Positions 1-64,000 of a stretch of 64,000 nucleotides of DNA are shown here, in pieces. This DNA is from an uncultured Gammaproteobacteria bacterium (GTDB taxonomy: Bacteria; Pseudomonadota; Gammaproteobacteria; UBA9214), in assembly GCA_963773065.1 (NCBI GenBank), contig CAVYZN010000017.1:1-64000 (forward strand), written 5' to 3'. Numbering within the stretch: position 1 is the first letter of the stretch; each line of letters opens with the position of its first letter. The notes under the pieces were generated by a model. That model saw only the letters and a list, made by a program, of their open reading frames with translations, did not search any database and was not told where the DNA came from. The position numbers and the translations under genes were made by a program.

Positions 1-139
1 CCGTATTTCTCACCGGGATAGGCACTCCCCCAAAACACACGGTTGTCTATTGAGTCGGCACCCTTGCCATTACCTCAAAGCCTTATGTGTATTAGTCGCG
101 ACATAAGCAGAGAGACAGTGTCAGATTTAAGTGCGCTGA

Positions 140-225
140 CCGTCTCACAACGGCCACAAACCGTCATTTACGGAGTGACAACATTAGGGTGCTGATCGTC
201 TGGCTCTGGCGATAAAGTGGACGTT
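140..225. repeat. Pair of ~28-bp quasi-palindromic module-boundary sites
   Basis: GTC-TCACAA-CGGCCA-CAAACC-GTCATT (142-168) and GTC-TGGCTC-TGGCGAT-AAAGTG-GACGTT (198-225); the first shares CGGCCACAAAC with the site at 10345. Confidence 0.6.
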
Positions 226-330
226 CAGCCTTCGAGTAGTAGTTGGCTCGCGAAATTGCTGTCCCGTGCAATCCTGGCCCCCACGTGCTAGGTGCGCGAG
301 GGGATTTTGGCACTCAAGTTTTAATGCTGA

Positions 331-1959
331 TCACGGCCTCAATTCCCAATCCTTGAGTTTCTTCGCCGCCGCGCCAAACGGGCCAAGCTGGTACACGGCC
401 GCGCCCGCCGGCGAGAAGGTGAACGGCTCAAACGGTTCGGCGAGCATCTTGTCGAGGTATTCCCGCGGGGCCACACCGGTGGTGACGTGCGGATTGAAAT
501 GTTCGCCGAAGCTTTTTGAACAAACGCCGACACATAATCGATCATTTGCACGTCGAGCGCGGAATCGTCGTGCGCAGCAGTGAACGCACCGATCGGCCCA
601 GTTTCCACCGTGAACGGGGCCACAGCGGCAATGATGTCCGCTTGCAACTTGAGCAGTACGGGCGTCGGTTTCGCGACAATGCCCGCGACGCCAAGCTCCC
701 CGGCCGGGATGTAATAGTATTTGACGGCGTCCAGTTTCAGGCGCGCTGACGCCGGCGAGCACCTTGCCGACCGCGGCATAGACCTTGTCGAGGTCGGCGG
801 TGCGGACGAAACACTGGAGCATCGTGATGTGCGGACGGTGCGTCCCATCCAGGGCGAACCCTTTCGGGTAGATCTTGAGCAGGCGGACGTTGTTGGCTTC
901 GGCATGCCGGAGCATGGTGGTGTCCGGCTCCAGCAGGACGTCGATGGCGGTGACTGGAGGCTGCCCGACCGCGAAGACCTGTTTCCAATCGTCCTTCATG
1001 CTGACGACAGTCCAGCCATCCCTCTTCGCTTGCTCGTATAGTGGCTGTGTGAAGGCACCCAGCTTGACGTCCGGCAAACCTTGCGCCGGACCGTAGGCGT
1101 ATTCGCGGGCCGCTCATCGTGCAACACCAACAGCTCGAACCGCGCCCCACCGCCTCCCTGCGTGTATTCCAACATCTCCTTGTCGCCATTGGAATTGCCA
1201 AACGCCATGACAGGCCGGCGGCCGATGTGCTGGTTGATGCCGACGGGCTTGTCGCCCTTGTCGTCATTGAAATTCAGTTCCGGCAGACGCACGAGAACGG
1301 GCTTGCCGTCGCGCATTTCAAACTTCGTCCTGACGCTGCTGCCGACAACCTGTTCCGGCGGGATGCCGTACACCCGCTCCGCCCACGGGCGCATGAACTC
1401 GATCCCGCCGCCGGAGACGATGAAGTTCTTGAAACCGTGCCCGCGCAGGTACGCGAGCAATTCGAGCATCGGCTGATACACCATCTCGGTGTAGGGGCTG
1501 CTTGGTCACCGGATGTTTCGCGGTCGCGAGCCATCCTTGACGATCTGCTCGAATTCCACGGTGGTCATGCCCGTGTGCGTGGCCATGAAGAGTTCCAGGA
1601 TCGCGCGGTCGCCGCCGGAGAGCGCGGCGTTCACATCGCCCTTGAGCAGCGAGGCGAACGGTTCCTTGGTCGTCCATTCGGGATGCTGCGGCACGAGCGC
1701 TTTCACGCGGTCGAGGGCGAAGTACAATTGAACGGGCAGCGGCTGCTCGCACCAGAGCGTGCCGTCGTTGTCGAAGATGGCAATGCGCTCGGGGATCGGG
1801 CACGAAGTTCGGCGAGCCGGGTGTGGTGACCTGCTCGACGAAGGCAATGATCGCCTTCTTCGGCGCCGTGTCGTTCCACGAGGCGAGCGGGTCAGTGGCG
1901 CAGGCCGCGTTTGTGAGCAGCAGCAGCGGCGAGCAGAATCTTCACCGTAAGCTCTTCAT
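331..1959 (-). CDS. Secreted HAD-family hydrolase (non-specific acid phosphatase-like) fused to a C-terminal 2H-phosphoesterase-like domain; split by several frameshifts
   Basis: ORF pieces 1506-1847 (FDNDGTLW), 996-1484 (IVSGGG, AFGNSNGD), 331-1077/339-905 (PHITML, PHVTTG HxT motifs); N-terminus DPLASWND near 1890. Confidence 0.75.
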
Positions 1960-2027
1960 CGATTCGGCCGTCCTTGATGCGCACTCGCGGCGGGGCGCTC
2001 CGGCCGACGCGCCCCGCCGCGACCGCG

Positions 2028-3635
2028 CTACTTCGACCCGCCGCCTTCGCTCATCTTCCGAAGAACTGCATCCAGGTTGAAGCTGTCCGCCTTCTGGCGC
2101 TGCGGGAATTCCTTGAAGGTCGCCAGGAACTGGCCCACGTAGGCCTGCGCGGGCACCAGCAGGAAAGCATGATCGAGCAACCAGTCCCAGTACGTGTTCG
2201 ACGTGATGTCTGCGCGCTCGTAGGGGTCCATCCGGAGGTTGAACATCTTCGGCAGCCGCAAGGAGGTGAACGGGTTCGCCCAGACGAACATCGTTCCGGG
2301 GGTCTGCTGCTCCATGAACACGAGCTTCCAGTTGTCATAGCGCATGGCGACCAGTTGCTGCTCGTCGCTGAAGTACAGGAACGATTCCCGCGGGCTCTTC
2401 GCGACCTGCCCGGTCAGGTAGGGGACGAGATTGTCGCCGTCGAGGTGCACCTTGTAGGTCATGTCGCCGACCTTGTAGCCCTTGAGCAGCTTCTCTTTCA
2501 CTCGCGTGTCGCCGGCCATGGCCAGCAGCGTCGGCAGCCAGTCGTGGTGGGCGACCATCTCGTTGGACACCTGCCCGGTTTGATCTTGCCCGGCCAGCGG
2601 ACCATGGCCGGCACCCGGTAGGCGCCTTCCCAGTTCGAGTTCTTCTCGTTGCGGAACGGTGTCATCGCTCCGTCCGGCCAGCGAGTTCATGTGCGGACCG
2701 TTGTCGGTGCTGTACATAACGAAGGTGTTGTTCGCGATGCCCAGGTCATCCAGCACCTTGAGGACCGTGCCGACGTTCTTGTCGTGGTCGATCATGGTGT
2801 CGTGGTACGGGCTCTGCCAGCGCCCCGACTGGCCGATGCTCTCCGGCTTGGTGTGGGTGCGGAAGTGCATGTGGGTGAAGTTCACCCAGACAAAGGCGGG
2901 CTTGCCGGCCTTGTTTTGCCGCTTGATGAAGTCCACGGCCCGGTCGGCGACGTCGTCGTCGATGGTCTCCATCCGCTTCTTGGTCAGCGGACCGGTGTCC
3001 TTGCATACCTGCTTGCCGACCTTGCCGAAGCGCGGATCGACGGTCGGGTCGTCCGTGGCCGAGGCCTTGCAGTCCAGTACGCCGCGCGGGCCGAACTTGG
3101 CGAGGAAACCCGGATCTTTCGGATAGTCGGGCAGTTCCGGCTCTTCCTTGGCGTTGAGGTGGTACAGGCTGCCGTAGAACTCGTCGAAGCCGTGCACCGT
3201 GGGCAGGTATTCGTTACGGTCGCCCAGGTGATTCTTGCCGAACTGGCCGGTGGCATAGCCTTGCGCCTTCAACAGTTCGGCAATCGTCGGGTCTTCCTTT
3301 TGCAGCCCTACTGCCGCGCCCGGCAAGCCAACCTTGGTCAAGCCAGTGCGCAAGCCGGATTGGCCGGTAATGAACGACGCCCGGCCGGCGGTGCAGCTCT
3401 GCTCGGCGTAGTAGTCGGTGAACATCATGCCTTCCTTGGCGACTCGGTCGATATTGGGCGTCTGGTAGCCCATCACGCCGTGCGAGTAGGCGCTGACATT
3501 GGACTGGCCGATGTCATCGCCCCAGATGATGACGATGTTGGGCTTGCTGGCCGCGACGGCCTGCGCCGGCAAAGCAGGGGCCAGCAGCACCAAGCAGGTA
3601 GTCACCAGACAGAGTAGAAATTTATTTTTTTCCAT
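2028..3635 (-). CDS. Arylsulfatase with signal peptide; short out-of-frame stretch near 2580-2680
   Basis: [19 protein letters not shown] (formylglycine motif), GKNHLG, STDNG. Confidence 0.92.
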
Positions 3636-3735
3636 TGCATTTCTCTCACTATTGAAATTGATGGTGAACACCGCATTCACGGGTCCAATCTCTTTACGAG
3701 AGTGATATTAATCCTATTTGGCAGAAATAAAAAAT

Positions 3736-5117
3736 GGGTCATCGCGTAATCGTGTGGGTAAAAACTGGCATTGCAGTGTAGCCAGACCCTGTAATTACCG
3801 GCATAAACAGCATTTGCTGAGGCACAGGAATTTAGCATGATAACCCGATGGCTACCTCACGCAAACGACCCCGCCGATTGGCGGATGCATACACCTTCCC
3901 CGGTTTCCGTCCCCAGGCCACGGTGCGCGGTGTGTTCGGAGACCCGCAGGCCCGTGTCGTCACGCTTACACGGCGGTCAAAAAAACGGTTTGCAGCGTCT
4001 GTGGGCGTGCGCATTCGGGTTGGTACGATCGCAAAGTCCGACGGGTACGCGACCTGTCCTGCGGCGACACCCGTGTGTACCTCGACCTGGAGATCCGGCG
4101 TGTGGCGTGCCGGCGCTGCGGCAAGGTGAAGCGCGAGCGGTTGGACTTTCTGGCCGACAATCCGCTGTACACGAAGCGGTTCGCCCATTACGTAGGCCGG
4201 CGCTGCGCCAGCGCCACGATCAAAGCGGTGGCCAAGGAACTGCGCCTGGACTGGCACACGGTCAAGGAACTGGACAAGCAATACATGCGGTCGCAACTGG
4301 CCCGCGCGGGCACGCCGGGCCCCAAGGCGATCGGCATCGATGAGATCTCGATTCGCAAGGGACACACCTACCGCATCGTGGTCAGCGATCTCATCCGTTG
4401 CCGGCCGATCTGGTTCGGTGGCACGGACCGTTCCGAGGCGAGCATGGCGCAGTTTTATGACTGGCTCGGAGAAAAGAAGGCCAAACGCATCCGCCTGGCG
4501 GTGATGGACATGTGGAAACCGTTTCGCAATGTGGCTCAGGAACGCGCCCCGCAGGCGGCGATCCTGTTCGACAAGTTCCATGTGATGCGCCACCTGGGCA
4601 AGGCTCTGGATCAGGTACGCAAGAGCGAATATGCCCGCCTCAGCGGCAAAGAGCGGCGCTACATCAAGGGGCAGAAGTACACGCTGCTCTCGCGCAAGGA
4701 AAACCTGAGCCTGGAAGGCCGCACGGCGCTGAAGGCCCTGCTGGCGGCCAACCGGCGCCTCAACACCGCCTATCTGCTCAAGGAATCCTTTGGCCAGCTC
4801 TGGGACTACGAACGCGAGGGCTGGGCACGGCGCTTCTTCGACAACTGGCGTGCCAGCCTCAAGTGGCAACGCCCGAAGCCTTACGAGAAGTTCGCTGAGA
4901 TGATCGAGCGTCATTGGGATGGAATCGCCGCCTACTGCAAGCCCAAGAACAAAGTCTCGCTCGGCTTCGTCGAGGGACTGAACAACAAAATCCGCGTCAT
5001 CCAGCGCCGCGCATACGGGCTGCGCGATGAAGAGTATCTGCGACTCAAGATACTGACGTGCATGCTGCCGATCCTCTAAAATGACCGAAAAGCACCCACA
5101 CGATTACGCGAAGAGCC
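3736..5117 (+). mobile_element. ISL3-family IS, copy 1
   Basis: 23-bp terminal IRs GGGTCATCGCGTAATCGTGTGGG / CCCACACGATTACGCGAAGAGCC; 8-bp TSD TAAAAAAT at 3728-3735 and 5118-5125. Confidence 0.95.
3848..5079 (+). CDS. ISL3 transposase expressed across a -1 frameshift at A7 (3979-3985)
   Basis: IGIDEIS, AVMDMW, DKFHV, VEGLNNKIRVIQRRAYG motifs; zinc-finger CxxC in the -1 frame. Confidence 0.9.
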
Positions 5118-5218
5118 TAAAAAATATTGAGTGCAAAAAAAGGGAAGTGGTCAGATACATCATCACATACAGACGAACAAGTCAGGGAAGTAACATTTCC
5201 GTTATCCAGTGCCCATAT

Positions 5219-5295
5219 TTGTCCGCGATCGGGGGAGAAGCGGTCAGTCGATAAACTTGATGCTGAATGTCGCCTTGGGGTCGGAATTTGCCTTT
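5219..5295. repeat. Pair of module-boundary sites
   Basis: GTC-CGCGAT-CGGGGGA-GAAGCG-GTC (5221) and AATGTC-GCCTTG-GGGTCG-GAATTT-GCC (5266); the latter matches 15300 at 15/18 nt. Confidence 0.6.
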
Positions 5296-5379
5296 TGGAC
5301 ACTACCTGTCAGATAAAGTCAGAACCAGTACACCTTATGTCGTTCCGCCGCCGCCCGGTGAGAAATGCGGGCGAGGGAG

Positions 5380-5946
5380 TCAGTTCGGCGGCGCGACCAC
5401 GGCAAAACTCAGCGCGGCCAGGACAGCGCCGATGAGCGCTCCGGCCAGCACATCGGTCGGGTAGTGCAGCCCCAGGATCATGCGCGAGAGCGCCACCAAC
5501 AGGGTAAACGGCACCAGCACCCAGGCGAGCACCGGCAGGTAAACGCAGGCAATGCTGCTGAAACAAACGGCATGGAGGGTGTGGCCGGAGGGAAAACTGT
5601 ATCGATCGAGCGGCGGCATGGCGCAGGAGATCAGCTCGCCATGCATCGCGTACGGGCGCTCCCGGCCGATGCGTGACTTGAGCATGGTGTAAACGCCCAG
5701 TCCCGCCAGCGATGCCGCCGCCATGTGCGTGGCGGCGACCAGCCCGTCGAACCCCGCAACGACCGGCAGCATCGCCATGAGTACATACCAGAAGATGCCG
5801 TCACCCAGCCGGCTGGCGAGGCGAAACAGCGAGCAGAAGCGGGGAGACCGGCTGTAGCCGTTGAACAGGGCACAGAGCGCGGTGTCAACATCCGCGCATC
5901 GTCGCGCGACGGTTTCCGGCTTTTCGGCGAACGCGGTAGTAGGCAT
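5380..5946 (-). CDS. PAP2-family phosphatase
   Basis: KxxxxRERP, SFPSGH, SRMILGLHYPTD motifs. Confidence 0.92.
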   Translation of the reverse strand: MPTTAFAEKPETVARRCADVDTALCALFNGYSRSPRFCSLFRLASRLGDGIFWYVLMAMLPVVAGFDGLVAATHMAAASLAGLGVYTMLKSRIGRERPYAMHGELISCAMPPLDRYSFPSGHTLHAVCFSSIACVYLPVLAWVLVPFTLLVALSRMILGLHYPTDVLAGALIGAVLAALSFAVVAPPN

Positions 5947-6156
5947 AGCCTGAGGATCGCATGATGACTACGCGATCCACTGTGCCGGTGAAATACGACG
6001 CTTCGATTAGCCCGCCTTTAGGATTCCATTAGAAAAGCGGAGGCCGCCATGTGCTTGTCAGGCATCATGATACTGCAACATCATTAGAGGACAATTCCGG
6101 CATCGGGAACTTTGCCTGATACTCACACCTGTCACCATCAAGGGACGGATTACCGA

Positions 6157-7163
6157 ATGAGTGACACAACCCTGGCGATCGTCACCGATGCCGGCTGCCG
6201 CAGGTCAACGGGGTCGTCAACACGCTGATGCAGACGCGTGCCGCTCTGGCGGGGCGCGGCTACCGGGTAATCCTGCTGACGCCGCAGGAACACACCACCC
6301 TGCCCTGCCCGAGCTATCCGGAAATCCGGCTTGCCCTGCGCCCGTCCCGCAAGGTTCATGCGCTGCTTGACGGGCTTCGGCCCGACCACATACACATCGC
6401 AACGGAAGGACCACTGGGGCTCTCCGCCCGCGCCTACTGCCGGCGTAAGCACCTCGCCTTCACCACCTCCTACCACACGCAGTTTCCCGAATACCTGCGC
6501 AGTCGCCTGCCAATACCGCTGGCCGCCTCCTATAGCTTCCTGCGCCGGTTCCACAAGGCGGCGGCGCGCACCATGGTCGCCACCCCCAGCCAGGAAAAGC
6601 TGCTGCGACAGTGGCGCTTCGGCAATCTCGTGCGCTGGACGCGCGGCGTCGACACCGACCTGTTCCGTCCGGACGAACGCGCGCCACTCGATGTTGTACG
6701 TCCGCTCTTCACCTGCATCGGTCGCGTCGCGGTGGAAAAAAACCTCGAGGCCTTCCTGTCGCTCAAGCTGCCGGGAACGAAATGCGTCATCGGCGATGGC
6801 CCGCAGCTCGAGGAGCTGAAACGCCGCTATCCCCGGGTGCTTTTCCCGGGTTACAAATTCGGCGCCGACCTCGCCCGGCACCTCGCCGCCGCCGATGTGT
6901 TCGTCTTCCCCAGTCGCACCGACACGTTCGGGCTGGTCATGCTCGAGGCGATGGCGTGCGGCGTACCCGTCGCCGCGTTTCCGGTCACCGGGCCGATCGA
7001 CGTGGTCACGCATGGCGTGACCGGCATACTGGACCAGGATCTGCGCCAGGCGGCGCTCGCCGCACTCAAACTCGACCGGGCGCGTTGCCGCGCGGAGGCG
7101 CTCAAGCATACCTGGGCGGAATCCAGCCGGCAGTTCAGCGACAACCTGGTCCCGGCCTGCTGA
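6157..7163 (+). CDS. Glycosyltransferase family 4 (1-nt frameshift near 6193)
   Basis: LAIVTDA..PQVNGVV N-terminus upstream of ORF 6228; GRVAVEKN, DTFGLVMLEAMACG. Confidence 0.88.
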
Positions 7164-7186
7164 CGGAGGCTCCGCGGCGTCAGGCG

Positions 7187-8323
7187 TCAGCCGCGGCCCG
7201 CTACCTCATCCGGCGCGGGATTGACGGGCGCCGCGTCCTCGCCAGGCACTGTTCCGGCGTCGAGCTCGAGCCAGCCGAGCAGCAGCTCGTAGCCGAGCAC
7301 CAGGATGACCGAACCGATGAACAGGCCGATGATGCCCGAGGTCAGGAAGCCGCCGATCGCGCCGACGAAAATCACCGCCATCGGCACGTTGACGCCACGT
7401 CCCAGCAGTAGGGGTTTGAGTACATTGTCCAGCGTCCCGATCAGGATGCTCCAGATCAGGAAAATCACCGCCGTGGCAGTGTCGGCGTTGGCGAATACAT
7501 AGATCAGCACCGGTATGGTGATGGGGAAGATGCCGATCTGGACCACGGCCAGCAGCAGACACAGGAAGGCCCACAGACCCGCCGCCGGCACGCCCACGGC
7601 GAGGAAGCCGAGCCCGGCCAGGATCGACTGGATGAGGGCGACGCCCAGTATGCCGCGGGCGACGCTGCGGATGGTCGCGCTCGACAGCTCGATGAACTCG
7701 GCCCCGTGCGCTTCGGCGAGACGCTGGGCGATGGCGTAGCTGGTCCGCTTGCCGGCCTCGCCGTGCCGGAGTATCACACCGGCGATGATGATCGCCACGA
7801 TGAACTGTAGGATGCCGAGACCGGCCCCGGCGGCGGCGGACAGCAGCCATTTGCCGAGCACCTTGAACTGTGGTCCGATTTCGCCGAGCGCCCCCGCGAG
7901 ATTGACGGATGCCAGACGCCAGAACTTGTCCAGGGGCTTGCCGATCAGCGGCCAGTTCGCGACGCTCTCCGGGGGCGCCGGAATGTTCAGCGCGCCTTCA
8001 GACAGATCCTTGGCCAGCCCGGTCACCCCCGTGACCAGGGTATCCGACAGCATGAAGGTAGGCGTAATCAGGAGAACCAGCGCCAGTACGACAAACAGCG
8101 TCGCCGCCAGCGTGCGCCGGTCGCCGAGCGCCCGCTGGACCCACTGGTAATTGGGATAGACCGCGACGGCGATGATCACGCCCCACACGACCGGGATGAT
8201 GAAAGGCCGAATGATCTGGAAACAATACAGCACGAGGACGGCAATCAGGCCGAGGCGTATCGTCGCCTCGACCGTCCTGTTCAGAAACGCCCTGTCATTC
8301 ACGGCGGAAACGGAAGTATTCAT
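7187..8323 (-). CDS. AI-2E family transporter
   Basis: Multi-TM protein; DNVLKPLLLGRG and GAIGG..GIIGLFIG motifs. Confidence 0.88.
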   Translation of the reverse strand: MNTSVSAVNDRAFLNRTVEATIRLGLIAVLVLYCFQIIRPFIIPVVWGVIIAVAVYPNYQWVQRALGDRRTLAATLFVVLALVLLITPTFMLSDTLVTGVTGLAKDLSEGALNIPAPPESVANWPLIGKPLDKFWRLASVNLAGALGEIGPQFKVLGKWLLSAAAGAGLGILQFIVAIIIAGVILRHGEAGKRTSYAIAQRLAEAHGAEFIELSSATIRSVARGILGVALIQSILAGLGFLAVGVPAAGLWAFLCLLLAVVQIGIFPITIPVLIYVFANADTATAVIFLIWSILIGTLDNVLKPLLLGRGVNVPMAVIFVGAIGGFLTSGIIGLFIGSVILVLGYELLLGWLELDAGTVPGEDAAPVNPAPDEVAGRG

Positions 8324-8451
8324 GAAGAGGAGCCCTTTGACTGTGATCGTTGGCGCTGACAAGGTGTACAGTAAAAATAAACGCATCCCGACACAAGCGC
8401 AGGGCGAGTGTCCCGTCGAACGGGCGGTTCATACCTGGAATCCGGGGGGAA

Positions 8452-8525
8452 TGGAGCGGGTGATGGGAATCGAACCCACGTTAGTAGCTTGGGAAGCTAC
8501 AGTTCTACCATTGAACTACACCCGC
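8452..8525 (-). tRNA. tRNA-Gly (CCC)
   Basis: GCGGGTGTAGTTCAATGGTAGAACTGTAGCTTCCCAAGCTACTAACGTGGGTTCGATTCCCATCACCCGCTCCA: cloverleaf, CCC anticodon, CCA end. Confidence 0.97.
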
Positions 8526-8742
8526 TTAATTCTTGGGGTACAAGAGTTTACCGAATAGCCGGGGTGAATGTCACAACCTCACGGTAGAGGAATGGTGCCT
8601 GGGGTAAAAAGCGACCACACAAAGCAACTCAAGGTATCCCGCCTAATGGTGTAGATATTCATCACGTATCTTAATGGACACTGTTCGAAAGAGTATTACC
8701 GAGTGAATCTGAAATTTGGTGATTCCAGCAGTTGAATCGCCT
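8488..8742 (-). repeat. Left arm of ~250-bp inverted repeat (tRNA promoter + tRNA 5' half)
   Basis: Reverse complement aligns with 15390-15641; about 20 differences by eye. Confidence 0.95.
8545..8574 (-). promoter_or_regulatory. Putative sigma70 promoter of tRNA-Gly
   Basis: Minus strand GTGACA-N18-TAAACT about 20 nt upstream of the tRNA; also present in the right arm (15556-15584). Confidence 0.55.
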
Positions 8743-8746
8743 AAGC

Positions 8747-8836
8747 AAGTTATTTCGATCCGACCCGGGCATTCGCGGAAGCACAGTACCATAGTTGTTG
8801 GAGTTCGGACATGACGGCTGTCGGCCACTTTCGGAC
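8747..8836. repeat. Pair of module-boundary sites at the inner edge of the left IR arm
   Basis: AAG-TTATTT-CGATCC-GACCCG-GGCATT and ATGAC-GGCTGT-CGGCCA-CTTTCG-GAC (20/26 identical to 10334). Confidence 0.65.
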
Positions 8837-8841
8837 TACAG

Positions 8842-8934
8842 TTATAACAATCAGGATCACCGGGCGGGAAGTTGAAGTAGCCGTGTGAAGCGAGCCCACC
8901 CCGTCTCCCGCTTCGGTGCATCTGATAGTTATGC
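8842..8934 (-). mobile_element. attC-like integron cassette site
   Basis: Minus strand GCATAAC-TATCAG-ATGCACCGAAGCGGGA...TCCCGCCCGGTGATCCTGATT-GTTATAA: R''/R' cores, paired L boxes with an extrahelical G, just after the stop of the YaaC-like ORF. Confidence 0.8.
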
Positions 8935-8957
8935 CATGGTTAGCCGGCAATGCCTTG

Positions 8958-10014
8958 TTATTCGATTGGTGGTTGGGTGGATCGTGGTGGCTTAGAATTC
9001 TGTTCTTTGATCACATCGGAAAGCAGTTCCGTCACCAATTCAGGATAAGAATATTCCACATATTGCTGCGCGCGATTCATCGTTGGCCACATGGTATCTC
9101 CTTTATCACCTTGGATAAGTGAAATCCAATGTGTAGGATAATACCGAACCAACATTCCCAAAATATACGAGACCATGTAGGTAATGCAGAGCTGGGAATA
9201 ACGAGCACCGCCCGAAAACGGCTCAGCGAGGTGCAAAGAAGGAATCGATCCAAATATTTTGTGCACGTATGTGTGAATAAACATTGGAAGTTCTTTAGTG
9301 AAAGTCTCCACGCCACATATAAGGGTGCACCAAAGACCTTCGCTGGTTGCGGTGTAACCGAATCCTTCATAAACAGCCCTGAATTGCGAAAACTGCTCCT
9401 CCCTGACCGTTGCTCGGAATCCCGCATCTTTGTTGAAGGTCATACGACTGATCTCGGCATATCTCGTAACATTAGAGACGTTCGCATAATCCATTTGTAG
9501 ATCGGGAATCCGAGAAAATAAGTCGCCTACTGAAAATTCTACGCCGGGCTTGGGGATATCATAGCAAAGATGTCAATCAACCCCGGCCGAATTGACATGA
9601 ATAGGAACCCGTTTTTTGTATGCGCGACAAAATCTGAAAATAAACCGGTACGCGTTCGTATTTTTAGTTCGCCTAATTGCTTCAATCCCACGGCAGTATC
9701 GCCCGACTAATATTGCCCCAACCGACTGTTTCTATGCCGTGACCGGCAGTCAATCCCTCTTCTCCGCCGCTGACCTTAAACAGCAATAGAAGGGCGCGAC
9801 TTAAACAGGCGACGCCGTAAAAAGTAAGAAGCGGGCGTACTGAATAGTTTGAGTTGCTCGCATTCCTGAAGAACTCTCGCGCCTGTTTCGCAGCGGCGTT
9901 TATCTCACGCGCTCGACGTACGTTTAGTTTCCTTGAATGTATTCGCTCGAACCACTGTTGCGTTATGTCTCGGCTCTCAAGTGAAAGTAATTGCTGCCAG
10001 ATTTCCTGATTCAA
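8958..10014 (-). CDS. YaaC-like protein (frameshifted: 9682-10014 plus 8958-9494)
   Basis: QAREFF..A....VRPLLTFYG, HGI and SYILGMLVRYYPTHW motifs resemble the YaaC family. Confidence 0.7.
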
Positions 10015-10207
10015 TGTTCTTTATGCTCAAAAGGTTTCAGCGAGGAATGGGTTCTTCTTCTACATAATAACAATTAGAGGGCCTAGAAATCAGGTTTGTA
10101 TTATTACTTTTAGGTCATGTTTGTATTCAGGCTTATATTAAAATCAACATGATGTTGTCATGTTACATAGCCTATTGGTTTTTCAAACCTTGCCTTTGAA
10201 AATATTG

Positions 10208-10361
10208 AATGACTGGATCGGTGCGACTCCGCCAATTAGCCGATCCGAATAAAAGAGCCGGCTGAATTTCGAGTTAGAGCCGTTACACGACATAACCATG
10301 ACCAAAGAAACCCTGCTGATGTGGGGTCCCTGGCTGGCGACTGTCGGCCACAAACGGACGT
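10208..10361. repeat. Two module-boundary sites
   Basis: AATGACTGGATCGGTGCGACTCCGCCAATT (10208) and CTGGCGACTGTCGGCCACAAACGGACGT (10334). Confidence 0.6.
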
Positions 10362-10664
10362 GTACCAACGCTGGCCGAAGCCATAGTCTATGTTGTCACC
10401 CATCACCTCAACCAACTGTACTAAATAAAGGTTATTTACATACAAATATTTCACTAATACGGCGCAGGGCTATATGAGCAAACCCTATTGCAATAAGAAG
10501 AGTCATGTCCTAATTCTCCACACTTCGCAACGCATGAGTAGTTGGGTGTGGGTGATCTATCCTGCTGACCGCTAGATGACTGGGGTTGATATGTACTGTA
10601 AGAATCATTAGACATAGATTCCCGATGCTGATGCACTAGATGATGAACTCCATTTATGCATATA

Positions 10665-10988
10665 TCACGAGGCATAGTTTTGATATCGATACACCTGCCA
10701 CTCAGCACTTTTAATGTTAACAACCATAGCTTGCTGATAACCGGTGTATCCGCCAAATGCATTTTTGGCATTGACCTCAACGCAAGCACCCATTCCATCA
10801 ACCAAGGTCATATTCCCAAATTTCGCAGAATCTGGGTCTTTTAATGCACTAAGAACAGCGCGAACAAGTTCACTCTGTTGATCTGTATTAGGAACTGACA
10901 AATTTAATGGTGGCAAAGGTGGAGAAATGGCACAACCCGTTAAGCACATCGCTGTAACAGCTATAACGATCAACTGTCGAAATTGCAT
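10665..10988 (-). CDS. Small lipoprotein of unknown function
   Basis: Lipobox LTGC; LKDPDSAKF...CVEVNAKNAFGGYTG motif. Confidence 0.75.
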   Translation of the reverse strand: MQFRQLIVIAVTAMCLTGCAISPPLPPLNLSVPNTDQQSELVRAVLSALKDPDSAKFGNMTLVDGMGACVEVNAKNAFGGYTGYQQAMVVNIKSAEWQVYRYQNYAS

Positions 10989-11007
10989 GGTGTACCTCTC
11001 GTCAAGA

Positions 11008-11036
11008 AATGACCACTTCCGGTCATTCGACATGCC
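11008..11036. repeat. Single module-boundary site
   Basis: AATGAC-CACTTC-CGGTCA-TTCGAC-ATG, just upstream of the lipoprotein start. Confidence 0.45.
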
Positions 11037-11082
11037 AAAATTGAGTTACACCTAACAAGTAGAGTCACCTGCAATGGTTTTT

Positions 11083-11608
11083 CTAATTGTCACGTATCAC
11101 ATCCGACATTGACAACTTGTCCTTGTTCCTCTTTCTCCAGAATGTTTTACATTTCTGACACTGGAAGCCAATGAAGTTTTCATCAATAGCGGTTACCTGA
11201 CCTGTACCGCCACACCTCAAACACGTTGACGTAATTTTCCGACTGGTACCTGCATCCGCCCCCATTAAACCGCCAAGTATCGCACAAGTGGACCGAATGC
11301 ACTCCCTATGACGATTCCCCCTAATGAGCCTGCTGCTATGTCAACTATATTGTTTTTTGTTCTCGTAGGTTTGCCATAATATGGTTTGCAATGATGCTGT
11401 TTTCTTACCCTTTCTATAAAACGAACATTTTTTGCTGCAGGCCTATTATTTTTTCCGGTGCCAATTTCGAAGGATACTTTATCTCCATTTTGTATGACTT
11501 CTTCTGATTTATATTCGCTTACGTAAAAAACAGGTCATTAGCCATGTCAGCAACTAAGATAAAGCCGTAACCCTTATCATTCGAAAACCACTTAACAGTG
11601 CCTTCCAT
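11083..11608 (-). CDS. Cold-shock domain + glycine zipper + zinc-ribbon protein (frameshifted)
   Basis: Manual translation MEGTVKWFSNDKGYGFI..., GSLGGIVIGS, C-terminal CLRC...CQKC. Confidence 0.7.
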
Positions 11609-12093
11609 AAGAGCTTAGACGAAATGCAGTCTAGTGCAGCGCCTTTTAACTGTTTTCCATTTCAGGTTTGCTTCCCCAATATTTTACTGCTTATATGCAG
11701 CATAACCAAGGCCTGCACCTCCCGCGATACCAACAATGACCGGCCATAAAGGAGCTGAAACTAGGCCTACTGAAACACCCACTCCTCCCAAAGCTTGTGA
11801 GCCTATTATGGTAACGGACCCTGCAGCTACTGTACTGCCAGCCGCAGCTCCAATGCTTGCACCTATAGCAGCGCTACCTGTACTAGCCGAAGCATCAATA
11901 GTATCTTCAGGTAGTTTTTTCAGCTCATCGATGAAGCCTTGAAGTCCATCGATGAAGCCTTGAAGTTCTTTCATAGATTTTGCAACGATTTTTACTGAAA
12001 TGGTATTGAGCTTAATTACCTTGTCTTTGAATTCGGACAGTGCGGACAAAACTTTTGCGTCATTTATACACCTCCGGGCACCATCAACAATTA

Positions 12094-13475
12094 GGGTCAT
12101 CGCGTAATCGTGTGGGTAAAAACTGGCATTGCAGTGTGGCCAGACCCTGTAATTACCGGCATAAACAGCATTTGCTGAGGCACAGGAATTTGCATGATAA
12201 CCCGATGGCTACCTCACGCAAACGACCCCGCCGATTGGCGGATGCATACACCTTCCCCGGTTTCCGTCCCCAGGCCACGGTGCGCGGTGTGTTCGGAGAC
12301 CCGCAGGCCCGTGTCGTCACGCTTACACGGCGGTCAAAAAAACGGTTTGCAGCGTCTGTGGGCGTGCGCATTCGGGTTGGTACGATCGCAAAGTCCGACG
12401 GGTACGCGACCTGTCCTGCGGCGACACCCGTGTGTACCTCGACCTGGAGATCCGGCGTGTGGCGTGCCGGCGCTGCGGCAAGGTGAAGCGCGAGCGGTTG
12501 GACTTTCTGGCCGACAATCCGCTGTACACGAAGCGGTTCGCCCATTACGTAGGCCGGCGCTGCGCCAGCGCCACGATCAAAGCGGTGGCCAAGGAACTGC
12601 GCCTGGACTGGCACACGGTCAAGGAACTGGACAAGCAATACATGCGGTCGCAACTGGCCCGCGCGGGCACGCCGGGCCCCAAGGCGATCGGCATCGATGA
12701 GATCTCGATTCGCAAGGGACACACCTACCGCATCGTGGTCAGCGATCTCATCCGTTGCCGGCCGATCTGGTTCGGTGGCACGGACCGTTCCGAGGCGAGC
12801 ATGGCGCAGTTTTATGACTGGCTCGGAGAAAAGAAGGCCAAACGCATCCGCCTGGCGGTGATGGACATGTGGAAACCGTTTCGCAATGTGGCTCAGGAAC
12901 GCGCCCCGCAGGCGGCGATCCTGCTCGACAAGTTCCATGTGATGCGCCACCTGGGCAAGGCTCTGGATCAGGTACGCAAGAGCGAATATGCCCGCCTCAG
13001 CGGCAAAGAGCGGCGCTACATCAAGGGGCAGAAGTACACGCTGCTCTCGCGCAAGGAAAACCTGAGCCTGGAAGGCCGCACGGCGCTGAAGGCCCTGCTG
13101 GCGGCCAACCGGCGCCTCAACAACCGCCTATCTGCTCAAGGAATCCTTTGGCCAGCTCTGGGACTACGAACGCGAGGGCTGGGCACGGCGCTTCTTCGAC
13201 AACTGGCGTGCCAGCCTCAAGTGGCAACGCCCGAAGCCTTACGAGAAGTTCGCTGAGATGATCGAGCGTCATTGGGATGGAATCGCCGCCTACTGCAAGC
13301 CCAAGAACAAAGTCTCGCTCGGCTTCGTCGAGGGACTGAACAACAAAATCCGCGTCATCCAGCGCCGCGCATACGGGCTGCGCGATGAAGAGTATCTGCG
13401 ACTCAAGATACTGACGTGCATGCTGCCGATCCTCTAAAATGACCCAAAAGCACCCACACGATTACGCGAAGAGCC
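12094..13475 (+). mobile_element. ISL3-family IS, copy 2
   Basis: Near-identical to copy 1; TSD AACAATTA at 12086-12093 and 13476-13483. Confidence 0.95.
12205..13437 (+). CDS. ISL3 transposase copy 2 (A7 at 12336-12342; extra A near 13122)
   Basis: Same protein as copy 1 up to the 1-nt insertion. Confidence 0.85.
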
Positions 13476-14048
13476 AACAATTAAGGCAACACCCACTAAT
13501 AATACTGATCCATTTACAACAAGATTATTCATGTCTACAGCAGGGGTGGTTACATCGGCTGTCGCATTGTGAACTAAATCCCCTGCGGTATACCCCGCTA
13601 AAGCTAATACAGCGGTTGCACCACCAATTAAAGAGCGGTATTCCAATTGCACTACCCATGCCAGCTACACCAATTGAGCCTAATATGTAACCAGCTACAG
13701 CTCCTGCCCCAGCACCACGTAGCCTGCTATAGATTCTGTATTAAATCCTGATTCAGTATTAACTGCAGATTCAACACCTGGGCCACCAAGTTCTGTACCA
13801 ACGAATTCCGACCCCATTTCTATAACACCGCTATGAACTCCCCATGCAACAAGGCCTGCGCCAACAGCCATTTCACCAACCCCAACTGCCCACTGGTTTT
13901 CAGAGCACCATTTCTTAACGTACTTCAAGGCATCAGAAAAACTTTTTGATTCATTATCTGATAGTTCAAATTCTTTAGACACTGGCTACCCCTCCTTATT
14001 GCATGTGGCTTTTGATAAGACACTTGAAAAAGTCAGCTTTATATAGTG

Positions 14049-14131
14049 CCTTGCAACTTGGGTCGGCTCCCGCCGTCTAAAATCTTATATAAGCGTCTCG
14101 TGTAGGACAGGGATCGGCCAACTCCGGACGT
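14049..14131. repeat. Pair of module-boundary sites with CTTATATAAGC in the spacer
   Basis: ...CAACTT-GGGTCG-GCTCCC-GCCGT and GAC-AGGGAT-CGGCCA-ACTCCG-GACGT. Confidence 0.6.
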
Positions 14132-14240
14132 ACAGCTCAAAAGAAAACGGCGATCTGAAGGCGTCGGCACTTCATGATCAGATTCTTGCCTCTAATCCTT
14201 TTAAAAACGGTAACCGCCCTTGCGCTCTGACAATTCAGTG

Positions 14241-15147
14241 CTAGTCGGGGCCACGGACCGGCCAGACCTTAAAAGAGATAGTAATCATGATCGGCCTCCA
14301 AGTGATCCTTGTCTGAGATTCGCAATGCACTATCGGCCGCCCCCAATGAAACAACCCATGCATCAGCACCGCCATAGACATTGCTCGTGGATGACCAATA
14401 GCGTGGATCCGCATTGATATTGTTGAATGGATAGTTCAAAGGTAAGGCAGGATAAGACTTGCCAAAATCTATCAGACTTAGCAGTTCCCTGACGTTAGCC
14501 AATCTCCAGTCAGTTTTACCTGCACCGCAATTCGGATACGTCCCATCGTTGATACCAGCCACAAAGTCCAAGGCATGTTGCCAAGTGACTAAGCCATCCC
14601 CTAGGGTATTCTCGTTGTCAAACGCTGGATAACTCGTAGCTACCGTGGATTCTAGCCAGATAAGTCCAGTCAGATTATCAACGACCGTACCGTCCTCCTT
14701 GTCAGTGAACCTTGGTTTGGGCCAAGGGATGCCTTTTTGATACTCCCCATCTTGGCCTGTACCGTACAGTCGATTTGAGCCCCAACTTGGTCATAACAAG
14801 TAGTCTGCCCTGTTTGTGGTACTGGCGCAGGTAGACAACATTGCAGTCTCAAACGTCGCTGTTAGAGACGTTGGCGAAGTCAACTTGATCTTACATGTAA
14901 GCTCGGTGCCGACACATGCACCATTCCAGCCAAGGAAACTAGTATTGGGATTTGCAGTAGCCGTTAGGGTGATTGTTGAACTCTTGTTGTAGCTTTCGAC
15001 ACAGTCAGACGGACATATGATGCCCGCAGGATCGCTGACCACAACCCCGTCACCTTGCACCGTGACTGTAAGGGATATTTGGGGGGGTGCGGCGAATACA
15101 TTCGCCGCAAAAAGGGTAGACAGAAAAATAAGGAGACTCGCTTTCAT
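14241..15147 (-). CDS. Secreted DUF1566/Lcl-C-type domain protein with N-terminal InlB B-repeat-like domain (frameshifted)
   Basis: Signal peptide; ITLTATA..FLGWNGAC; PVPQTGQTTCY; DNLTGLIW; DWRLANVRELLSL; YWSST; VWPVRG. Confidence 0.82.
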
Positions 15148-15300
15148 CGTTATCCTCCAATTTTAGTTATTCCAGCCTGACTTATTCTTGTTGCTCTGCT
15201 CATAGGGGGAAACCTTACTACATTTCACCAGACTTCCTGTTGATGTTAATCATGGAAGAGGCTGATTTCCTATTCTGGACAATGAGCCAGGTGTTCGCGA

Positions 15301-15388
15301 AAGTCGCTTTAGGGTCGTGCTTTCTCATTCAGTCACCGCTTATATAAGCTGTAATTAAACGGCAAATTAGGGATCGAAACCAGTCGTT
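15301..15388. repeat. Pair of module-boundary sites abutting the right IR arm, GCTTATATAAGC in the spacer
   Basis: AAGTC-GCTTTA-GGGTCG-TGCTTT-CTCATT and AACGGC-AAATTA-GGGATCG-AAACCA-GTCGTT. Confidence 0.65.
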
Positions 15389-15389
15389 G

Positions 15390-15641
15390 AGGCGATTCAA
15401 CTGCTGGAATCACCAAATTTCAGATTCACTCGGTAATACTCTTTCGAACAGTGTCCATTAAGATACGTGGTGAATATCTACACCATCAGGCGGAGTGCCC
15501 TTAGTTGCTTTGTGTGGTCGTTTCTTGCCCCAGACACCATTCCTACCGTCGGGTGGTGACATTCACCCAGCGATTCGGTAAACTCTTGTACTCCAAGAAT
15601 TAAGCGGGTGTAGTTCAATGGTAGAACTGTAGCTTCCCAAG
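15390..15641 (+). repeat. Right arm of ~250-bp inverted repeat
   Basis: Matches the reverse complement of 8488-8742. Confidence 0.95.
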
Positions 15642-15675
15642 AAGTTTGTGTAGGTCGTCATCCCCAACACCCCTG
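15604..15675 (+). pseudogene. tRNA-Gly(CCC) pseudogene: exact 5' 38 nt, degenerate 3' half
   Basis: GCGGGTGTAGTTCAATGGTAGAACTGTAGCTTCCCAAG identical, then ...GTGTAGGTCGTCATCCCCAACACCCC versus GTGGGTTCGATTCCCATCACCCG. Confidence 0.85.
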
Positions 15676-15809
15676 ATTTCACTTCGTTCTCCGCTTAGAT
15701 CGCATCAGATTCGCTCTCAATCCGAATATCGACCTGATACCATTCCGCGCCAGCGATCGATTTCGGTCCTCACACCCACGCCGAATGAACGTGGAAGGAA
15801 GGAGGGAAA

Positions 15810-16103
15810 ATGACTGAAGCTACCGAGAAAGAGGCCGGCATTATCCAGGTGCTGGCGGAGCGGATGGAGAAGCAGCGACTGCCCATGGCGCTGGCGCTCA
15901 AGGCGAAGGTCGATCAGGGCGGACTGCTGGATGACATGGACATCGCCTTCCTGGAGGAAGTTTTCGCGAATACCGCGCAACTCAAGCCCCTGCTGGATGC
16001 CCATCCGGAATGGCAGGAGCTGGCCATGCGCATGCTCGGTCTCTACAAGGAGATTACGGAAAAGGCGCTCGAGAACGAACAGGGAGCCCATAAGGGAGAA
16101 TAA
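15810..16103 (+). CDS. Conserved hypothetical protein
   Basis: Strong RBS; QRLP.AL.LKAKVDQG..L...DI.FL pattern; host-like codon usage. Confidence 0.75.
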   Translation: MTEATEKEAGIIQVLAERMEKQRLPMALALKAKVDQGGLLDDMDIAFLEEVFANTAQLKPLLDAHPEWQELAMRMLGLYKEITEKALENEQGAHKGE

Positions 16104-16213
16104 CCCCGCCCTCACCGAACGCCTGCCGCTCCGCCTTTGCCAGGGGAACCAAAGCGGGGCAAGTGGGCCATAACCAACAATAACGACGGCCATCACCCCG
16201 AGGAGACACCCCG

Positions 16214-16698
16214 ATGCCCAACGGCAAACTCTTCAGCCAGTCCCGCCGCGCCATCCTGAAATCCGTCGCCCTGCTGGGGGGGTGTTCGGCATCCGGGCGG
16301 CGCAGGCGCATCACACCGAGAGCCATCTCGAGGAGGACTCGGCGCACCATATCGTCTATCAGTGCAACAAGGCCGATCCGGATTACCTGGAGCACGTGCT
16401 GTTTTCGGCGGGTGAGTTGCTGCGCAAGTACGGCGACGACGTCGAGATCGTGTTCGCCGTGTTCGGGGCCGGCCTGCACCTGCTGGGAAAACATCCGCTG
16501 CGCCCCATTCCGCATGAACTGCAGCAGCGCGCCAGTTCGCTGGCGGTCTACGGCGTGTCCTTCCACGCCTGCGGCAATACCATGACGTCGCTGCACTGGA
16601 CGGAGAAAGACCTGGTGGATTACGCGAAGGTGGTTCCCATCGGCGTCGAAGACGTCATGCTGCTGCAGGAAAAAGGCTTCGCCTACGTAAGCTGGTAA
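16214..16698 (+). CDS. Tat-exported DsrE-like protein (frameshift in the G-run near 16280)
   Basis: SRRAILK Tat motif; FGAGLHLL, FHACGNTM, LQEKGFAYV. Confidence 0.8.
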
Positions 16699-16722
16699 GC
16701 GTCCTTACGCGCACCTGCCCCG

Positions 16723-18547
16723 TCATTCCGGCCCGCCGGCATACAGGGCCTCGATCCGGTCGGCGAATTTCGCCAGCACCGGGGCGTGTTTCACCTTGAG
16801 CGTGGGCGTGAGCAGGCCGTTGTCCACCGTCCAGGGCTCGCGCACCAGGATTACCCGCCGCACCTTCGCGTAACCGGGAAAGTCGGCGAGGTGTTGTTTG
16901 ATCACAGTGACGAAGTGGTTGCGCAATTTTTCATCTTCCAGGCTGGCATCCGCATAGTCGTCCAGGCCATAGTGGCGGGCGAGCCCCAGCCAGCCGTCCG
17001 GATTGAGCACCAGGATGGCGGCCAGGTAGGGCCGGCCCTCCCCGACGATCAATGCCTGGTCGATCAGCGGATCGAGACAGATGGCCATCTCCATGTCCAT
17101 GGGCGGGACCTTCTCGCCGTTTGAGAGCACCAGGATGTCCTTGATGCGCCCGGTGATGTAGATGTGCCCGTGCGTCGAGGCGCGCCTGGTCCCCGGTGTG
17201 CAGCCAGCCGTCGGGGTCGATCATCTCGGCGGTGGCGGCGTGATTGTTCCAGTAGCCGAGCATCCGGCCCGGGGTTTTCACCAGCAGTTCGTCATTCTCA
17301 CCGATGCGCACCTCGACGCCGTTCAGGGGGACGCCCACGCTCGCCGGATCGTTGTCGAGCGGCAGGTTCACGCTGATCACTGGGCTGGTCTCCGTGAGAC
17401 CGTAGCCCTGCAGGATCGGCACACCGAGGCTGATGAAGGTTTTCGCCACCGGCACCGGGAGGGCCGCGCCGCCGCTGACCGCCAGGCGCAGGCGCCCGCC
17501 CAGCTTGGCGGTGACCTTGTCCGCCACCAGCCGTTTCAGGAACGGCCAGGCCAGCAGCTCCGGGCGCCAGCCGGCGCGCTGCTGCTGGCGTTCGAAACGC
17601 CGCCAGCCGACCCGGGTGGTGATCCGGAACAGGGCGCGGGCGAGGCCGGATTGCTTGGCCATCTGGCCGTGGAGACGGATGAATACCCGCTCGAAAATCC
17701 GCGGCACGGCTATGAGCACCGTCGGCCTGACCGTCAGCAGATCCTCGGCCAGTTGCGGTACCGAACGCGCATAGGCCACGGTGGAGCCGGTCATCATGGG
17801 CAGATAATAGCCGGCGGTGCGTTCCAGGGTATGCGAGAGCGGCAGGAAGGAAAGAAACAGGTCCTCCCGGTAAACATCGATCATGGTCAGCGCGGCGTGC
17901 GCGATCGACAGCATGTTGTAATGACTCAGCATCACGCCCTTGGGCCGGCCGGTCGTGCCGGAGGTATAGACGATGGAGGCGAGCGCGTGGGGATCGCCCC
18001 GGCGCCGCACCAGGGCGCGGGACTCCGCGGGCAGCCAGTCCTGCACGAAACGCACCCGTTCATCCGCGGCGAATTCGTCCGCCGGCGACTCCGGTGCGCC
18101 CAGGATCAATACCCGTTTCAGTTCCTCATGGCTTTTCAGGGCCGGCGCCAGGCGTTTCCAGCCGGCGACATCCTGCACCAGCAACAACCTGGCGGCGGAG
18201 TCCCTGAGGATGTAGGCGATGTTTTCCGGACGGTCATCGGTATAGAGCGGCACCACCACCAGGGCGCAGGAGAGCGCCGCCTGGTCGAAGTACACCCATT
18301 CCTTGCTGCTGCGCAGATGCACGGCAACCCGTTCGCCCGGCAGGAGTTCCTCGGCCGCGAGCGCGGCCCGCCAGCGCGCCGTGGCCCGTCCGACGTCGCT
18401 CCAGGTGGTTTCCGCCCAGATCTGGCGGCTGGCATCATAGCTGCGGTAGGCGAGGTTGTCCGGGGTGCGCCGGACCCGCTGGTAGAGCAGGCCGTCAAGG
18501 GTACCGGCGATCTCGGCCGAGATGATATCCTCGGTCCATTGCGTCAT
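16723..18547 (-). CDS. fadD: Long-chain fatty-acid-CoA ligase (frameshift near 17170)
   Basis: IVYTSGTTGRPKG, GYGLTET, WLHTGD, LTPTLKVK. Confidence 0.88.
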
Positions 18548-18637
18548 AACCGGCTATTTCCCATGGACATGATCGCGGCACACGGGATTGCGGTAGAATA
18601 GCCTCCGGTTGTGCTCGGGTGCTTCAAAAGCCATGTC

Positions 18638-18838
18638 ATGAATATCATAGTGAACGGTTCCCCGCGGGATGTCCCGGACAACCTGAGCGCCGGCGAGCTG
18701 ATCGGCGCGCTGGGTCTTGGCAACAGACGCCTGGCCCTGGAAGTCAACCAGGCTATTGTTCCACGCGGCAGCTTCGCCACCCATCGCCTGAACCCGGGTG
18801 ACCGGGTCGAGATCGTGCATGCCATCGGCGGCGGCTGA
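18638..18838 (+). CDS. thiS: Sulfur carrier protein ThiS
   Basis: MNIIVNG...EIVHAIGGG. Confidence 0.95.
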
Positions 18839-18890
18839 TCGGTTACCCTGGCGCCCTGACGGAAACGAAGTATCAAAGAGTCGAGCCATC

Positions 18891-19703
18891 ATGTCCACAG
18901 TCATGCAGTCACAGCCCCGGCCGGCCGCCGATCCACTGGTCATCGCCGGCGTCGAATACCGATCCCGCCTGCTGGTGGGCACCGGCAAGTACAAGGATCT
19001 GGAGGAGACCCGCGCCGCCACCGAAGCAAGCGGCGCGGAAATCGTCACCGTGGCCATCCGCCGCACCAATATCGGCCAGCGCCCGGGCGAGCCGAACCTG
19101 CTGGAGGTCATCTCGCCCGAGCGGTACACCCTGCTGCCCAATACCGCCGGCTGCTACACGGCCGAGGATGCCGTGCGCACCTGCCGTCTCGCGCGGGAAC
19201 TGCTGGACGGTCATGAGCTGGTCAAGCTGGAAGTGCTGGGGGATGAAAAGACGCTGTTTCCGGACATCGTGGAGACCGTCAAGGCCACCGAGATCCTGGT
19301 GCGGGAAGGCTTCCAGGTCATGGTCTACACCAACGACGACCCGATCATGGCCAAACGTTTCGAGAACATGGGCTGCGTCGCCGTCATGCCGCTCGCCGCG
19401 CCGATCGGCTCCGGGCTCGGCATCCGCAACCCCTACAACATCCTGACCATTGTCGAGAACGCCGGCGTACCCATCCTGGTGGATGCCGGCGTGGGCACCG
19501 CCTCGGATGCCGCCATCGCCATGGAACTGGGCTGTGACGGAGTCCTGATGAACACCGCAATCGCGGGCGCCAGGGACCCGGTCCTGATGGCCGCGGCGAT
19601 GAAAAAAGCCATCGAAGCCGGCCGCGAAGCCTTCCGCGCCGGGCGCATCCCGCGCAAGCGCTACGCCAGCGCCTCCTCGCCCATCGACGGGACGTTTTTC
19701 TGA
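18891..19703 (+). CDS. thiG: Thiazole synthase
   Basis: [31 protein letters not shown]. Confidence 0.97.
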
Positions 19704-19706
19704 GCT

Positions 19707-19900
19707 TGAGAAGTGAGAAGTGAGAAGTGAGAAGTGAGAAGTGAGAAGTGAGAAGTGAGAAGTGAGAAGTGAGAAGTGAGAAGTGAGAAGTGAGAAGTGA
19801 GAAGTGAGAAGTGAGAAGTGAGCAGAATTCTCGTCAGCCCGGTTGAGAAATCAAGCATTCCTTCTCACGCTTCACTTCTCACTTCATTACTTTTCACTTT
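19707..19900. repeat. (TGAGAAG)16 tandem heptamer with degenerate inverse copies downstream
   Basis: 16 perfect units at 19707-19818; CTTCTCA-like units at 19861-19900. Confidence 0.95.
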
Positions 19901-19942
19901 TTTGATTACGGGTTCGCACGCGCACGCCGCCATGAGATCAAC

Positions 19943-20629
19943 TTGAACACCACGAACCCTCACTCGCGAACCATCCGCTCCTTCGTGCGGCGGGAAGGCC
20001 GGATTACCCGCGCCCAGGAACAGGCGCTGACGCATCTGTGGCCGCGTTATGGGCTGGAGGCCGGGGCACACCTCGATCTGGATATCTGTTTCGGGCGCCA
20101 CGCGCCGCGCACACTGGAGATCGGCTTCGGCAACGGCGCATCGCTCGCCTGCATGGCAGTCATGGAGCCCGGCGTGGATTTCATCGGCATCGAGGTCCAC
20201 CGGCCCGGCGTCGGGCATTTGCTGCTGGAGCTCGAACGGCGTGATCTGGGCAACGTCAGGATCATCTGCGCGGACGCCGTCCAGGTGCTTAAGGATTGCC
20301 TGCCCGATGCCGCGATCGAGCGGGTGCTGCTGTTTTTTCCGGACCCCTGGCCCAAGAAGCGCCATCACAAGCGGCGCCTCGTCCAGCCCGGTTTTGTCGA
20401 TCTGCTGGCGCGCAAGCTGCAACCCGGCGGTATCCTGCATCTGGCCACCGACTGGGAGAACTACGCGCAACACATGCTGGAGGTCATGGCGGGCGCGGCG
20501 TCATTTCGCAACCGCGCGGGAGCCGGTAACTATGTACCCCGCCCCGATTACCGGCCGGTAACCAGGTTTGAGGAACGCGGCCAGCGCCTCGGCCACGGGG
20601 TACGGGATCTGCTTTTCGAGCGGATCTGA
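19943..20629 (+). CDS. trmB: tRNA (guanine-N7)-methyltransferase
   Basis: IRSFVRREGR, LEIGFGNG, FFPDPWPKKRHHKRRL. Confidence 0.97.
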   Translation: MNTTNPHSRTIRSFVRREGRITRAQEQALTHLWPRYGLEAGAHLDLDICFGRHAPRTLEIGFGNGASLACMAVMEPGVDFIGIEVHRPGVGHLLLELERRDLGNVRIICADAVQVLKDCLPDAAIERVLLFFPDPWPKKRHHKRRLVQPGFVDLLARKLQPGGILHLATDWENYAQHMLEVMAGAASFRNRAGAGNYVPRPDYRPVTRFEERGQRLGHGVRDLLFERI

Positions 20630-20873
20630 AACAGGCCGGCACGCCACCCGGACCCTCCAACAGTCTGTTGTTTCATCCGATAAAGAGATAATCTTCAGTG
20701 ATTGGCCGGGGTAATGAACTTGAGACCGGCGGCGTAATAGTGGTTCAATACGCGCCTTTGGTTCGACGGTGACGGTATCGCAACATGTCAATGTATCGTG
20801 ACAGCGCCGTCGGTATGCGCCTGAAGTCGGAACCCGAACAGATTTCCCAATAGATACGGACGAGGAGCCTCTC

Positions 20874-21752
20874 ATGTCCAGAAAACATCCTGTCATCGCA
20901 GTTACCGGTTCATCCGGCGCCGGCACCACCACGGTCAAGGTGGCGTTTGAACATATCTTTCTGCGCGAGGGCGTCAATCCCGTCATCATCGAGGGTGACA
21001 GCTACCACCGCCATGACCGTGCCGAAATGAAGGTGGCCATGGCGAAAGCCGAGAAGGAGGGCAACCACAGCTTCAGTCACTTCGGGCCGGAGGCCAACCT
21101 CTTCGACAAGCTGGGAGAGACCTTCAAGACCTATGGCGATACCGGGGCCTGCAAACGGCGTTACTACCTGCACAGCGAGGAAGAAGCCAAACCCTACGGT
21201 CAAAAACCCGGCGAGTTCACCCCCTGGGAGGACATCGAATCCGGCACCGACCTGCTGTTCTACGAGGGCCTGCATGGCGGCGTGGTTACCGAAACGGCCG
21301 ATGTTGCCCAGTATGTCGATCTGCTGATCGGGGTGGTGCCGATCGTCAACCTGGAATGGATACAGAAGATCCACCGGGACTGCTCCCAGCGCGGCTACTC
21401 CGCCGAGGCTGTCACGGACACCATCCTGCGGCGCATGTACGATTACGTGCACTTCATCACCCCGCAGTTCTCGCGCACCGATATCAATTTCCAGCGGGTG
21501 CCGACCGTCGATACCTCCAACCCGTTCATCGCCCGCGACATCCCGACCCCGGATGAAAGCTTCGTGGTGATACGCTTCAAGGACCCGGCGAAATTCGACG
21601 TCGACTTTCCCGACCTGCTCATCATGCTGCGGGAATCGTTCATGTCGCGGCGCAACACCATTGTGGTGCCGGGCGGGAAAATGGGGTTCGCCATGGAAAT
21701 CATCCTGGCGCCGATCATCCAGAGCATGCTGGATAACCGGGCGAGCGCCTGA
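20874..21752 (+). CDS. prkB: Phosphoribulokinase
   Basis: IAVTGSSGAGT, LFYEGLHG, INFQRVPTVDTSNPF. Confidence 0.97.
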   Translation: MSRKHPVIAVTGSSGAGTTTVKVAFEHIFLREGVNPVIIEGDSYHRHDRAEMKVAMAKAEKEGNHSFSHFGPEANLFDKLGETFKTYGDTGACKRRYYLHSEEEAKPYGQKPGEFTPWEDIESGTDLLFYEGLHGGVVTETADVAQYVDLLIGVVPIVNLEWIQKIHRDCSQRGYSAEAVTDTILRRMYDYVHFITPQFSRTDINFQRVPTVDTSNPFIARDIPTPDESFVVIRFKDPAKFDVDFPDLLIMLRESFMSRRNTIVVPGGKMGFAMEIILAPIIQSMLDNRASA

Positions 21753-21770
21753 GCGGTACGCGTGCCTGTC

Positions 21771-21796
21771 GACGGGGCGGGTTTATCCGCCCCTTC
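21771..21796 (+). terminator. Hairpin after prkB
   Basis: GGGGCGGG-TTTA-TCCGCCCC. Confidence 0.5.
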
Positions 21797-21993
21797 GAAC
21801 AGCCCCCCTGCACCTGGCGTTGGCGGAATGTCATCCAGCCATTCAACTCCCGCACCCGGATCCGTGATAAGTCCTGTTAATCACCTTTCGGCCATAAAAC
21901 CATTCCGATCCATGGCTTGCATGGCGCCATTAACGTTCTATACTTTCAGCATGAGGTTATTAATGAGATAACAGAACAGGTTGGAGGGAAAGC

Positions 21994-22269
21994 GTGATTA
22001 TCACGACAACTGATCCAATTACCGGTGAGAACATTCTTAATCCGGAATTCAAACCGTTCGTCGTCGAGGGGGAGGGGCATCTCGCCATCAAGATTTACTT
22101 CGAGTCGGAAGAGACCCGCCGCGCCTATCTTGATATCGCCGTTGAAGATCCCCACCATCGCTTCGTACTGAACGAGGCAAAGCCACACCCGTCAAATCAC
22201 GGACTATGGGTGAAGACCCCAGCGGCACAACTCCGCGTGTCGCCTCCGTTTATAGATGTCAACGATTGA
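21994..22269 (+). CDS. Small hypothetical protein (YHS-like N-terminus)
   Basis: TDPITG...IYFESEE; RBS GGAGGG. Confidence 0.55.
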   Translation: MIITTTDPITGENILNPEFKPFVVEGEGHLAIKIYFESEETRRAYLDIAVEDPHHRFVLNEAKPHPSNHGLWVKTPAAQLRVSPPFIDVND

Positions 22270-22510
22270 AGCCTACCTGAAATGCTGTCGGGAACTATCC
22301 CGTTTCTGTTCCCAGAACGGGTGGATCGACAATGACTCACTGCACTTCAGCGTCATCTGGGAAAGTGACGACGAAGTCCTCGTGGATGTTAAGTTCGACG
22401 AGCTGCTGATGGAAGGCGCCGGATGTCTGGCAGGCAGAGTCAGTTGTTTTGGCCAGTTGCGGCTGTACCTCGATCCCGATGGAAAGGTCGTGCGCGCCGA
22501 AATCCTCTAA
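22256..22510 (+). CDS. Hypothetical protein
   Basis: Compact ORF upstream of glgC; FDELLMEGAGC..RVSCFG. Confidence 0.6.
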   Translation: MSTIEAYLKCCRELSRFCSQNGWIDNDSLHFSVIWESDDEVLVDVKFDELLMEGAGCLAGRVSCFGQLRLYLDPDGKVVRAEIL

Positions 22511-22659
22511 GACGCATTCTCCACCGGCCCCCTATTCTCCCCGGGCCGCCACTCGAGCGGCGGGTAACGGGAGCATGACGGGTCATTGTCTGATCAAGCG
22601 GGTATAATCCGCCAGCCAATCGGTTATCGGTCCGCACGACTCACCATCCAGGTTGCTTC

Positions 22660-23880
22660 ATGTCGCATAATGTTTTGACGATACTGCTCGCCGGGGGCGT
22701 CGGGGCACGCTTGCATCCACTCACCAGGGACCGTGCGAAACCGGCCGTGCCTTTTGGCGGCAAATACCGGATCATTGATTTCACCCTAGCCAACTGCCTG
22801 CATTCCGGCATGCGCCAGGTGCTGGTGCTGACGCAATACAAGTCACATTCCCTGCACAAGCACCTGCGTGATGGCTGGTCGATCTTCAATCCCGAGCTCG
22901 GTGAATATATCACCCCCGTACCGCCCCAGATGCGCAAGGGTGAAACCTGGTACACCGGCACCGCGGATGCCATCCACCAGAACCTGTTTCTGCTGGAGCG
23001 CGCGAATGCAGACACCGTTCTGATCCTTTCGGGCGACCACATCTATCGCATGGACTACGCCGCCATGCTCAAGTTTCATAACCGCCACGAGGCGCATGTC
23101 ACCATCGCGTGCATGAAGGTGGCATGCGCCGAGGCCGGCCAGTTCGGCATCATGAGCGTCGCTGACGACCAGCGGATCGTGGCATTCGCTGAAAAACCGG
23201 CCAGTCCGCAAACCCTACCCGGCGACCCCGGACACTGCCTGGCCTCCATGGGCATCTACATCTTCTCCAAACAGTTGCTGCTCGAGACCCTGGAAGCGGA
23301 TCATGGGAAAGCGGGCTCGGGCCACGACTTCGGCAACGACATCCTGCCGGGACTGATCAGAACACACCGCGTCTGCGCCTACCCCTTCGGCGTGTCCTCC
23401 GGCCGTGTCTCGCCGGACAATTACTGGCGCGATGTGGGAACCATCGATTCCTACTACGAGGCCAACATGGATCTGCTCAGGCCGGTCCCCTCGCTAAACC
23501 TCTACCAGGATGACTGGCCCATCCGCACCTACCAGTCACAGCCGCCGCCGGCACGCACGGTTCCCGGCGCATCGGGCAATGAGGGTATTTCCATCAACTC
23601 CATCATCGCGGGAGGCGTGATCATCGCCGGGGGCAGCGTGCAGCATTCGCTTCTCTTTCCGCGCGTCTATGTGGGCGATGAGAGCGTGGTCAGGGATTCC
23701 ATCCTGTTTGAGCGGGTGCGCATCGGCGATAACGTGAAACTGCGCAACTGCATCATCGATAAGGGTGTCCAGGTGCCTGCCGGCGAAACCATCGGCCTGG
23801 ATCCCGGGAAAGACAGGTCGCGGTTTACCCTCTCCGCCAACGGCATCGTGGTCGTGCCGAAGAATTACCGGTTCAGTTGA
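22660..23880 (+). CDS. glgC: Glucose-1-phosphate adenylyltransferase
   Basis: [39 protein letters not shown]. Confidence 0.97.
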
Positions 23881-23969
23881 TGCACGTAGCGCCGGGCACA
23901 TGTCGAGTAGAATGCGCGCATTCCAGCGAACCGACAAATACCGGCTTCTGAGCGGCCAAGGAGGTAGCG

Positions 23970-25070
23970 ATGCACCCACCCGCTGTTTCATCGGTAACCG
24001 AGGCTGCCCGGGCAGCCCATGACCGCCAGCTTGCCCTGTGGCTCATGATCTGCTGCGCCATGGTCTATGCCATGGTGGTACTCGGCGGCGTGACCCGACT
24101 GACGGGCTCGGGGCTGTCGATGGTCGAGTGGGACCCGATATTCGGCGTCGTGCCGCCACTCGGCGAGGCGGAGTGGGAGGCGACTTTCAGCCTCTACCGG
24201 GAGTCACCCGAATACCAGAAGATCAACGTCGGCATGGACCTGCACGGCTTCAAGCAGATCTACTGGTTCGAGTTCGCCCACCGCCTCCTGGGACGCGCCA
24301 TCGGGCTCGTGTTCCTGCTCCCGTTTCTCTTCTTCCTGTTCTCCGGCCGCATACGCCGGCCGCTGATACCCAAGCTGGTTACAATGTTCGCCTTGGGCGG
24401 GCTGCAGGGCGTGCTCGGCTGGTACATGGTCAAAAGCGGCCTGGTGGACAACCCGCACGTCAGCCAGTACCGGCTCACGGCACACCTGGCGGCGGCCCTC
24501 GTCATTTATGCCTACATGCTCTGGGTTGCCCTCGGCCTGTGGACGAACGCTGAGCGGGTGGCGCCATCACCTGCGCCGCGCGGCCTGCGCCGGTTCGCCG
24601 CGCTGCTGGGCTGTCTAGTCTTCATCACGGCACTTTCCGGCGGCTTCGTGGCCGGGCTAAAGGCGGGTTTTGCCTACAACACCTTTCCGCTGATGGACGG
24701 CCGCTGGATACCCGAGGCCATGTTCATGCTGGCGCCGGCGTGGCGTAACTACTTCGAGAACATCGCGACGGTGCAGTTCGACCACCGCCTGTTGGCCACC
24801 CTCGTGTTTGTGAGTGTTGTGATCTTCTGGCGGGTGGCGCGGCGTTACCCGATTTCAGGACCAGCGCGCGTCGGCGTGCATGCCCTGCTGGCCGCCGCCC
24901 TTTTGCAGGTCACGCTGGGCATCTCTACCCTGCTGCTGCATGTGCCGACCGCACTGGCCGCCACCCACCAGGCCGGCGCCCTGCTGCTGCTGACGGTCAT
25001 CCTGTTCGTCAATCATCGCCTGATTTACGCAGGGGCCGGTGCGCCGGAAGGGTTTGTCGGAAAAAGTTGA
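23970..25070 (+). CDS. ctaA: Heme A synthase (COX15/CtaA)
   Basis: GGVTRLTGSGLS, WFEFAHRLLGR, VSQYRLTAHL. Confidence 0.93.
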   Translation: MHPPAVSSVTEAARAAHDRQLALWLMICCAMVYAMVVLGGVTRLTGSGLSMVEWDPIFGVVPPLGEAEWEATFSLYRESPEYQKINVGMDLHGFKQIYWFEFAHRLLGRAIGLVFLLPFLFFLFSGRIRRPLIPKLVTMFALGGLQGVLGWYMVKSGLVDNPHVSQYRLTAHLAAALVIYAYMLWVALGLWTNAERVAPSPAPRGLRRFAALLGCLVFITALSGGFVAGLKAGFAYNTFPLMDGRWIPEAMFMLAPAWRNYFENIATVQFDHRLLATLVFVSVVIFWRVARRYPISGPARVGVHALLAAALLQVTLGISTLLLHVPTALAATHQAGALLLLTVILFVNHRLIYAGAGAPEGFVGKS

Positions 25071-25076
25071 GGAGAA

Positions 25077-25103
25077 TACCGGCAGGCCACCGGCCTGCCG
25101 GTA
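25077..25103. terminator. Hairpin between convergent genes
   Basis: TACCGGCAGGCC-ACC-GGCCTGCCGGTA. Confidence 0.7.
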
Positions 25104-25115
25104 ACAGACTGCTGG

Positions 25116-25430
25116 TTACAGGCTGCTGAAATACGCGGCGACGTTCTCGACGTCCGCATCCGTCAGCGGCTTGGCCATGCTGCTCATCACAGGGTCGGTA
25201 CGGGTCCCGTCACGGAAGGCCTTGAGCTGTTTGACGAGATAACCCGCCTTCTGCCCCTTCAGGTTCGGGTACAGCGGGAAGGTGGCGGGGCTCATGCCGT
25301 CGGCACCGTGGCAAGCGGCGCAGACCGCGGAGGCCTTGGCCTTGCCTGCCGCCGCGTCACCGGCGGCCAGCACGGCACCGCTCAGACCAAGCAATACGCC
25401 CATCGTAATCACACTCGCAAGTTTCTTCAT
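25116..25430 (-). CDS. Monoheme cytochrome c (c553/c4-like)
   Basis: Signal peptide, CAACH, YPNLKGQ. Confidence 0.93.
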
Positions 25431-25708
25431 TTTCCTGACTCCACTGGGTTGTTGGAACTGTTCATATACCTGGTAAAGGAGAACGAAATAACGTTCGGTT
25501 TGCAAACTGATGCGTGCAGTATCACCGCACGAGGGGAGCTAGTCTATTAAAAAAGAGTAATATTATTCAACTACGGGGTTCCAGATCCTTATGAAACAGC
25601 AGGTTAAAAATAGTAATGCAATCCGGAATGCCTATTTGGCCAGCCAGAACCACCAGACAATCAGCGCCATCAGCACGCAGCCAGCGATGTTCACCCAGAG
25701 ATCGGGGC

Positions 25709-27946
25709 TCATAAAGTACCCGCGCCGGGACGAAACCGGCGCAGACGGTTCGCATTGCTGACGACAGTCACCGACGACAGTGCCATGGCCGCCCCGGCTA
25801 TCATCGGATTGAGCAGCATGCCGGTGAGCGGGTAAAACGCGCCGGCGGCAATCGGGATACCGAGGCTGTTATAGACGAACGCCCCAAACAGGTTCTGCCA
25901 GATATTGCGCACCGTGGCATGGGAAATGGCAATGGCATCGGCCACGCCCTGCAGGGATCCGCCGATCAGCGTCACATCGGCGCTTTCGATGGCGACATCC
26001 GTGCCGGTAGCGAGCGCAAACCCGACATCGGCGCGCGCCAGTACCGGCGCATCGTTGATGCCGTCGCCGACCATCGCCACAACTTCGCCCCGTTCCTGCA
26101 GGGCGGCGACGTGCGCCGCCTTGCCATCTGGCAACACCTCGGCCAGGAATTCAGGAATGCCGACAGCCTGCGCCACGGCCTGCGCCGTGGCGCGTGCATC
26201 CCCGGTCAGCATCACCACCCGCAGGCCGCGCGCCTTGAGGCGTGTGATCGCCGCGGCCGAATCCGCCTTGACGGGATCGGCGACGGTGATCATGCCCGCC
26301 AGCTCATCATCGACGGCGACGAAGACCGACGACTGGCCCGCGGCGGCCCGGGCTTCGTACTGGCGCAGCAGGGCGCCGATGTTTATGCCATGGTCATGCA
26401 GCAGTTTGGCGTTGCCCAGCAGCACCCTGCGCCCCTCGATCTTGCCGCTCACCCCGTGTCCGGCTATCGCCTCGAATCCTTGCACCCGTGCCGGTTCGAT
26501 CGCGCGCGAGCGCGCGGCCGCCACGATCGCCCCGGCCATGGCATGTTCCGACCCGGCCTCGACACCGGCGGCAAAAGCGAGCAGGCCGGATTCATCCCAA
26601 CCGGATGCCATCTCGACGCTCATCACCCGGGGCTGCCCTTCCGTGACCGTACCGGTCTTGTCGAGCACGACCGTGGTCACCTGACGGGCGCGCTGCAATG
26701 CTTCGCCATTGCGGATCAGGATACCCTGTTCCGCCGCCTTGCCGATGCCCACCATGATGGAGATCGGGGTCGCAAGCCCCAGGGCGCAGGGGCAGGCGAT
26801 CACCAGCACGGTTATGGCGGTCACGATGCCGTAACCGGTCCTTGGATCGGGCCCGAAATTGAACCACGCCAGGAATGTCATGACGGATATCAGCAGCACG
26901 GCGGGCACGAAGACGCTGGTCACCCGGTCGACCAAACGGGCCACCGGTGGCCTGGAGCCCTGCGCCGTGCGCACCATCTCGATGATATGCGCCAGCACCG
27001 TATCCTTGCCGATGCGGTTGGTCCTGATCAGGAAACTGCCGGTCCGGTTGAGCGTACCGCCGACAACCTCATCACCCGGAGCTTTGTCCACTGGCAGCGG
27101 CTCCCCCGTCAGCATGGATTCATCGACGCTGGAGCGTCCCTCGATGATGAGGCCATCGACCGGGATCTTCTCGCCGGGATGGATGCGGACGGTTTCATCG
27201 AGCCCGACCCTCTCGATCGGAATGTCCGTTTCCCTCCCCTCGCGGATCACGCGGGCGGTCCGGGGTTGCAAACCAATCAGCTTTTTAATGGCCTGCGACG
27301 AGCGGCTCCGCGCCTTCAGCTCGAGCGCTGCGCCGAGATTGAGCAACGCGAGTATCACGGCGGCGGCCTCGAAATAGGCGTGTCGGGCCAGGGTGGGTAT
27401 CTGCTCGGGAAACAGCACCACCGCCATGGAATACAGCCACGCGCTGCCGGTACCCAGCGCAATCAGGGTGTCCATGTTGGCGTTATGACGGCGCAGGGAC
27501 TGCCAGGCGCCGGTAAAAAAGTGGCCTCCCGAGTAGATCAGCACGGTGAGCGTGGCGATTCCGGCACCGAGCCAGAACAGCGAGCCCTTTGGATAGGAGA
27601 CAGCCGGCAACAGACCCAGCCAGTCACCGGCCATCAGCGGCGCACCGACCAGCGCAGCCAGCATGGCCTTGCGCAGCAGGCGGCGGTAATGGCCGGCTTC
27701 GAGGGCCTCCCGTTCGGCCAGGTCTTCCGGGCCGGTCATTTCGGCGGCGTTATAACCGGCGGCAACGATGGCCTTGACCAGCGCTTCGACCGGCGCCTCG
27801 CCAGTCACCCGTGCCGTATGTTCGGCGAAATTGACCTCGGCCGAGGCCACACCCGGCACCGCCTGCAGCGCCTTCTGAACGCTGGATACACAACCGGCAC
27901 AACTCATACCGGAAACGGACAGGTGAACAACGGGCTTCTCTGACAT
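25709..27946 (-). CDS. copA: Copper-translocating P1B ATPase
   Basis: GMSCAGC, CPC, DKTGT, GDGIND, YN and MALSS motifs. Confidence 0.95.
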
Positions 27947-28124
27947 GACTGGACACGACCGGGAACGGCTGGAATCAACTTCATCTTACTGCAAACCTGT
28001 TGCGGGCGCAGGCGAACCGCCCGCTCTGCGTATTGTGAGCCCAGGCAGCTACGGCAAGTTGCAAGCCAACAGGGCACGTCATGGGATCAGACAGTTACTA
28101 AGACCGACACGAGTCATTCCAGTG

Positions 28125-28236
28125 GGTCCGGGATGGGCTCGCCGGGACCGTGTGACGCCAGGACGGCGGCACCCGAGCCTACAGGGATGTATTCACGGCG
28201 TGTCCCGGCAAGCCCATCCCGGACCGTGCGCCCGCA
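28125..28236 (+). repeat. ~110-bp palindromic MITE/REP-like element, copy 1
   Basis: Terminal stem GGTCCGGGATGGGCT...AGCCCATCCCGGACC; homologue in reverse orientation at 62336-62447. Confidence 0.8.
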
Positions 28237-28260
28237 GTCCAGCCGGATCAGCGTGATGTG

Positions 28261-28704
28261 TTATGCGCCCAACAAACGCCGCCACCAGCGCCGGCGGCTG
28301 GCCGGCAACCAGGCATTCGCGTTGAGGTCAGAGGGCCGCAATTTGGAAAGTATCCAGCCGGGCAAGGGCGGGTTCTCGCTGTAACCACAGGATACGCCCA
28401 GGTTGTTGGGATCGAAGATCTTGACGAGTTGCGGTGATTCGAACGAGTCGGCATACACGATGCCGCAATAATCCTCATCGTGTTCCTGGCGCAGCAACTG
28501 GTTTATCTCCGACAGGAAAGTTCGCAACAGCTCTCCGCTTACCGGTTCTCCCGGCGGTGCTTCGCCGGTAACATAGATGTGCCATCCATTATCCGCGTCG
28601 CGGCGCAGCACCTCCCAGAGCTGCTCCAGTTGTTCCCAGCGCAGGACGTTCCGGAACCGGCCGCGGAAGGCCGCGGTGAACGGATCTGTCGCTGGCGTGT
28701 CCAT
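28261..28704 (-). CDS. Conserved hypothetical protein
   Basis: HDEDYCGIVYAD...KIFDPNNLGVSCG. Confidence 0.75.
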   Translation of the reverse strand: MDTPATDPFTAAFRGRFRNVLRWEQLEQLWEVLRRDADNGWHIYVTGEAPPGEPVSGELLRTFLSEINQLLRQEHDEDYCGIVYADSFESPQLVKIFDPNNLGVSCGYSENPPLPGWILSKLRPSDLNANAWLPASRRRWWRRLLGA

Positions 28705-28886
28705 GATGGATATACCCTGCAAATTTGTTGTTTCTAAGCGAATACACCGGGGGCTGGATCGGGTGTCATTCCACCAGACTCCCACGCATGCGGGCGGAGG
28801 GATTCCACGGGGTGTATGTTTACCCGGCACCCACGGGAACGCATATTGATAGTACCTTTTCTGAACAACAACAGGCGAGACATATC

Positions 28887-29556
28887 ATGGATCCGGACTT
28901 CTGGCATGAACGCTGGAAAACGAATCAGATCGGTTTTCATCAGGGTGATATCAATCCCTATCTCATCCGCTACTGGCCGTCCCTGGGGCTGAACACGGGC
29001 GCACGCGTCTTTGTACCCCTGTGCGGCAAAAGCCGGGATATGTTCTGGCTGCTGCAGCAGGGGTACTCTGTGGTGGGCGTCGAGATCAGTCCGATTGCGG
29101 TGGAATCCTTCTTCGCCGAAAACCGGCTCACGCCCGCCGCAACCCGGGAATCCCGCTTCATACGGTGGAGGATCGATGCACTTGAAATCCTGTGCGGTGA
29201 TTTCTTTGAATTGGAAAAAGGCGACATCGGGAACTGCCAGGGCGTATATGACCGGGCGGCGTTGATTGCCCTGCCGCCAGACATGCGTCCCCGTTACGTC
29301 GCCCACCTTTCAACCCTGCTGGACCCGCATGCCAGCAGGACTCCTGGTGACCCTTGAGTACAATCAGTCTGAGATGGGGGGGCCGCCGTTCTCGGTGAGC
29401 GATGCGGAGGTATCACGGCTGTTCGCGGAGACTTATTCCGTTCAGCTACTTTGCCGAACCGATATTCTTAAATCAAAAGCGAGATTCAGGGAACAGGGCC
29501 TCACTCGCTTGAGCGAACAGGCCTGGCGTGTGGACAGAAACAAGCGAGTGAGCTGA
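28887..29556 (+). CDS. tpm: Thiopurine S-methyltransferase (frameshift near 29330)
   Basis: FWHERW..NQIGFH, VFVPLCGKS, YDRAALIALP, GPPFSV. Confidence 0.92.
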
Positions 29557-29839
29557 ACCGTTCGCTGGCAAAAACGGCGGAGGGGACCATGGACTTTCCG
29601 ATTGAACGAATCACTTATCCGTTGCCGCATGGCACCATCCTCTGCAAGCTGGTGATGAGGAACAACGACTGCATTAGACCACGTAATGTCCTTACCCAGC
29701 CGGGCGCTGTTTACCTGAGTATGCGTAATCAAGGTGCAATCGCCGGATGCACGGCCTGCTGGAAATCAAGCCGGTAGGGCAAACAACCGCGGTCCTTGAT
29801 CAAGGAAAACAAGGTTGCCGATTGTTACAGGGGTCCGCA

Positions 29840-30445
29840 TCAAGGATACAACAGCGTCTTGGACCAACCGTCCGCACGCTTCTCATATAGCACCCGTTCG
29901 TGCAGTCGATGCCAGCCGGACTTCCAGAATTCAATCCGTACCGGAATAACTCGATAGCCAATCCAGTGCGGCGGGCGTGGGACCGTGTCATCCAGGAACC
30001 TGGCATGCGCCTCCGCCACTCTTTTCTCGAGCGCTTCCCGGGCATCCAGGGGCCTGGACTGCTGTGATGCCCAAGCACCAAGTTGACTGTCACGCGGGCG
30101 AGTCTCCCAATAGTTATCAGATTCTTGTGCACTGATGGGGTACGCACCCCCCTCGATGCGCACCTGGCGCATCAATGGCTGCCAGAAGAAACACAGCGAG
30201 ACGTAGGCATTTTCCAGCAGCTCATCACCCTTGCGACTCTGGCTGTTGGTAAAGAAAACGAAGCCGCGCTCGTCAAAACTCTTCAACAGCATAGTGCGAG
30301 CCGATGGCCGGCCTTGCGCATTCGCCGTGGCAAGCGTCATTGCGGTCGGTTCACGCAAATCAGTCTTGCAAGCCGCGTCCAGCCAGTCCTGGAACATAAC
30401 CAACGCTTCCTGATAAAGCATCGCAAAATGTGTCATGACACCCAT
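29840..30445 (-). CDS. pdxH: Pyridoxamine 5'-phosphate oxidase
   Basis: EPTAMTLAT, PSAR..LLK, IEFW....RLHER. Confidence 0.95.
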   Translation of the reverse strand: MGVMTHFAMLYQEALVMFQDWLDAACKTDLREPTAMTLATANAQGRPSARTMLLKSFDERGFVFFTNSQSRKGDELLENAYVSLCFFWQPLMRQVRIEGGAYPISAQESDNYWETRPRDSQLGAWASQQSRPLDAREALEKRVAEAHARFLDDTVPRPPHWIGYRVIPVRIEFWKSGWHRLHERVLYEKRADGWSKTLLYP

Positions 30446-30897
30446 CCAAACTGCCCGTGACTATCGATATAACGAATCATAATTCAATCGGTTTGTAAAA
30501 CGAGCTGAGATTTGTTAATTAATCTTCAATTAATCAGACACATAAATTAACCACACCGGCCCGCCTAGATGGCTATAGCCGATTTTTTATCACTACCTTC
30601 CAGGCGAACATCGACGCAAGTCATGGCACTCTCATGTCGAGCAACGTTTATCAGTAGCTTCTAGGAAATCTGCACTGATCAACAGAAATGTCCACAAAAC
30701 CGCGGTCGTCGGATGCGGATTTGTTGCCGGATGTAGCGAGTATCAATGGGATATTCAGGTGCTTAATCAGCAATAAGTTGATGATCGGCGTTAAGCCGGC
30801 ATGAATATGCACGACAGAATTGACAAAGATCAAGTTGCTGCCTCTGCGTAAACTGAATAATGAAGATAATTCTGGCGATTAAAAAAGAGGAAATCAC

Positions 30898-31288
30898 GTG
30901 GAACTACTCATCATCCTGATCATCGCCAGTCTGGTAATAACCATTATCATGGGCGGCACCTTTCTAACCTGCCAGCGGGTCCAGGATTATTGCGCATTGG
31001 AAGCGAAACGTGAGGAACTCATGACACGCGTACGCAATATGCCGACTTGGTAGGATGTTGCAAAGCCTGAACATCAATATTCGTGACTATGTGTGCAAAT
31101 TCCCCCCCTCTGCAATCACCGGCCATATGAGTAACTGCCAGAAGTGCGATGCCTCGACTGCCTGCGATGCATATCTTGCTGATGACCGGCGGGAAATCAG
31201 TACCCCTCGCGAGTTTTGCCCCAACATAACTGAATTTGACAGCCTCAGGGATGAAACATCCGATAATCCGGCTCGCACACACAATTAG
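30898..31288 (+). CDS. Small membrane-anchored Cys-rich protein (DUF6455-like; frameshifted)
   Basis: RBS and GTG at 30898, TM segment, C-terminal CQKC....C...FCPN. Confidence 0.55.
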
Positions 31289-31877
31289 AATAGAAAACAG
31301 AGCCCATTGTTCCGGCGGGAACCTTCTTGCCAACGCATACATGATCACCCGCCCGGCACGTCAATCGACTGCCCGTTTTCATTCGGAGGTACTCACATCA
31401 TGGAAGATAGTACGAAGGTCACTTTCCAAGCGCTAGAAAATAAACCGATCGACCGCATCGGTGGCAGATAGGGAATCATCTGACTGCTCTTTCTCTGCAA
31501 GGTTCCTGACCTCGTCGATCTTCCCAAAGAACACGATCCTGTATTTATCCGTTTTGTAACCCATGCCGGTGAACCCAATACCCACGCGCTGGACACGCCA
31601 GATGGCATAACCGTGATCACGAATTGATTCCTGCAACGGCGAGCATGGACTAGGGAAACGGCGACACTGACCGGGCCATGAGGATTTCCCCTGCATTGAC
31701 AGGTGCGGGGAACTGCCAAATTAACCAAACCATCCCTGCCTCATTACGCAGCTAGGGCCAAGCTTGCAGTGAAACAAAATACAGCTATTGAAATCAGATA
31801 CATGGAACACATGTTCGCATACAGAAAACCACTCGCCAGAAACCTAACTGTGTGCTATGGTTTGGAGTCGCTAGTTG

Positions 31878-31953
31878 TTGATTAAAGTCAAGTTACTACA
31901 ACATCAAGCTTAGAAATATATTAATAAACTGGTGTACATTTGACTTAAATCAA
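31878..31953. promoter_or_regulatory. Two FNR/CRP-like boxes upstream of the sulfur-globule gene
   Basis: TTGAT-TAAA-GTCAA (31878-31891) and TTGAC-TTAA-ATCAA (31940-31953). Confidence 0.6.
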
Positions 31954-32042
31954 AATACTCAGCAGGCAACTACCACAGTAATGGATATCGTCTTCAACCG
32001 AGACATATCTGTGTTTAACTTCAATAAAGGAGTGCAAGCTTT

Positions 32043-32462
32043 ATGAATACAGTGAAAACTTCCATTGCAGCAGCTTTCATTGCCGGTATTGCGGCTCTCC
32101 CGATAACCTCCGCCCAGGCTTGGTGGGGCGGCGGTCCGTGGGGTGGTGGTCCCGGTGGTTGGGGCGACGGCTGGGGTAATGACGGCTGGGGTGATGGCTG
32201 GGGTGACGGCTGGGGTGATATGGACTTCAGCATGAGCGCTGGCGGCCACGGCAGTGGTTATGGTCGTGGGCGTGGTTATGGTTATGGACGTGGTTATGGT
32301 TATGGCTACGGTTATCCCGGCTATTATGGCTATGGCTATGGTGGCTATCCGGGTTATGGTGGCTGGGGTGGTCCCTATGGTGGTTATCCCGGTGCCTATG
32401 GTGCTCCTGTTTATGCTCCCCCGGCGGCAGCTCCTGCCGCACCCGCTACCAAGAGCGAGTAA
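32043..32462 (+). CDS. Sulfur globule envelope protein (SgpA/B-like)
   Basis: Signal peptide ending AQA; (GWGD)n, DFSMS, (GYG)n and Pro/Tyr-rich tail. Confidence 0.85.
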
Positions 32463-32609
32463 CACGCAGTCAATTTGTCAGCATCTGCACAGGGACGTGC
32501 ATGTGCTGGCATCTATCATCCATCTGCTGTATAAAGCGGATTCAGTCAGGCTAGCGAATACTTGGCCTGTTGTCGTTTTAATCAACTAACCGCATACACA
32601 GAGGCCTAC

Positions 32610-33260
32610 ATGAAAGATAAAGTTATAGCCATACTCCTGGTTCTGTTAACTTCCATATCTGTACCCGCCCCTGCCGCTCCTTACACACCATACGCACCAC
32701 CATATGCACCCTATAGCGGGGGGGAGTATCGCGGCCACCAGTCACCCCAGGCTGAAGCAGGTACGCCGGCTGCTATTCTCAAAGATGGCGTTACCAAACT
32801 GACGTCATTTATCCGCGGCGGGGGTGCACAGAATCGCGCACAGGCAATGGCCTACCTGGAAAAGGAAATTGCCCCATATTTTGATTTTGCCTACATGACA
32901 CGCTGGGCTGCCGGACCGGCATGGCGCGAGATGAATGCCGCACAACGGGCGGAAATGCAGGAAAAACTCACCACGTCCTTCCTAACAACGCTGGCACAGA
33001 AACTTACCACCTATTCCAACCAGCCCATCCGGTATCTCACGCCTCGCGGGCATGGCAGTGATGAAGTTACGGTCAGTGCCTGGATCATGCAGCCTGCTGG
33101 ATACCCTACAAAACTCGATTTCCGGTTTTACAAGAGCAAAGATGGCTGGAAGGTCTTCGATGTAAAGGCAGCTGGTAACAGCGCTGTTGTCTATTACCGG
33201 GATCAGTTCAGAAACATGTACCGTTATAGCGGCGGGCAGCCCACCCGCTATTACAATTGA
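32610..33260 (+). CDS. MlaC/Ttg2D-like periplasmic binding protein
   Basis: IAPYFDFAYMTRWAAG..W, WKVFDV...G.S.V..YR. Confidence 0.8.
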   Translation: MKDKVIAILLVLLTSISVPAPAAPYTPYAPPYAPYSGGEYRGHQSPQAEAGTPAAILKDGVTKLTSFIRGGGAQNRAQAMAYLEKEIAPYFDFAYMTRWAAGPAWREMNAAQRAEMQEKLTTSFLTTLAQKLTTYSNQPIRYLTPRGHGSDEVTVSAWIMQPAGYPTKLDFRFYKSKDGWKVFDVKAAGNSAVVYYRDQFRNMYRYSGGQPTRYYN

Positions 33261-33270
33261 TACAGATAGA

Positions 33271-33305
33271 TGATGCTCTGCCGTCTGAGTGACGGCGGAG
33301 CATCA
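33271..33305 (+). terminator. Hairpin after the mlaC-like gene
   Basis: TGATGCTCTGCCGTC-TGAGT-GACGGCGGAGCATCA. Confidence 0.65.
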
Positions 33306-33787
33306 GTCATTACTGCCTGACAATAACCACGAATGAAGTGTGCGATGTATCCTTGACCCCGGACTCCAGCATACCGGCGCAGCATTTATCCGGCACATAC
33401 TCGATGACCCGACCGCTTCCGGCAACCGCCTTAAGAGGAAGCTAATCGCAGGCTGGCCAGCGTATGTCCCTGGGTTATGGTAACCCAAGCATCCAAGCAA
33501 TGCAGTGGTTCTCCACTCTCACATCAAACCAGCCATGCCGGCAACCAATCCCGTCGTCATGCTGGTTTACAATCCGGCCCTGCCACACGTGACATTATGA
33601 ATTCCACGCTACTTGATACCTGATGTTAAATCATCAGACACACCCGCCGTTATAGTGATCAATTCAAGCAGTTTGACCGGCCATACCCGTGGGTAATTCC
33701 GGTTTCCGCAAAGTAGCGTTCTGAGAAGTTAAATATTGGTACACTTGCACCACCCGTGATGTACATGAATCTTTCACGGCCAATAGG

Positions 33788-35476
33788 ATGATGGCAATGA
33801 CAACATATATGAATACCTTAGTCGGCCAGGTCACTGCGGTGCGACCAGGCCTGTTCAGCGCGACACTGAATGAAGACACCGACGGCAATCTTCCCAGGGC
33901 CATGATCAACGGTGAACGCGTACCGGTAGGGCAGCCGGGTTCCTATCTGGCAATTACCCAGAAGGGTATTCGCGTCCTGGCCATGGTAACCGAAATGGTT
34001 GAGCAGGATATCTCTGAACCATCCAATAATCTCCCGGGACGACGCAACGTCAAACAACGGACTATCAAGCTGATCCCACTCGGTGAAATAAACAGTGGGG
34101 GAACTTTCGAGAACGGAGTCAAAAGCTATCCGGTAGCGGGGGCGGAAGTACACGCCGTCAGTGAAGATGACATTAAATCCATCTTCGTGAAATTCCGCAG
34201 CCATGGATACAGCCTCGGAACACTCTCGGGCCACTCCTCTCTTGATGTGTGCTTTGATCCTGCGACGCTGTTCGGCAGGCATTGCGCCATTCTCGGACAA
34301 TCCGGTGCCGGTAAATCCTGGACAGTCGCCACCATTATCCAGCGCGCGGTCAAGGTGATGCCCAATGCCCACATAATCCTGCTCGATCTGCACGGGGAAT
34401 ATGCCTGGAAGGACCGGGAAGGAAAGCAGCATTATGCCTTTGATGAAAATGTCGTGCGCCATATCGATGCGCGCGATCTTGAAATGCCCTACTGGCTCAT
34501 GACCTTCTCGGAGCTGGTAGATCTGCTGATTGACCGCAATGATGAGAATGCCTCAACACAGATTGCCTTCCTGCGTGACAGCGTGCATGACCTGCGCAAT
34601 AAATCCAACAAGGAACTCGGCATCAGCCACCTGACCGTGGATTCGCCGGTCTACTTTTCGCTCGATGCGCTTTACGGCTATTTTGAAGAAGCGAACAAGA
34701 TGACCACCAATTTTGGCAAGGAAAAGGGGCCGCTCGCGGGCAAGTTTGATCAGTTCCTCATGCGCCTGCAAAGCCGCATGAATGACGTGCGTTACAACTT
34801 CATGCTCAGACCCAGTCATCGCACCTCGTCGGATTCCCTGGGTGGATTACTGCGTGACTTTGTAGGTCTTGGTACTCCGAAACGCCAGATAACGGTCATC
34901 GATATCAGCACGGTACCATTTGATGTACGGCCGACGGTCACCTCCCAGATCGGCCGGCTGGCCTTTGAATTCAACTACTGGAACCCGCACTATCGTGACT
35001 TCCCCATACTGCTGGTCTGCGAGGAGGCCCATGCCTATATACCGCGTGATAAGGATCCACGCTACGAAGGCACCCGTCAGTCGATGCAGCGCATTGCGCG
35101 CGAAGGACGCAAATACGGTGTCGGACTGGCCGTGGTCAGCCAGCGCCCGAACGAGCTGTCAGAAACGGTGCTGGCACAGTGTAACACCTTCATCTGCCTG
35201 CGTCTGACCAACCCGGATGACCAGGCTTATGTCCGCAACCTGGTGCCGGAAGCTGAGCGTGATCTCATCGAGGTTCTGTCATCGCTGGGACGCGGCGAGG
35301 CCCTGGCCATGGGAGCGGCTGTGCCACTGCCTACACGCTTGCAATTCAACAAACCAAATCCGGTGCCAAACAGCTCGGATGTTGATTTTTACACCCAGTG
35401 GGTTACAGGCCTGAAAGATCTGGATGTGGATGACATAGTAGACCGCTGGCGCCATCAGAACCGCCTCAAGTCCTAG
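33788..35476 (+). CDS. HerA/DUF87-family ATPase
   Basis: HAS-barrel-like N-terminus, GRHCAILGQSGAGKS, CEEAH, REGRKYG, SQRP. Confidence 0.9.
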   Translation: MMAMTTYMNTLVGQVTAVRPGLFSATLNEDTDGNLPRAMINGERVPVGQPGSYLAITQKGIRVLAMVTEMVEQDISEPSNNLPGRRNVKQRTIKLIPLGEINSGGTFENGVKSYPVAGAEVHAVSEDDIKSIFVKFRSHGYSLGTLSGHSSLDVCFDPATLFGRHCAILGQSGAGKSWTVATIIQRAVKVMPNAHIILLDLHGEYAWKDREGKQHYAFDENVVRHIDARDLEMPYWLMTFSELVDLLIDRNDENASTQIAFLRDSVHDLRNKSNKELGISHLTVDSPVYFSLDALYGYFEEANKMTTNFGKEKGPLAGKFDQFLMRLQSRMNDVRYNFMLRPSHRTSSDSLGGLLRDFVGLGTPKRQITVIDISTVPFDVRPTVTSQIGRLAFEFNYWNPHYRDFPILLVCEEAHAYIPRDKDPRYEGTRQSMQRIAREGRKYGVGLAVVSQRPNELSETVLAQCNTFICLRLTNPDDQAYVRNLVPEAERDLIEVLSSLGRGEALAMGAAVPLPTRLQFNKPNPVPNSSDVDFYTQWVTGLKDLDVDDIVDRWRHQNRLKS

Positions 35477-35524
35477 AAGAAGCCAAGGCCGGCTAGAAAC
35501 GGCCGGCGGCAACAACATACTGGG

Positions 35525-36712
35525 TCAGGCAGACGCGATCAATTCATCGTAACCCAACAGATGCAGGATCTGATCCCTAGCCGCCATGGCATCCTGGTAA
35601 CCGAGATCGATGAGCTCCTTGCAATAGGGTGCATCGAACATCAGGTAACTCATTAGTGGACGGCCTTCACGCGCCAGCGCGCCGATACCCATAAGCAGTA
35701 TCCGCACCGAAAGCGGGAAATTTCCCACGTAGCGCTCCACAATTTCACGCACATCCCGACTGGGTGCAATCATCAGGTACTCGATCTGGCGCAGGGCCGT
35801 ATCCTTGAATTCGACACGCTTGTCCTTCGTCTCCGCAATGGTATGGTTGATACGCCGCATGCGTTCAATATCAGCATCCAGGCTGTCCATGAACAGATTG
35901 TCAAAGATATAACCGGCGATTTGTCCAAATGTCGGGTAAGGGACAATAACACCATTCGCCGGGGCAGGATCAGGACCCGGACTTCTGACCCCGATAATCA
36001 GGAGTCGGTTTGCACCCATATGCAAGGCGGGACTCAGCGGCGCGGTTTGACGCATGGATCCATCACCGTAATATTCATTATGAAGTTTTACCGCGGGAAA
36101 CAGTACCGGTATTGCAGACGACGCCATTAGATGATCCAGCGTCAACTCCTCCGGCCTCCCCAGTCGACGTGTCCGTTTCCAGGGTACCAGACCCTTGATG
36201 CCCTGATAAAAAGTTACCGAAGTGCCGCTCGTATACCCGGAAGCAGTGACCGATACAGCACGCAGAATACCACTGTCAATTGCTTGCTGTATGCGTGCAA
36301 ACCGGATGTGCCTTTCCAGCAGTTCCCGCAACGGGCTGTTATCGAGTACCGACCGGGGCTGCCCCTTAACCAGACCTGCCGTGGCAAATGTCACAGCCCA
36401 GCGGAAGCCGCTTTTTACCGCTGTCCAGGCATCTGTCCTGAAAACTTTATCAACATGGAAATTTTCCCAGATGCCATTAAGCCGCCGCACGCCTTCCCGG
36501 AACTGTTTTGCGCTGCTTGCCAGCAGCACGGCGTTCAAGGCGCCTGACGATGCGCCACAGATAACCTGGAAGGGATTCTCGGCATTCCCGGGCAAAATAT
36601 CGGCGATGGCTTTTAAAACACCTGCCTGGTAGGCACTGCGCGCGCCGCCACCCGGCAAAACCAGGCCGGTGATCGGTGGCTCATGCTTCTTCTTGAACGA
36701 AAGCCAGTACAT
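35525..36712 (-). CDS. Patatin-like phospholipase
   Basis: GGGARSAYQAG, GASSG, YGDGS. Confidence 0.92.
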   Translation of the reverse strand: MYWLSFKKKHEPPITGLVLPGGGARSAYQAGVLKAIADILPGNAENPFQVICGASSGALNAVLLASSAKQFREGVRRLNGIWENFHVDKVFRTDAWTAVKSGFRWAVTFATAGLVKGQPRSVLDNSPLRELLERHIRFARIQQAIDSGILRAVSVTASGYTSGTSVTFYQGIKGLVPWKRTRRLGRPEELTLDHLMASSAIPVLFPAVKLHNEYYGDGSMRQTAPLSPALHMGANRLLIIGVRSPGPDPAPANGVIVPYPTFGQIAGYIFDNLFMDSLDADIERMRRINHTIAETKDKRVEFKDTALRQIEYLMIAPSRDVREIVERYVGNFPLSVRILLMGIGALAREGRPLMSYLMFDAPYCKELIDLGYQDAMAARDQILHLLGYDELIASA

Positions 36713-36816
36713 ATACTAGGCACCGCATCACACAATATTTATTGTATCGGCATATTTGCTGGTTCTTGACTGCCTTGAAAATGGCAAAAAAACCGGGGAC
36801 GAAAACAGGGCTGAAC

Positions 36817-38397
36817 CTATACATTCGGAATTGGTTTCAGCTTTTCCGCAATCCGGGCTGCAATCTCAGCGACAGACGGTTCCCGTGACGCCTCTATCAC
36901 AATCGCCTGCTCCTCGTGAATCAGCGGTTCCTGTGATCTGAGCTGAGCCTCCAACACCGCGACACCGGCCTCGGAGGGGTCCATACCGGTAGCCTGCCGC
37001 TTGCGTATCCGGTTGCGAAGCGTATCTTCGTCCGCGGTAAAATGTAGTAACACAAACGCTACCCCGAGCTGCGCGGCCAGATGGCTGAAACGATCACGCT
37101 CGGTGCGCTTCAGAAAGGCCGCATCAACTATGACAGTATAGCCACCTTCAATCGCATACCGGGCCAGATCAGCGATTCGCGCGTAGGTTTCCAGACCGGC
37201 TGCCTCCGTGTAGATACCGGATTGCACTGCAGACCCTGTATTTTCATACATACGATATCCATACAGGCGCTTGCGTTCTACATCGGAACGCACCTGGATT
37301 GCGCCCAGACTGACGGCCAGTCGTGAGGCGTACCATGACTTACCTGTGCCCGATACACCTTGCGTGATGATCAGGGCCGGTGTGGTAGTGCCGGCAAAAT
37401 TCCGGGCCAGTCGCGCATAGGACTCATACTCATTCCACACGACGGCTGCCTCGTCGGCTGCCATCGCTGTCTGACCCAGTCGCAACACAGCGACCTTGGC
37501 GCGCACCAGTGCACGGTATACGAGGTAATAGCGCAGGATCCTGACACCGGCATAATCCCCGGTTCGTTGCAGATAACCATTCAGGAAACGGTATGCCAAC
37601 TCCGGGTAACCACGGTCCTGGAGATCCATCATCAGGAACGCGGTCTCACTCATGACATCAATCCAGCGCAGACAGGGATTGAACTCGATGCAGTCGAACG
37701 GCGTGATACGGCCATCAACGAGTGCCAGGTTGCCAAGGTGCAGATCGCCATGACATTCACGGATAAAGCCACTGCTCTTGCGTGCCTGGATCACAGGCTG
37801 CTTGATCTGAAACTCCCGCTGACACCATTGTTCCAGGCGATCAAGCTGTTGACGTTGTGTTTCATCCTTCAGCGCCGGCCTGATGTGTGTAAAATTCTCG
37901 ATGACCCAGCGATGTATATCCCGTGGCAGTCCATATTGCAGATCGTCACCCGCAACGGCTGACTGGGCATGCATGTCCGCAACCAGCCCGACAATTTCAT
38001 CTATGTGAGCTTTGGTAACAGCATGGCGGGCTGCCATGCTGCTCAGCAGATCCTGCTGGGAAAACTGGCGCATCTTGACGGCATATTCAATCGGGTCGCC
38101 TTCCCCCAGCAACGAGGGTTGCTCCGCGCTACCCCTCACCGCAACGACATCAAGATAGAGATCGGGGGCAAACCGCCGGTTCAGTCGCATTTCTTCCTGG
38201 CAGTAGAAGTGGCGTTTATCCAGCGTCGTAAAATCGAGGAAACCGAAATTGACGGCTTTTTTGATCTTGTAGACGATATCGCCGGTTAGAATTGCCCACG
38301 AGATATGCGTCTCGATCAGACGGATTTCGCCAATAGGGTGGTCATAGCACACAGGGTTCTGCAGCGCACGGATCAATGTCTTCTGGTCATGCGGCAC
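36817..38397 (-). CDS. Aminoglycoside phosphotransferase-like / AAA_33 kinase fusion
   Basis: ETHISW, CHGDLHLGN, DCIEFN, GVSGTGKS. Confidence 0.9.
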   Translation of the reverse strand: MPHDQKTLIRALQNPVCYDHPIGEIRLIETHISWAILTGDIVYKIKKAVNFGFLDFTTLDKRHFYCQEEMRLNRRFAPDLYLDVVAVRGSAEQPSLLGEGDPIEYAVKMRQFSQQDLLSSMAARHAVTKAHIDEIVGLVADMHAQSAVAGDDLQYGLPRDIHRWVIENFTHIRPALKDETQRQQLDRLEQWCQREFQIKQPVIQARKSSGFIRECHGDLHLGNLALVDGRITPFDCIEFNPCLRWIDVMSETAFLMMDLQDRGYPELAYRFLNGYLQRTGDYAGVRILRYYLVYRALVRAKVAVLRLGQTAMAADEAAVVWNEYESYARLARNFAGTTTPALIITQGVSGTGKSWYASRLAVSLGAIQVRSDVERKRLYGYRMYENTGSAVQSGIYTEAAGLETYARIADLARYAIEGGYTVIVDAAFLKRTERDRFSHLAAQLGVAFVLLHFTADEDTLRNRIRKRQATGMDPSEAGVAVLEAQLRSQEPLIHEEQAIVIEASREPSVAEIAARIAEKLKPIPNV

Positions 38398-38536
38398 AAT
38401 AACCCCTGTTTACATCCTGGCGAATCCGACCCGGCTCTAGGTCAACCACAATGCCTTGCTGCGATATGAAAGTATAGACCGTGCGTGGCACGTCCAATGC
38501 CTATACCATAGGCATGTAACATCAATCAACAGCGAG

Positions 38537-38550
38537 TTGATCTGAATCAG
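38537..38550. promoter_or_regulatory. FNR-like box upstream of the CBS gene
   Basis: TTGAT-CTGA-ATCAG. Confidence 0.55.
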
Positions 38551-38646
38551 AATCAGACTTTTCTTGTCTTTTATATTTGGATAACAGGCAATAAAATGTT
38601 TGTGTCCACGGTTAACAGGTAACTCTCAGAAATTCGGAGGCAGTTC

Positions 38647-39120
38647 ATGAAAGCCGGTGAGCTATGTAATCGCGATGTGGTCACTGCCACCCGGGATACC
38701 ACCATCCCGGAGGCCGCCAAGTTAATGCGCGATCATCATGTAGGAAGCCTGGTTATTGTCGAAACGCACGGGGATCGCGTGGAACCGGTTGGCATAATCA
38801 CGGATCGTGATATCGTGATTGAGGTTATCGCCGAGGCTGTAGACCTCGACACGGTGACGGTGGGTGATGTCATGAGTTACGCGTTACTGAGGGTCTCGGA
38901 ACACGAGAGCGTGTTCGATACGGCTCAGCGCATGCGTGCCCGAGGTGTTCGACGTGTCCCCGTTATTTCCGAAACCGGCGCACTGACCGGAATTCTGGCG
39001 CTTGACGATATGCTCGCACTGTTGAGCGAAGAGTTGATGCTATTGGCCAAACTGACCTCTCGCGAGAGTGAACAGGAACAGAAGAAACGCGCCTCTTCAC
39101 GGCTGAAACGTGGTCAGTGA
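38647..39120 (+). CDS. CBS-domain protein
   Basis: AAKLMR..HVGSL, GIITDRDIV, VRRVPV. Confidence 0.92.
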   Translation: MKAGELCNRDVVTATRDTTIPEAAKLMRDHHVGSLVIVETHGDRVEPVGIITDRDIVIEVIAEAVDLDTVTVGDVMSYALLRVSEHESVFDTAQRMRARGVRRVPVISETGALTGILALDDMLALLSEELMLLAKLTSRESEQEQKKRASSRLKRGQ

Positions 39121-39344
39121 GTAAATGAAACCATCGGGAAGGTAGGCATGATACTTCCGCACCCAGGCCAGTCAAAGGACGCCCGGCTTACGCGGGCGTC
39201 CGAGTTATATACGCATGGAAAATTCAGTGACTATGCGTTACATCCGAGCGAACTGCTACCGCTCGGATTGAAGGATAACGCCTTGCCCGCCGCGTAAGTC
39301 GCCGCCGCATCACTGCGGCGGCGATAACATCACTTGCGGCAATA

Positions 39345-40097
39345 TTACTGGGGCGCTGCAGGCAGCCGGGAATAGGGATTCTCACCGTAGGGTGGTCTGG
39401 CCAACGGGCCGGATTGCGGTCCGCCGGGATACGCACCCGGAAGTTCATCGGAACGATCGAACATTTCCTTGTAGTGGTCATTGATGTAGTTGTGTCGCTC
39501 CTGCGGTGTCATGTCTTCCATGGCCGAGAGGAATGACGCCAGCCGGGCCTTCCGTTCCTCTGCCTCATTGCGCAGATCCTCTTGCCGTTTGATCATGGCC
39601 TCCTTGCGATCAATGGCCATTTGCAGCAGTTCCTGATGATGATCGACAAGGTAATCACGATCCGAGGCGATGCCTTGACGCTGTTCATCATAATGTTTGG
39701 CCATTTGTTCAAGACGCTCCTCGCGTTGCTTCAAATAAGCCTCGACTTTTTCCGCGTAGGCTTTCTCCCTCGCTTCAAAACGCCTGCGCGCATCTTCAAG
39801 TTGTTTCAGGGTTTCCAGCTTTCTGGTGTCATACAACTCTCGATAGGCCTTGATGCGCTGCTCCATGTCTGCTTCCAGGTTTTCTGACGGCATGTCTGCA
39901 ACAGTGCCGGGCGGTGTGTATGACTCCGGCGCTGGCACGGCGGCTGGCGATGGTGGCGCAGAGACCGGCGGTGCGGCCGGGATGGATGCCGCGGGTACCG
40001 CTTCGGCAGATGGAGGGGGTGGTACCTCTTCAGCCAAGGCTTGTTGAAGGAAAAAGACACAGGATAAAAACGTCACTACCAGCATTCTTACTAACAT
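39345..40097 (-). CDS. Secreted Pro-rich / coiled-coil hypothetical protein
   Basis: Signal peptide, PAAP repeats, charged helical core. Confidence 0.7.
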   Translation of the reverse strand: MLVRMLVVTFLSCVFFLQQALAEEVPPPPSAEAVPAASIPAAPPVSAPPSPAAVPAPESYTPPGTVADMPSENLEADMEQRIKAYRELYDTRKLETLKQLEDARRRFEAREKAYAEKVEAYLKQREERLEQMAKHYDEQRQGIASDRDYLVDHHQELLQMAIDRKEAMIKRQEDLRNEAEERKARLASFLSAMEDMTPQERHNYINDHYKEMFDRSDELPGAYPGGPQSGPLARPPYGENPYSRLPAAPQ

Positions 40098-40241
40098 GAT
40101 TTCTCTCCTTTATCGTTTCTTATCTCATACCAGCCAAACGTGCAAATTGTTTATTAAATACTCCTATCGCTGGCCCGGGCCCCACGACCGGATGACATCA
40201 AACTTGAAAAATAATGCGCGGTGCGGCAACCGGACGCTCAT

Positions 40242-40775
40242 TTACCACGGTAGAAAGTTGTTCATTTTCGAAAGCGGACGGGCGATATTGCGTCCCATAT
40301 AGGTCATCTCATTGCGCATCTGATCACCGGTAATGGTCATATTACGCATCGACGCGTCCATGCCGCGCATGTGCGTCAGCATGGGATCCAGATTCTCCAA
40401 CGCATTCATCTTGACGGAAATATCATCGATGGAATTCGTCATTCTGTCCATACGCCGGGTCATGGTCCTAACATTCTCGGACAAGTAGGCCACACTGTCG
40501 GAGATATGGGTCAGGTGGTCACCCATTTCAGGATCCATACCTTCCGCGAGTATGTGGATATCGCGACTCAGGGTATAAATCAGGAAAAAACCATAGGCTG
40601 CCAGGATGACAAAGGCCAGCATGGTAGGGTATATGACAAGTTCCCAACGACGTGCACTGGCTTCAAAAACCTTGACAAACCGTTCCATGGAATCGGTGTT
40701 CAGTACCAGTTCATCCTTGCGGGTTTTACCCTCCGTAACCCCATTATTCTCCTTGTCTGGTGTCGTCTCGTGCAT
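40242..40775 (-). CDS. Single-TM Met-rich coiled-coil hypothetical protein
   Basis: FEASARRWELVIYP..AFVILAAYGFFLIY. Confidence 0.7.
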   Translation of the reverse strand: MHETTPDKENNGVTEGKTRKDELVLNTDSMERFVKVFEASARRWELVIYPTMLAFVILAAYGFFLIYTLSRDIHILAEGMDPEMGDHLTHISDSVAYLSENVRTMTRRMDRMTNSIDDISVKMNALENLDPMLTHMRGMDASMRNMTITGDQMRNEMTYMGRNIARPLSKMNNFLPW

Positions 40776-41120
40776 GATTTGAACTGCCTCTTAAAGTGGC
40801 AAGTATCAGCAGGCGCTTATTTTATGAGCACCCACTGCTCCTGCCTTTATAGTTAATAATCTTTATTTCGTCATCCGTCAAATAATGGGAATTCACACTA
40901 CCTGGAATCGCAAATCAGCCGGGGTACGTACGCCGATATCACCGCTGGAGTGCGTGAAGTTGCGCCGCCTTAAGGAGCCGCCTTGAGTCAAACCGGCCGG
41001 CCCCGCACCCATAACGAACTCACCACTTCTAGGAAGCGAAGATAGCACGACTGTTTTTCCGGTGCAACCGCCTCTAGATAGCTATCGAGGGTAAATACCC
41101 AGGGTATCTTCCGAAATTGT

Positions 41121-41711
41121 TCAGGCGGATACCAGCAACAGCGAACCGATCAGCACGACAAAACCTCCCGCAAGGCGCACCGGGACCCGCGATTCCGCCT
41201 GTCGCAGCCAGCGGCCCAAGGCAATCCCGGAAATCAGCAGGAACGAGGTTGTCAACAGCAAACCGGCCGCATACCACACGGCGCTTGCCGTCATCGGCAT
41301 CTCCACGGCGTGGGCATAGCCATGAAACAGGGCAAACCCACCCATGACGGCATACCCGGCCACCCGTGGCAAATGCACCCGCAGGACGATCAGGGCACCA
41401 AGGGTAATCACCGACAAGGCAATTGCCGGCTCGGCCAGGTACAGTGGGATGCCGGCAAGGCCGGCAAAAGCACCGAGTCCCAGCATACCCAGAAAGACGG
41501 CGGTGATGGAGCGAATAGTGGCGCTGCCCGCGAGTGCCGCCCACAGGCCGGCAGCAATTGCAGCCAGAATGTGGTCTGCGCCCGTTAACGGATGCACGAC
41601 CCCGGCGATCAAGCCCGTCATTTCTGTCGTTACGGTGTGCGCCTGGGCAAAGGGCGTGAAGATCACACCCATGAGCAGCAGAAGAACGGTTGAACTGGCT
41701 TTCAGTGGCAT
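41121..41711 (-). CDS. hupE: HupE/UreJ nickel transporter
   Basis: HPLTGADH, FALFHGYAH. Confidence 0.92.
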   Translation of the reverse strand: MPLKASSTVLLLLMGVIFTPFAQAHTVTTEMTGLIAGVVHPLTGADHILAAIAAGLWAALAGSATIRSITAVFLGMLGLGAFAGLAGIPLYLAEPAIALSVITLGALIVLRVHLPRVAGYAVMGGFALFHGYAHAVEMPMTASAVWYAAGLLLTTSFLLISGIALGRWLRQAESRVPVRLAGGFVVLIGSLLLVSA

Positions 41712-41758
41712 ACTCTGTACTCCATATACTCCATCGGATTGGTTTCAGACTTGATAAT

Positions 41759-43480
41759 TTACCGGATCTTCACCTTGATCAATTCTTCACCATCCGGGTC
41801 GGTGACATGCACGGCACAGGCGATGCAGGGATCGAAGCTGTGGATGGTGCGCAATATCTCGACCGGCGCCTTGGCGTCATGCAGGGTATGGTTATCCTGC
41901 AACGCCGCCTCATAGGCTCCCGGTTGACCACTGGGATCGCGTGGTCCAGCATTCCAGGTGCTGGGAACAACCGCCTGATAGTTGGCGATCTTGCCGTCCT
42001 CGATTACGATCCAGTGCGCCAGCGCACCGCGCGGGGCCTCCATGAAACCCACCCCCCTGGCCTGCTGTGGCCAGGTGGAGGGATCCCAGAGGACATCGTT
42101 GAAGGTCTTGGTATCACCGGCCTTGATATTGGCGATCAGGTTGTCATACCAAACCTGTATTTTATCGGCGATGATCTTGGTCTCCAGGGTGCGGGCCGCG
42201 GTTCTGCCCAGCGTCGAGAACAACGCCTTCACGGGTATATCGAGTTTCTTCAGCGTCATGTTGACCAGATCCTTGGTCTGTTCATGGCCGCGCGCATACA
42301 ACATCAGCACCCGCGCCAGCGGACCGACTTCCATGGCGCGCCCCTTCCAGCGCGGCGCCTTGAGCCAGGAATAGGACTGCTCGACATCGAGGTGATCATA
42401 GGGTGGTTTCGGGCCGGTGTAGTTGAGTTCGGTTTCGCCATCGTAGGGGTGCAGGCCCTGATCCTTGCCGGCGCTGTAGTTGTACCAGGAATGGGAGACG
42501 TATTCCTGGATTTGATCGGCCGCGTGCATATCGACATCCTGTATTGAGGTAAGGTCGCGGTTGAGAATGACGCCTGAGGGGATCAGGTAGCTCGATGGAT
42601 CATCCATGCCCTTCTCCGGAAAATCCCCATAGGTCATGAAATTGCCCAGACCTTCACCGCGCCCGCCCCAGTCCTTGTAAAAGCCGGCAATGGCAAGCGT
42701 ATCGGGCACGTAGACCTGATCGACGAAGTCCCGCATCTTGTGAATGATGTCCTGGACGAGCGACAGCCGTTCGGCATTGATGGCGGAATCCGAATTGAGG
42801 TCAATCGGTGAAGGCACACCGCCGACCACGAAATTGGGATGCGGGTTCTTGCCGCCGAAGATGGTATGCAGCCGGGCGACATCGCGCTGCCAGGCCAGGG
42901 CCTCGAGATAATGAGCGACCGCCATCAGATTCGCCTCTGGCGGCAGTTTGTAGGCCGGATGCCCCCAGTAGGCCTTGGCAAAGATCCCCAGTTGGCCGGC
43001 GTCGACGAAATCCTTCAGCTTCTTCTTCGTATCGGCAAAATAGCCGGGAGAAGACTTGGGGTAGTTGCTCAGTGACTGCGCCAGTTCCGAGGTTGCCTTG
43101 GGGTCTGCCGACAGCCCGGACACCACGTCGACCCAGTCCAGGGCGTGCAGGTGATAGAAGTGCATCACGTGGTCGTGCACATACTGGGCCGCGATCATCA
43201 GATTGCGGATCAACTGGGCGTTGGGCGGTATCTGATAGTTGAGCGCATTTTCCACGGCGCGCACCGAGGCGATGCCATGCACCAGGGTGCAGACGCCGCA
43301 GATACGCTGCGCGAAGGCCCAGGCATCGCGCGGATCGCGCCCGCGCAGGATGATCTCGATGCCGCGCACCATGGTTCCGGAGGAGTACGCCTGCGCGATA
43401 CGATCGCCGTCCATTTGCGCCTCGATGCGCAGATGGCCTTCGATACGGGTAATGGGGTCAACGACGACACGTTCATTCAT
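41759..43480 (-). CDS. hynL: [NiFe]-hydrogenase large subunit (Hyn type)
   Basis: DPITRIEGH, RICGVC, SFDPCIACAVH. Confidence 0.95.
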   Translation of the reverse strand: MNERVVVDPITRIEGHLRIEAQMDGDRIAQAYSSGTMVRGIEIILRGRDPRDAWAFAQRICGVCTLVHGIASVRAVENALNYQIPPNAQLIRNLMIAAQYVHDHVMHFYHLHALDWVDVVSGLSADPKATSELAQSLSNYPKSSPGYFADTKKKLKDFVDAGQLGIFAKAYWGHPAYKLPPEANLMAVAHYLEALAWQRDVARLHTIFGGKNPHPNFVVGGVPSPIDLNSDSAINAERLSLVQDIIHKMRDFVDQVYVPDTLAIAGFYKDWGGRGEGLGNFMTYGDFPEKGMDDPSSYLIPSGVILNRDLTSIQDVDMHAADQIQEYVSHSWYNYSAGKDQGLHPYDGETELNYTGPKPPYDHLDVEQSYSWLKAPRWKGRAMEVGPLARVLMLYARGHEQTKDLVNMTLKKLDIPVKALFSTLGRTAARTLETKIIADKIQVWYDNLIANIKAGDTKTFNDVLWDPSTWPQQARGVGFMEAPRGALAHWIVIEDGKIANYQAVVPSTWNAGPRDPSGQPGAYEAALQDNHTLHDAKAPVEILRTIHSFDPCIACAVHVTDPDGEELIKVKIR

Positions 43481-43494
43481 GAGGCGTACTCTCT

Positions 43495-43947
43495 TTATGC
43501 GGTGAGATATTCGGACAGAATGCGATATTGTTGTTTCCTTGCCTGCCCGGCGTTGTCTTCAGCGGTATCTATCGACCTGCAGGTCTCGGCCATCCGGCTG
43601 CTCATGGCCGCGTGCCAGGCGGAACCACCGGCCATCTGTCCCGCGGGTGAAACGGCGGCGGCGGCCGCGCGCGCCACGAAATAACCGGCCTGATCCTTCC
43701 AGTCGCACTCGGCGCCGCAACGTGCGTGGCTGTCGATAATGGCGACCTTCGCGGTATGCAGCGCCGTGGCCAGTTCATCGGCCGAGGCATGCGGGTTGGC
43801 GGCGACCTTAACCACGCGAGAAACCCGCTCGTCGTCGCAGAGCGGGAGTACGCTTTCAACAAAGCGCGCCGCCAGGGCGCGTTGCCGGGCAGGTTCCAGG
43901 CTCTCGAGCTTCTGCCTGAATTCGATGTCATTGCGTATCTCTGTCAT
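43495..43947 (-). CDS. Hypothetical protein inside the hyn operon
   Basis: Start overlaps the isp2 stop; RCGAECDW motif. Confidence 0.75.
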   Translation of the reverse strand: MTEIRNDIEFRQKLESLEPARQRALAARFVESVLPLCDDERVSRVVKVAANPHASADELATALHTAKVAIIDSHARCGAECDWKDQAGYFVARAAAAAVSPAGQMAGGSAWHAAMSSRMAETCRSIDTAEDNAGQARKQQYRILSEYLTA

Positions 43948-45230
43948 GATGGCCTCGCCTCGGGGTGTTTTTCACCCGCCAGGTGTTCCGCGATCGTTTC
44001 GGTCAGACTGATGACCGGTATATCCATGTGATTTTCCTCCAGCCCTTCCTCCAGTTGGATGCGGCAGTTGGCACAGGCCGTCACCAGCGCATCCGGCGCG
44101 ACGGCGTCGAGCTGGGCCTTCTTGCGCTTGAAGGCCTTCATCTTAAGCACTTCGGCGCGTTCATTGGCGCTGACGCCGCCCCCCGCGCCGCAACACCAGT
44201 TCATGATGCCGGTATCGGGCATTTCGACGAAGTTTTCCGCCACCATCTTGAGGAGATTGCGTGGCTGCTCGTACACGCCGCCCCGACGGGATATCTGGCA
44301 GGGGTCGTGATAAGTCAGCCGCCGGCTCTCCTTGCCCGTGGTGCGCAGCTTGCCGGCTTTGCGCAGCTCGTCCAGCACCTCAAGAATGTGTACCACCTTG
44401 AACGTATATGGCCGGCCGATCAGGTTCGGGCCCTCCCAGCGGATCGCCATGTAAGCATGGCCGCACTCGGGGCTGATCACCGCCTTGACCTTGAGCTTCT
44501 CCGCGGCCTTGACGATTCGATCCACCAGTACCGCCGCGATTTCCGACACGCCGATCTGGATGCCGCTGTTGGTGGCCTCGAAGGCCTCGCTGGAAATCGT
44601 CCAGGACACGCCGGTTTCATGGAAGATCCTGGCGATCGCGCCGATGTACTCCGGGAAATTCATGATCTCCATGGAAGACAGCGTGCATAGATAGTCCGCA
44701 CCCACGACATCGACCGGGATGGAAAAACCGATTTCCTCTTCCGTATGCCTGATCTGGGCCTCAAGGGCCGGGTACTTGACGCCCATCGGACTGCCAATGG
44801 TAACCGCGCGCTGGGTGGCGCCGATCAACCCCGGAGGTGCATGTCCGGAGGCGGCCATGCCCTCGCGCATCTTGCGGATCATGTAAGTGATGTCGTTGCC
44901 GACCGGACACACCATCGTGCAGCGTCCGCACATCGTGCAACTGTCATAAACCAGCGTTTCCCATTCGGTGAGTTCTGCATCGGTGACCGGTTTGCTCAAA
45001 CCCACTGCACTGGCGAGTTTGCCCCAGAAGGTGTACTCCTGCCGCCATACCTTGCGCAGCGGTTCGAGCTTGTAGATCGGGGTGTATTTCGGATCCCGGG
45101 TCTCCGTGAAAAACAAGCAGGCCTCGGCGCACATGCCGCAATGGACACAACTGCTGAAGAAAGACGCCGTCGGCGCGTCGATCTGCTCCCTGAAGGCATT
45201 GAGGCCGCGCGCCAGCGTCGGGCCGCTCAT
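43944..45230 (-). CDS. isp2: Isp2 Fe-S oxidoreductase (HdrD/DsrK-like)
   Basis: CVHCGMCAEAC, CTMCGRCTMVCP, YHDPC, CCGAGGG. Confidence 0.9.
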   Translation of the reverse strand: MSGPTLARGLNAFREQIDAPTASFFSSCVHCGMCAEACLFFTETRDPKYTPIYKLEPLRKVWRQEYTFWGKLASAVGLSKPVTDAELTEWETLVYDSCTMCGRCTMVCPVGNDITYMIRKMREGMAASGHAPPGLIGATQRAVTIGSPMGVKYPALEAQIRHTEEEIGFSIPVDVVGADYLCTLSSMEIMNFPEYIGAIARIFHETGVSWTISSEAFEATNSGIQIGVSEIAAVLVDRIVKAAEKLKVKAVISPECGHAYMAIRWEGPNLIGRPYTFKVVHILEVLDELRKAGKLRTTGKESRRLTYHDPCQISRRGGVYEQPRNLLKMVAENFVEMPDTGIMNWCCGAGGGVSANERAEVLKMKAFKRKKAQLDAVAPDALVTACANCRIQLEEGLEENHMDIPVISLTETIAEHLAGEKHPEARPS

Positions 45231-45886
45231 GAGTTCACCCCCCGATAGCCGGCAATGGCGCCGTTGTACCAGCGTGACATGAATAGCGTGAAGGCATGCG
45301 CCAGCTTGGTAAACGGAAAGGCGATCATCAGCAGTTCCACACTGAGTATGTGGATGGCGATCAGGGTCGGCGGCGGCAGCCCGATGCGGTGAAAGGCGAC
45401 ATAGCCGGTAATCACCGGCAGGATAGTCAGGAACCAGACGAAGTAGTCCTGGAAGCGGGACAGGAAACGCAGCACCGGATCCTTGATCCGGTGCAGCAGC
45501 ACCGCCACCAGCGCGATGATGGTAATGACGGCGGTTGCATCCACCACCGGGGTCGGCAATGCCGGCCAACTGATGCCCAGCACCTCATCGATGACCAGGA
45601 TGTGGGGCGCAAACAGCAGAATGGTGACGAACAGACCGGCGTGAAAGACATACCCGGAGACCAGGGTAAATGCCGAGCGCTTGAAGGTGCCGCTGTCGGG
45701 CCAGGTGCGCGTGATGATGGTACGCAAGCCGCCGGCGAGCGCCGATCCGCGCGCTTCGGCCAGATTGGGCTTCCTGCCGAGGATCATTATTTCCAGAATC
45801 CGCACGATGATTCCGACGACGAAAATCACCGTCGCGATCTGGAATGCCGGACCCCGCACCCACAGGAGAAATTCGGTTTCCGTCAT
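45227..45886 (-). CDS. isp1: Isp1 membrane b-type cytochrome (NarI/DsrM-like)
   Basis: About 5 TMs; FH..PH and HILS..FPFTKLAH. Confidence 0.88.
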   Translation of the reverse strand: MTETEFLLWVRGPAFQIATVIFVVGIIVRILEIMILGRKPNLAEARGSALAGGLRTIITRTWPDSGTFKRSAFTLVSGYVFHAGLFVTILLFAPHILVIDEVLGISWPALPTPVVDATAVITIIALVAVLLHRIKDPVLRFLSRFQDYFVWFLTILPVITGYVAFHRIGLPPPTLIAIHILSVELLMIAFPFTKLAHAFTLFMSRWYNGAIAGYRGVNS

Positions 45887-45889
45887 CGC

Positions 45890-46978
45890 TCAGCCCCCCT
45901 TCTCAAGGTCATTGATGGTGACTTTTTCATGCTGGCGTACCGCACGCGCCTTCCCGGCCCGGTACAAGGCACCCAGTGCGACGCCGGCGCCCACACCGGC
46001 CGCCGCGCCGTAGAGGGCCGTCCGCGCGGTGTCTTCCGTCGGAATGGACAGGGCATGGTAGAAGCCGCCGGCATCCCAGAAATCGGGCTCGGCGCAACCC
46101 AGGCAGGGATGCCCCGACTGAATCGGGAAGCTGGTCCCCTGGTTCCACTTGGTCGTCGCGCAGGCATTATAGGTCGTCGGACCCTTGCAGCCCAGTTTGT
46201 AGAGACACCAGCCTTTCTTCGCCCCTTCGTCATCGAAGGATTCGGCAAACAGGCCCTTGTCGTAGAACGGACGGCGGTAACAGCGGTCGTGGATGCTCTT
46301 GCCGTAAAAAGCCTTGGGCCGGTGCAGTTCATCGAGTTCCGGAATACCGAAGGTCAGGAAGTGGGTCAGGACGCCGGTGATCACCACCGGGATGGGCGGG
46401 CAGCCGGAAACATTGATGATGGGCTTGTCCTTGATCAAGTCGGAAACCGACACCGCGCCGGTGGGGTTGGGCCTGGCATGGGGGATACCGCCAAATGAGG
46501 CGCAACTGCCGATTGCAACGATGGCGGCCGCACCCGCCGCAGCTTCCATGAGCATGTCGACGTTGCTGATGCCGGCAATGGTCGAGTAACCGGGATTCGC
46601 GGTGGGTATTGAGCCATCGACCACCAATACATACTTGCCCCAGTTTTCCTTCATGGCGGACTCACGGGCATCCTCTGCCCCGGTACCGGAGGCGGCCTGC
46701 AGGGTATGGTGATAGTCGAGCGAAATGGTATTGAATATCAGATCCTCGACCGAGGCGGCATCACTTCGCGTCAGGGACTCCGTGCAGCCGGTACATTCCT
46801 GAAAGGACAGCCAGATCACCGAAGGCCGGCGGGCTTTCTCCAGGGCGGCCGCGATGACCGGGACCATGCCGGGCGGCAAGGCCAGCAATGAGGCCGTGGC
46901 GGCACAGAATTTGAGGAAACCCCTGCGGGAGATGCCCTGTTGTCTGAGTGTCTCGCCTAGCGTCTGGTCCGTTTTCAT
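45890..46978 (-). CDS. hynS: [NiFe]-hydrogenase small subunit
   Basis: SRRGFLK Tat motif, ECTGCTES, GCPP, HDRCYRR, GCKGP. Confidence 0.95.
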   Translation of the reverse strand: MKTDQTLGETLRQQGISRRGFLKFCAATASLLALPPGMVPVIAAALEKARRPSVIWLSFQECTGCTESLTRSDAASVEDLIFNTISLDYHHTLQAASGTGAEDARESAMKENWGKYVLVVDGSIPTANPGYSTIAGISNVDMLMEAAAGAAAIVAIGSCASFGGIPHARPNPTGAVSVSDLIKDKPIINVSGCPPIPVVITGVLTHFLTFGIPELDELHRPKAFYGKSIHDRCYRRPFYDKGLFAESFDDEGAKKGWCLYKLGCKGPTTYNACATTKWNQGTSFPIQSGHPCLGCAEPDFWDAGGFYHALSIPTEDTARTALYGAAAGVGAGVALGALYRAGKARAVRQHEKVTINDLEKGG

Positions 46979-47064
46979 TGGTAAGGCCTCCGGTAACGCA
47001 CATCAAGGATTTTGGTTACACACTGTAACATTCAAGCATGAAACAATTTCCAGATTTATGAACT

Positions 47065-47481
47065 TCACGAGGCTGCGGTATCCATCAAGCGCGCCTTGAG
47101 CCGCTCAAGACCGGCGGCCATATCTTCGGTCTGCGACATCAGCAGCGCCGGGACGGCGGTGACCTCCACGAACTTCCCGACAATTTGATCGTCGCGATTG
47201 TAGTGGGTAACCAGCCAGACGCCCGGGAAGGACGTTTCGCGGATCTCGCTCGGCCCCAGCGCCGACAACGTGGCCCGCACCTCGCCCTCGCCCAGGGCCT
47301 GCTCGATGGCGACTTCCTCGCCCGGAGCCAGCGGAATGCCGCGCAGATCGATGACGGTCTCCTTACCCTGCTCCAGCAGTTGCGCGAGGGCATGCCGGAT
47401 CTCGTGCAGCAGCGGCTGGACGTTTAGGGTGCGGGTAACGCCGACCTCGATAGCGAACTCCGCCTGCTTCGACTGTGCCAT
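47065..47481 (-). CDS. Hydrogenase expression protein (HupH/HyaF C-terminal-like)
   Basis: IDLRGIPL, LGEGEV, ETSFPGVW. Confidence 0.85.
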   Translation of the reverse strand: MAQSKQAEFAIEVGVTRTLNVQPLLHEIRHALAQLLEQGKETVIDLRGIPLAPGEEVAIEQALGEGEVRATLSALGPSEIRETSFPGVWLVTHYNRDDQIVGKFVEVTAVPALLMSQTEDMAAGLERLKARLMDTAAS

Positions 47482-47491
47482 GAGGGTTCTC

Positions 47492-48337
47492 TCAGACCTG
47501 CCTGACCGGCGGGCACTGCGGTTCGGCGGACCACACCAGCAACGGGCAGTTGGCATGCCGGATCACCTCGGCGGTCACGGATTCTTCCAGCGCACGCCGG
47601 GTACCGGACTTTCCGTGAGTGGCCATGGACACGAGATCGATGCTCATTTCGTCAATCTTGTTGAGGATCTCACGTATCGGTCGCTTGTAGGTGGACATGT
47701 CCAGTGACACCTTCAAACCGGCATTGGCCAGCCTGACACTGTGCTCCTGGAGTGCGGTTTTGATGGCAGCCCGGTCCCCTTCCGCTTCCGCGCTCTCCAT
47801 TTCATCATGAAAGAGGATGACTTCCGAATCATGCGCCTTTGCGAAGACTTCAACGCAACTGAGAATCGCGGCCGAGGCATTCGACCCGTCCAGCGGTACC
47901 AGGATGCGCCGGAACAGGTCCTCCTTGCGTCTCTCGGCCGGTTCGACGCGTGAGCTGTGCAGTATGAAGACCGGACACGGCGATTGCCTGAGCACCTGTT
48001 CGGTTACGCTTCCTTCGCGGATCCGCTCCAGTCCGGTGCGTCCATGGGTGGACATCAGCAGCATGGTGGCGGGATTGAGCAGGGTGTACTTCACGATCTC
48101 GTCAACCGCATCGCCCATACGTGTCTCGCGTTTGACGCTCCAGCCGTCCTGACTCAGCGCGTCGTGGATATCCTGGATATGCGCATTGATTTCATCGGAA
48201 GGTACTTTTTGCCCGACCGGCAATACATGCAACAGGGTTATCACGGTATCACCACGGGGCATGATAGACGTGGAATAGAGGAGTATCTCATCGACAGACT
48301 CGGTACCATCCAGCGGGATAATGATCTTGTTTTCCAT
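47492..48337 (-). CDS. Tandem universal stress protein
   Basis: Two USP domains: IIPLDG/ILVPLDGS, MSTHGRTG..GSVTE. Confidence 0.92.
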   Translation of the reverse strand: MENKIIIPLDGTESVDEILLYSTSIMPRGDTVITLLHVLPVGQKVPSDEINAHIQDIHDALSQDGWSVKRETRMGDAVDEIVKYTLLNPATMLLMSTHGRTGLERIREGSVTEQVLRQSPCPVFILHSSRVEPAERRKEDLFRRILVPLDGSNASAAILSCVEVFAKAHDSEVILFHDEMESAEAEGDRAAIKTALQEHSVRLANAGLKVSLDMSTYKRPIREILNKIDEMSIDLVSMATHGKSGTRRALEESVTAEVIRHANCPLLVWSAEPQCPPVRQV

Positions 48338-48435
48338 GTCGCTATGCCCCTGTTTGACTGTAGCCGGCATGTCGTCCCACCCGTGCCGGCCGACGCTACC
48401 GGTTGTAACTAAATAATAGATACCAGCCGGACGCC

Positions 48436-48449
48436 ATGATCTGCATCAA
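48436..48449 (-). promoter_or_regulatory. FNR-like box upstream of the USP/hydrogenase cluster
   Basis: TTGAT-GCAG-ATCAT on the minus strand. Confidence 0.55.
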
Positions 48450-48462
48450 CAATGTTACTGAA

Positions 48463-48945
48463 TCAACCGCACCCGACTGCCCATCGCTCGATCAAATTCA
48501 GCGCCTGCGTAGCCACTTCCGGAAATGCCCGGCTGACAGGCGGGCTCGGCGCCTCCCCCCAGCAGAACATCTCGGGCTGGATCGCGATGAGGGCGCGGCG
48601 CCGGGGAAGGGCGTCCATCAATCTGGCGATATCCATGAGGTCGAGCAGACCGACTTCATGGACGCTGCATTTACCCTGGCCGAGAAACCGATCCATCTCA
48701 TTGCCGGTCATGCAGCGGACCGTACCCGGCGCTGCTTGCAGTTGCGCGGCGTCGATCACGATCAGATTGTCGACATCCTCGATCTCGCCCGCCAGAGTAA
48801 AACTCAGGGTGCCGCCATCCAGATAGTGAACGCCGGGGATTTCCGGGTGACGGCTGCGCAGATACTCCAGCGCATGAACGCCCGCCCCTTCATCCGAGAG
48901 CAGCGTATTCCCGATGCCCAGTATCAGCGTATGATTCCTCGCCAA
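48463..48945 (-). CDS. Hydrogenase maturation protease (HyaD/HupD family)
   Basis: LGIGNTLLSDEGAG, DGGT, SVHEVGL. Confidence 0.92.
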   Translation of the reverse strand: MARNHTLILGIGNTLLSDEGAGVHALEYLRSRHPEIPGVHYLDGGTLSFTLAGEIEDVDNLIVIDAAQLQAAPGTVRCMTGNEMDRFLGQGKCSVHEVGLLDLMDIARLMDALPRRRALIAIQPEMFCWGEAPSPPVSRAFPEVATQALNLIERWAVGCG

Positions 48946-49115
48946 CGGTAGGATTCCTTGTCCTGACGGCGCCGTGTATCCGCCGCTTGGCGGAGACTCA
49001 TGTTTTTAGTGTTTCTACTATACTGTCAATTTCCGCACAAATTGGCTACGATAAACATTTAGACGCTTTGACCAGTAAAAGCAAGTCGTACAATGAAAAC
49101 GGAGGCAGCCCTGCC

Positions 49116-49346
49116 ATGTGCCTGGGGATTCCAATGCAAATCGTGGCGATCGATGGTTACACGGCGCACTGCGAGGCCAAGGGGGTAAGGCGTGATGTCA
49201 GCCTGTTCATGCTGCAGGACGAAAATCCGCAGACGGGCGATCACATCGTGGTACATGTCGGTTACGCCATCCAGATAATCACCCCCCAGGAGGCGCGCAC
49301 CGCCTGGGAACTCTATGACCAGATGCTCGAGGGCGGCCATGCATGA
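49116..49346 (+). CDS. hypC: HypC
   Basis: MCLGIP...VHVGYA. Confidence 0.95.
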   Translation: MCLGIPMQIVAIDGYTAHCEAKGVRRDVSLFMLQDENPQTGDHIVVHVGYAIQIITPQEARTAWELYDQMLEGGHA

Positions 49347-49734
49347 GCTTTCCCTCTGTCAGGCGCTGATCGAACAGGTCGAGGCGATCGCCCGCGAGCA
49401 GGCGGCGCAAGAGGTACTTCTGATTCATCTGGCCATAGGCCCGCTATCCGGCGTGGAGCCACGGTTACTGGAGCAGGCCTTGCCCTTCGCCAGTGCGGGA
49501 ACGATCGCCGCCGGCGCCGAGCTGGTGATCGATTACCTGCCGGTCAGGGTGCGGTGCCAGGCATGTGGCAATACAACAGAGGCCCTGCCGAGCCGCCTGA
49601 CCTGTGGAGACTGCGGGGATTGTCGTACCACCCTGGTAAGCGGAGATGAATTGCTGCTCATGCGCGTTGAACTCGCCGTAGCGGCCGAGAACATACGACA
49701 GGATGTCGCCCGGGAAACCCACGCGCGGTTTTAA
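49339..49734 (+). CDS. hypA: HypA
   Basis: MHELSL, two CxxC. Confidence 0.95.
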   Translation: MHELSLCQALIEQVEAIAREQAAQEVLLIHLAIGPLSGVEPRLLEQALPFASAGTIAAGAELVIDYLPVRVRCQACGNTTEALPSRLTCGDCGDCRTTLVSGDELLLMRVELAVAAENIRQDVARETHARF

Positions 49735-49811
49735 ATACTCGCCCAACGACCATGCCCGTTACTTCACCCGTCATTACGTTCGCAGCGGTGTATTTTTAAG
49801 GAGGACGCACG

Positions 49812-50639
49812 ATGTGTAACACCTGCGGCTGCAACTTGACCCACGGCAACGCCCACCTGGTGAAACCGGGCGGCAAGCTGTACCGGAGCGAGGGGGGACG
49901 TGAAACGGTGCAGGTTCTGCGGGGACTGCTGCACGAGAATGATCATGCCGCCGCCCATAACCGCCGGCATTTTGACAATCACGGAGTGCTGGCCATCAAC
50001 CTCATGTCGGCCCCCGGCGCCGGCAAGACCTTCCTGCTCGAATCCACCATCGACGCCCTGGGCAAGGAGCTTTCCATTGCCGTCATCGAAGGCGACCTCG
50101 AGACCGAGAACGATGCCGAGCGGATTCGCGCCCGCGGCGTGGATGCAATTCAGATCACCACCGGTACGGCCTGCCATCTCGACGCCCACATGCTGCACGA
50201 TGCCCTGCATCATCTCAACCTCGACGGCGTGGATGTCGTGTTCATCGAAAATGTCGGCAACCTGGTCTGTCCGGCGAGCTTCGATCTGGGCCAGCACCGC
50301 AACGTGATCCTGCTGTCGGTGCCCGAAGGCGACGACAAACCGGCCAAGTACCCGGTCATGTTCCGCGCCGCCGACCTGGTGCTGCTGAGCAAATGCGACC
50401 TGCTGGCGGTGCTCGATGATTTCAAACCGGAAAACGCCCGGCACCATGTGCGGAATCTTGCCAATCCGGCGCCGGTCTTCGAACTCTCGGCCAAGTCCGG
50501 CAGCGGCATGGCGCAGTGGTTCGACTGGCTGGGCGATGAAATCACCGCCGCCCGGCAGGCGGCAGCCGGTTCTCATACCGGTCCCGGCCATACTGCCGCC
50601 GCGATCCCGTCGGCCGGCACGCCGCTTCAAAGCACATGA
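49812..50639 (+). CDS. hypB: HypB
   Basis: MCNTCGC, GAGKT, ACHLDA, ENVGNLVCPA. Confidence 0.96.
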   Translation: MCNTCGCNLTHGNAHLVKPGGKLYRSEGGRETVQVLRGLLHENDHAAAHNRRHFDNHGVLAINLMSAPGAGKTFLLESTIDALGKELSIAVIEGDLETENDAERIRARGVDAIQITTGTACHLDAHMLHDALHHLNLDGVDVVFIENVGNLVCPASFDLGQHRNVILLSVPEGDDKPAKYPVMFRAADLVLLSKCDLLAVLDDFKPENARHHVRNLANPAPVFELSAKSGSGMAQWFDWLGDEITAARQAAAGSHTGPGHTAAAIPSAGTPLQST

Positions 50640-51764
50640 GCCTTACCGCCAGCCAATGGCTTGAGCGTATCCGCGCACTCCCGCTGCCGGGGCGCGTGCG
50701 GATCATGAATGTCTGCGGCGGGCATGAACGCTCCATCACCAAGGCCGGGCTGCGCGCCGCCCTGCCTGAGAGCATCGAGCTGATCCCCGGCCCGGGGTGC
50801 CCTGTCTGCATCTGTCCCGAAGAGGACGTCTACGAGGCCATCCAGATCGCCCTGCATGAGGACATCATCCTGGTGGCTTTCGGCGACATGCTGCGCGTGC
50901 CGGTGAATGCGCCCAAGCGCGAGCGCGCGCTCCCTGGAACAGGCCAAGGCCATGGGCGCCGATGTACGCCCCATCGCCTCGCCGCTGGAGGCCGTCCGGA
51001 TTGCGCGTGAAAATCCCGACACGGCCGTGGTCTTCTTTGCCGCCGGTTTCGAGACCACCACCGCGCCGGTCGCCGCCATGCTGGTCGAAGGCGCGCCGGA
51101 CAATCTTTTTGTCCTGCTTTCCGGCCGGCTCACCTGGCCGGCGGTCGCCCTGCTGCTCGATTCCGGCCAACCCGGCTTCGATGCGCTGGTGGCGCCGGGC
51201 CATGTCGCGACCATCATGGGGCCCGAGGAATGGGAATTCGTGGTGGGGAAACACGCCATTCCGGCGGCGGTCGCCGGATTCACACCGGTGAGCCTGCTGG
51301 CCGCGATGTATTCCACCCTGCGCCAGTTGCTGGCGGGCCGCTGCTTCCTGGACAATTGCTACCCGGAACTGGTCCGCCCAGGCGGCAATCGCAGCGCACA
51401 GCGACACCTCAAGCAGTCCATGGATGTCACGGGCGCCGCCTGGCGCGGCGTGGGCGTGATTCCCGACTCCGGCTTCGCGCTCAACACGGCCTACCAGGCA
51501 CACGATGCGCGCCTGCAGTTCCCGTCCCATGCCGATGCGGCACGCAAGCGCGCCGGGGAGATGCCCCCCGGTTGCGACTGCGCCCGGGTGGTGCTGGGCA
51601 AGATCTACCCCAATGAATGCCAGTTGTTCGGTGTGGCCTGCCACCCCCGGCATCCCATCGGACCGTGCATGGTCTCCGACGAGGGCGCCTGCCGGATCTG
51701 GTGGAGCGGCGGCATGCGTGAACCGCTCATCCGGCCAAACCGCCCGGCCGCCGCCGACGGTTAG
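50636..51764 (+). CDS. hypD: HypD (frameshift near 50925)
   Basis: VCGGHE, GPGCPVC, GFETT, GPCMVSDEGAC. Confidence 0.93.
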
Positions 51765-51795
51765 CCATCGCCGGGGCCCGCTGCATTCGGCAGCC

Positions 51796-54111
51796 ATGGC
51801 AGGAACGGCTTTCGCTATCAGCCCTTCATCCACCCTATCGAAAGACCCCCTGATCGAGGCCCGCCGGCTGATCGTGACCGGCCGGGTCCAGGGTGTCGGC
51901 TTCCGACCGTACCTCCATCGTCTGGCCGGCACGCACGGACTCAGCGGCTGGGCACGCAACCGCATGGGCAGCGTCGAGATTCACATTCAGGGGAAAGCGG
52001 CCGCCCTGTCCGCCTTTACGCGGGAGCTGCTCCCGCACGCCCCGCCACTGGCACGCCCGGCGCTCGCGTCAGACTCGCCGGCGGAACCCTGCGAGCTATC
52101 CGGCTTCTCGATCCTCGAGAGTGCTGACAGCGGCACGGTGGAGATTCATGTGCCGCCCGATCTCCATACCTGCGACGCGTGCCTGACCGAACTGAACGAC
52201 CCGGCCGACCGGCGCTACCGTTACCCGTTCATCAACTGCACCCAGTGCGGTCCGCGCTACACCCTGATCCGCAAACTGCCCTATGACCGTCCGAATACCA
52301 CCATGGCGGCCTTTGTCCTGTGTGCGGCGTGCCGCATGGAATACGCAAACCCGCGCGACCGGCGTTTTCACGCCGAACCGGTGGCCTGTCCTGCCTGCGG
52401 ACCGGCGCTTGAATTTCATTGCCGGAACCGCGACCCCGTGCACGGCAACCAGCCCGCGTTGAGCGCCTGCATCGCGGCCCTGCGTGACGGCCGGATCGTC
52501 GCCGTGAAGGGCGTCGGCGGCTATCACCTGCTGTGCGATGCCGGCAGCGATGCGGCCATCGCCCGCCTGCGGGAGAGCAAGCCGCGTCCGCACAAACCAC
52601 TGGCGGTCATGTTCCCGGCGCCGGTGAACGAACCGCTCGCGTACGCAGAGAACGCCGTGACCCTGTCGCCGGAGCACCGGCGGCTGTTGCTCGATCCCGG
52701 CCGGCCCGTCGTCCTGGCGCCGCGCAAACCCGGCTGCCGGCTCTCGCCCCTGATCGCACCGGGCCTCGACGAGATCGGCCTCATGCTGCCGTACAGCCCC
52801 CTGCATCACCTGCTGTTGAATGACATCGGATTGCCCCTGGTCGCCACCTCGGCCAACATCAGCGGCGAACCGGTGCTGACGGAAAACGCCGCCGTCGAGG
52901 AACGGCTGGGCCACGTGGCCGAGGCCTTCCTGCATCACAACCGGCCGATCGAACGGCCGGCCGATGATCCGGTGTACCGGGTCATCCGGGGCCGGGCCCG
53001 GCCGCTGCGCCTGGGACGCGGCGGCGCTCCGCTGGAACTGGAACTGCCCTTCAGGCTGGCCCGCCCGGTGCTTGCCGTGGGCGGGCACATGAAAAACACC
53101 GTCGCACTGGCCTGGCGGGACCGCGTCGTGGTCTCGCCCCATATCGGCGACATGGGCAGCGCCCGCAGTCTCTCGGTATTCGAGCGGACCATCGCGGACC
53201 TGCAGTCCCTGTATGGCGTGCGGGCGGCGGCCGTCATCTGCGACGCCCATCCCGCTTATGTGACCACGCGCTGGGCCGAACGCTGCGGCCTGCCGGTCCA
53301 CAAGGTGGCGCATCATCACGCCCATGCGGCGGTTGCCTGCGGCCCGGACCCCGGCGGCGCGCCCCGGCTGGTGTTCACCTGGGACGGCGTCGGCTATGGC
53401 GAAGACGGCACCCTGTGGGGTGGCGAAGCCCTGCTGGGCCGTCCCGGCGCCTGGCGGCGTATCGCCAGCCTGCGGCCCTTTCGTCTGCCCGGCGGCGAAC
53501 GCGCCGGTCGTGAACCCTGGCGCAGCGCCGCCGCGCTGTGCTGGGAGACCGGCCATGACTGGCCGGAGTTGCCCGCGGGCGCCGCCCTGCTGCGGCACGC
53601 CTGGCGGCGGGGATTGAATTCGCCACAAACCAGCGCCGCCGGCCGCCTGTTCGATGCCGCCGCCGCCCTGACCGGCGTGTGCCATGACGCGAGCTTCGAG
53701 GGACAGGGACCGATGCAACTCGAAGCCGCGTGTCGCGGCGTCCCCCTCCCGGTCGAACTGCCGCTCGAGCGGAATGCCGCGGGACTGTGGATCACCGATT
53801 GGGAGCCGCTGCTGCCCATGCTGCTTGACGCGGCGCGCCCGGTGGCCGAACGCGCCGCCTGCTTTCATGCCAGCCTGGCGGGCGCGCTCCGGCAGCAGGC
53901 GCGGCGCGCCCGGGAAGAGCACGGCGTCGACGGGATCGGGTTCTGCGGCGGCGTATTCCAGAACCGTATTCTCACCGAACAGGCGGCGGCGCTGCTGGAA
54001 AACGACGGCTTCAGCGTGCGGTTTCCGGAAGTCCTTCCGGTCAATGACGCCGGTCTGAGCTTTGGCCAAGTGATTGAATATGCCTTTGGCTGCCAGAGTT
54101 CCTTAGAATGA
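51796..54111 (+). CDS. hypF: HypF carbamoyltransferase
   Basis: GRVQGVGFRP, NCTQCGPRY, KGVGGYHL, HHHAH, NDAGLSFGQ; start uncertain. Confidence 0.95.
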   Translation: MAGTAFAISPSSTLSKDPLIEARRLIVTGRVQGVGFRPYLHRLAGTHGLSGWARNRMGSVEIHIQGKAAALSAFTRELLPHAPPLARPALASDSPAEPCELSGFSILESADSGTVEIHVPPDLHTCDACLTELNDPADRRYRYPFINCTQCGPRYTLIRKLPYDRPNTTMAAFVLCAACRMEYANPRDRRFHAEPVACPACGPALEFHCRNRDPVHGNQPALSACIAALRDGRIVAVKGVGGYHLLCDAGSDAAIARLRESKPRPHKPLAVMFPAPVNEPLAYAENAVTLSPEHRRLLLDPGRPVVLAPRKPGCRLSPLIAPGLDEIGLMLPYSPLHHLLLNDIGLPLVATSANISGEPVLTENAAVEERLGHVAEAFLHHNRPIERPADDPVYRVIRGRARPLRLGRGGAPLELELPFRLARPVLAVGGHMKNTVALAWRDRVVVSPHIGDMGSARSLSVFERTIADLQSLYGVRAAAVICDAHPAYVTTRWAERCGLPVHKVAHHHAHAAVACGPDPGGAPRLVFTWDGVGYGEDGTLWGGEALLGRPGAWRRIASLRPFRLPGGERAGREPWRSAAALCWETGHDWPELPAGAALLRHAWRRGLNSPQTSAAGRLFDAAAALTGVCHDASFEGQGPMQLEAACRGVPLPVELPLERNAAGLWITDWEPLLPMLLDAARPVAERAACFHASLAGALRQQARRAREEHGVDGIGFCGGVFQNRILTEQAAALLENDGFSVRFPEVLPVNDAGLSFGQVIEYAFGCQSSLE

Positions 54112-54150
54112 GACTTCGTGTGTACTACGCCAACCGTGCGGGAGCCAGCC

Positions 54151-54357
54151 ATGGAATATCGTATCGACGCGGAAAACATCAAGTGCGGGGGCTGCGCCAG
54201 CACCATCAAAGACGCCCTCGGCCGGATCGGCGGCGTGCAGGAGGTGGCGGTTGATATCGCCACGGGCCGCGTGACCGTGCAGGCCGATGCGGGTCTGCGC
54301 GAGGCGATCACGACCGCCCTGCAGGCCAGCGGCTATCCGGAACGCCAGCCGGCGTGA
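54151..54357 (+). CDS. HMA-domain metallochaperone (CopZ-like)
   Basis: NIKCGGC, GYP. Confidence 0.85.
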   Translation: MEYRIDAENIKCGGCASTIKDALGRIGGVQEVAVDIATGRVTVQADAGLREAITTALQASGYPERQPA

Positions 54358-55379
54358 ACGCCGGGCGCGGAGCCCTCATGCAGGATACCCACATCTCACT
54401 GGCGCACGGCAACGGCGGGCGCTTCATGCGCGAATTGATCGAGGAGGTCTTCGCCCCCCACCTGTCCAACCCGAGCCTCGATGTGCACGCCGATGCGGTG
54501 GCGCTGGCGCTGGATGCCGGCGAGATCCTGTTCACCACCGACGGCTTCACCGTCCAGCCATTGGAGTTCCCGGGCGGCGATATCGGTTCCCTGGCCGTGC
54601 ACGGCACCACCAATGACCTCGCCGTCGCCGGCGCCATACCGCGCTACCTGAGTCTGAACGCCTTCATCGAGGAAGGCATGGAGATCGCCCAACTGGAACG
54701 CATCGTGGCCAGTCTGGCGTCCGCGGCGCGGCAAATCGGCGTCGCGGTCGCGGCCGGCGATACCAAGGTGCTGCGCCGCGGCGAGGGCGGCGGCCTGTAC
54801 CTGGCGACCACCGGGATCGGGGTGCGTACCGGCCACCGGCTCGGTCTGGACCTGATCCGTGACGGCGATGTCATCCTGGTCAGCGGACCGGTCGGCGACC
54901 ATGGCATCGCCGTCCTGCTGGCGCGTGAAGCGTTCGGCCTGCAGGGCGAGGTGCTATCCGATGCCGCCAGCGTACTGCCGCTCACGCTGGCGGCGCTGGA
55001 ACACCCGGGCTTGCGTTTCATGCGCGACCCGACCCGCGGCGGACTCGCGACCGTCTGCCACGAACTGCGCCACGTCACCGGTCTGGGCGTGCGGCTGCGC
55101 CAACCCGACATTCCGGTGCGCGACCCGGTGCAGTCGGTGTGCGACATGCTCGGCTACGATCCCCTGTTCCTCGCCTGCGAGGGCCGCGTGGTCGCCGTGG
55201 TCGATCCGGCGCAGGCCGCGGCGCTGCTGCAACGCTGGCGGGAGCTGCCGCAGGGACGGGCGGCGGCGATTATCGGGCACCTGGATGCGCGTGCCCGGCA
55301 TGTGACGTTGCTGACCGAACTGGGCGGAGAACGTCTGCTGGAGGAACTCGAGGATGATCCCCTGCCGAGGATTTGCTGA
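54354..55379 (+). CDS. hypE: HypE
   Basis: LAHGNGG, GDTKV, RDPTRGG, C-terminal PRIC. Confidence 0.96.
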   Translation: MNAGRGALMQDTHISLAHGNGGRFMRELIEEVFAPHLSNPSLDVHADAVALALDAGEILFTTDGFTVQPLEFPGGDIGSLAVHGTTNDLAVAGAIPRYLSLNAFIEEGMEIAQLERIVASLASAARQIGVAVAAGDTKVLRRGEGGGLYLATTGIGVRTGHRLGLDLIRDGDVILVSGPVGDHGIAVLLAREAFGLQGEVLSDAASVLPLTLAALEHPGLRFMRDPTRGGLATVCHELRHVTGLGVRLRQPDIPVRDPVQSVCDMLGYDPLFLACEGRVVAVVDPAQAAALLQRWRELPQGRAAAIIGHLDARARHVTLLTELGGERLLEELEDDPLPRIC

Positions 55380-55527
55380 AGGCAAGCAGCAGCGGTAACC
55401 GGGCGGGAGCGGAACACGGCATGACACAGACCCGCCCGCGGCGTAGCACGCGGCACTCAATACCCACGGCTATCGGGGTATTCGGCACGCCGTGGTGCCG
55501 CATTCCGGATGGAAAAAAGCGCCTGCG

Positions 55528-55541
55528 TTGATCCATATCAA
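55528..55541. promoter_or_regulatory. Consensus FNR box upstream of hemN
   Basis: TTGAT-CCAT-ATCAA. Confidence 0.8.
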
Positions 55542-55706
55542 TTCCGAATAAGCAAAATCGGTATACATATACACAGAACTACCGGGTGGCACTAGCTGTC
55601 GCAGTTCTCCAGAAGAATATCAGCACACAACCCAAGGTTTGCACAGGCTAGCCGCCGCCTTCCGCTCACGCGTTGCCCGACGGGCGACAGGGTTTCACGG
55701 GGATAC

Positions 55707-57098
55707 ATGAAACAGCGTATTGTTTTCGATGCCGGGTTGATCCGTCGCTATGACCAGTCGGGTCCGCGCTACACTTCCTATCCGACCGCGGCCCAGTTCC
55801 ATGGCGGTATTACCGAAAAAAATTATCTGATCTGGGCCCGCCACAGCAACGAGGATCCGATACCGCGCCCGCTGTCGATCTACATCCATATACCCTTTTG
55901 CGATACGGTCTGTTTTTACTGCGCCTGCAACAAGGTGGTCACCAAGAACCATGCCCGCGCCACGGACTATCTCGATCACCTGTACAAGGAAATCGCCGTA
56001 CAGGGCAAGCTGTTTGACCGCGACCGCGTGGTTGAACAACTGCACTGGGGCGGCGGCACGCCGACGTTCCTTGCAACCGACCAGATACGCGCCCTGATGG
56101 AAATGATCGGCCGGCATTTCACGCTGGCCGCCCATGACCGCGGCGAATTTTCCATCGAGATCGATCCACGTTCCGCCGACTACGCCAAGCTGGAAGCGCT
56201 GCGCCAGGCAGGATTCAACCGCGTCAGTTTCGGCGTGCAGGATCTCGACCCGCAGGTCCAGAAGGCCGTCAACCGTATCCAGAGTGAGGAGAAGACCCGC
56301 GAGGTCGCCACGGCGGCGCGGGAACTCGGCTACACGTCGCTCAATGTTGACCTGATGTACGGCCTGCCCTTCCAGAGCGTGGAGAGTTTCGAGGAAACCC
56401 TGCGGCACGTGGTGAAGATCAACCCGGACCGGCTGGCGGTCTACAACTACGCGCACCTGCCGCAACGCTTCAAACCGCAGCGCCGGATCAACGAAGCCGA
56501 CCTGCCGTCGGCGGATGAGAAACTCAATATCCTGCAGCGCACCATCGAGTACCTGTCCGAGGCCGGCTACGTTTACATCGGCATGGACCATTTCGCCAGG
56601 CCGGAGGATGAACTGGCCACGGCGCAGCGCAACGGCACGCTGCAACGCAATTTCCAGGGCTATTCCACCCACGCGGACTGCGACCTGGTCAGCATGGGCG
56701 TTTCGGCCATCAGCAAGGTGTGCGACAACTTCAGCCAGAACGTGCGGGATCTGGAGGAATATTACCGCTTGATCGATGCCGGGAAGCTGCCGATAGACCG
56801 CGGTTTCGAGGTGGAGCCGGACGACTTGCTGCGGCGCGACGTCATCACCCAGATCATGTGCAACTTCATCCTCGACATCCGGGCGATGGAGAAGAAATGG
56901 CGTTTCAGTTTCGCCGAAAAATTCAAACCGGAAATCCCTGCCCTGCAGCAGATGCAGGCCGATGGCTTGCTAAAGCTGGATGCCGATGCGCTGGAAGTCC
57001 TGCCGGCCGGGCGGCTGCTGGTACGCAACATCTGCATGGTCTTCGACCGCTACCTCAAGGGCGAGGGTCAGAGCAGCCGGTTTTCAAAGGTCATCTAG
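55707..57098 (+). CDS. hemN: Oxygen-independent coproporphyrinogen III oxidase
   Basis: GPRYTSYP, HIPFCDTVCFYCAC, GGGTP, RNFQGY. Confidence 0.97.
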   Translation: MKQRIVFDAGLIRRYDQSGPRYTSYPTAAQFHGGITEKNYLIWARHSNEDPIPRPLSIYIHIPFCDTVCFYCACNKVVTKNHARATDYLDHLYKEIAVQGKLFDRDRVVEQLHWGGGTPTFLATDQIRALMEMIGRHFTLAAHDRGEFSIEIDPRSADYAKLEALRQAGFNRVSFGVQDLDPQVQKAVNRIQSEEKTREVATAARELGYTSLNVDLMYGLPFQSVESFEETLRHVVKINPDRLAVYNYAHLPQRFKPQRRINEADLPSADEKLNILQRTIEYLSEAGYVYIGMDHFARPEDELATAQRNGTLQRNFQGYSTHADCDLVSMGVSAISKVCDNFSQNVRDLEEYYRLIDAGKLPIDRGFEVEPDDLLRRDVITQIMCNFILDIRAMEKKWRFSFAEKFKPEIPALQQMQADGLLKLDADALEVLPAGRLLVRNICMVFDRYLKGEGQSSRFSKVI

Positions 57099-57201
57099 CC
57101 GTCTCTCGGACTCAAGCCCCACATGGCATCTGGCCGGCGGTGCTGACGCAAAGTTGTGCAATAGTTGAACGGCACTTACTTAAGCGGTTCCACAATCGAG
57201 G

Positions 57202-57257
57202 TAGCCTGGGTTGAACGCCGTGAAACCCGGGTTTCGCTGTCGCTCAAGCCAGGCTAC
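57202..57257. repeat. GTAG-type REP doublet
   Basis: GTAGCCTGGGTTGA...TCAAGCCAGGCTAC. Confidence 0.7.
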
Positions 57258-57331
57258 CTCCTGCGCCCTTCACATCTGGATTGACTCGCAAATGTTTCTC
57301 AATGTAGTCGTCTAGTGCAATAGAGGTAAAT

Positions 57332-58315
57332 CTACTTTTCATCAACTGGCTCTAGATCAGGCAACTGCTCTCTTGGCACATTCAGGGTTATGGATCTACC
57401 TTGGCCGGGAATTCGAGAGATAAGGCCTCCACGCTCTAACGTCAAGATCATCTGATGCACGGACGGAGCCGACACACGGAAGTACTTCTGAAGGTCTGAC
57501 TCAGCCGGGGCACAGCGGTTGATCATCGTGTAGTAGTAAATAAACGAAAGATATTGTCCCTGCTTTGGCGTGTAGCGCAATGGCACGGTGAGTTCGGAGC
57601 CGCCTAACGTGTTGTTGTGCCGCGACGCCACTGCAACATCTGGAAACGGTGCGCTGTCCCCGTCGTCGGCGCGAACGACTGGTTTTGTGTAGACATGTTC
57701 TCTGATGTTCTGCGCAAATATGGGAAGTTCTGTATCTGGTGTGAATTTCGCTCCCGGCCTTAACCCTCGCCCAGTGAAATGATGGAAAGCTAGCACAAGC
57801 ATCCCATTCATTTTGGTGGTTTGTTCTCTTGCTGGAATATAGCGATCAACTGGTGCGTCTAGCCATTCATTAACGAACTCTTGGGCCTTGGCGCCGTGAC
57901 AAAACAGGGCAGCCGGTTGACAGAAATCAATTAGTTCTTTGAGGAGTTCCCAGTTTAGTTTCCGTTCCTCGTTTGAAATATTCGGTGGGTTTGGTGATGG
58001 ATCCCAGGACACATTTGTTACTAAGCAATTTATTGGTCTTAATAGATCGACTAGTGTTTTCACTTGGTCGGTTGTTTTGGTGTTGTCTCCTCCATGACTT
58101 TCCCGATATATACGATTGAAGACTTCGGGCTTCGCAGTGAGGCTTTCCCAATAGTCTTCGTAAGAGGGGAATTCATCATGAAGCGGGGTGGCGGGGTTTT
58201 CCCCAATAATAAATACCTGTGCAGTATCCCATTTGGAGTTGGGGGAAAATGGTCGCCTGTAAGGACCATCTTGCGTCCGACAATAAAGCTTGAGGCAATC
58301 CTGATATTTCATCAT
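57332..58315 (-). CDS. UDG-like domain fused through an attC to a LexA/MarR-type wHTH (two cassette ORFs)
   Basis: VFIIGENPA/VTNV/FCHGAKA/FHHF, then TPKQGQYLSFIYYY...APSVHQMILTLER from 57586. Confidence 0.7.
   Translation of the reverse strand: MMKYQDCLKLYCRTQDGPYRRPFSPNSKWDTAQVFIIGENPATPLHDEFPSYEDYWESLTAKPEVFNRIYRESHGGDNTKTTDQVKTLVDLLRPINCLVTNVSWDPSPNPPNISNEERKLNWELLKELIDFCQPAALFCHGAKAQEFVNEWLDAPVDRYIPAREQTTKMNGMLVLAFHHFTGRGLRPGAKFTPDTELPIFAQNIREHVYTKPVVRADDGDSAPFPDVAVASRHNNTLGGSELTVPLRYTPKQGQYLSFIYYYTMINRCAPAESDLQKYFRVSAPSVHQMILTLERGGLISRIPGQGRSITLNVPREQLPDLEPVDEK
57602..57688 (-). mobile_element. attC-like site inside the fused ORF
   Basis: Minus strand ACAAAAC-CAGTCGTTCGCGCCGACG...CGTCGCGGCACAACAACAC-GTTAGGC. 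Confidence 0.7.
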
Positions 58316-58329
58316 TTAACTGTGTAGCC

Positions 58330-58393
58330 ACATAACAGATAAGCATTTATCCGTCGTGCGCAGTCCAGCATGACGGATAAATGTCTGTTGGAC
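58330..58393 (-). mobile_element. attC-like site upstream of the UDG-like cassette
   Basis: Minus strand GTCCAAC-AGACATTTATCCGTCATGC...GCACGACGGATAAATGCTTATCT-GTTATGT. Confidence 0.65.
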
Positions 58394-58566
58394 CAAGCCG
58401 CTCCCACGACGGAGGTAGGGGCCAAGCGTAGCTCTCTTTAACCGCTTTAACCAGAGGGGATTGTATTCCCGCGGGGCGGGGTTGTCGAAGCCAGGGATGG
58501 GAGGCGCATGGGCGTTCTTGGCGGTGATCAATGGAAACCGGCGGGAAACCGGCCTGCCCGGTCGGC

Positions 58567-59331
58567 TCAGGGCAGCCGGGCGGAGACGGAATTCAGATAG
58601 CCATCGATCCTTCCCGTCAGCCGGTTCAGGTCATGCAGGACGATCTGCCTTCTGTTCACCGTGAGCAGTTTCTGCTCCTGAAAATGGGCAAACAGGCGGC
58701 TGACCGTTTCGATGGCAAGCCCCAGATAGTTGCCGATGTCCTGTCGGGACATGGGCAGATTGAATTCGGTGGCGGACAGGCCGCGCGCCTTAAAGCGCTT
58801 CGACAGACTGACCAGGAAGGTCGCCAGGCGTTCTTCGGCGCTGCGCTTGCCGAGCAGCAGCAGCATTTGATGATCGAGGGTAATCTCCCTGCCGACCACG
58901 CGCATGATCTGCTTATGGAGCCCCGGCGTGGTATGACACAGTTCCTCCAGCCGCTCATAGGGCAGCGCGCAGACACAGGAGGTCTCCAGCACGACGCTGT
59001 TGCTGGTATAGTGTCCATCGCTCAGGCCATCAAACCCGACCATCTCGCCCGGCAGGGTAAACCCGAGGACCTGTTCGTCGCCGTCATTGGTGGTGTTATA
59101 GGATTTCAGGGTGCCGGAACGCACCGCGTACAGGGATTGACTCGCGTCACCGGCGCGATACAGATGCTGCCCCGGCTGCAGCGGCGGCTTGCGTTTCACG
59201 ATCTTCTCAAGCTGTTCCATTTCGGAATCCGTCAAACCGTGCGGCAGACACAATTCCCCCAGGCTGCAGTTGCTGCAGGAAATCTTGATCTTCTCAGTCG
59301 TCGGCGGCCTGGTTCTGCGCGTCATCGGCAA
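58567..59331 (-). CDS. fnr: FNR/Anr transcriptional regulator
   Basis: CSNCSLGELC, SRQDIGNYLGLAIETVSR. Confidence 0.96.
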   Translation of the reverse strand: MPMTRRTRPPTTEKIKISCSNCSLGELCLPHGLTDSEMEQLEKIVKRKPPLQPGQHLYRAGDASQSLYAVRSGTLKSYNTTNDGDEQVLGFTLPGEMVGFDGLSDGHYTSNSVVLETSCVCALPYERLEELCHTTPGLHKQIMRVVGREITLDHQMLLLLGKRSAEERLATFLVSLSKRFKARGLSATEFNLPMSRQDIGNYLGLAIETVSRLFAHFQEQKLLTVNRRQIVLHDLNRLTGRIDGYLNSVSARLP

Positions 59332-59585
59332 ACTCTGCTTATAGTAATTTCTGTAACAGCTAACCAGACGTGGTCGGGATTTTGGTTAATGATTGCGTGA
59401 TCTCGTTTTCAAAACCCGGCGATCTATCAGGGGAATTATCCGAATAATATCCATCCAGGCGGGTTCATAACTATAATGTCCGCTAATCACTCGATTTTAT
59501 GGTTAAGGTAACACATCGAAGCCCGACAGCGCACGCCGCCGGCCCATTCCGCTAAAGCAACACACCATCCTGGACACCCATCCCC

Positions 59586-61163
59586 TTGTCTAAACCCATG
59601 CAACAGCGCCTATCAGCCTTCATCGACGCCGGCGGAAAAGCCACTCTCAGGAGAGGTAAAACCGGCCTGGAAAGGGAAAGTCTGCGGGTCGGGCCTGATG
59701 GCAGCATCGCGCAGACCCCGCACCCCGCGGCGCTGGGATCGGCGCTGACCCATCCGTGGATCACCACGGACTACTCCGAGGCGCTGCTGGAATTCATCAC
59801 CCCGCCGCTGCCAGGCCCCGTGGAGGTGCTGGAATTTCTGCGCGATCTGGAACAGTTCGTCTATGCAAAAATCGACGGAGAACTGCTGTGGTGTTCCAGC
59901 ATGCCCTGCGTGGTCGAGGGTGAAGAGAGCATTCCCATCGCGCAATACGGCGTATCCAATGCGGGCTTCATGAAAACGGTTTACCGGCGCGGACTGGGTC
60001 ATCGTTACGGCCGCGTCATGCAGGTTATTGCCGGCGCGCACTACAACTATTCCTTTGCGAATGAACTCTGGACGGTATACCAGGAGGTAATGAAAGACGC
60101 CCGCCCGGCCAGGGATTTCATTTCCGACAGCTACTTCGGCGTCATCCGCAACCTGCAGCGCATCGGCTGGCTGATCCCCTATCTGTTCGGCAGCTCACCC
60201 GCCATCTGCAAATCCTTCCTGTGCGGCAGGCCGACCGTTCTCCAGTCCTTCAACGAAGGCACCTACTACGGGCCCCATGCCACGTCCCTGCGCATGTGTG
60301 ATATCGGCTACCAGAACAAACACGAGTACAACGACGGCTTCAAGGCGAGCTATGACAACCTCGATGTCTATGTCGAGACCCTGACGCGCGCCATCGAGAC
60401 CCCCTGCGCCAGCCATGAAAAAATCGGAGTAAAGGTCAACGGCGAATACCGGCAGCTCAATCCCAATATCCTGCAGATCGAGAACGAGTACTACAGTTCG
60501 GTGCGGCCAAAGCAGGTCCCCGAATTCCTGGAAAAACCGACGCTGGCGCTGAAGCGGCGCGGCGTGCGCTATATCGAGCTGCGTTCCATGGACATCAATG
60601 TCTACAACCCGCTCGGAATCAGCGCGGAACAATGCCGGTTCGCGGAAAGCCTGATGGCCCTGTGCCTGTTCCGGAACAGCCCGGTGATCGGCGACAAGGA
60701 GAGCAGCGAGATCGATCACAACCTGGATGCGGTCTGCTACCGGGGACGGGAGCCGGGGCTGAAACTGCTGCGCGACGGCAGCCCGATTGCACTGAAACAG
60801 TGGGCGGGCGAGATCTGCGAGGCCATGACGGAAATCGCCGCGCTGCTCGACGCGGAGGAATCCGCCACCCCCTACCAGGATGCGGTGCGCGCGCAGATGG
60901 ATGCGATCCGGGATCCGCAACTGACGCCTTCGGCGCGCATCCTGGCGGATATGCGTGAACACGATGAAGGCTATTTCGACTTCGCCAATCGTCTGTCACA
61001 TCAGCACCAGGAGTACTTCAAGGCGCTGCCGCGCGACCCGGAACGCTTCGCGGCGATCGAGGCGGCCGTGGTCAAATCCGTGCGTGACCAGGAAGCAATC
61101 GAGGCGGCGGACACGCAGTCATTCGATGAGTTCCTGCGGGATTATTTTGCGCAGACCCCTTGA
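59586..61163 (+). CDS. gshA: Glutamate-cysteine ligase
   Basis: GLERESLR, ITTDYSEALLEFIT, LQIENEYYS. Confidence 0.96.
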   Translation: MSKPMQQRLSAFIDAGGKATLRRGKTGLERESLRVGPDGSIAQTPHPAALGSALTHPWITTDYSEALLEFITPPLPGPVEVLEFLRDLEQFVYAKIDGELLWCSSMPCVVEGEESIPIAQYGVSNAGFMKTVYRRGLGHRYGRVMQVIAGAHYNYSFANELWTVYQEVMKDARPARDFISDSYFGVIRNLQRIGWLIPYLFGSSPAICKSFLCGRPTVLQSFNEGTYYGPHATSLRMCDIGYQNKHEYNDGFKASYDNLDVYVETLTRAIETPCASHEKIGVKVNGEYRQLNPNILQIENEYYSSVRPKQVPEFLEKPTLALKRRGVRYIELRSMDINVYNPLGISAEQCRFAESLMALCLFRNSPVIGDKESSEIDHNLDAVCYRGREPGLKLLRDGSPIALKQWAGEICEAMTEIAALLDAEESATPYQDAVRAQMDAIRDPQLTPSARILADMREHDEGYFDFANRLSHQHQEYFKALPRDPERFAAIEAAVVKSVRDQEAIEAADTQSFDEFLRDYFAQTP

Positions 61164-61207
61164 TCCGCCGGCGCGGCATGACAGCGCTTTCAGCACGGTG
61201 ACCCGCC

Positions 61208-61816
61208 TCATCCCGCCAGGACAAAACCGAGTCCCGCGAGATAGAAGACCGCCGGGTACTGCCAGCGGCGCGGCCTGTCCTTCAGAAACTCGATGACCAG
61301 GGAAAGGCAGACGCCCATCACCATGTACAGCGGAACCACCTGGATCGAGGTGAAATGCCGCAGGTCGCCCGGCAGGTAGTAAAAATAGAACGTGCCGTAA
61401 CACAGCAGGAAAAACCCGTTGGCGAGGATCTCCAGCAGCGGCCCGTCCAGGCCCGCCGCCAGACCCTTCAGCCAGGGCCGCTTGATCCGCACACGGTGCG
61501 CCTGCAGGACTCGGTGAAGGAGATACCAGTAATAGCCGTATACCGGCCAGATGATGAAATTCAGCGCCGAGGTATAGCCCGCATGTATCGGCCACACGCG
61601 GTATTGCCACAAGGGCGTGCCGACCAGCAGCCGGTAGGCATGGCCGAGCGCCACTTCGCAGACGATGGCCACCAGGAACGCAACCGCCATGCATAACAGC
61701 GACTCGTACGGATCAACGCGCAGCCATCGCCGCGTCAGCAGCGCGGCCAGCAGGTAAAACAGGCAGATGCCGACCAGCGCACCGGAGAGACCCTGCAGCA
61801 GCAGAACCCCGTTCAT
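61208..61816 (-). CDS. Hypothetical integral membrane protein
   Basis: About 6 hydrophobic segments. Confidence 0.7.
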   Translation of the reverse strand: MNGVLLLQGLSGALVGICLFYLLAALLTRRWLRVDPYESLLCMAVAFLVAIVCEVALGHAYRLLVGTPLWQYRVWPIHAGYTSALNFIIWPVYGYYWYLLHRVLQAHRVRIKRPWLKGLAAGLDGPLLEILANGFFLLCYGTFYFYYLPGDLRHFTSIQVVPLYMVMGVCLSLVIEFLKDRPRRWQYPAVFYLAGLGFVLAG

Positions 61817-61828
61817 GTCAGGATAGCA

Positions 61829-62161
61829 TCAAGGATGGGAAACGAGCTTCGCGTCCGGCACATATTCCTGGATTGCGCCCACGATCTCGAAACGGATGCG
61901 CGGTATTGGCCGGATGGTAACCCAGAGCAAGTTCAGCTTGATGTTGAACTCGGCGAACACCACGGCATGGCGGTACCGTGCCAGCGCCAGGTGCATGTCG
62001 TTGACTGCCTGCCTGATAAGGCGCTGCGGTTTGTGCTTCAGGCCCGGGACGATCACCATGAAATCGCTCAACGGTTTGCCGTCTTCGTCATGCAGCGGCG
62101 CCCGGTGCCGCAACGGTTGCGAGGCGTCATGAAACGGCAGAGCGGTTTGCGGAAGCTTCAT
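61829..62161 (-). CDS. Conserved hypothetical protein
   Basis: DEDGKPLSDFMVIVPGL, VVFAEFNIKLNLLWV. Confidence 0.7.
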   Translation of the reverse strand: MKLPQTALPFHDASQPLRHRAPLHDEDGKPLSDFMVIVPGLKHKPQRLIRQAVNDMHLALARYRHAVVFAEFNIKLNLLWVTIRPIPRIRFEIVGAIQEYVPDAKLVSHP

Positions 62162-62335
62162 TGCCGCCAAGTGTAGCGCGTGCGCGCGGGAATATCATGG
62201 CCGCCGGGGCAAGGCGGGATAAACGGCGTGCGCACACCATGAAAAAGCCTGTGATAACAAGGGGCCAACCCGCAGCAAGCGGCCGACCGTACGGGTCATA
62301 AAGAGTTATCGACGGCTTCATTAGTCGAACAGCTT

Positions 62336-62447
62336 TGCGGGTGCACGCTTCGGGATGAGCTTGCCGGAACTCGCCGTGAATACGTCCCTGTAGGCTCGCG
62401 TGCCGCCGTCCTGGCGGCACACGGTTCCGGCAAGCTCATCCCGAACC
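62336..62447 (-). repeat. ~110-bp MITE/REP-like element, copy 2
   Basis: Reverse-complement homologue of 28125-28236. Confidence 0.8.
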
Positions 62448-62475
62448 GCATGACACCCAGGTGAGGAACCTGGAA

Positions 62476-62865
62476 TCAGTAGAGCAAAGCATACCGGACA
62501 CGCTCCAGACGGCGGCGCACCTCATCGGCCAGGGTTGCGATATCATCCCGTTCGACAAGTTTCAGCACCGCCACGGGGTCCATGAAACCGACGATGATCG
62601 ACCCATCCTCTTCCTCGCGCACCACGACATTGCAGGGCAACAGCAAGCCAATATCGGGATCGACCTGGAGGGCCTGGTTCGCCAGCACCGGATTGCACGC
62701 GCCCAGGATGCGATAGGGCCTGCGTTCCACGCCGAGTTTTTTCTTCAGGGTCGCCGCCACATCGATTTCGGTCAGCACGCCGAACCCCTCCTTGAGGAGT
62801 TCCGCCCTTACCCGCTCCTCGACCTGCTGGAGCGTGCCCGCAACAGTAATATTGAATCCGTACAT
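62476..62865 (-). CDS. DUF302 protein
   Basis: GFGVLTEID, YRILGACNP, LLLPCNVVV. Confidence 0.92.
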   Translation of the reverse strand: MYGFNITVAGTLQQVEERVRAELLKEGFGVLTEIDVAATLKKKLGVERRPYRILGACNPVLANQALQVDPDIGLLLPCNVVVREEEDGSIIVGFMDPVAVLKLVERDDIATLADEVRRRLERVRYALLY

Positions 62866-62880
62866 GGTGCTTACCTCCCG

Positions 62881-63765
62881 TTAGGATGTCAGACGCCGCT
62901 GCGCTTCGCGGTATTTCTCCGCCGTCTTGGCGATGATTTCATCGGGCAGCTTCGGTCCGGGAGGGCGCTTGTCCCAGTCCAGCGTTTCCAGGTAGTCGCG
63001 CACATACTGCTTGTCGAAGCTCACCGGGCTGGTGCCGGGCGCGTAGCTGTCCGCCGGCCAGAAACGGGAGGAGTCGGGGGTCAGGACTTCATCGATCAGC
63101 ACCAACCGCCCGTCCCGGTCGGTGCCGAACTCGAACTTGGTGTCGGCGATGATGATCCCCCGCGCCAGGGCATAGGCCGCACACCGGCGATAGATCGCCA
63201 GGCTTGCCTCGCGGACCTTTTCCGCCAGTTGGGGACCCAGCAGGTTTTTCGTCTGCTCGAAATCGATATTCTCGTCATGAGCGCCGCTCGCCGCCTTAGT
63301 TGACGGCGTGAACAGGGGTTGCGGGAGACGATCGGCCAGTTGCAACCCCGGCGGCAGGGGGGTACCGCACACGCGACCGGTTTTCCGGTAATCCTTCCAG
63401 CCGGAGCCGATCAAATAACCGCGCACGATGGCCTCCACCGGCAGCGCTTCGAGTTTTTTCACCACGATGGCGCGCCCCTCGATCTCGGCGCGTTCCCCGG
63501 CATCCGGCACCGCTGCCTCGAGCGGCATCGCGGCCAGGTGGTTGGGAACCAGGTCACGGGTGCGCTCGAACCAGAAGCCGGACACCGCGGTCAGCACGGC
63601 GCCCTTGCCGGGTATGGGGTCGGGCAGCACCACATCAAAGGCCGACAGCCGATCCGTCGTGACGATCAACAGATGGTCATCGCCAACGGCATAGATATCG
63701 CGCACCTTGCCCCGATGCAACAGCGGCAGGCATTTCAGGTGGCTTTCAAACAGCGCATCCTGCAT
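62881..63765 (-). CDS. purC: SAICAR synthase
   Basis: [35 protein letters not shown]. Confidence 0.97.
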
Positions 63766-63960
63766 GGAGGGCCCTCCCGGGCGGTTCGGCGGAAAACGGC
63801 CATTCTACCCGCCGGCGGCGCCAATAATGAAGTCACGGCGGCGCGGCGGCACCGCCCCGGTGTTCCCGCCGGCCGGCGCCGCGGCAAGCTATTGCCAGCA
63901 AACGTACCGAGGGTGATAGAATTGCCCGTTCTTCCAACGGGATCAACACGGAATCACCGC

Positions 63961-64000
63961 ATGAGTTCACCACAGGTCGCCGTCATCATGGGCAGCAACA
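63961..64000 (+). CDS. purE: PurE N-terminus (runs off the window)
   Basis: MSSPQVAVIMGSN, divergent from purC. Confidence 0.7.
   Translation, partial: MSSPQVAVIMGSN

Follow-up and report, generated by a model that had tools for sequence, protein, structure and literature searches.

The window, i.e., the whole analyzed stretch of 64,000 nucleotides from an uncultured Gammaproteobacteria bacterium (GCA_963773065.1, CAVYZN010000017.1:1-64000), contains a lower-GC accessory island bordered by the two arms of an inverted repeat, two copies of an ISL3-family insertion sequence, and several intact or decayed members of an intergenic repeat family, below called the element (Table 1). Outside the insertion sequence, the GC content of the island is 41–49% versus 60% in the genome; the island genes are decayed and all lie on the minus strand, and no DNA homolog of the island cargo was found in G001, G002, G003, and G017. 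The left arm of the inverted repeat includes a promoter-like site, while the right arm is a second, truncated tRNA-Gly 5′ half with its upstream region, facing away from the island. The second insertion sequence interrupts an ORF starting at position 12100. Among the cargo labels of the original prediction, sulfatase, YaaC (split), and Lcl_C/DUF1566 (split) were recovered by Pfam; HAD and CSD were not reproduced.

Table 1. Coordinates of the features in the window; scores are those of the profile HMM unless stated otherwise.
Feature	Coordinates	Strand	Evidence
ISL3-family insertion sequence, copy 1	3736..5117	+	8-bp target duplication
Possible element fragment, left box and left arm (site 5266)	5255..5284	+	7.2 bits, E 0.11
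285-nt inverted repeat, left arm	8488..8772	-	tRNA-Gly(CCC) 5′ 38 nt and ~247 nt upstream
Lower-GC accessory island	8773..15367		composition; Pfam; no DNA homologs
Right-arm look-alike (site 8811)	8798..8845		2.0 bits at 8798-8836; half-site 9.6 bits; alignment A6
Second element copy, variant type with a different center	10196..10333	+	E 1.3e-13, 45.9 bits
Perfect palindrome, 7-nt arms and 6-nt loop (site 11008)	10998..11027		4.8 bits, shuffle range
ISL3-family insertion sequence, copy 2	12094..13475	+	8-bp target duplication
Complete composite element copy	14056..14161	+	E 1.8e-26, 87.7 bits
Degenerate element copy (sites 15301/15359)	15270..15385		match 15270-15361, 8.9 bits, E 0.034
Inverted repeat, right arm	15368..15641	+	90–96% complementary to the left arm

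The original prediction described about 13 related sites of about 28 bp, each with two arms around a 6–7-nt spacer, in the geometry of tyrosine-recombinase sites. The quoted sequences are present at the positions given for them, but the 13 do not form a single group of equivalent sites. From 47 aligned copies of the element in 13 genomes (alignment A3), we built a profile HMM and scanned the window with it without speed filters; in 20 dinucleotide shuffles, used for comparison, the best scores were 1.5 to 7.0 bits. Only three to four of the 13 sites exceed chance, and the real unit is not a 28-bp site but a 110–147-nt composite. The window contains two intact element copies and one or two decayed ones; the remainder match by chance, are scraps, or belong to the unrelated inverted repeat. 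The observation of the sites is confirmed in part.

The complete copy holds sites 14049 and 14104 as its left and right arm, respectively; its neighbors are the 3′ end of the split Lcl_C/DUF1566 gene on one side and the start of a Gly-zipper-like ORF on the other. The doublets spaced by 50–65 bp represent the left and right arm of one element. This copy is 87% identical to G000:C8:282184-282269 and 86% identical to G017:C9:212587-212664. The variant copy contains site 10208 as its left arm and has kin at G000:C16:76279-76407, C21:51331-51434, and C14:37870-38004; site 10334 lies at or beyond its right end and alone scores 0.5 bits. The score of the degenerate copy slightly exceeds the best of the 20 shuffles; its left box, the start of the left arm, and the central palindrome are recognizable (alignment A6), and its right arm enters the inverted repeat, whose inner end is at 15368. 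Sites 8747 and 15359 owe their likeness to the 285-nt inverted repeat, each being situated at one of its inner ends.

While the complete and variant copies stand out strongly against shuffled DNA, sites 140 (match at 150-179, 3.6 bits), 8811, 10334, and 11008 fall within the shuffle range, and sites 195, 5219, and 8747 have no profile match in this unfiltered scan. The possible fragment at site 5266, at the edge of the shuffle range, occupies the spacer separating an ISL3 copy from a PAP2 gene. The right-arm look-alike alone is not significant, and the palindrome at site 11008, which precedes the ribosome-binding site of the lipoprotein gene by about 10 nt, is most likely a hairpin between two genes rather than a family member. 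Gapless half-site matrices derived from alignment A3 yield 26.2 bits for the arm at 14110 and 19.6 bits for the arm at 14047, and only 9.6–12.8 bits for sites 140, 8811, 11008, and 5266 (the last having 12.8 bits). As core genes contain matches such as those at 52771 (16.0 bits) and 57461 (13.1 bits), these four sites are no better than core-gene matches; generally, half-sites of 24–28 nt alone are not significant. The core part of the window is indeed free of the element, as predicted, with no profile match above 3.3 bits from 15.4 to 64 kb.

In the 47-copy alignment, the element is a dyad-symmetric composite of ~110–147 nt with arms at either side. From left to right, it consists of a 7-nt outer box, a 6-nt spacer, a conserved 15-nt arm, and a conserved center of ~33 nt containing a 10-nt palindrome, followed by a 16-nt arm (an imperfect inverted copy of the first one), a 6-nt spacer, and the inverted outer box. 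A short hairpin is present beyond the outer box in many copies, as is a conserved end motif, and three center variants occur. The dyad symmetry is imperfect, with conserved unpaired positions. The consensus of the outer boxes differs from RYYYAAC/GTTRRRY.

The symmetry is not accompanied by a conserved fold. In the arm pairing drawn by hand, 74.5% of cells pair, versus 28–47% with partners slid by 1–3 columns; however, column shuffles yield a mean of 74.1 ± 0.7%, and 165 of 500 shuffles reach the observed value. The outer boxes pair in 56.9% of cells only, covariation is not seen, and the RNAalifold consensus fold of the element has 0 pairs. Single-strand folding of the window copy yields z = 0.02 and -0.05; over eight folds z ranges from 0.02 to -3.4, the lowest values being accounted for by flanking hairpins. 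The element is therefore kept in its primary sequence, not in its fold.

The element is also a mosaic. Solo left halves and solo right halves occur, and at C8:278595 and C8:290636 a different left module is combined with the same right half. Copies within one genome are ~75–90% alike, and none are near-identical. Copies from G000 and G017 are 86% identical, compared with 67% identity of the flanking core DNA; the element is more conserved across genera than core genes. Group II introns sit at equivalent points of its two arms, and a group II intron is the sole match in an Rfam scan of three element loci.

The element is present in 18 of the 54 genomes of the order. In the search among relatives, it was found in 13 of 41 (12 of 24 within the family and 0/16 other families of the class). 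There are 3–19 copies per genome, with at least 11 in G017; the window's genome has 16 matches at E ≤ 0.01, of which eight cover at least 100 model positions and eight are partial. Of these 16 matches, 15 have flanks with a GC content lower than the genome mean. In G017, islands of 12.8 kb and 12.4 kb that carry elements are located between core genes that are only 0.06–0.8 kb apart in G014, G022, G024, and G061. The analyzed copies show that the element resides in accessory islands of lower GC that are exchanged horizontally; in most cases, it is found shortly after the 3′ end of a gene. The prediction that the sites separate unrelated cargo holds for the true copies, which lie between unrelated accessory genes. 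Genes near elements include GST, SnoaL, Dabb, Imm53, Sel1, and Lcl_C; among 31 downstream and 35 upstream neighbors no common Pfam family was seen, none occurring more than twice.

Within a locus, arrays of elements are co-oriented and spaced by 0.8–5 kb. Neighbor orientation was counted for 52 copies, with ORFs crudely defined by greedy selection of the longest ones with a minimum of 90 aa. The right-side ORF points its 3′ end at the element in 35 of the 46 copies having such a neighbor, and in co-directional contexts the element orientation is biased 17 to 3.

Joints between cargo and the element are in some cases sharp. One 742-nt cargo block has an element on either side in both G017:C8 and G064:C1, although it occupies different chromosomal loci there; this is the single positive case of the predicted recurrence of the same cargo bounded by the same sites; a sharp junction past the right end of the element is seen in G053, too. 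Cargo blocks with 88–98% identity are joined, at an unchanged relative position, to different element variants (this holds for the 742-nt block in three genomes and for another block in two). As for the predicted enrichment at breakpoints, ends of homology blocks common to different genomes are overall not significantly enriched at elements: 10 of 139 are located within 60 nt, versus 6.1 ± 2.4 expected (P = 0.088).

No recombinase adjoins the element arrays, as the original prediction had anticipated; hence, any enzyme would act in trans. In G017, five PF00589 matches were found, the three strong ones being two Xer-like genes, free of stop codons, and one integron integrase carrying a stop codon. 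With a TIGR02249 match at E ≤ 1e-50 as the criterion, integron integrases are present in 14/17 element-positive versus 13/36 element-negative genomes (Fisher P = 0.003, without correction for kinship); none passes this cut-off in G000. In 16 integrase loci there are no element matches at E ≤ 0.1. The attC profile, in turn, has 27 matches in these loci versus one weak match in all of G000 and one in the element loci, and the attC arrays beside intI in relatives carry the classical RYYYAAC/GTTRRRY boxes.

The best reading is that the element is a new lineage-specific mosaic intergenic repeat, whose role in recombination is possible but unproven: it is non-coding, intergenic, multi-copy, and lineage-restricted, and its modules occur alone and in different combinations. 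We give about an even chance to the fuller version, in which it is a protein-bound repeat of the BIME/ERIC/NIME kind. Such a non-autonomous repeat would be bound by a protein in its dyad-symmetric double-stranded form and would travel with accessory gene modules, which would probably be swapped at it as a joint, either by recombination between element copies or by an unlinked enzyme. The mechanism is what we infer, since no protein partner, transposase, or recombinase was found for the element. Counted in favor are the family E-values, dyad anatomy, accessory setting, orientation, unrelated cargo, mosaic halves, sharp joints, and conservation above that of core genes. Counted against are a copy number that is low for REP/BIME-type repeats; the level of likeness within a genome, which does not point to recent spread; the orientation bias and sharp joints, which suit a site-specific system at least equally; and the association with integrases, which a passive repeat does not explain.

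Such a site-specific system could be a non-integron cassette system, in which an unlinked recombinase would cut and join the element at one fixed point, and units of cargo plus element would thereby be captured, shuffled, and lost. We consider this unlikely. Co-oriented arrays spaced by 0.8–5 kb, the position after gene 3′ ends, heterogeneous cassette-typical cargo, the dyad-symmetric multi-box architecture, the group II introns at equivalent arm points, and the association with integrase-bearing genomes are consistent with it, as are the 742-nt block, with three element variants at one position, and the second block with a variant joint. However, no recombinase lies beside any array, even in G017 with its many copies, and block ends lack significant enrichment; the element is missing both from the borders of islands at two hot spots and from the empty sites of congeners; many shared blocks contact it in one genome only; and half elements are common, although conservative site-specific exchange should not produce them. 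The original interpretation as a whole is supported in part; so far, no result identifies the repeat as a site of gene capture. Tentatively, and with a similarly small probability, the element may be the joint of an integron-independent exchange of modules, at a fixed point at the end of the ~147-nt site and by an unlinked enzyme, candidates being the host Xer pair or the lineage's integron integrase with a second class of target sites other than attC. If true, this would explain the co-oriented arrays, the half-sites, the link with integrase-bearing genomes, and identical cargo on different site variants at one position in three genomes.

It is unlikely that the element is a self-spreading miniature transposable element (MITE, REPIN, or IS91-end derivative) that survives best in accessory DNA. 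The imperfect inverted arms, intergenic location, and low to moderate copy number fit this explanation, as does depletion between divergent genes (8/44 copies with two neighbors). Two copies (G012:C14, G001:C27) are followed, at 67 and 224 nt downstream, by IS91-family transposase fragments; these constitute two of the 31 downstream neighbors, and no transposase is consistently adjacent. Against this, no target duplication is evident by eye in the flanks of the 47 aligned copies, where the true ends of the element are uncertain; no precise empty site was found; near-identical copies are lacking; PF01797 (Y1) genes, present in element-positive genomes, also occur in element-free G014, and none lie beside elements in G000; and the Y2/IS91 genes of G000 and G017 are not near elements.

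Quite improbable is a cis-regulatory module (promoter, operator, insulator, or silencer site) preceding island genes. In 31 of 50 cases, the start of the left-side ORF faces the element, Lcl_C and Gly-zipper genes follow the element both in the window and in G017, and the dyad symmetry suits a dimeric DNA-binding protein; but the window copies have no sigma-70-like promoter, the next start codon is anywhere from 15 to 600 nt away, the downstream genes have no common family, 16 of the 44 copies with two neighbors lie between convergent genes, and 147 nt at 75–90% identity across genera far exceeds the needs of an operator. Finally, that the element is an atypical attC, its arrays being CALINs served by the lineage's integron integrases, is highly improbable: the attC-like length, post-gene position, and co-orientation, the imperfect dyad with unpaired positions, and the excess of TIGR02249 in element-positive genomes agree with it, but the integrase loci hold classical attC sites and no elements, the outer boxes pair poorly and without covariation, the consensus fold is absent, and G000 has no integron integrase above the cut-off.

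Repeats of the BIME/ERIC/NIME kind are intergenic, lineage-restricted imperfect palindromes of ~100–150 nt, composed of recombining modules and mostly located after gene 3′ ends. Described examples of mosaic intergenic repeats are the enterobacterial BIME/REP and ERIC, the neisserial intergenic mosaic elements, and the Correia elements (PMC3184786, PMC2817692, PMC2229807, PMC3898611). The element resembles such repeats in its intergenic location, its length and imperfect palindromy, its restriction to a lineage, the recombination of its modules with sharp joints, and its position mostly after gene 3′ ends. Unlike them, it has far fewer copies per genome, is located in accessory islands only and not across the core, has no clearly predicted stable hairpin and no RAYT or other partner found, and is more conserved across genera than core genes. 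REP/REPIN with RAYT does not apply, given the Y1 genes of G014 and their absence beside the G000 elements, nor does a MITE with a full-length transposase partner, IS91-type fragments lying beside two copies and Y2 genes elsewhere being away from elements.

With the attC sites and CALIN arrays of integrons (PMC4889954 / 10.1101/030866, PMC8618304), the element shares the size range, the position after cargo genes, the imperfect dyad symmetry, the co-oriented arrays of unrelated small genes, and the occurrence in genomes that also hold integron integrases. It differs from attC in having no RYYYAAC/GTTRRRY boxes, as the original prediction stated, and no conserved fold or covariation, and in never being found beside intI in the 16 loci, the true attC of relatives being a separate sequence family.

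The sites at the ends of dif modules are described as alternating in orientation. XerC/XerD move the dif (pdif) modules found on Acinetobacter plasmids (PMC6449649, PMC13141974, PMC7399989). Unlike these, the element is 110–147 nt long, versus a 28-bp site of two 11-bp arms and a 6-bp spacer, and its arrays are co-oriented and located in chromosomal islands, not plasmids. Like the dif modules, it has unrelated cargo between repeated sites and any recombinase encoded elsewhere; the only tyrosine recombinases of G017 without stop codons look Xer-like.

Re-scoring of the predicted sites with a profile of the element shows that a real repeat exists in the window, but that three or four of the sites, not 13, belong to it, and that its unit differs from the ~28-bp site of the original prediction. 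In a short-word BLAST search of the genome with the intergenic stretches as queries, those around 14104 and 10230 turned out to be repeated elsewhere, and iterated nhmmer searches following BLAST recovered 8–9 copies in this genome (G000). With the element profile, only two copies in the window are clearly significant, and two more score marginally (see table); scores at sites 140, 8811, and 11008 fall inside the range of 20 shuffles, and sites 195, 5219, and 8747 have no profile match. The left-type and right-type sites correspond to the two arms of the element, and the spacing of the doublets to its centre; sites 8747 and 15359 owe their likeness to their position at the inner ends of an inverted repeat of 285 nt. 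Single half-sites carry no significance, short arm-like matches to half-site matrices being equally frequent within core genes, and the proposed recombinase-site geometry, with two arms around a 6–7-nt spacer, is not borne out.

A search of 41 relatives with window positions 14045–14140 as the query was positive for the element in 13 genomes, where several copies often follow one another in the same orientation at intervals of 0.8–5 kb. The 47 copies from these 13 genomes align as one composite element, consisting of an outer box, a 6-nt spacer, a 15-nt arm, a conserved centre with a 10-nt palindrome, a 16-nt arm, a 6-nt spacer, and an inverted outer box, beyond which a hairpin and a conserved end motif follow in many copies. 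Each arm is an imperfect inverted copy of the other. Pairing of the arms, as drawn by hand, holds in 74.5% of cells, versus 28–47% with slid partners; column shuffles match it (74.1%; 165 of 500 reach the observed value), and for the outer boxes the share of paired cells is only 57%. RNAalifold gives no consensus fold for the element, and shuffles of the window copy fold at least as well as the copy itself. As shuffles pair equally well and no consensus fold is seen, the conserved feature is the sequence of an asymmetric dyad, which points to recognition by a protein as duplex DNA rather than as a folded strand.

Neither of two other candidates fits. Rfam searches (the window at gathering level; three element loci at E ≤ 1) return only tRNA and group II introns, and Rfam 15 has no entry for the element; a small peptide is disfavoured, since the consensus, read by eye, suggests that just some of the copies have a start codon in the left box. 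In the relative G003, element copies border on group II introns (RF00029, 3′ domains; with maturase ORFs) at extracted loci L020 (343–491), L033 (497–645), and L032 (2047–2196). The introns are inserted in the right arm in L020 and L033, which are near-duplicates, and at the mirror-image point of the left arm in L032; given these mirror positions, the arm sequence appears to be the homing target of the intron.

The element is present in 18 of the 54 genomes of the order (one family, five of six genera); no copy was seen in 16 further families of the class. The present genome has 16 matches at E ≤ 0.01 (8 long, 8 partial), 15 of which have flanks lower in GC than the genome average. In comparisons between genera, element copies are 86% identical, versus 67% for flanking core DNA. 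By crude ORF calls, the right-side ORF points its 3′ end at the element in 35 of 46 cases (52 copies), with a bias of 17:3 in co-directional settings, and 16 copies lie between convergent versus 8 between divergent genes; the neighbouring genes are mutually unrelated, and no shared neighbour or leader role was found. Two element-bearing islands (12.8 and 12.4 kb) lie between core genes in G017; the same core genes are 0.06–0.8 kb apart in G014, G022, G024, and G061, and the element was not found at the borders of the two islands or at the empty sites in congeners. The contig of G051, a close relative of G017, stops right where the island begins or ends, at its border. A near-perfect palindrome of ~3 kb in G001 (C27:2800–5800, L026; arms 87–100% complementary, one element per arm) may be an assembly artefact, and its element pair was left out of the evidence.

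The draft genome comprises 3.84 Mb in 33 contigs with 60% GC, the window being the first 64 kb of contig C17; the closest named relatives of one core protein are Gammaproteobacteria near Chromatiales (63–66% identity). Positions 1–8400 have a core-like composition (55–68% GC) and encode a sulfatase, PAP2, a GT4 glycosyltransferase, and an AI-2E transporter, all kept in congeners. The low-GC island that follows has every gene on the minus strand. Its cargo is decaying, as the YaaC-like gene is in two pieces and the Lcl_C/DUF1566 (InlB-repeat) gene in two to three; one further ORF is cut by an IS. Island cargo DNA matches congeners only in repeats, and the lipoprotein gene has 20 loci in metagenome contigs, at ≤49% identity and with the element absent from them.

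Features of the window (C, contig; other genomes are relatives)
Feature	Position	Strand	Remark
Hairpin repeat, ~40 nt	1–59; 5333–5372		Separate repeat with small hairpin; contig C17 starts inside one; copies on C1, C11, C14, C21, C26, C27, C32
ISL3-family copy 1	3736–5117		Nearly identical to copy 2; own 8-bp target duplication; further copies in G000 at ends of C2, C11, C12
Element match	5255–5284		Marginal score
tRNA-Gly(CCC)	8452–8525	−	Sole tRNA
Inverted repeat, left	8488–8772		285 nt
tRNA promoter-like site	8545–8574	−	
Island	8773–15367		41–49% GC
YaaC-like gene, split	8958–10014		
AT-rich module	10065–10217		Immediately left of element copy; also in G002:C9, G002:C12, G001:C39, G000:C6, and at G001:C129:189–241, directly upstream of the G001 integron integrase gene (without stop codon)
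Element copy	10196–10333		Clearly significant
ISL3-family copy 2	12094–13475		Own 8-bp target duplication; breaks up an ORF
Element copy	14056–14161		Clearly significant
Lcl_C/InlB-repeat gene, split	14269–15147		
Repeat, ~110–125 nt	15159–15283		Between Lcl_C gene start and decayed element; copies at G000:C17:112034–112140 and 118430–118544, also in G002, G003
Element match	15270–15361		Marginal score
Inverted repeat, right	15368–15641		
Duplicated promoter-like site	15556–15584	+	In right arm of inverted repeat; faces out of island, toward 15642 onwards

The inverted repeat flanking the island contains the 5′ 38 nt of tRNA-Gly(CCC) and its upstream region, with the whole tRNA only at the left copy. 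This tRNA half recurs in two further inverted pairs, ~4.6–4.9 kb apart, at G000:C14 (38044–38152/42916–43025) and G002:C34 (35057–35179/39706–39842), the latter contig additionally having two 38-nt copies in direct orientation. An integration event at a tRNA is expected to leave direct repeats of its 3′ part, not inverted repeats of its 5′ part, an expectation that this arrangement does not match.

We give an even chance to the element being a mosaic intergenic repeat with a passive or undefined role as a joint. Site-specific exchange of modules at the element seems unlikely, although several joints would suit it. A 742-nt block (L022, 12112–12853) has counterparts in G064:C1 (89% identity) and G053:C316 (98%), and element copies flank it on either side in G017 and G064, at different loci; in G017, G064, and G053 it starts at one and the same point, just past the end motif, and the upstream element variants differ widely among the three. 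A second block with the same kind of joint is shared by G000:C8 and G001:C47, and the 20-kb end of G000:C8 (274–294 kb) is mosaic, its pieces being 74–92% identical to different contigs of congeners. However, block ends are not significantly enriched at elements (10 of 139 within 60 nt, versus 6.1 ± 2.4 expected; P = 0.088; 38 inter-genome blocks), and a general link of sites to breakpoints is not borne out; many inter-genome blocks adjoin the element in just one of the genomes; half elements are common, one right half being also joined to a different left module; and no recombinase, tyrosine recombinases included, was found beside the element anywhere examined. Three points of the suggested gene-capture system stand: the position of the element at module borders, its distinctness from attC, and one good case of shared cargo that it bounds.

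A self-spreading miniature element is improbable in our judgement; an origin from REPIN/RAYT or IS91 ends is not supported. A regulatory module ranks lower still; a promoter scan of the window copies revealed no sigma-70-like promoter.

Sets of three adjacent tyrosine recombinase genes, an arrangement known as 'recombinase in trio' elements, occur at G002:C90:36812–39215, G002:C18:1892–4307, G001:C140:35187–37619, and on G003:C526 and C544, and not in G000. Integron integrases above the curated cut-off are found in 15 of the 41 relatives and, across the order, in 25 of the 54 genomes, and not in G000. Classical attC arrays adjoin the relatives' integrase genes, e.g., chromosomal integrons with 6–10 detected attC sites in G017 (C2:79000–98999, L124), G014 (C3, L126), and G022 (C6, L123); several integrase genes contain stop codons, namely those of G017, G019, and G012 and the second copy in G022, and many integrase contigs end <2 kb from the gene. 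An integrase is present in 14 of 17 element-positive versus 13 of 36 element-negative genomes (Fisher P = 0.003, uncorrected for kinship or genome quality). The element is not this lineage's attC, being absent from all 16 integrase loci examined, with the attC profile nearly absent from G000 and from element loci; even an atypical attC is very improbable, as folds, covariation, integrase neighbourhoods, and the profile all reject it.

No published description of the element was found at the level of listings and abstracts. As a mosaic repeat only, it would be useful for marking accessory islands within a single gammaproteobacterial order, and would warn against taking loose palindromic layouts for recombinase sites. 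The exchange reading is directly testable owing to the sharp cargo-to-element joints in three genomes; a true exchange joint would constitute a second route to arrays of unrelated genes, beside integrons and dif modules, in a lineage that also has classical integrons for comparison.

Follow-up and report, generated by a model that had tools for sequence, protein, structure and literature searches.

The window analysed here is a 64,000-nt stretch of one contig (C17) from the draft genome of an uncultured gammaproteobacterium (G000). The only tRNA gene that ARAGORN calls in it is a tRNA-Gly(CCC), which is also the sole CCC copy among the 47 tRNAs in the assembly. Inverted copies of the 5' half and upstream region of this gene, referred to below as arms, bracket a 6.6-kb interior comprised of split genes, small open reading frames (ORFs) and one ISL3 insertion sequence. 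The features of the locus are listed by window position.

8452-8525, minus strand: intact tRNA-Gly(CCC) (ARAGORN; Rfam RF00005, 71.1 bits)
8488-8761, minus strand: left arm, tRNA bases 1-38 plus 236 nt upstream
8545-8574, minus strand: promoter-like site GTGACA-18-TAAACT, upstream of the intact tRNA
8762-15370: accessory segment of low GC content (42-51% outside the insertion sequence versus 58-67% in the flanks)
8958-10014, minus strand: YaaC-like gene in two pieces (Pfam PF14175)
10225-10293: member of a ~76-nt repeat family (nhmmer)
12094-13475, plus strand: ISL3-family insertion sequence of 1382 bp (PF01610, PF13542) with its own 24-nt inverted ends
14059-14131: member of the ~76-nt repeat family (nhmmer)
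14269-15147, minus strand: secreted-protein gene in pieces (Pfam PF18998, PF07603)
15302-15386: complete member of the ~76-nt repeat family (nhmmer), spanning the inner edge of the right arm at 15370/15371
15371-15641, plus strand: right arm, 233 nt of upstream region plus tRNA bases 1-38
15556-15584, plus strand: promoter-like site GTGACA-17-TAAACT, directed outward towards the right-flank genes
15642-15809, plus strand: spacer after the right tip, with 12 of its first 14 nt common to the same junction in the congener G002 (by-eye count)
15810-16103, plus strand: 97-codon ORF without a Pfam family, co-oriented with the right arm promoter

In each arm a promoter-like site is followed by tRNA bases 1-38, and both arms face outward and stop at the anticodon loop, as the original prediction had described. 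A repeat search of the window resolved the pair into three adjoining inverted pieces (8488-8563/15566-15641, 76 nt, 96%; 8562-8587/15543-15568, 26 nt, 88%; 8588-8761/15371-15544, 174 nt, 90%), and BLAST within the genome itself returned a single match, 15371-15641 against 8488-8761 at 91%. The inversion predicted between 8488-8742 and 15390-15641 is borne out with different limits, the arms reaching 19 nt further in (to 8761 and 15371). The earlier estimate of about 20 differences becomes 26 of 274 alignment columns with gaps counted, the other 248 being identical. Identical blocks of 49 and 80 nt are common to both arms, the latter being the longest identical run (8663-8742) and the inner stretch of ~80 nt noted before. 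The 3' half continues from the left arm only, again as predicted, and 8452-8525 is the one ARAGORN call, with a score of 71.1 bits in Rfam. The right copy stops at 15641 with ...GTAGCTTCCCAAG, reaching the 3' edge of the anticodon loop, and has no ARAGORN call and no Rfam family at E<=1; past this tip, likeness to the tRNA 3' half is at the level of shuffled sequence (score 3.0, shuffle mean 3.1, p ~0.6). The outer junction of the left arm, to the 3' half, is native and its inner junction at 8761/8762 is novel; in the right arm the inner junction looks native-like and the outer one novel.

Differences between the arms are clumped, as measured by the identical run of 80 nt (P=0.002), and the tRNA bases are identical at 38 of 38 positions (P=0.017). 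Judged from the aligned sequences, this clumping suggests that the arms interact (by exchange) or are under constraint, and the latter by itself could account for the blocks of identity. Over 255 columns, the left and right window arms and that of the nearest relative (G004) are equidistant, with 20, 21 and 21 differences; these distances therefore do not show concerted evolution, and by them neither window arm stands out as foreign. The promoter hexamers of the left-arm site are unchanged in all eight aligned arms and are also present upstream of intact tRNAs in other genera. Intact tRNAs in G012, G018 and G015 are preceded by GGTGGTGAC(A/T) and then GTAAACT, and those in G008 and G010 by a looser form. 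Both window arms carry this native-type promoter of the family, and neither therefore looks foreign.

The interior is foreign, decaying DNA that outside the insertion sequence and short repeats has no match in four congeners. The YaaC-like gene comprises an N-terminal piece at 9682-10014 (PF14175, E 6.9e-13, profile positions 4-95 of 307) and a C-terminal piece at 8958-9494 (E 1.6e-11, profile positions 224-306 of 307), and the pieces of the secreted-protein gene match Flg_new_2 at 14791-15147 and Lcl_C at 14269-14571. The transposase frame of the ISL3 element is broken into two pieces, and an identical copy of the insertion sequence lies at 3736-5117. The claim that no integrase lies inside agrees with a Pfam scan of the 10 island ORFs, which gave no recombinase family match besides the ISL3 transposase and none to PF00589. 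Nine matches to Phage_integrase (PF00589) were found in the genome, none of them on C17, and the single match to Resolvase (PF00239) is on contig C21, with none on C17.

In five genomes of other genera (G012, G018, G015, G008 and G010), the right-flank genes (window 16225 onward) adjoin the promoter side of the tRNA, with a gap of 176 nt in G012. The stretch from 8526 to ~16224 therefore represents inserted DNA, with the right arm inverted with respect to these genes. The inverted-arm structure puts a tRNA promoter before neighbouring genes: the right arm promoter faces a DsrE-like gene and the conserved 97-codon ORF, the DNA of which is matched in G002, G003 and G001 and which in G002 stands at the corresponding place, and no terminator-like site was found in the spacer at 15642-15809.

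Such an arrangement would suit a programmed invertible segment, in which a site-specific recombinase flips 7.15 kb at two anticodon-loop sites, regenerating the tRNA in both states and changing the arm that drives the right-flank genes. The original prediction raised inversion as an option and the geometry does permit it, with tips that coincide to the base; the tRNA-linked arm of G004 also continues like the inner flank of the right arm, fitting the opposite orientation over 27 nt only (24 of 27 identical, by-eye count). This 27-nt flank lies inside a repeat family, which leaves its orthology with the right arm flank uncertain. In the available text of the Islander study (PMC4383910), integrase crossover in the anticodon loop is common. 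Against this proposal, a recombinase is absent from the contig (no PF00589 or PF00239 match on C17) and from the neighbourhood of the other pairs described below, divergence between the arms stands at 9.5%, the decayed cargo varies from lineage to lineage, and no visible change accompanies orientation. The two orientations were never observed together; no public run contains this stretch (best share of sampled words, 0.12), and the contigs aligned to it mostly cover the insertion sequence and the tRNA, with short pieces besides. Programmed switches such as Hin/Gin/Cin, the shufflons and the fim switch have short (~26-30 bp) sites, an adjacent dedicated recombinase and a clear expression difference between states. 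The locus resembles them in its border inverted repeats and outward- or inward-facing promoters, whereas the short sites, the adjacent recombinase and the expression difference are not seen here. We consider a programmed switch very improbable.

The original prediction further linked the inner edges of the arms to cassette sites through the motif GGATCGAAA. This motif occurs exactly twice in the window (8753-8761 and 15371-15379), and at least two occurrences are also present in 11 of 100 shuffles; the two copies are the last 9 nt of the arms themselves and not separate sites. The right-arm copy does fall within a ~76-nt quasi-palindromic repeat, the member at 15302-15386 through which the G004 sequence also runs on, and at the left arm a member is cut at the GGATCGAAA point. 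On both strands the repeats read GTT...AAC (printed copies, by eye), the reverse of the attC polarity R''(RYYYAAC)...R'(GTTRRRY), and as read from these copies they appear to be without integron attC polarity; the proposed link thus holds in part. The cut-off of the integron integrase profile TIGR02249 is exceeded in G001, G002 and G003 but not in the window genome, where the best score is 81.8 bits against a cut-off of 265. No ~76-nt repeat was found (E<=1e-3) at the three intI loci examined. The locus differs from an integron in the integrase and apparently in repeat polarity.

Outward-tipped pairs recur. A second pair in the window genome, on contig C14, has arms of 127 nt (99% identical, 4764 nt apart) that end 11 nt past the anticodon loop and share 8 further nt. 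The congener G002 has a pair of 909 nt that is 100% identical and encloses different cargo (GtrA, a family-2 glycosyltransferase and DUF6056). The cargo of the three instances is unrelated, and one is a gtr-like glycosylation set within the 909-nt perfect pair. The right junction is common to the window and G002, with 82% identity to 14 nt past the tip and then the same flank genes.

The genome is a metagenome-assembled draft of 33 contigs, 90.9% complete and 6.3% contaminated, in which contigs might have been misjoined at a repeated tRNA region, and an assembler working with short k could be misled by the identical 49- and 80-nt blocks about the orientation of the interior, which hangs on the path through the 80-nt block. 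Differences at 26 of 274 columns mark the arms as two distinct loci, the right junction is also present in the separate G002 assembly, and a further study yielded a metagenome contig that contains the right arm together with its inner flank. An artefact is extremely unlikely.

Three bracketed segments (window, C14 and G002) of 4.8-7.2 kb tip to tip, with outward tips and different cargo, could also represent a non-autonomous mobile unit whose terminal inverted repeats are the tRNA-Gly(CCC) promoter and 5' half, moved in trans with exchangeable cargo and inserting in the anticodon loop so that the tRNA is regenerated either way. Two of the three pairs are 99-100% identical, and a 190-nt module (promoter, tRNA bases 1-49 and ~60 nt beyond) recurs in C14 and in G027, which belongs to another genus, with differing gene surroundings. 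By eye, however, no target-site duplication is visible beside any of the three units, and the only transposase belongs to the ISL3 element with its own 24-nt ends, so the locus has no transposase of its own as a transposon would. The junction and flank shared by the window and G002 indicate one event rather than two insertions, arm lengths (127, 274 and 909 nt) and inner sequences differ, and the head-to-head native 5' half that insertion would leave at the other end is not there. Exact-pattern scans were empty in metagenome and viral contigs and, among species-representative genomes, found only G002. A mobile unit of this kind seems to us quite unlikely.

Duplications of the 5' part are also found in direct orientation. 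G002 contains three direct copies of the 5' half (39 nt, 100% identical); each breaks off in the anticodon loop and is followed by a shared downstream sequence 'b' (~135 nt, 85-86% identity). Two of these copies share an upstream module 'a' with the intact tRNAs of G002 and G001 (86-95% identity) and the third has the native promoter, fitting a displaced native 5' half, so that two junctions read a-5'half-b and one native-promoter-5'half-b. The non-native module 'a' (~250 nt) precedes the intact tRNA-Gly(CCC) in both G002 and G001. The idea that an element supplies the promoter and 5' half of its target tRNA is accordingly upheld in these relatives and not in the window, and comparing upstream regions, as had been proposed, gives native-type regions in both window arms and the non-native 'a' in G002 and G001. 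Of 54 genomes of the order, G001 and G002 alone contain modules 'a' and 'b', which were not found in the viral contigs searched either. Ordinary-looking genes (peptide deformylase, dCTP deaminase and a LysR regulator) lie between two G002 modules, which therefore may not be simple tandem elements. A 5'-half junction at the same anticodon-loop position is present in G015, tRNA bases 1-56 are directly duplicated in G022, G035 and G071, and G007 has a diverged duplication. No integrase was found in or beside the loci examined (window, C14, G002:C34, the G001 island, G007, G015 and G027), and only the position of the junctions therefore points to integrase involvement.

An inversion with duplication in one step would dispense with an integrase altogether. 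Two sequences that form hairpins would be involved, the anticodon stem-loop and the ~76-nt palindromic repeat: breaks staggered at these sites, or a switch of the replication template there, would invert the upstream segment and duplicate the 274 nt between the breaks, with later flips by homologous recombination. Retention of one native junction in each arm is the mark that an inversion leaves when the segment between its breakpoints is duplicated, and here the left arm keeps the 3' half and the right arm the complete repeat as in G004. Both novel junctions fall at the loop/stem border of a hairpin-forming sequence, and no recombinase is present. This model leaves unexplained the direct-repeat junctions with conserved flanks in G002, the same position in G015 and the outward-tipped pairs at two loci; the ancestral join that it predicts (8762 reversed beside 15642) was not found, and the interior is unmatched in four congeners. 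We rate this explanation as unlikely.

The Islander approach offers a reference for tRNA-targeting islands, requiring an intact tDNA with, at a distance of 2-200 kb, a terminal fragment of it. Here the intact tDNA (8452-8525) and a fragment of bases 1-38 (15604-15641) are ~7.1 kb apart, and the segment and 5' fragment lie on the 5' side of the tRNA, the configuration that its filter accepts. The fragment is on the strand opposite the tDNA rather than in the same orientation, and no PF00589 integrase is present in the 10 island ORFs or on C17. In the accessible portion of the Islander report, a 5' tDNA fragment marks 159 of 3919 mapped islands and an anticodon-centred site 2083 of them, and opposite-strand fragments are rejected by the orientation filter and used to gauge false positives (PMC4383910). 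The available text on pTN3-like integrases describes use of the tRNA gene 5' half, with the restored tRNA expressed from the integrase promoter of the element, and calls such use seldom seen in bacteria (PMC8371274). Like these 5'-fragment islands (the Islander minority class and pTN3), the locus has a crossover in the anticodon loop, a duplicated 5' part and accessory DNA placed 5' of the intact tRNA; in G001 and G002 a non-native upstream module precedes and drives the intact gene, as in pTN3. In contrast, the window locus is without an integrase, its fragment is on the opposite strand, and both of its copies have a native-type rather than an element promoter.

In Thermococcus kodakarensis, a later inversion set partial and full tRNA copies on opposite strands, as far as the source is available (PMC9897764). 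Inversion of partial and full copies after a secondary rearrangement, integrase-driven or homologous, is shared with the T. kodakarensis and pTN3 cases; as described in the accessible text, two integrated elements or tRNA genes bound a large inversion of the chromosome in those cases (PMC9897764, PMC8371274). Here, the inverted copies bracket 3-7 kb, the promoter is duplicated too and two loci are affected. Plastid inverted repeats flank a unique segment, undergo gene conversion and boundary shifts, and flip-flop by homologous recombination. The present locus likewise has long inverted repeats around a unique segment, and by this analogy such processes could explain the 909-nt perfect pair of G002 versus the 274-nt diverged pair of the window. 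The kind and scale of the genome differ, however, and coexisting isomers are seen in no data here.

Starting from the observed anatomy, the recurrence, the direct-repeat junctions of G002 and the ancestral gene order, we infer the involvement of an integrase, a sequence of events and flipping of the segment. Our preferred explanation, held tentatively at somewhat less than an even chance, sees the locus as a scar left by rearrangement at a hotspot of recombination, tRNA-Gly(CCC), and neither as an autonomous element nor as a programmed switch. Across the bacterial family this gene would have recombined repeatedly in the anticodon loop, and elsewhere in the T loop, with the 5' part as the duplicated or displaced piece, which is unusual. 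The agents would belong to the minority '5'-fragment' class of tRNA-targeting integrative elements that supply their own upstream region and 5' half. In an ancestor common to this genome and G002, an old inversion may have left the native promoter and 5' half inverted beside the ancestral neighbour genes, while a second copy remained joined to the 3' half. Accessory DNA trapped between the copies would then have turned over between lineages and, in the window genome, decayed through gene splitting and insertion of the insertion sequence. The arms would now be passive inverted repeats between which gene conversion may swap patches and homologous recombination can probably flip the segment; since the final 38 nt are common to both arms, the tRNA would stay intact in either orientation. 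This account does not explain the inversion itself, as by our own reasoning misaligned recombination of two direct att sites would give inward tips.

A bolder reading, which we regard as doubtful, is that the tRNA promoter and 5' half form the two ends of a recombinase-less, exchangeable cargo slot in this lineage. Captured DNA would be flipped or swapped via the arms or the anticodon loop, and the single-copy tRNA would always survive. In a still bolder variant, the anticodon stem-loop (GTAGC-loop-GCTAC) would be the hairpin substrate of a recombinase of single-strand DNA, with the ~76-nt palindromic repeats as further substrates, and this would explain the junctions at loop/stem borders.

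Standard island finders seek a tRNA gene, a same-orientation 3' fragment and an integrase between them, and the locus fails these three tests yet marks a real hotspot of gene turnover. It provides a bacterial example of a rare case in which recombination duplicates or replaces the 5' half of a tRNA gene together with its promoter, and the single-copy tRNA of G001 and G002 is now driven by a non-native upstream region. Should the inverted pairs flip or swap cargo, they would constitute a simple slot for accessory genes beside a tRNA gene in which the tRNA is never lost. If they do neither, the locus serves as a useful warning that genuine rearrangement scars can lie among the inverted tRNA fragments usually thrown out as noise.

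The structure at this locus is real and unusual. The promoter and 5' half of tRNA-Gly(CCC) occur as two inverted copies that bracket a stretch of 6.6 kb, and the features of the window on which the argument draws are the following.

3736-5117, ISL3-family insertion sequence, 1382 bp
8452-8525 (-), tRNA-Gly(CCC), the single tRNA gene of the window (ARAGORN); Rfam score 71.1 bits
8488-8761, left arm, with a promoter-like site (GTGACA-18-TAAACT) at the expected distance
10225-10293, 14059-14131 and 15302-15386, members of a ~76-nt quasi-palindromic repeat family
12094-13475, ISL3-family insertion sequence, 1382 bp, identical to that at 3736-5117
15371-15641, right arm, with a promoter-like site (GTGACA-17-TAAACT) at the expected distance
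Between the arms, a split YaaC-like gene (two pieces), a fragmented Flg_new_2/Lcl_C gene and several small ORFs of no family

A repeat search pairs 8488-8761 with 15371-15641 through three adjoining inverted pieces, with 91% identity over the whole span (BLAST against the genome itself) and 248 of 274 alignment columns identical. Each arm contains the tRNA from base 1 to base 38, up to the 3' edge of the anticodon loop (...GTAGCTTCCCAAG), together with ~235 nt of upstream sequence, and the tRNA halves of both point outward. Of the 47 tRNAs in the assembly this is the only one with a CCC anticodon, and neither ARAGORN nor Rfam called a tRNA at the right copy. A decayed 3' half after the right copy was rejected, as the sequence beyond its tip scores within the shuffle range against the tRNA 3' half (p ~0.6); alignment scores of the sequences beyond the tips of all eight copies compared fall in the same range. 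ARAGORN, Rfam and alignment thus agree with the original prediction that the 5' halves face outward and that only the left continues as an intact tRNA. The arms it described are real, but their extent had been drawn 19 nt too short and they differ at 26 columns, not the ~20 claimed.

The ancestral gene order emerges from comparison within the family. The genes that form the right flank here (16225 onward) adjoin the promoter side of the tRNA in five genomes from other genera (G012, G018, G015, G008 and G010), with a gap of 176 nt in G012; the segment has therefore been inserted between the tRNA and its former neighbours. The left-flank genes are found next to the tRNA within this genus only. 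The right arm is turned round, with the anticodon tip and not the promoter toward the neighbour genes. The motif GGTGGTGAC(A/T) followed by GTAAACT precedes the intact tRNA in G012, G018 and G015, with a looser form in G008 and G010, and is invariant in eight of eight aligned arms. Both arms of the window accordingly carry a promoter of native type.

The 26 differences between the arms are clumped, leaving one identical run of 80 nt and another of 49 nt in which the tRNA half lies. A run as long as the former has a probability of 0.002, and 38 identical tRNA bases out of 38 one of 0.017, which is indicative of gene conversion or constraint. Over 255 columns, the two arms of the window and the corresponding arm of the nearest relative (the congener G004) are equidistant, with 20, 21 and 21 differences, so that neither arm is visibly foreign. 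With these same counts, concerted evolution of the two arms relative to G004 was not demonstrated.

Each arm has one native junction, which is the tRNA 3' half on the left and a complete ~76-nt repeat (15302-15386) on the right. The tRNA-linked arm of G004 enters the repeat in the way the right arm does, with 24 matches in the 27 nt available up to the end of its contig (counted manually). The left arm stops within the repeat, precisely at GGATCGAAA. These junctions fit an inversion in which the breakpoint segment was duplicated, and they also fit a flip of an older inverted pair by homologous recombination; G004 represents the other junction type under both histories.

The ~76-nt repeat occurs at about 13 loci in this genome, with a central TTATATAA and a stem GGGATCGG that is part of its consensus. 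Arrays with a spacing of 1.3-1.5 kb in the congener G001 (contig C39), and integron integrases that score over the curated threshold in G001, G002 and G003 and not in the genome studied here, prompted an integron/attC reading. The repeats read GTT...AAC on both strands (by eye), the reverse of the attC consensus polarity, and none was found beside the three intI loci examined. The integron reading was not adopted, given this polarity and the lack of an integrase next to any of the repeats examined. The proposed link between the arm edges and cassette sites holds to the extent that a repeat family lies at the arm edges, but its members are not called attC. As to a REP/RAYT reading, none of the 10 Y1_Tnp matches in the genome adjoins a member of the repeat by coordinates. 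The repeats may be REP-like or a recombination site, and a hairpin-directed single-strand recombinase acting at such quasi-palindromes is a possible but unlikely alternative origin for the structure. Membership of the family was rejected for the sequences beyond the tips of winR (the right arm) and G002R, for the left inner flank and for the end of the G002 module 'b' described below, whose best local scores lie at or near the shuffle mean; the right flank of a second inverted pair on contig C14 gave a borderline score equal to the shuffle maximum.

Outside the insertion sequence, the sequence between the arms has a GC content of 42-51%, compared with 58-67% in the flanks, and apart from the insertion sequence and short repeats it has no counterpart in the four congeners. 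The two ISL3 elements are direct copies, with three more in the genome at 95-99% identity; recombination between the two in the window would delete the tRNA together with its left flank. A sequence of 85-118 nt beside the left copy (5258-5376) recurs at 80-81% identity in G004 (contig C76) and immediately beyond the right arm of the C14 pair (L006 11099-11182). The part of the split Lcl_C gene at 14105-14606 is matched near-exactly by short contigs of a soil metagenome run, X1 (1-5 differences per 151-225 nt), and the rest of the stretch is absent from that run. A programmed switch, in which the segment between the arms would be inverted to order, is possible but unlikely. The only recombinase-type family match in the 10 island ORFs scanned is the ISL3 transposase, none of the nine Phage_integrase matches in the genome is on the contig of the window, and the single resolvase match is on another contig (C21); the statement that no integrase lies inside was thus borne out. 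Thirteen public sequencing runs matched, with a best share of sampled words of 0.12. The Logan contigs of runs X1, X2, X3 and X5 cover mainly the tRNA and the ISL3 element, along with short pieces; among the pieces listed none spans the stretch or bridges an outer junction, and all joints listed are within the insertion sequence. Exact-match scans, which diverged relatives escape, gave no hit in metagenome or viral contigs, and a single contig, from G002, among species-representative genomes.

Displacement of the 5' part of this tRNA is also suggested by relatives. A single contig of G002 contains three extra copies of tRNA bases 1-39, all 100% identical and in the same orientation. All three are followed by a conserved sequence 'b' of ~135 nt (85-86% identity), and two are preceded by a non-native module 'a' of ~250 nt that also lies upstream of the intact tRNAs of G002 and G001 (86-95% identity); the third has the native promoter. 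The modules have the following coordinates on the extracted loci.

L027 6703-7130, 'a'/'b' module
L028 3614-4034, 'a'/'b' module
L073 8685-8934, 'a'/'b' module
L011 1579-1716, 'a'/'b' module

Among 54 genomes of the order, 'a' and 'b' are confined to G001 and G002, and ordinary-looking genes lie between two of the G002 modules. This arrangement is the pattern expected if elements of the form a-5'half-b enter the anticodon loop and would thereby displace the native promoter and 5' half. The suggestion that an element supplies the promoter and 5' half of its target agrees with the modules of G001 and G002, but not with the window, where both arms have the native-type promoter. The a-5'half-b junctions resemble attP-type junctions, with no integrase nearby. 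No integrase was found in the 'a'/'b' loci of G001 and G002, or around the partial copies in G002, G001, G007, G015, G027 and C14 (Pfam and PHROGs, 58 ORFs, a few scanned twice); the transposases there are of IS630 type in G002 and IS3 type in G015. Three tyrosine-recombinase genes in a row occur in all four congeners (G001:C140, G002:C18 and C90, G003:C526 and C544, G004:C239) and not in the genome studied here, and resemble 'recombinase in trio' elements. Three genomes of another genus (G022, G035 and G071) have a direct duplication of bases 1-56 with the native promoter ~180 nt upstream of the intact tRNA, and G007 has a diverged version. In this arrangement (L030 8922-9290 in G022; also in G007, G035 and G071) the spacer has a hairpin containing 13 nt that are the reverse complement of part of the tRNA T arm. 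Lone 5' fragments are also present in G015 and G003.

Islands with a 5' fragment are known but uncommon: they make up 159 of the 3919 in the Islander survey, which places an anticodon-centred site in 2083 islands (PMC4383910). Archaeal pTN3 integrases target the 5' half of tRNA genes, with the restored tRNA driven by the integrase promoter of the element, an arrangement that the same account calls seldom seen in bacteria (PMC8371274). A full-text literature search for integrases whose attP holds the 5' part of a tRNA gene found nothing.

The inverted architecture itself recurs. The right junction of the window is also found in G002, where BLAST identity of 82% extends 14 nt beyond the tip (12 of 14 identical, counted manually) and the same flank genes follow; as these 14 nt are unlike the local ~76-nt repeat family, the junction is most simply inherited. 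The G002 pair (C34; L028 10059-10967 and 13920-14828) has arms of 909 nt that are 100% identical, with 2952 nt between them, and only their outer 111 nt are homologous to the window arms. It contains GtrA, whose gene begins within the left arm, together with DUF6056 and a glycosyltransferase of family 2. A second pair in the genome studied here (C14:38026-43044; L006 6027-11044) has arms of 127 nt, 99% identical and 4764 nt apart, with tips outward, and comprises the promoter and 5' part of tRNA-Gly(CCC); there is no intact tRNA in the vicinity. Between its arms lie a DUF7453 protein, an ISL3 remnant and a probable PEP-CTERM protein (judged by eye from the C-terminus, without a family call). 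The tRNA-like part of this pair reaches base 49, in a form common in other genera, and its right junction is also present in G027 (contig C86), of another genus. A mobile unit with tRNA-derived ends is possible but unlikely; no target duplication was seen in the flanks of the window, C14 or G002 units.

Our preferred reading, offered tentatively and at slightly less than an even chance, is that the arms are a passive scar, left long ago when the native promoter and 5' half were duplicated in inverted orientation at a tRNA-Gly(CCC) hotspot belonging to the rare class that displaces the 5' part. Such a scar would bracket accessory DNA whose content is replaced from lineage to lineage and which is decaying in this genome.
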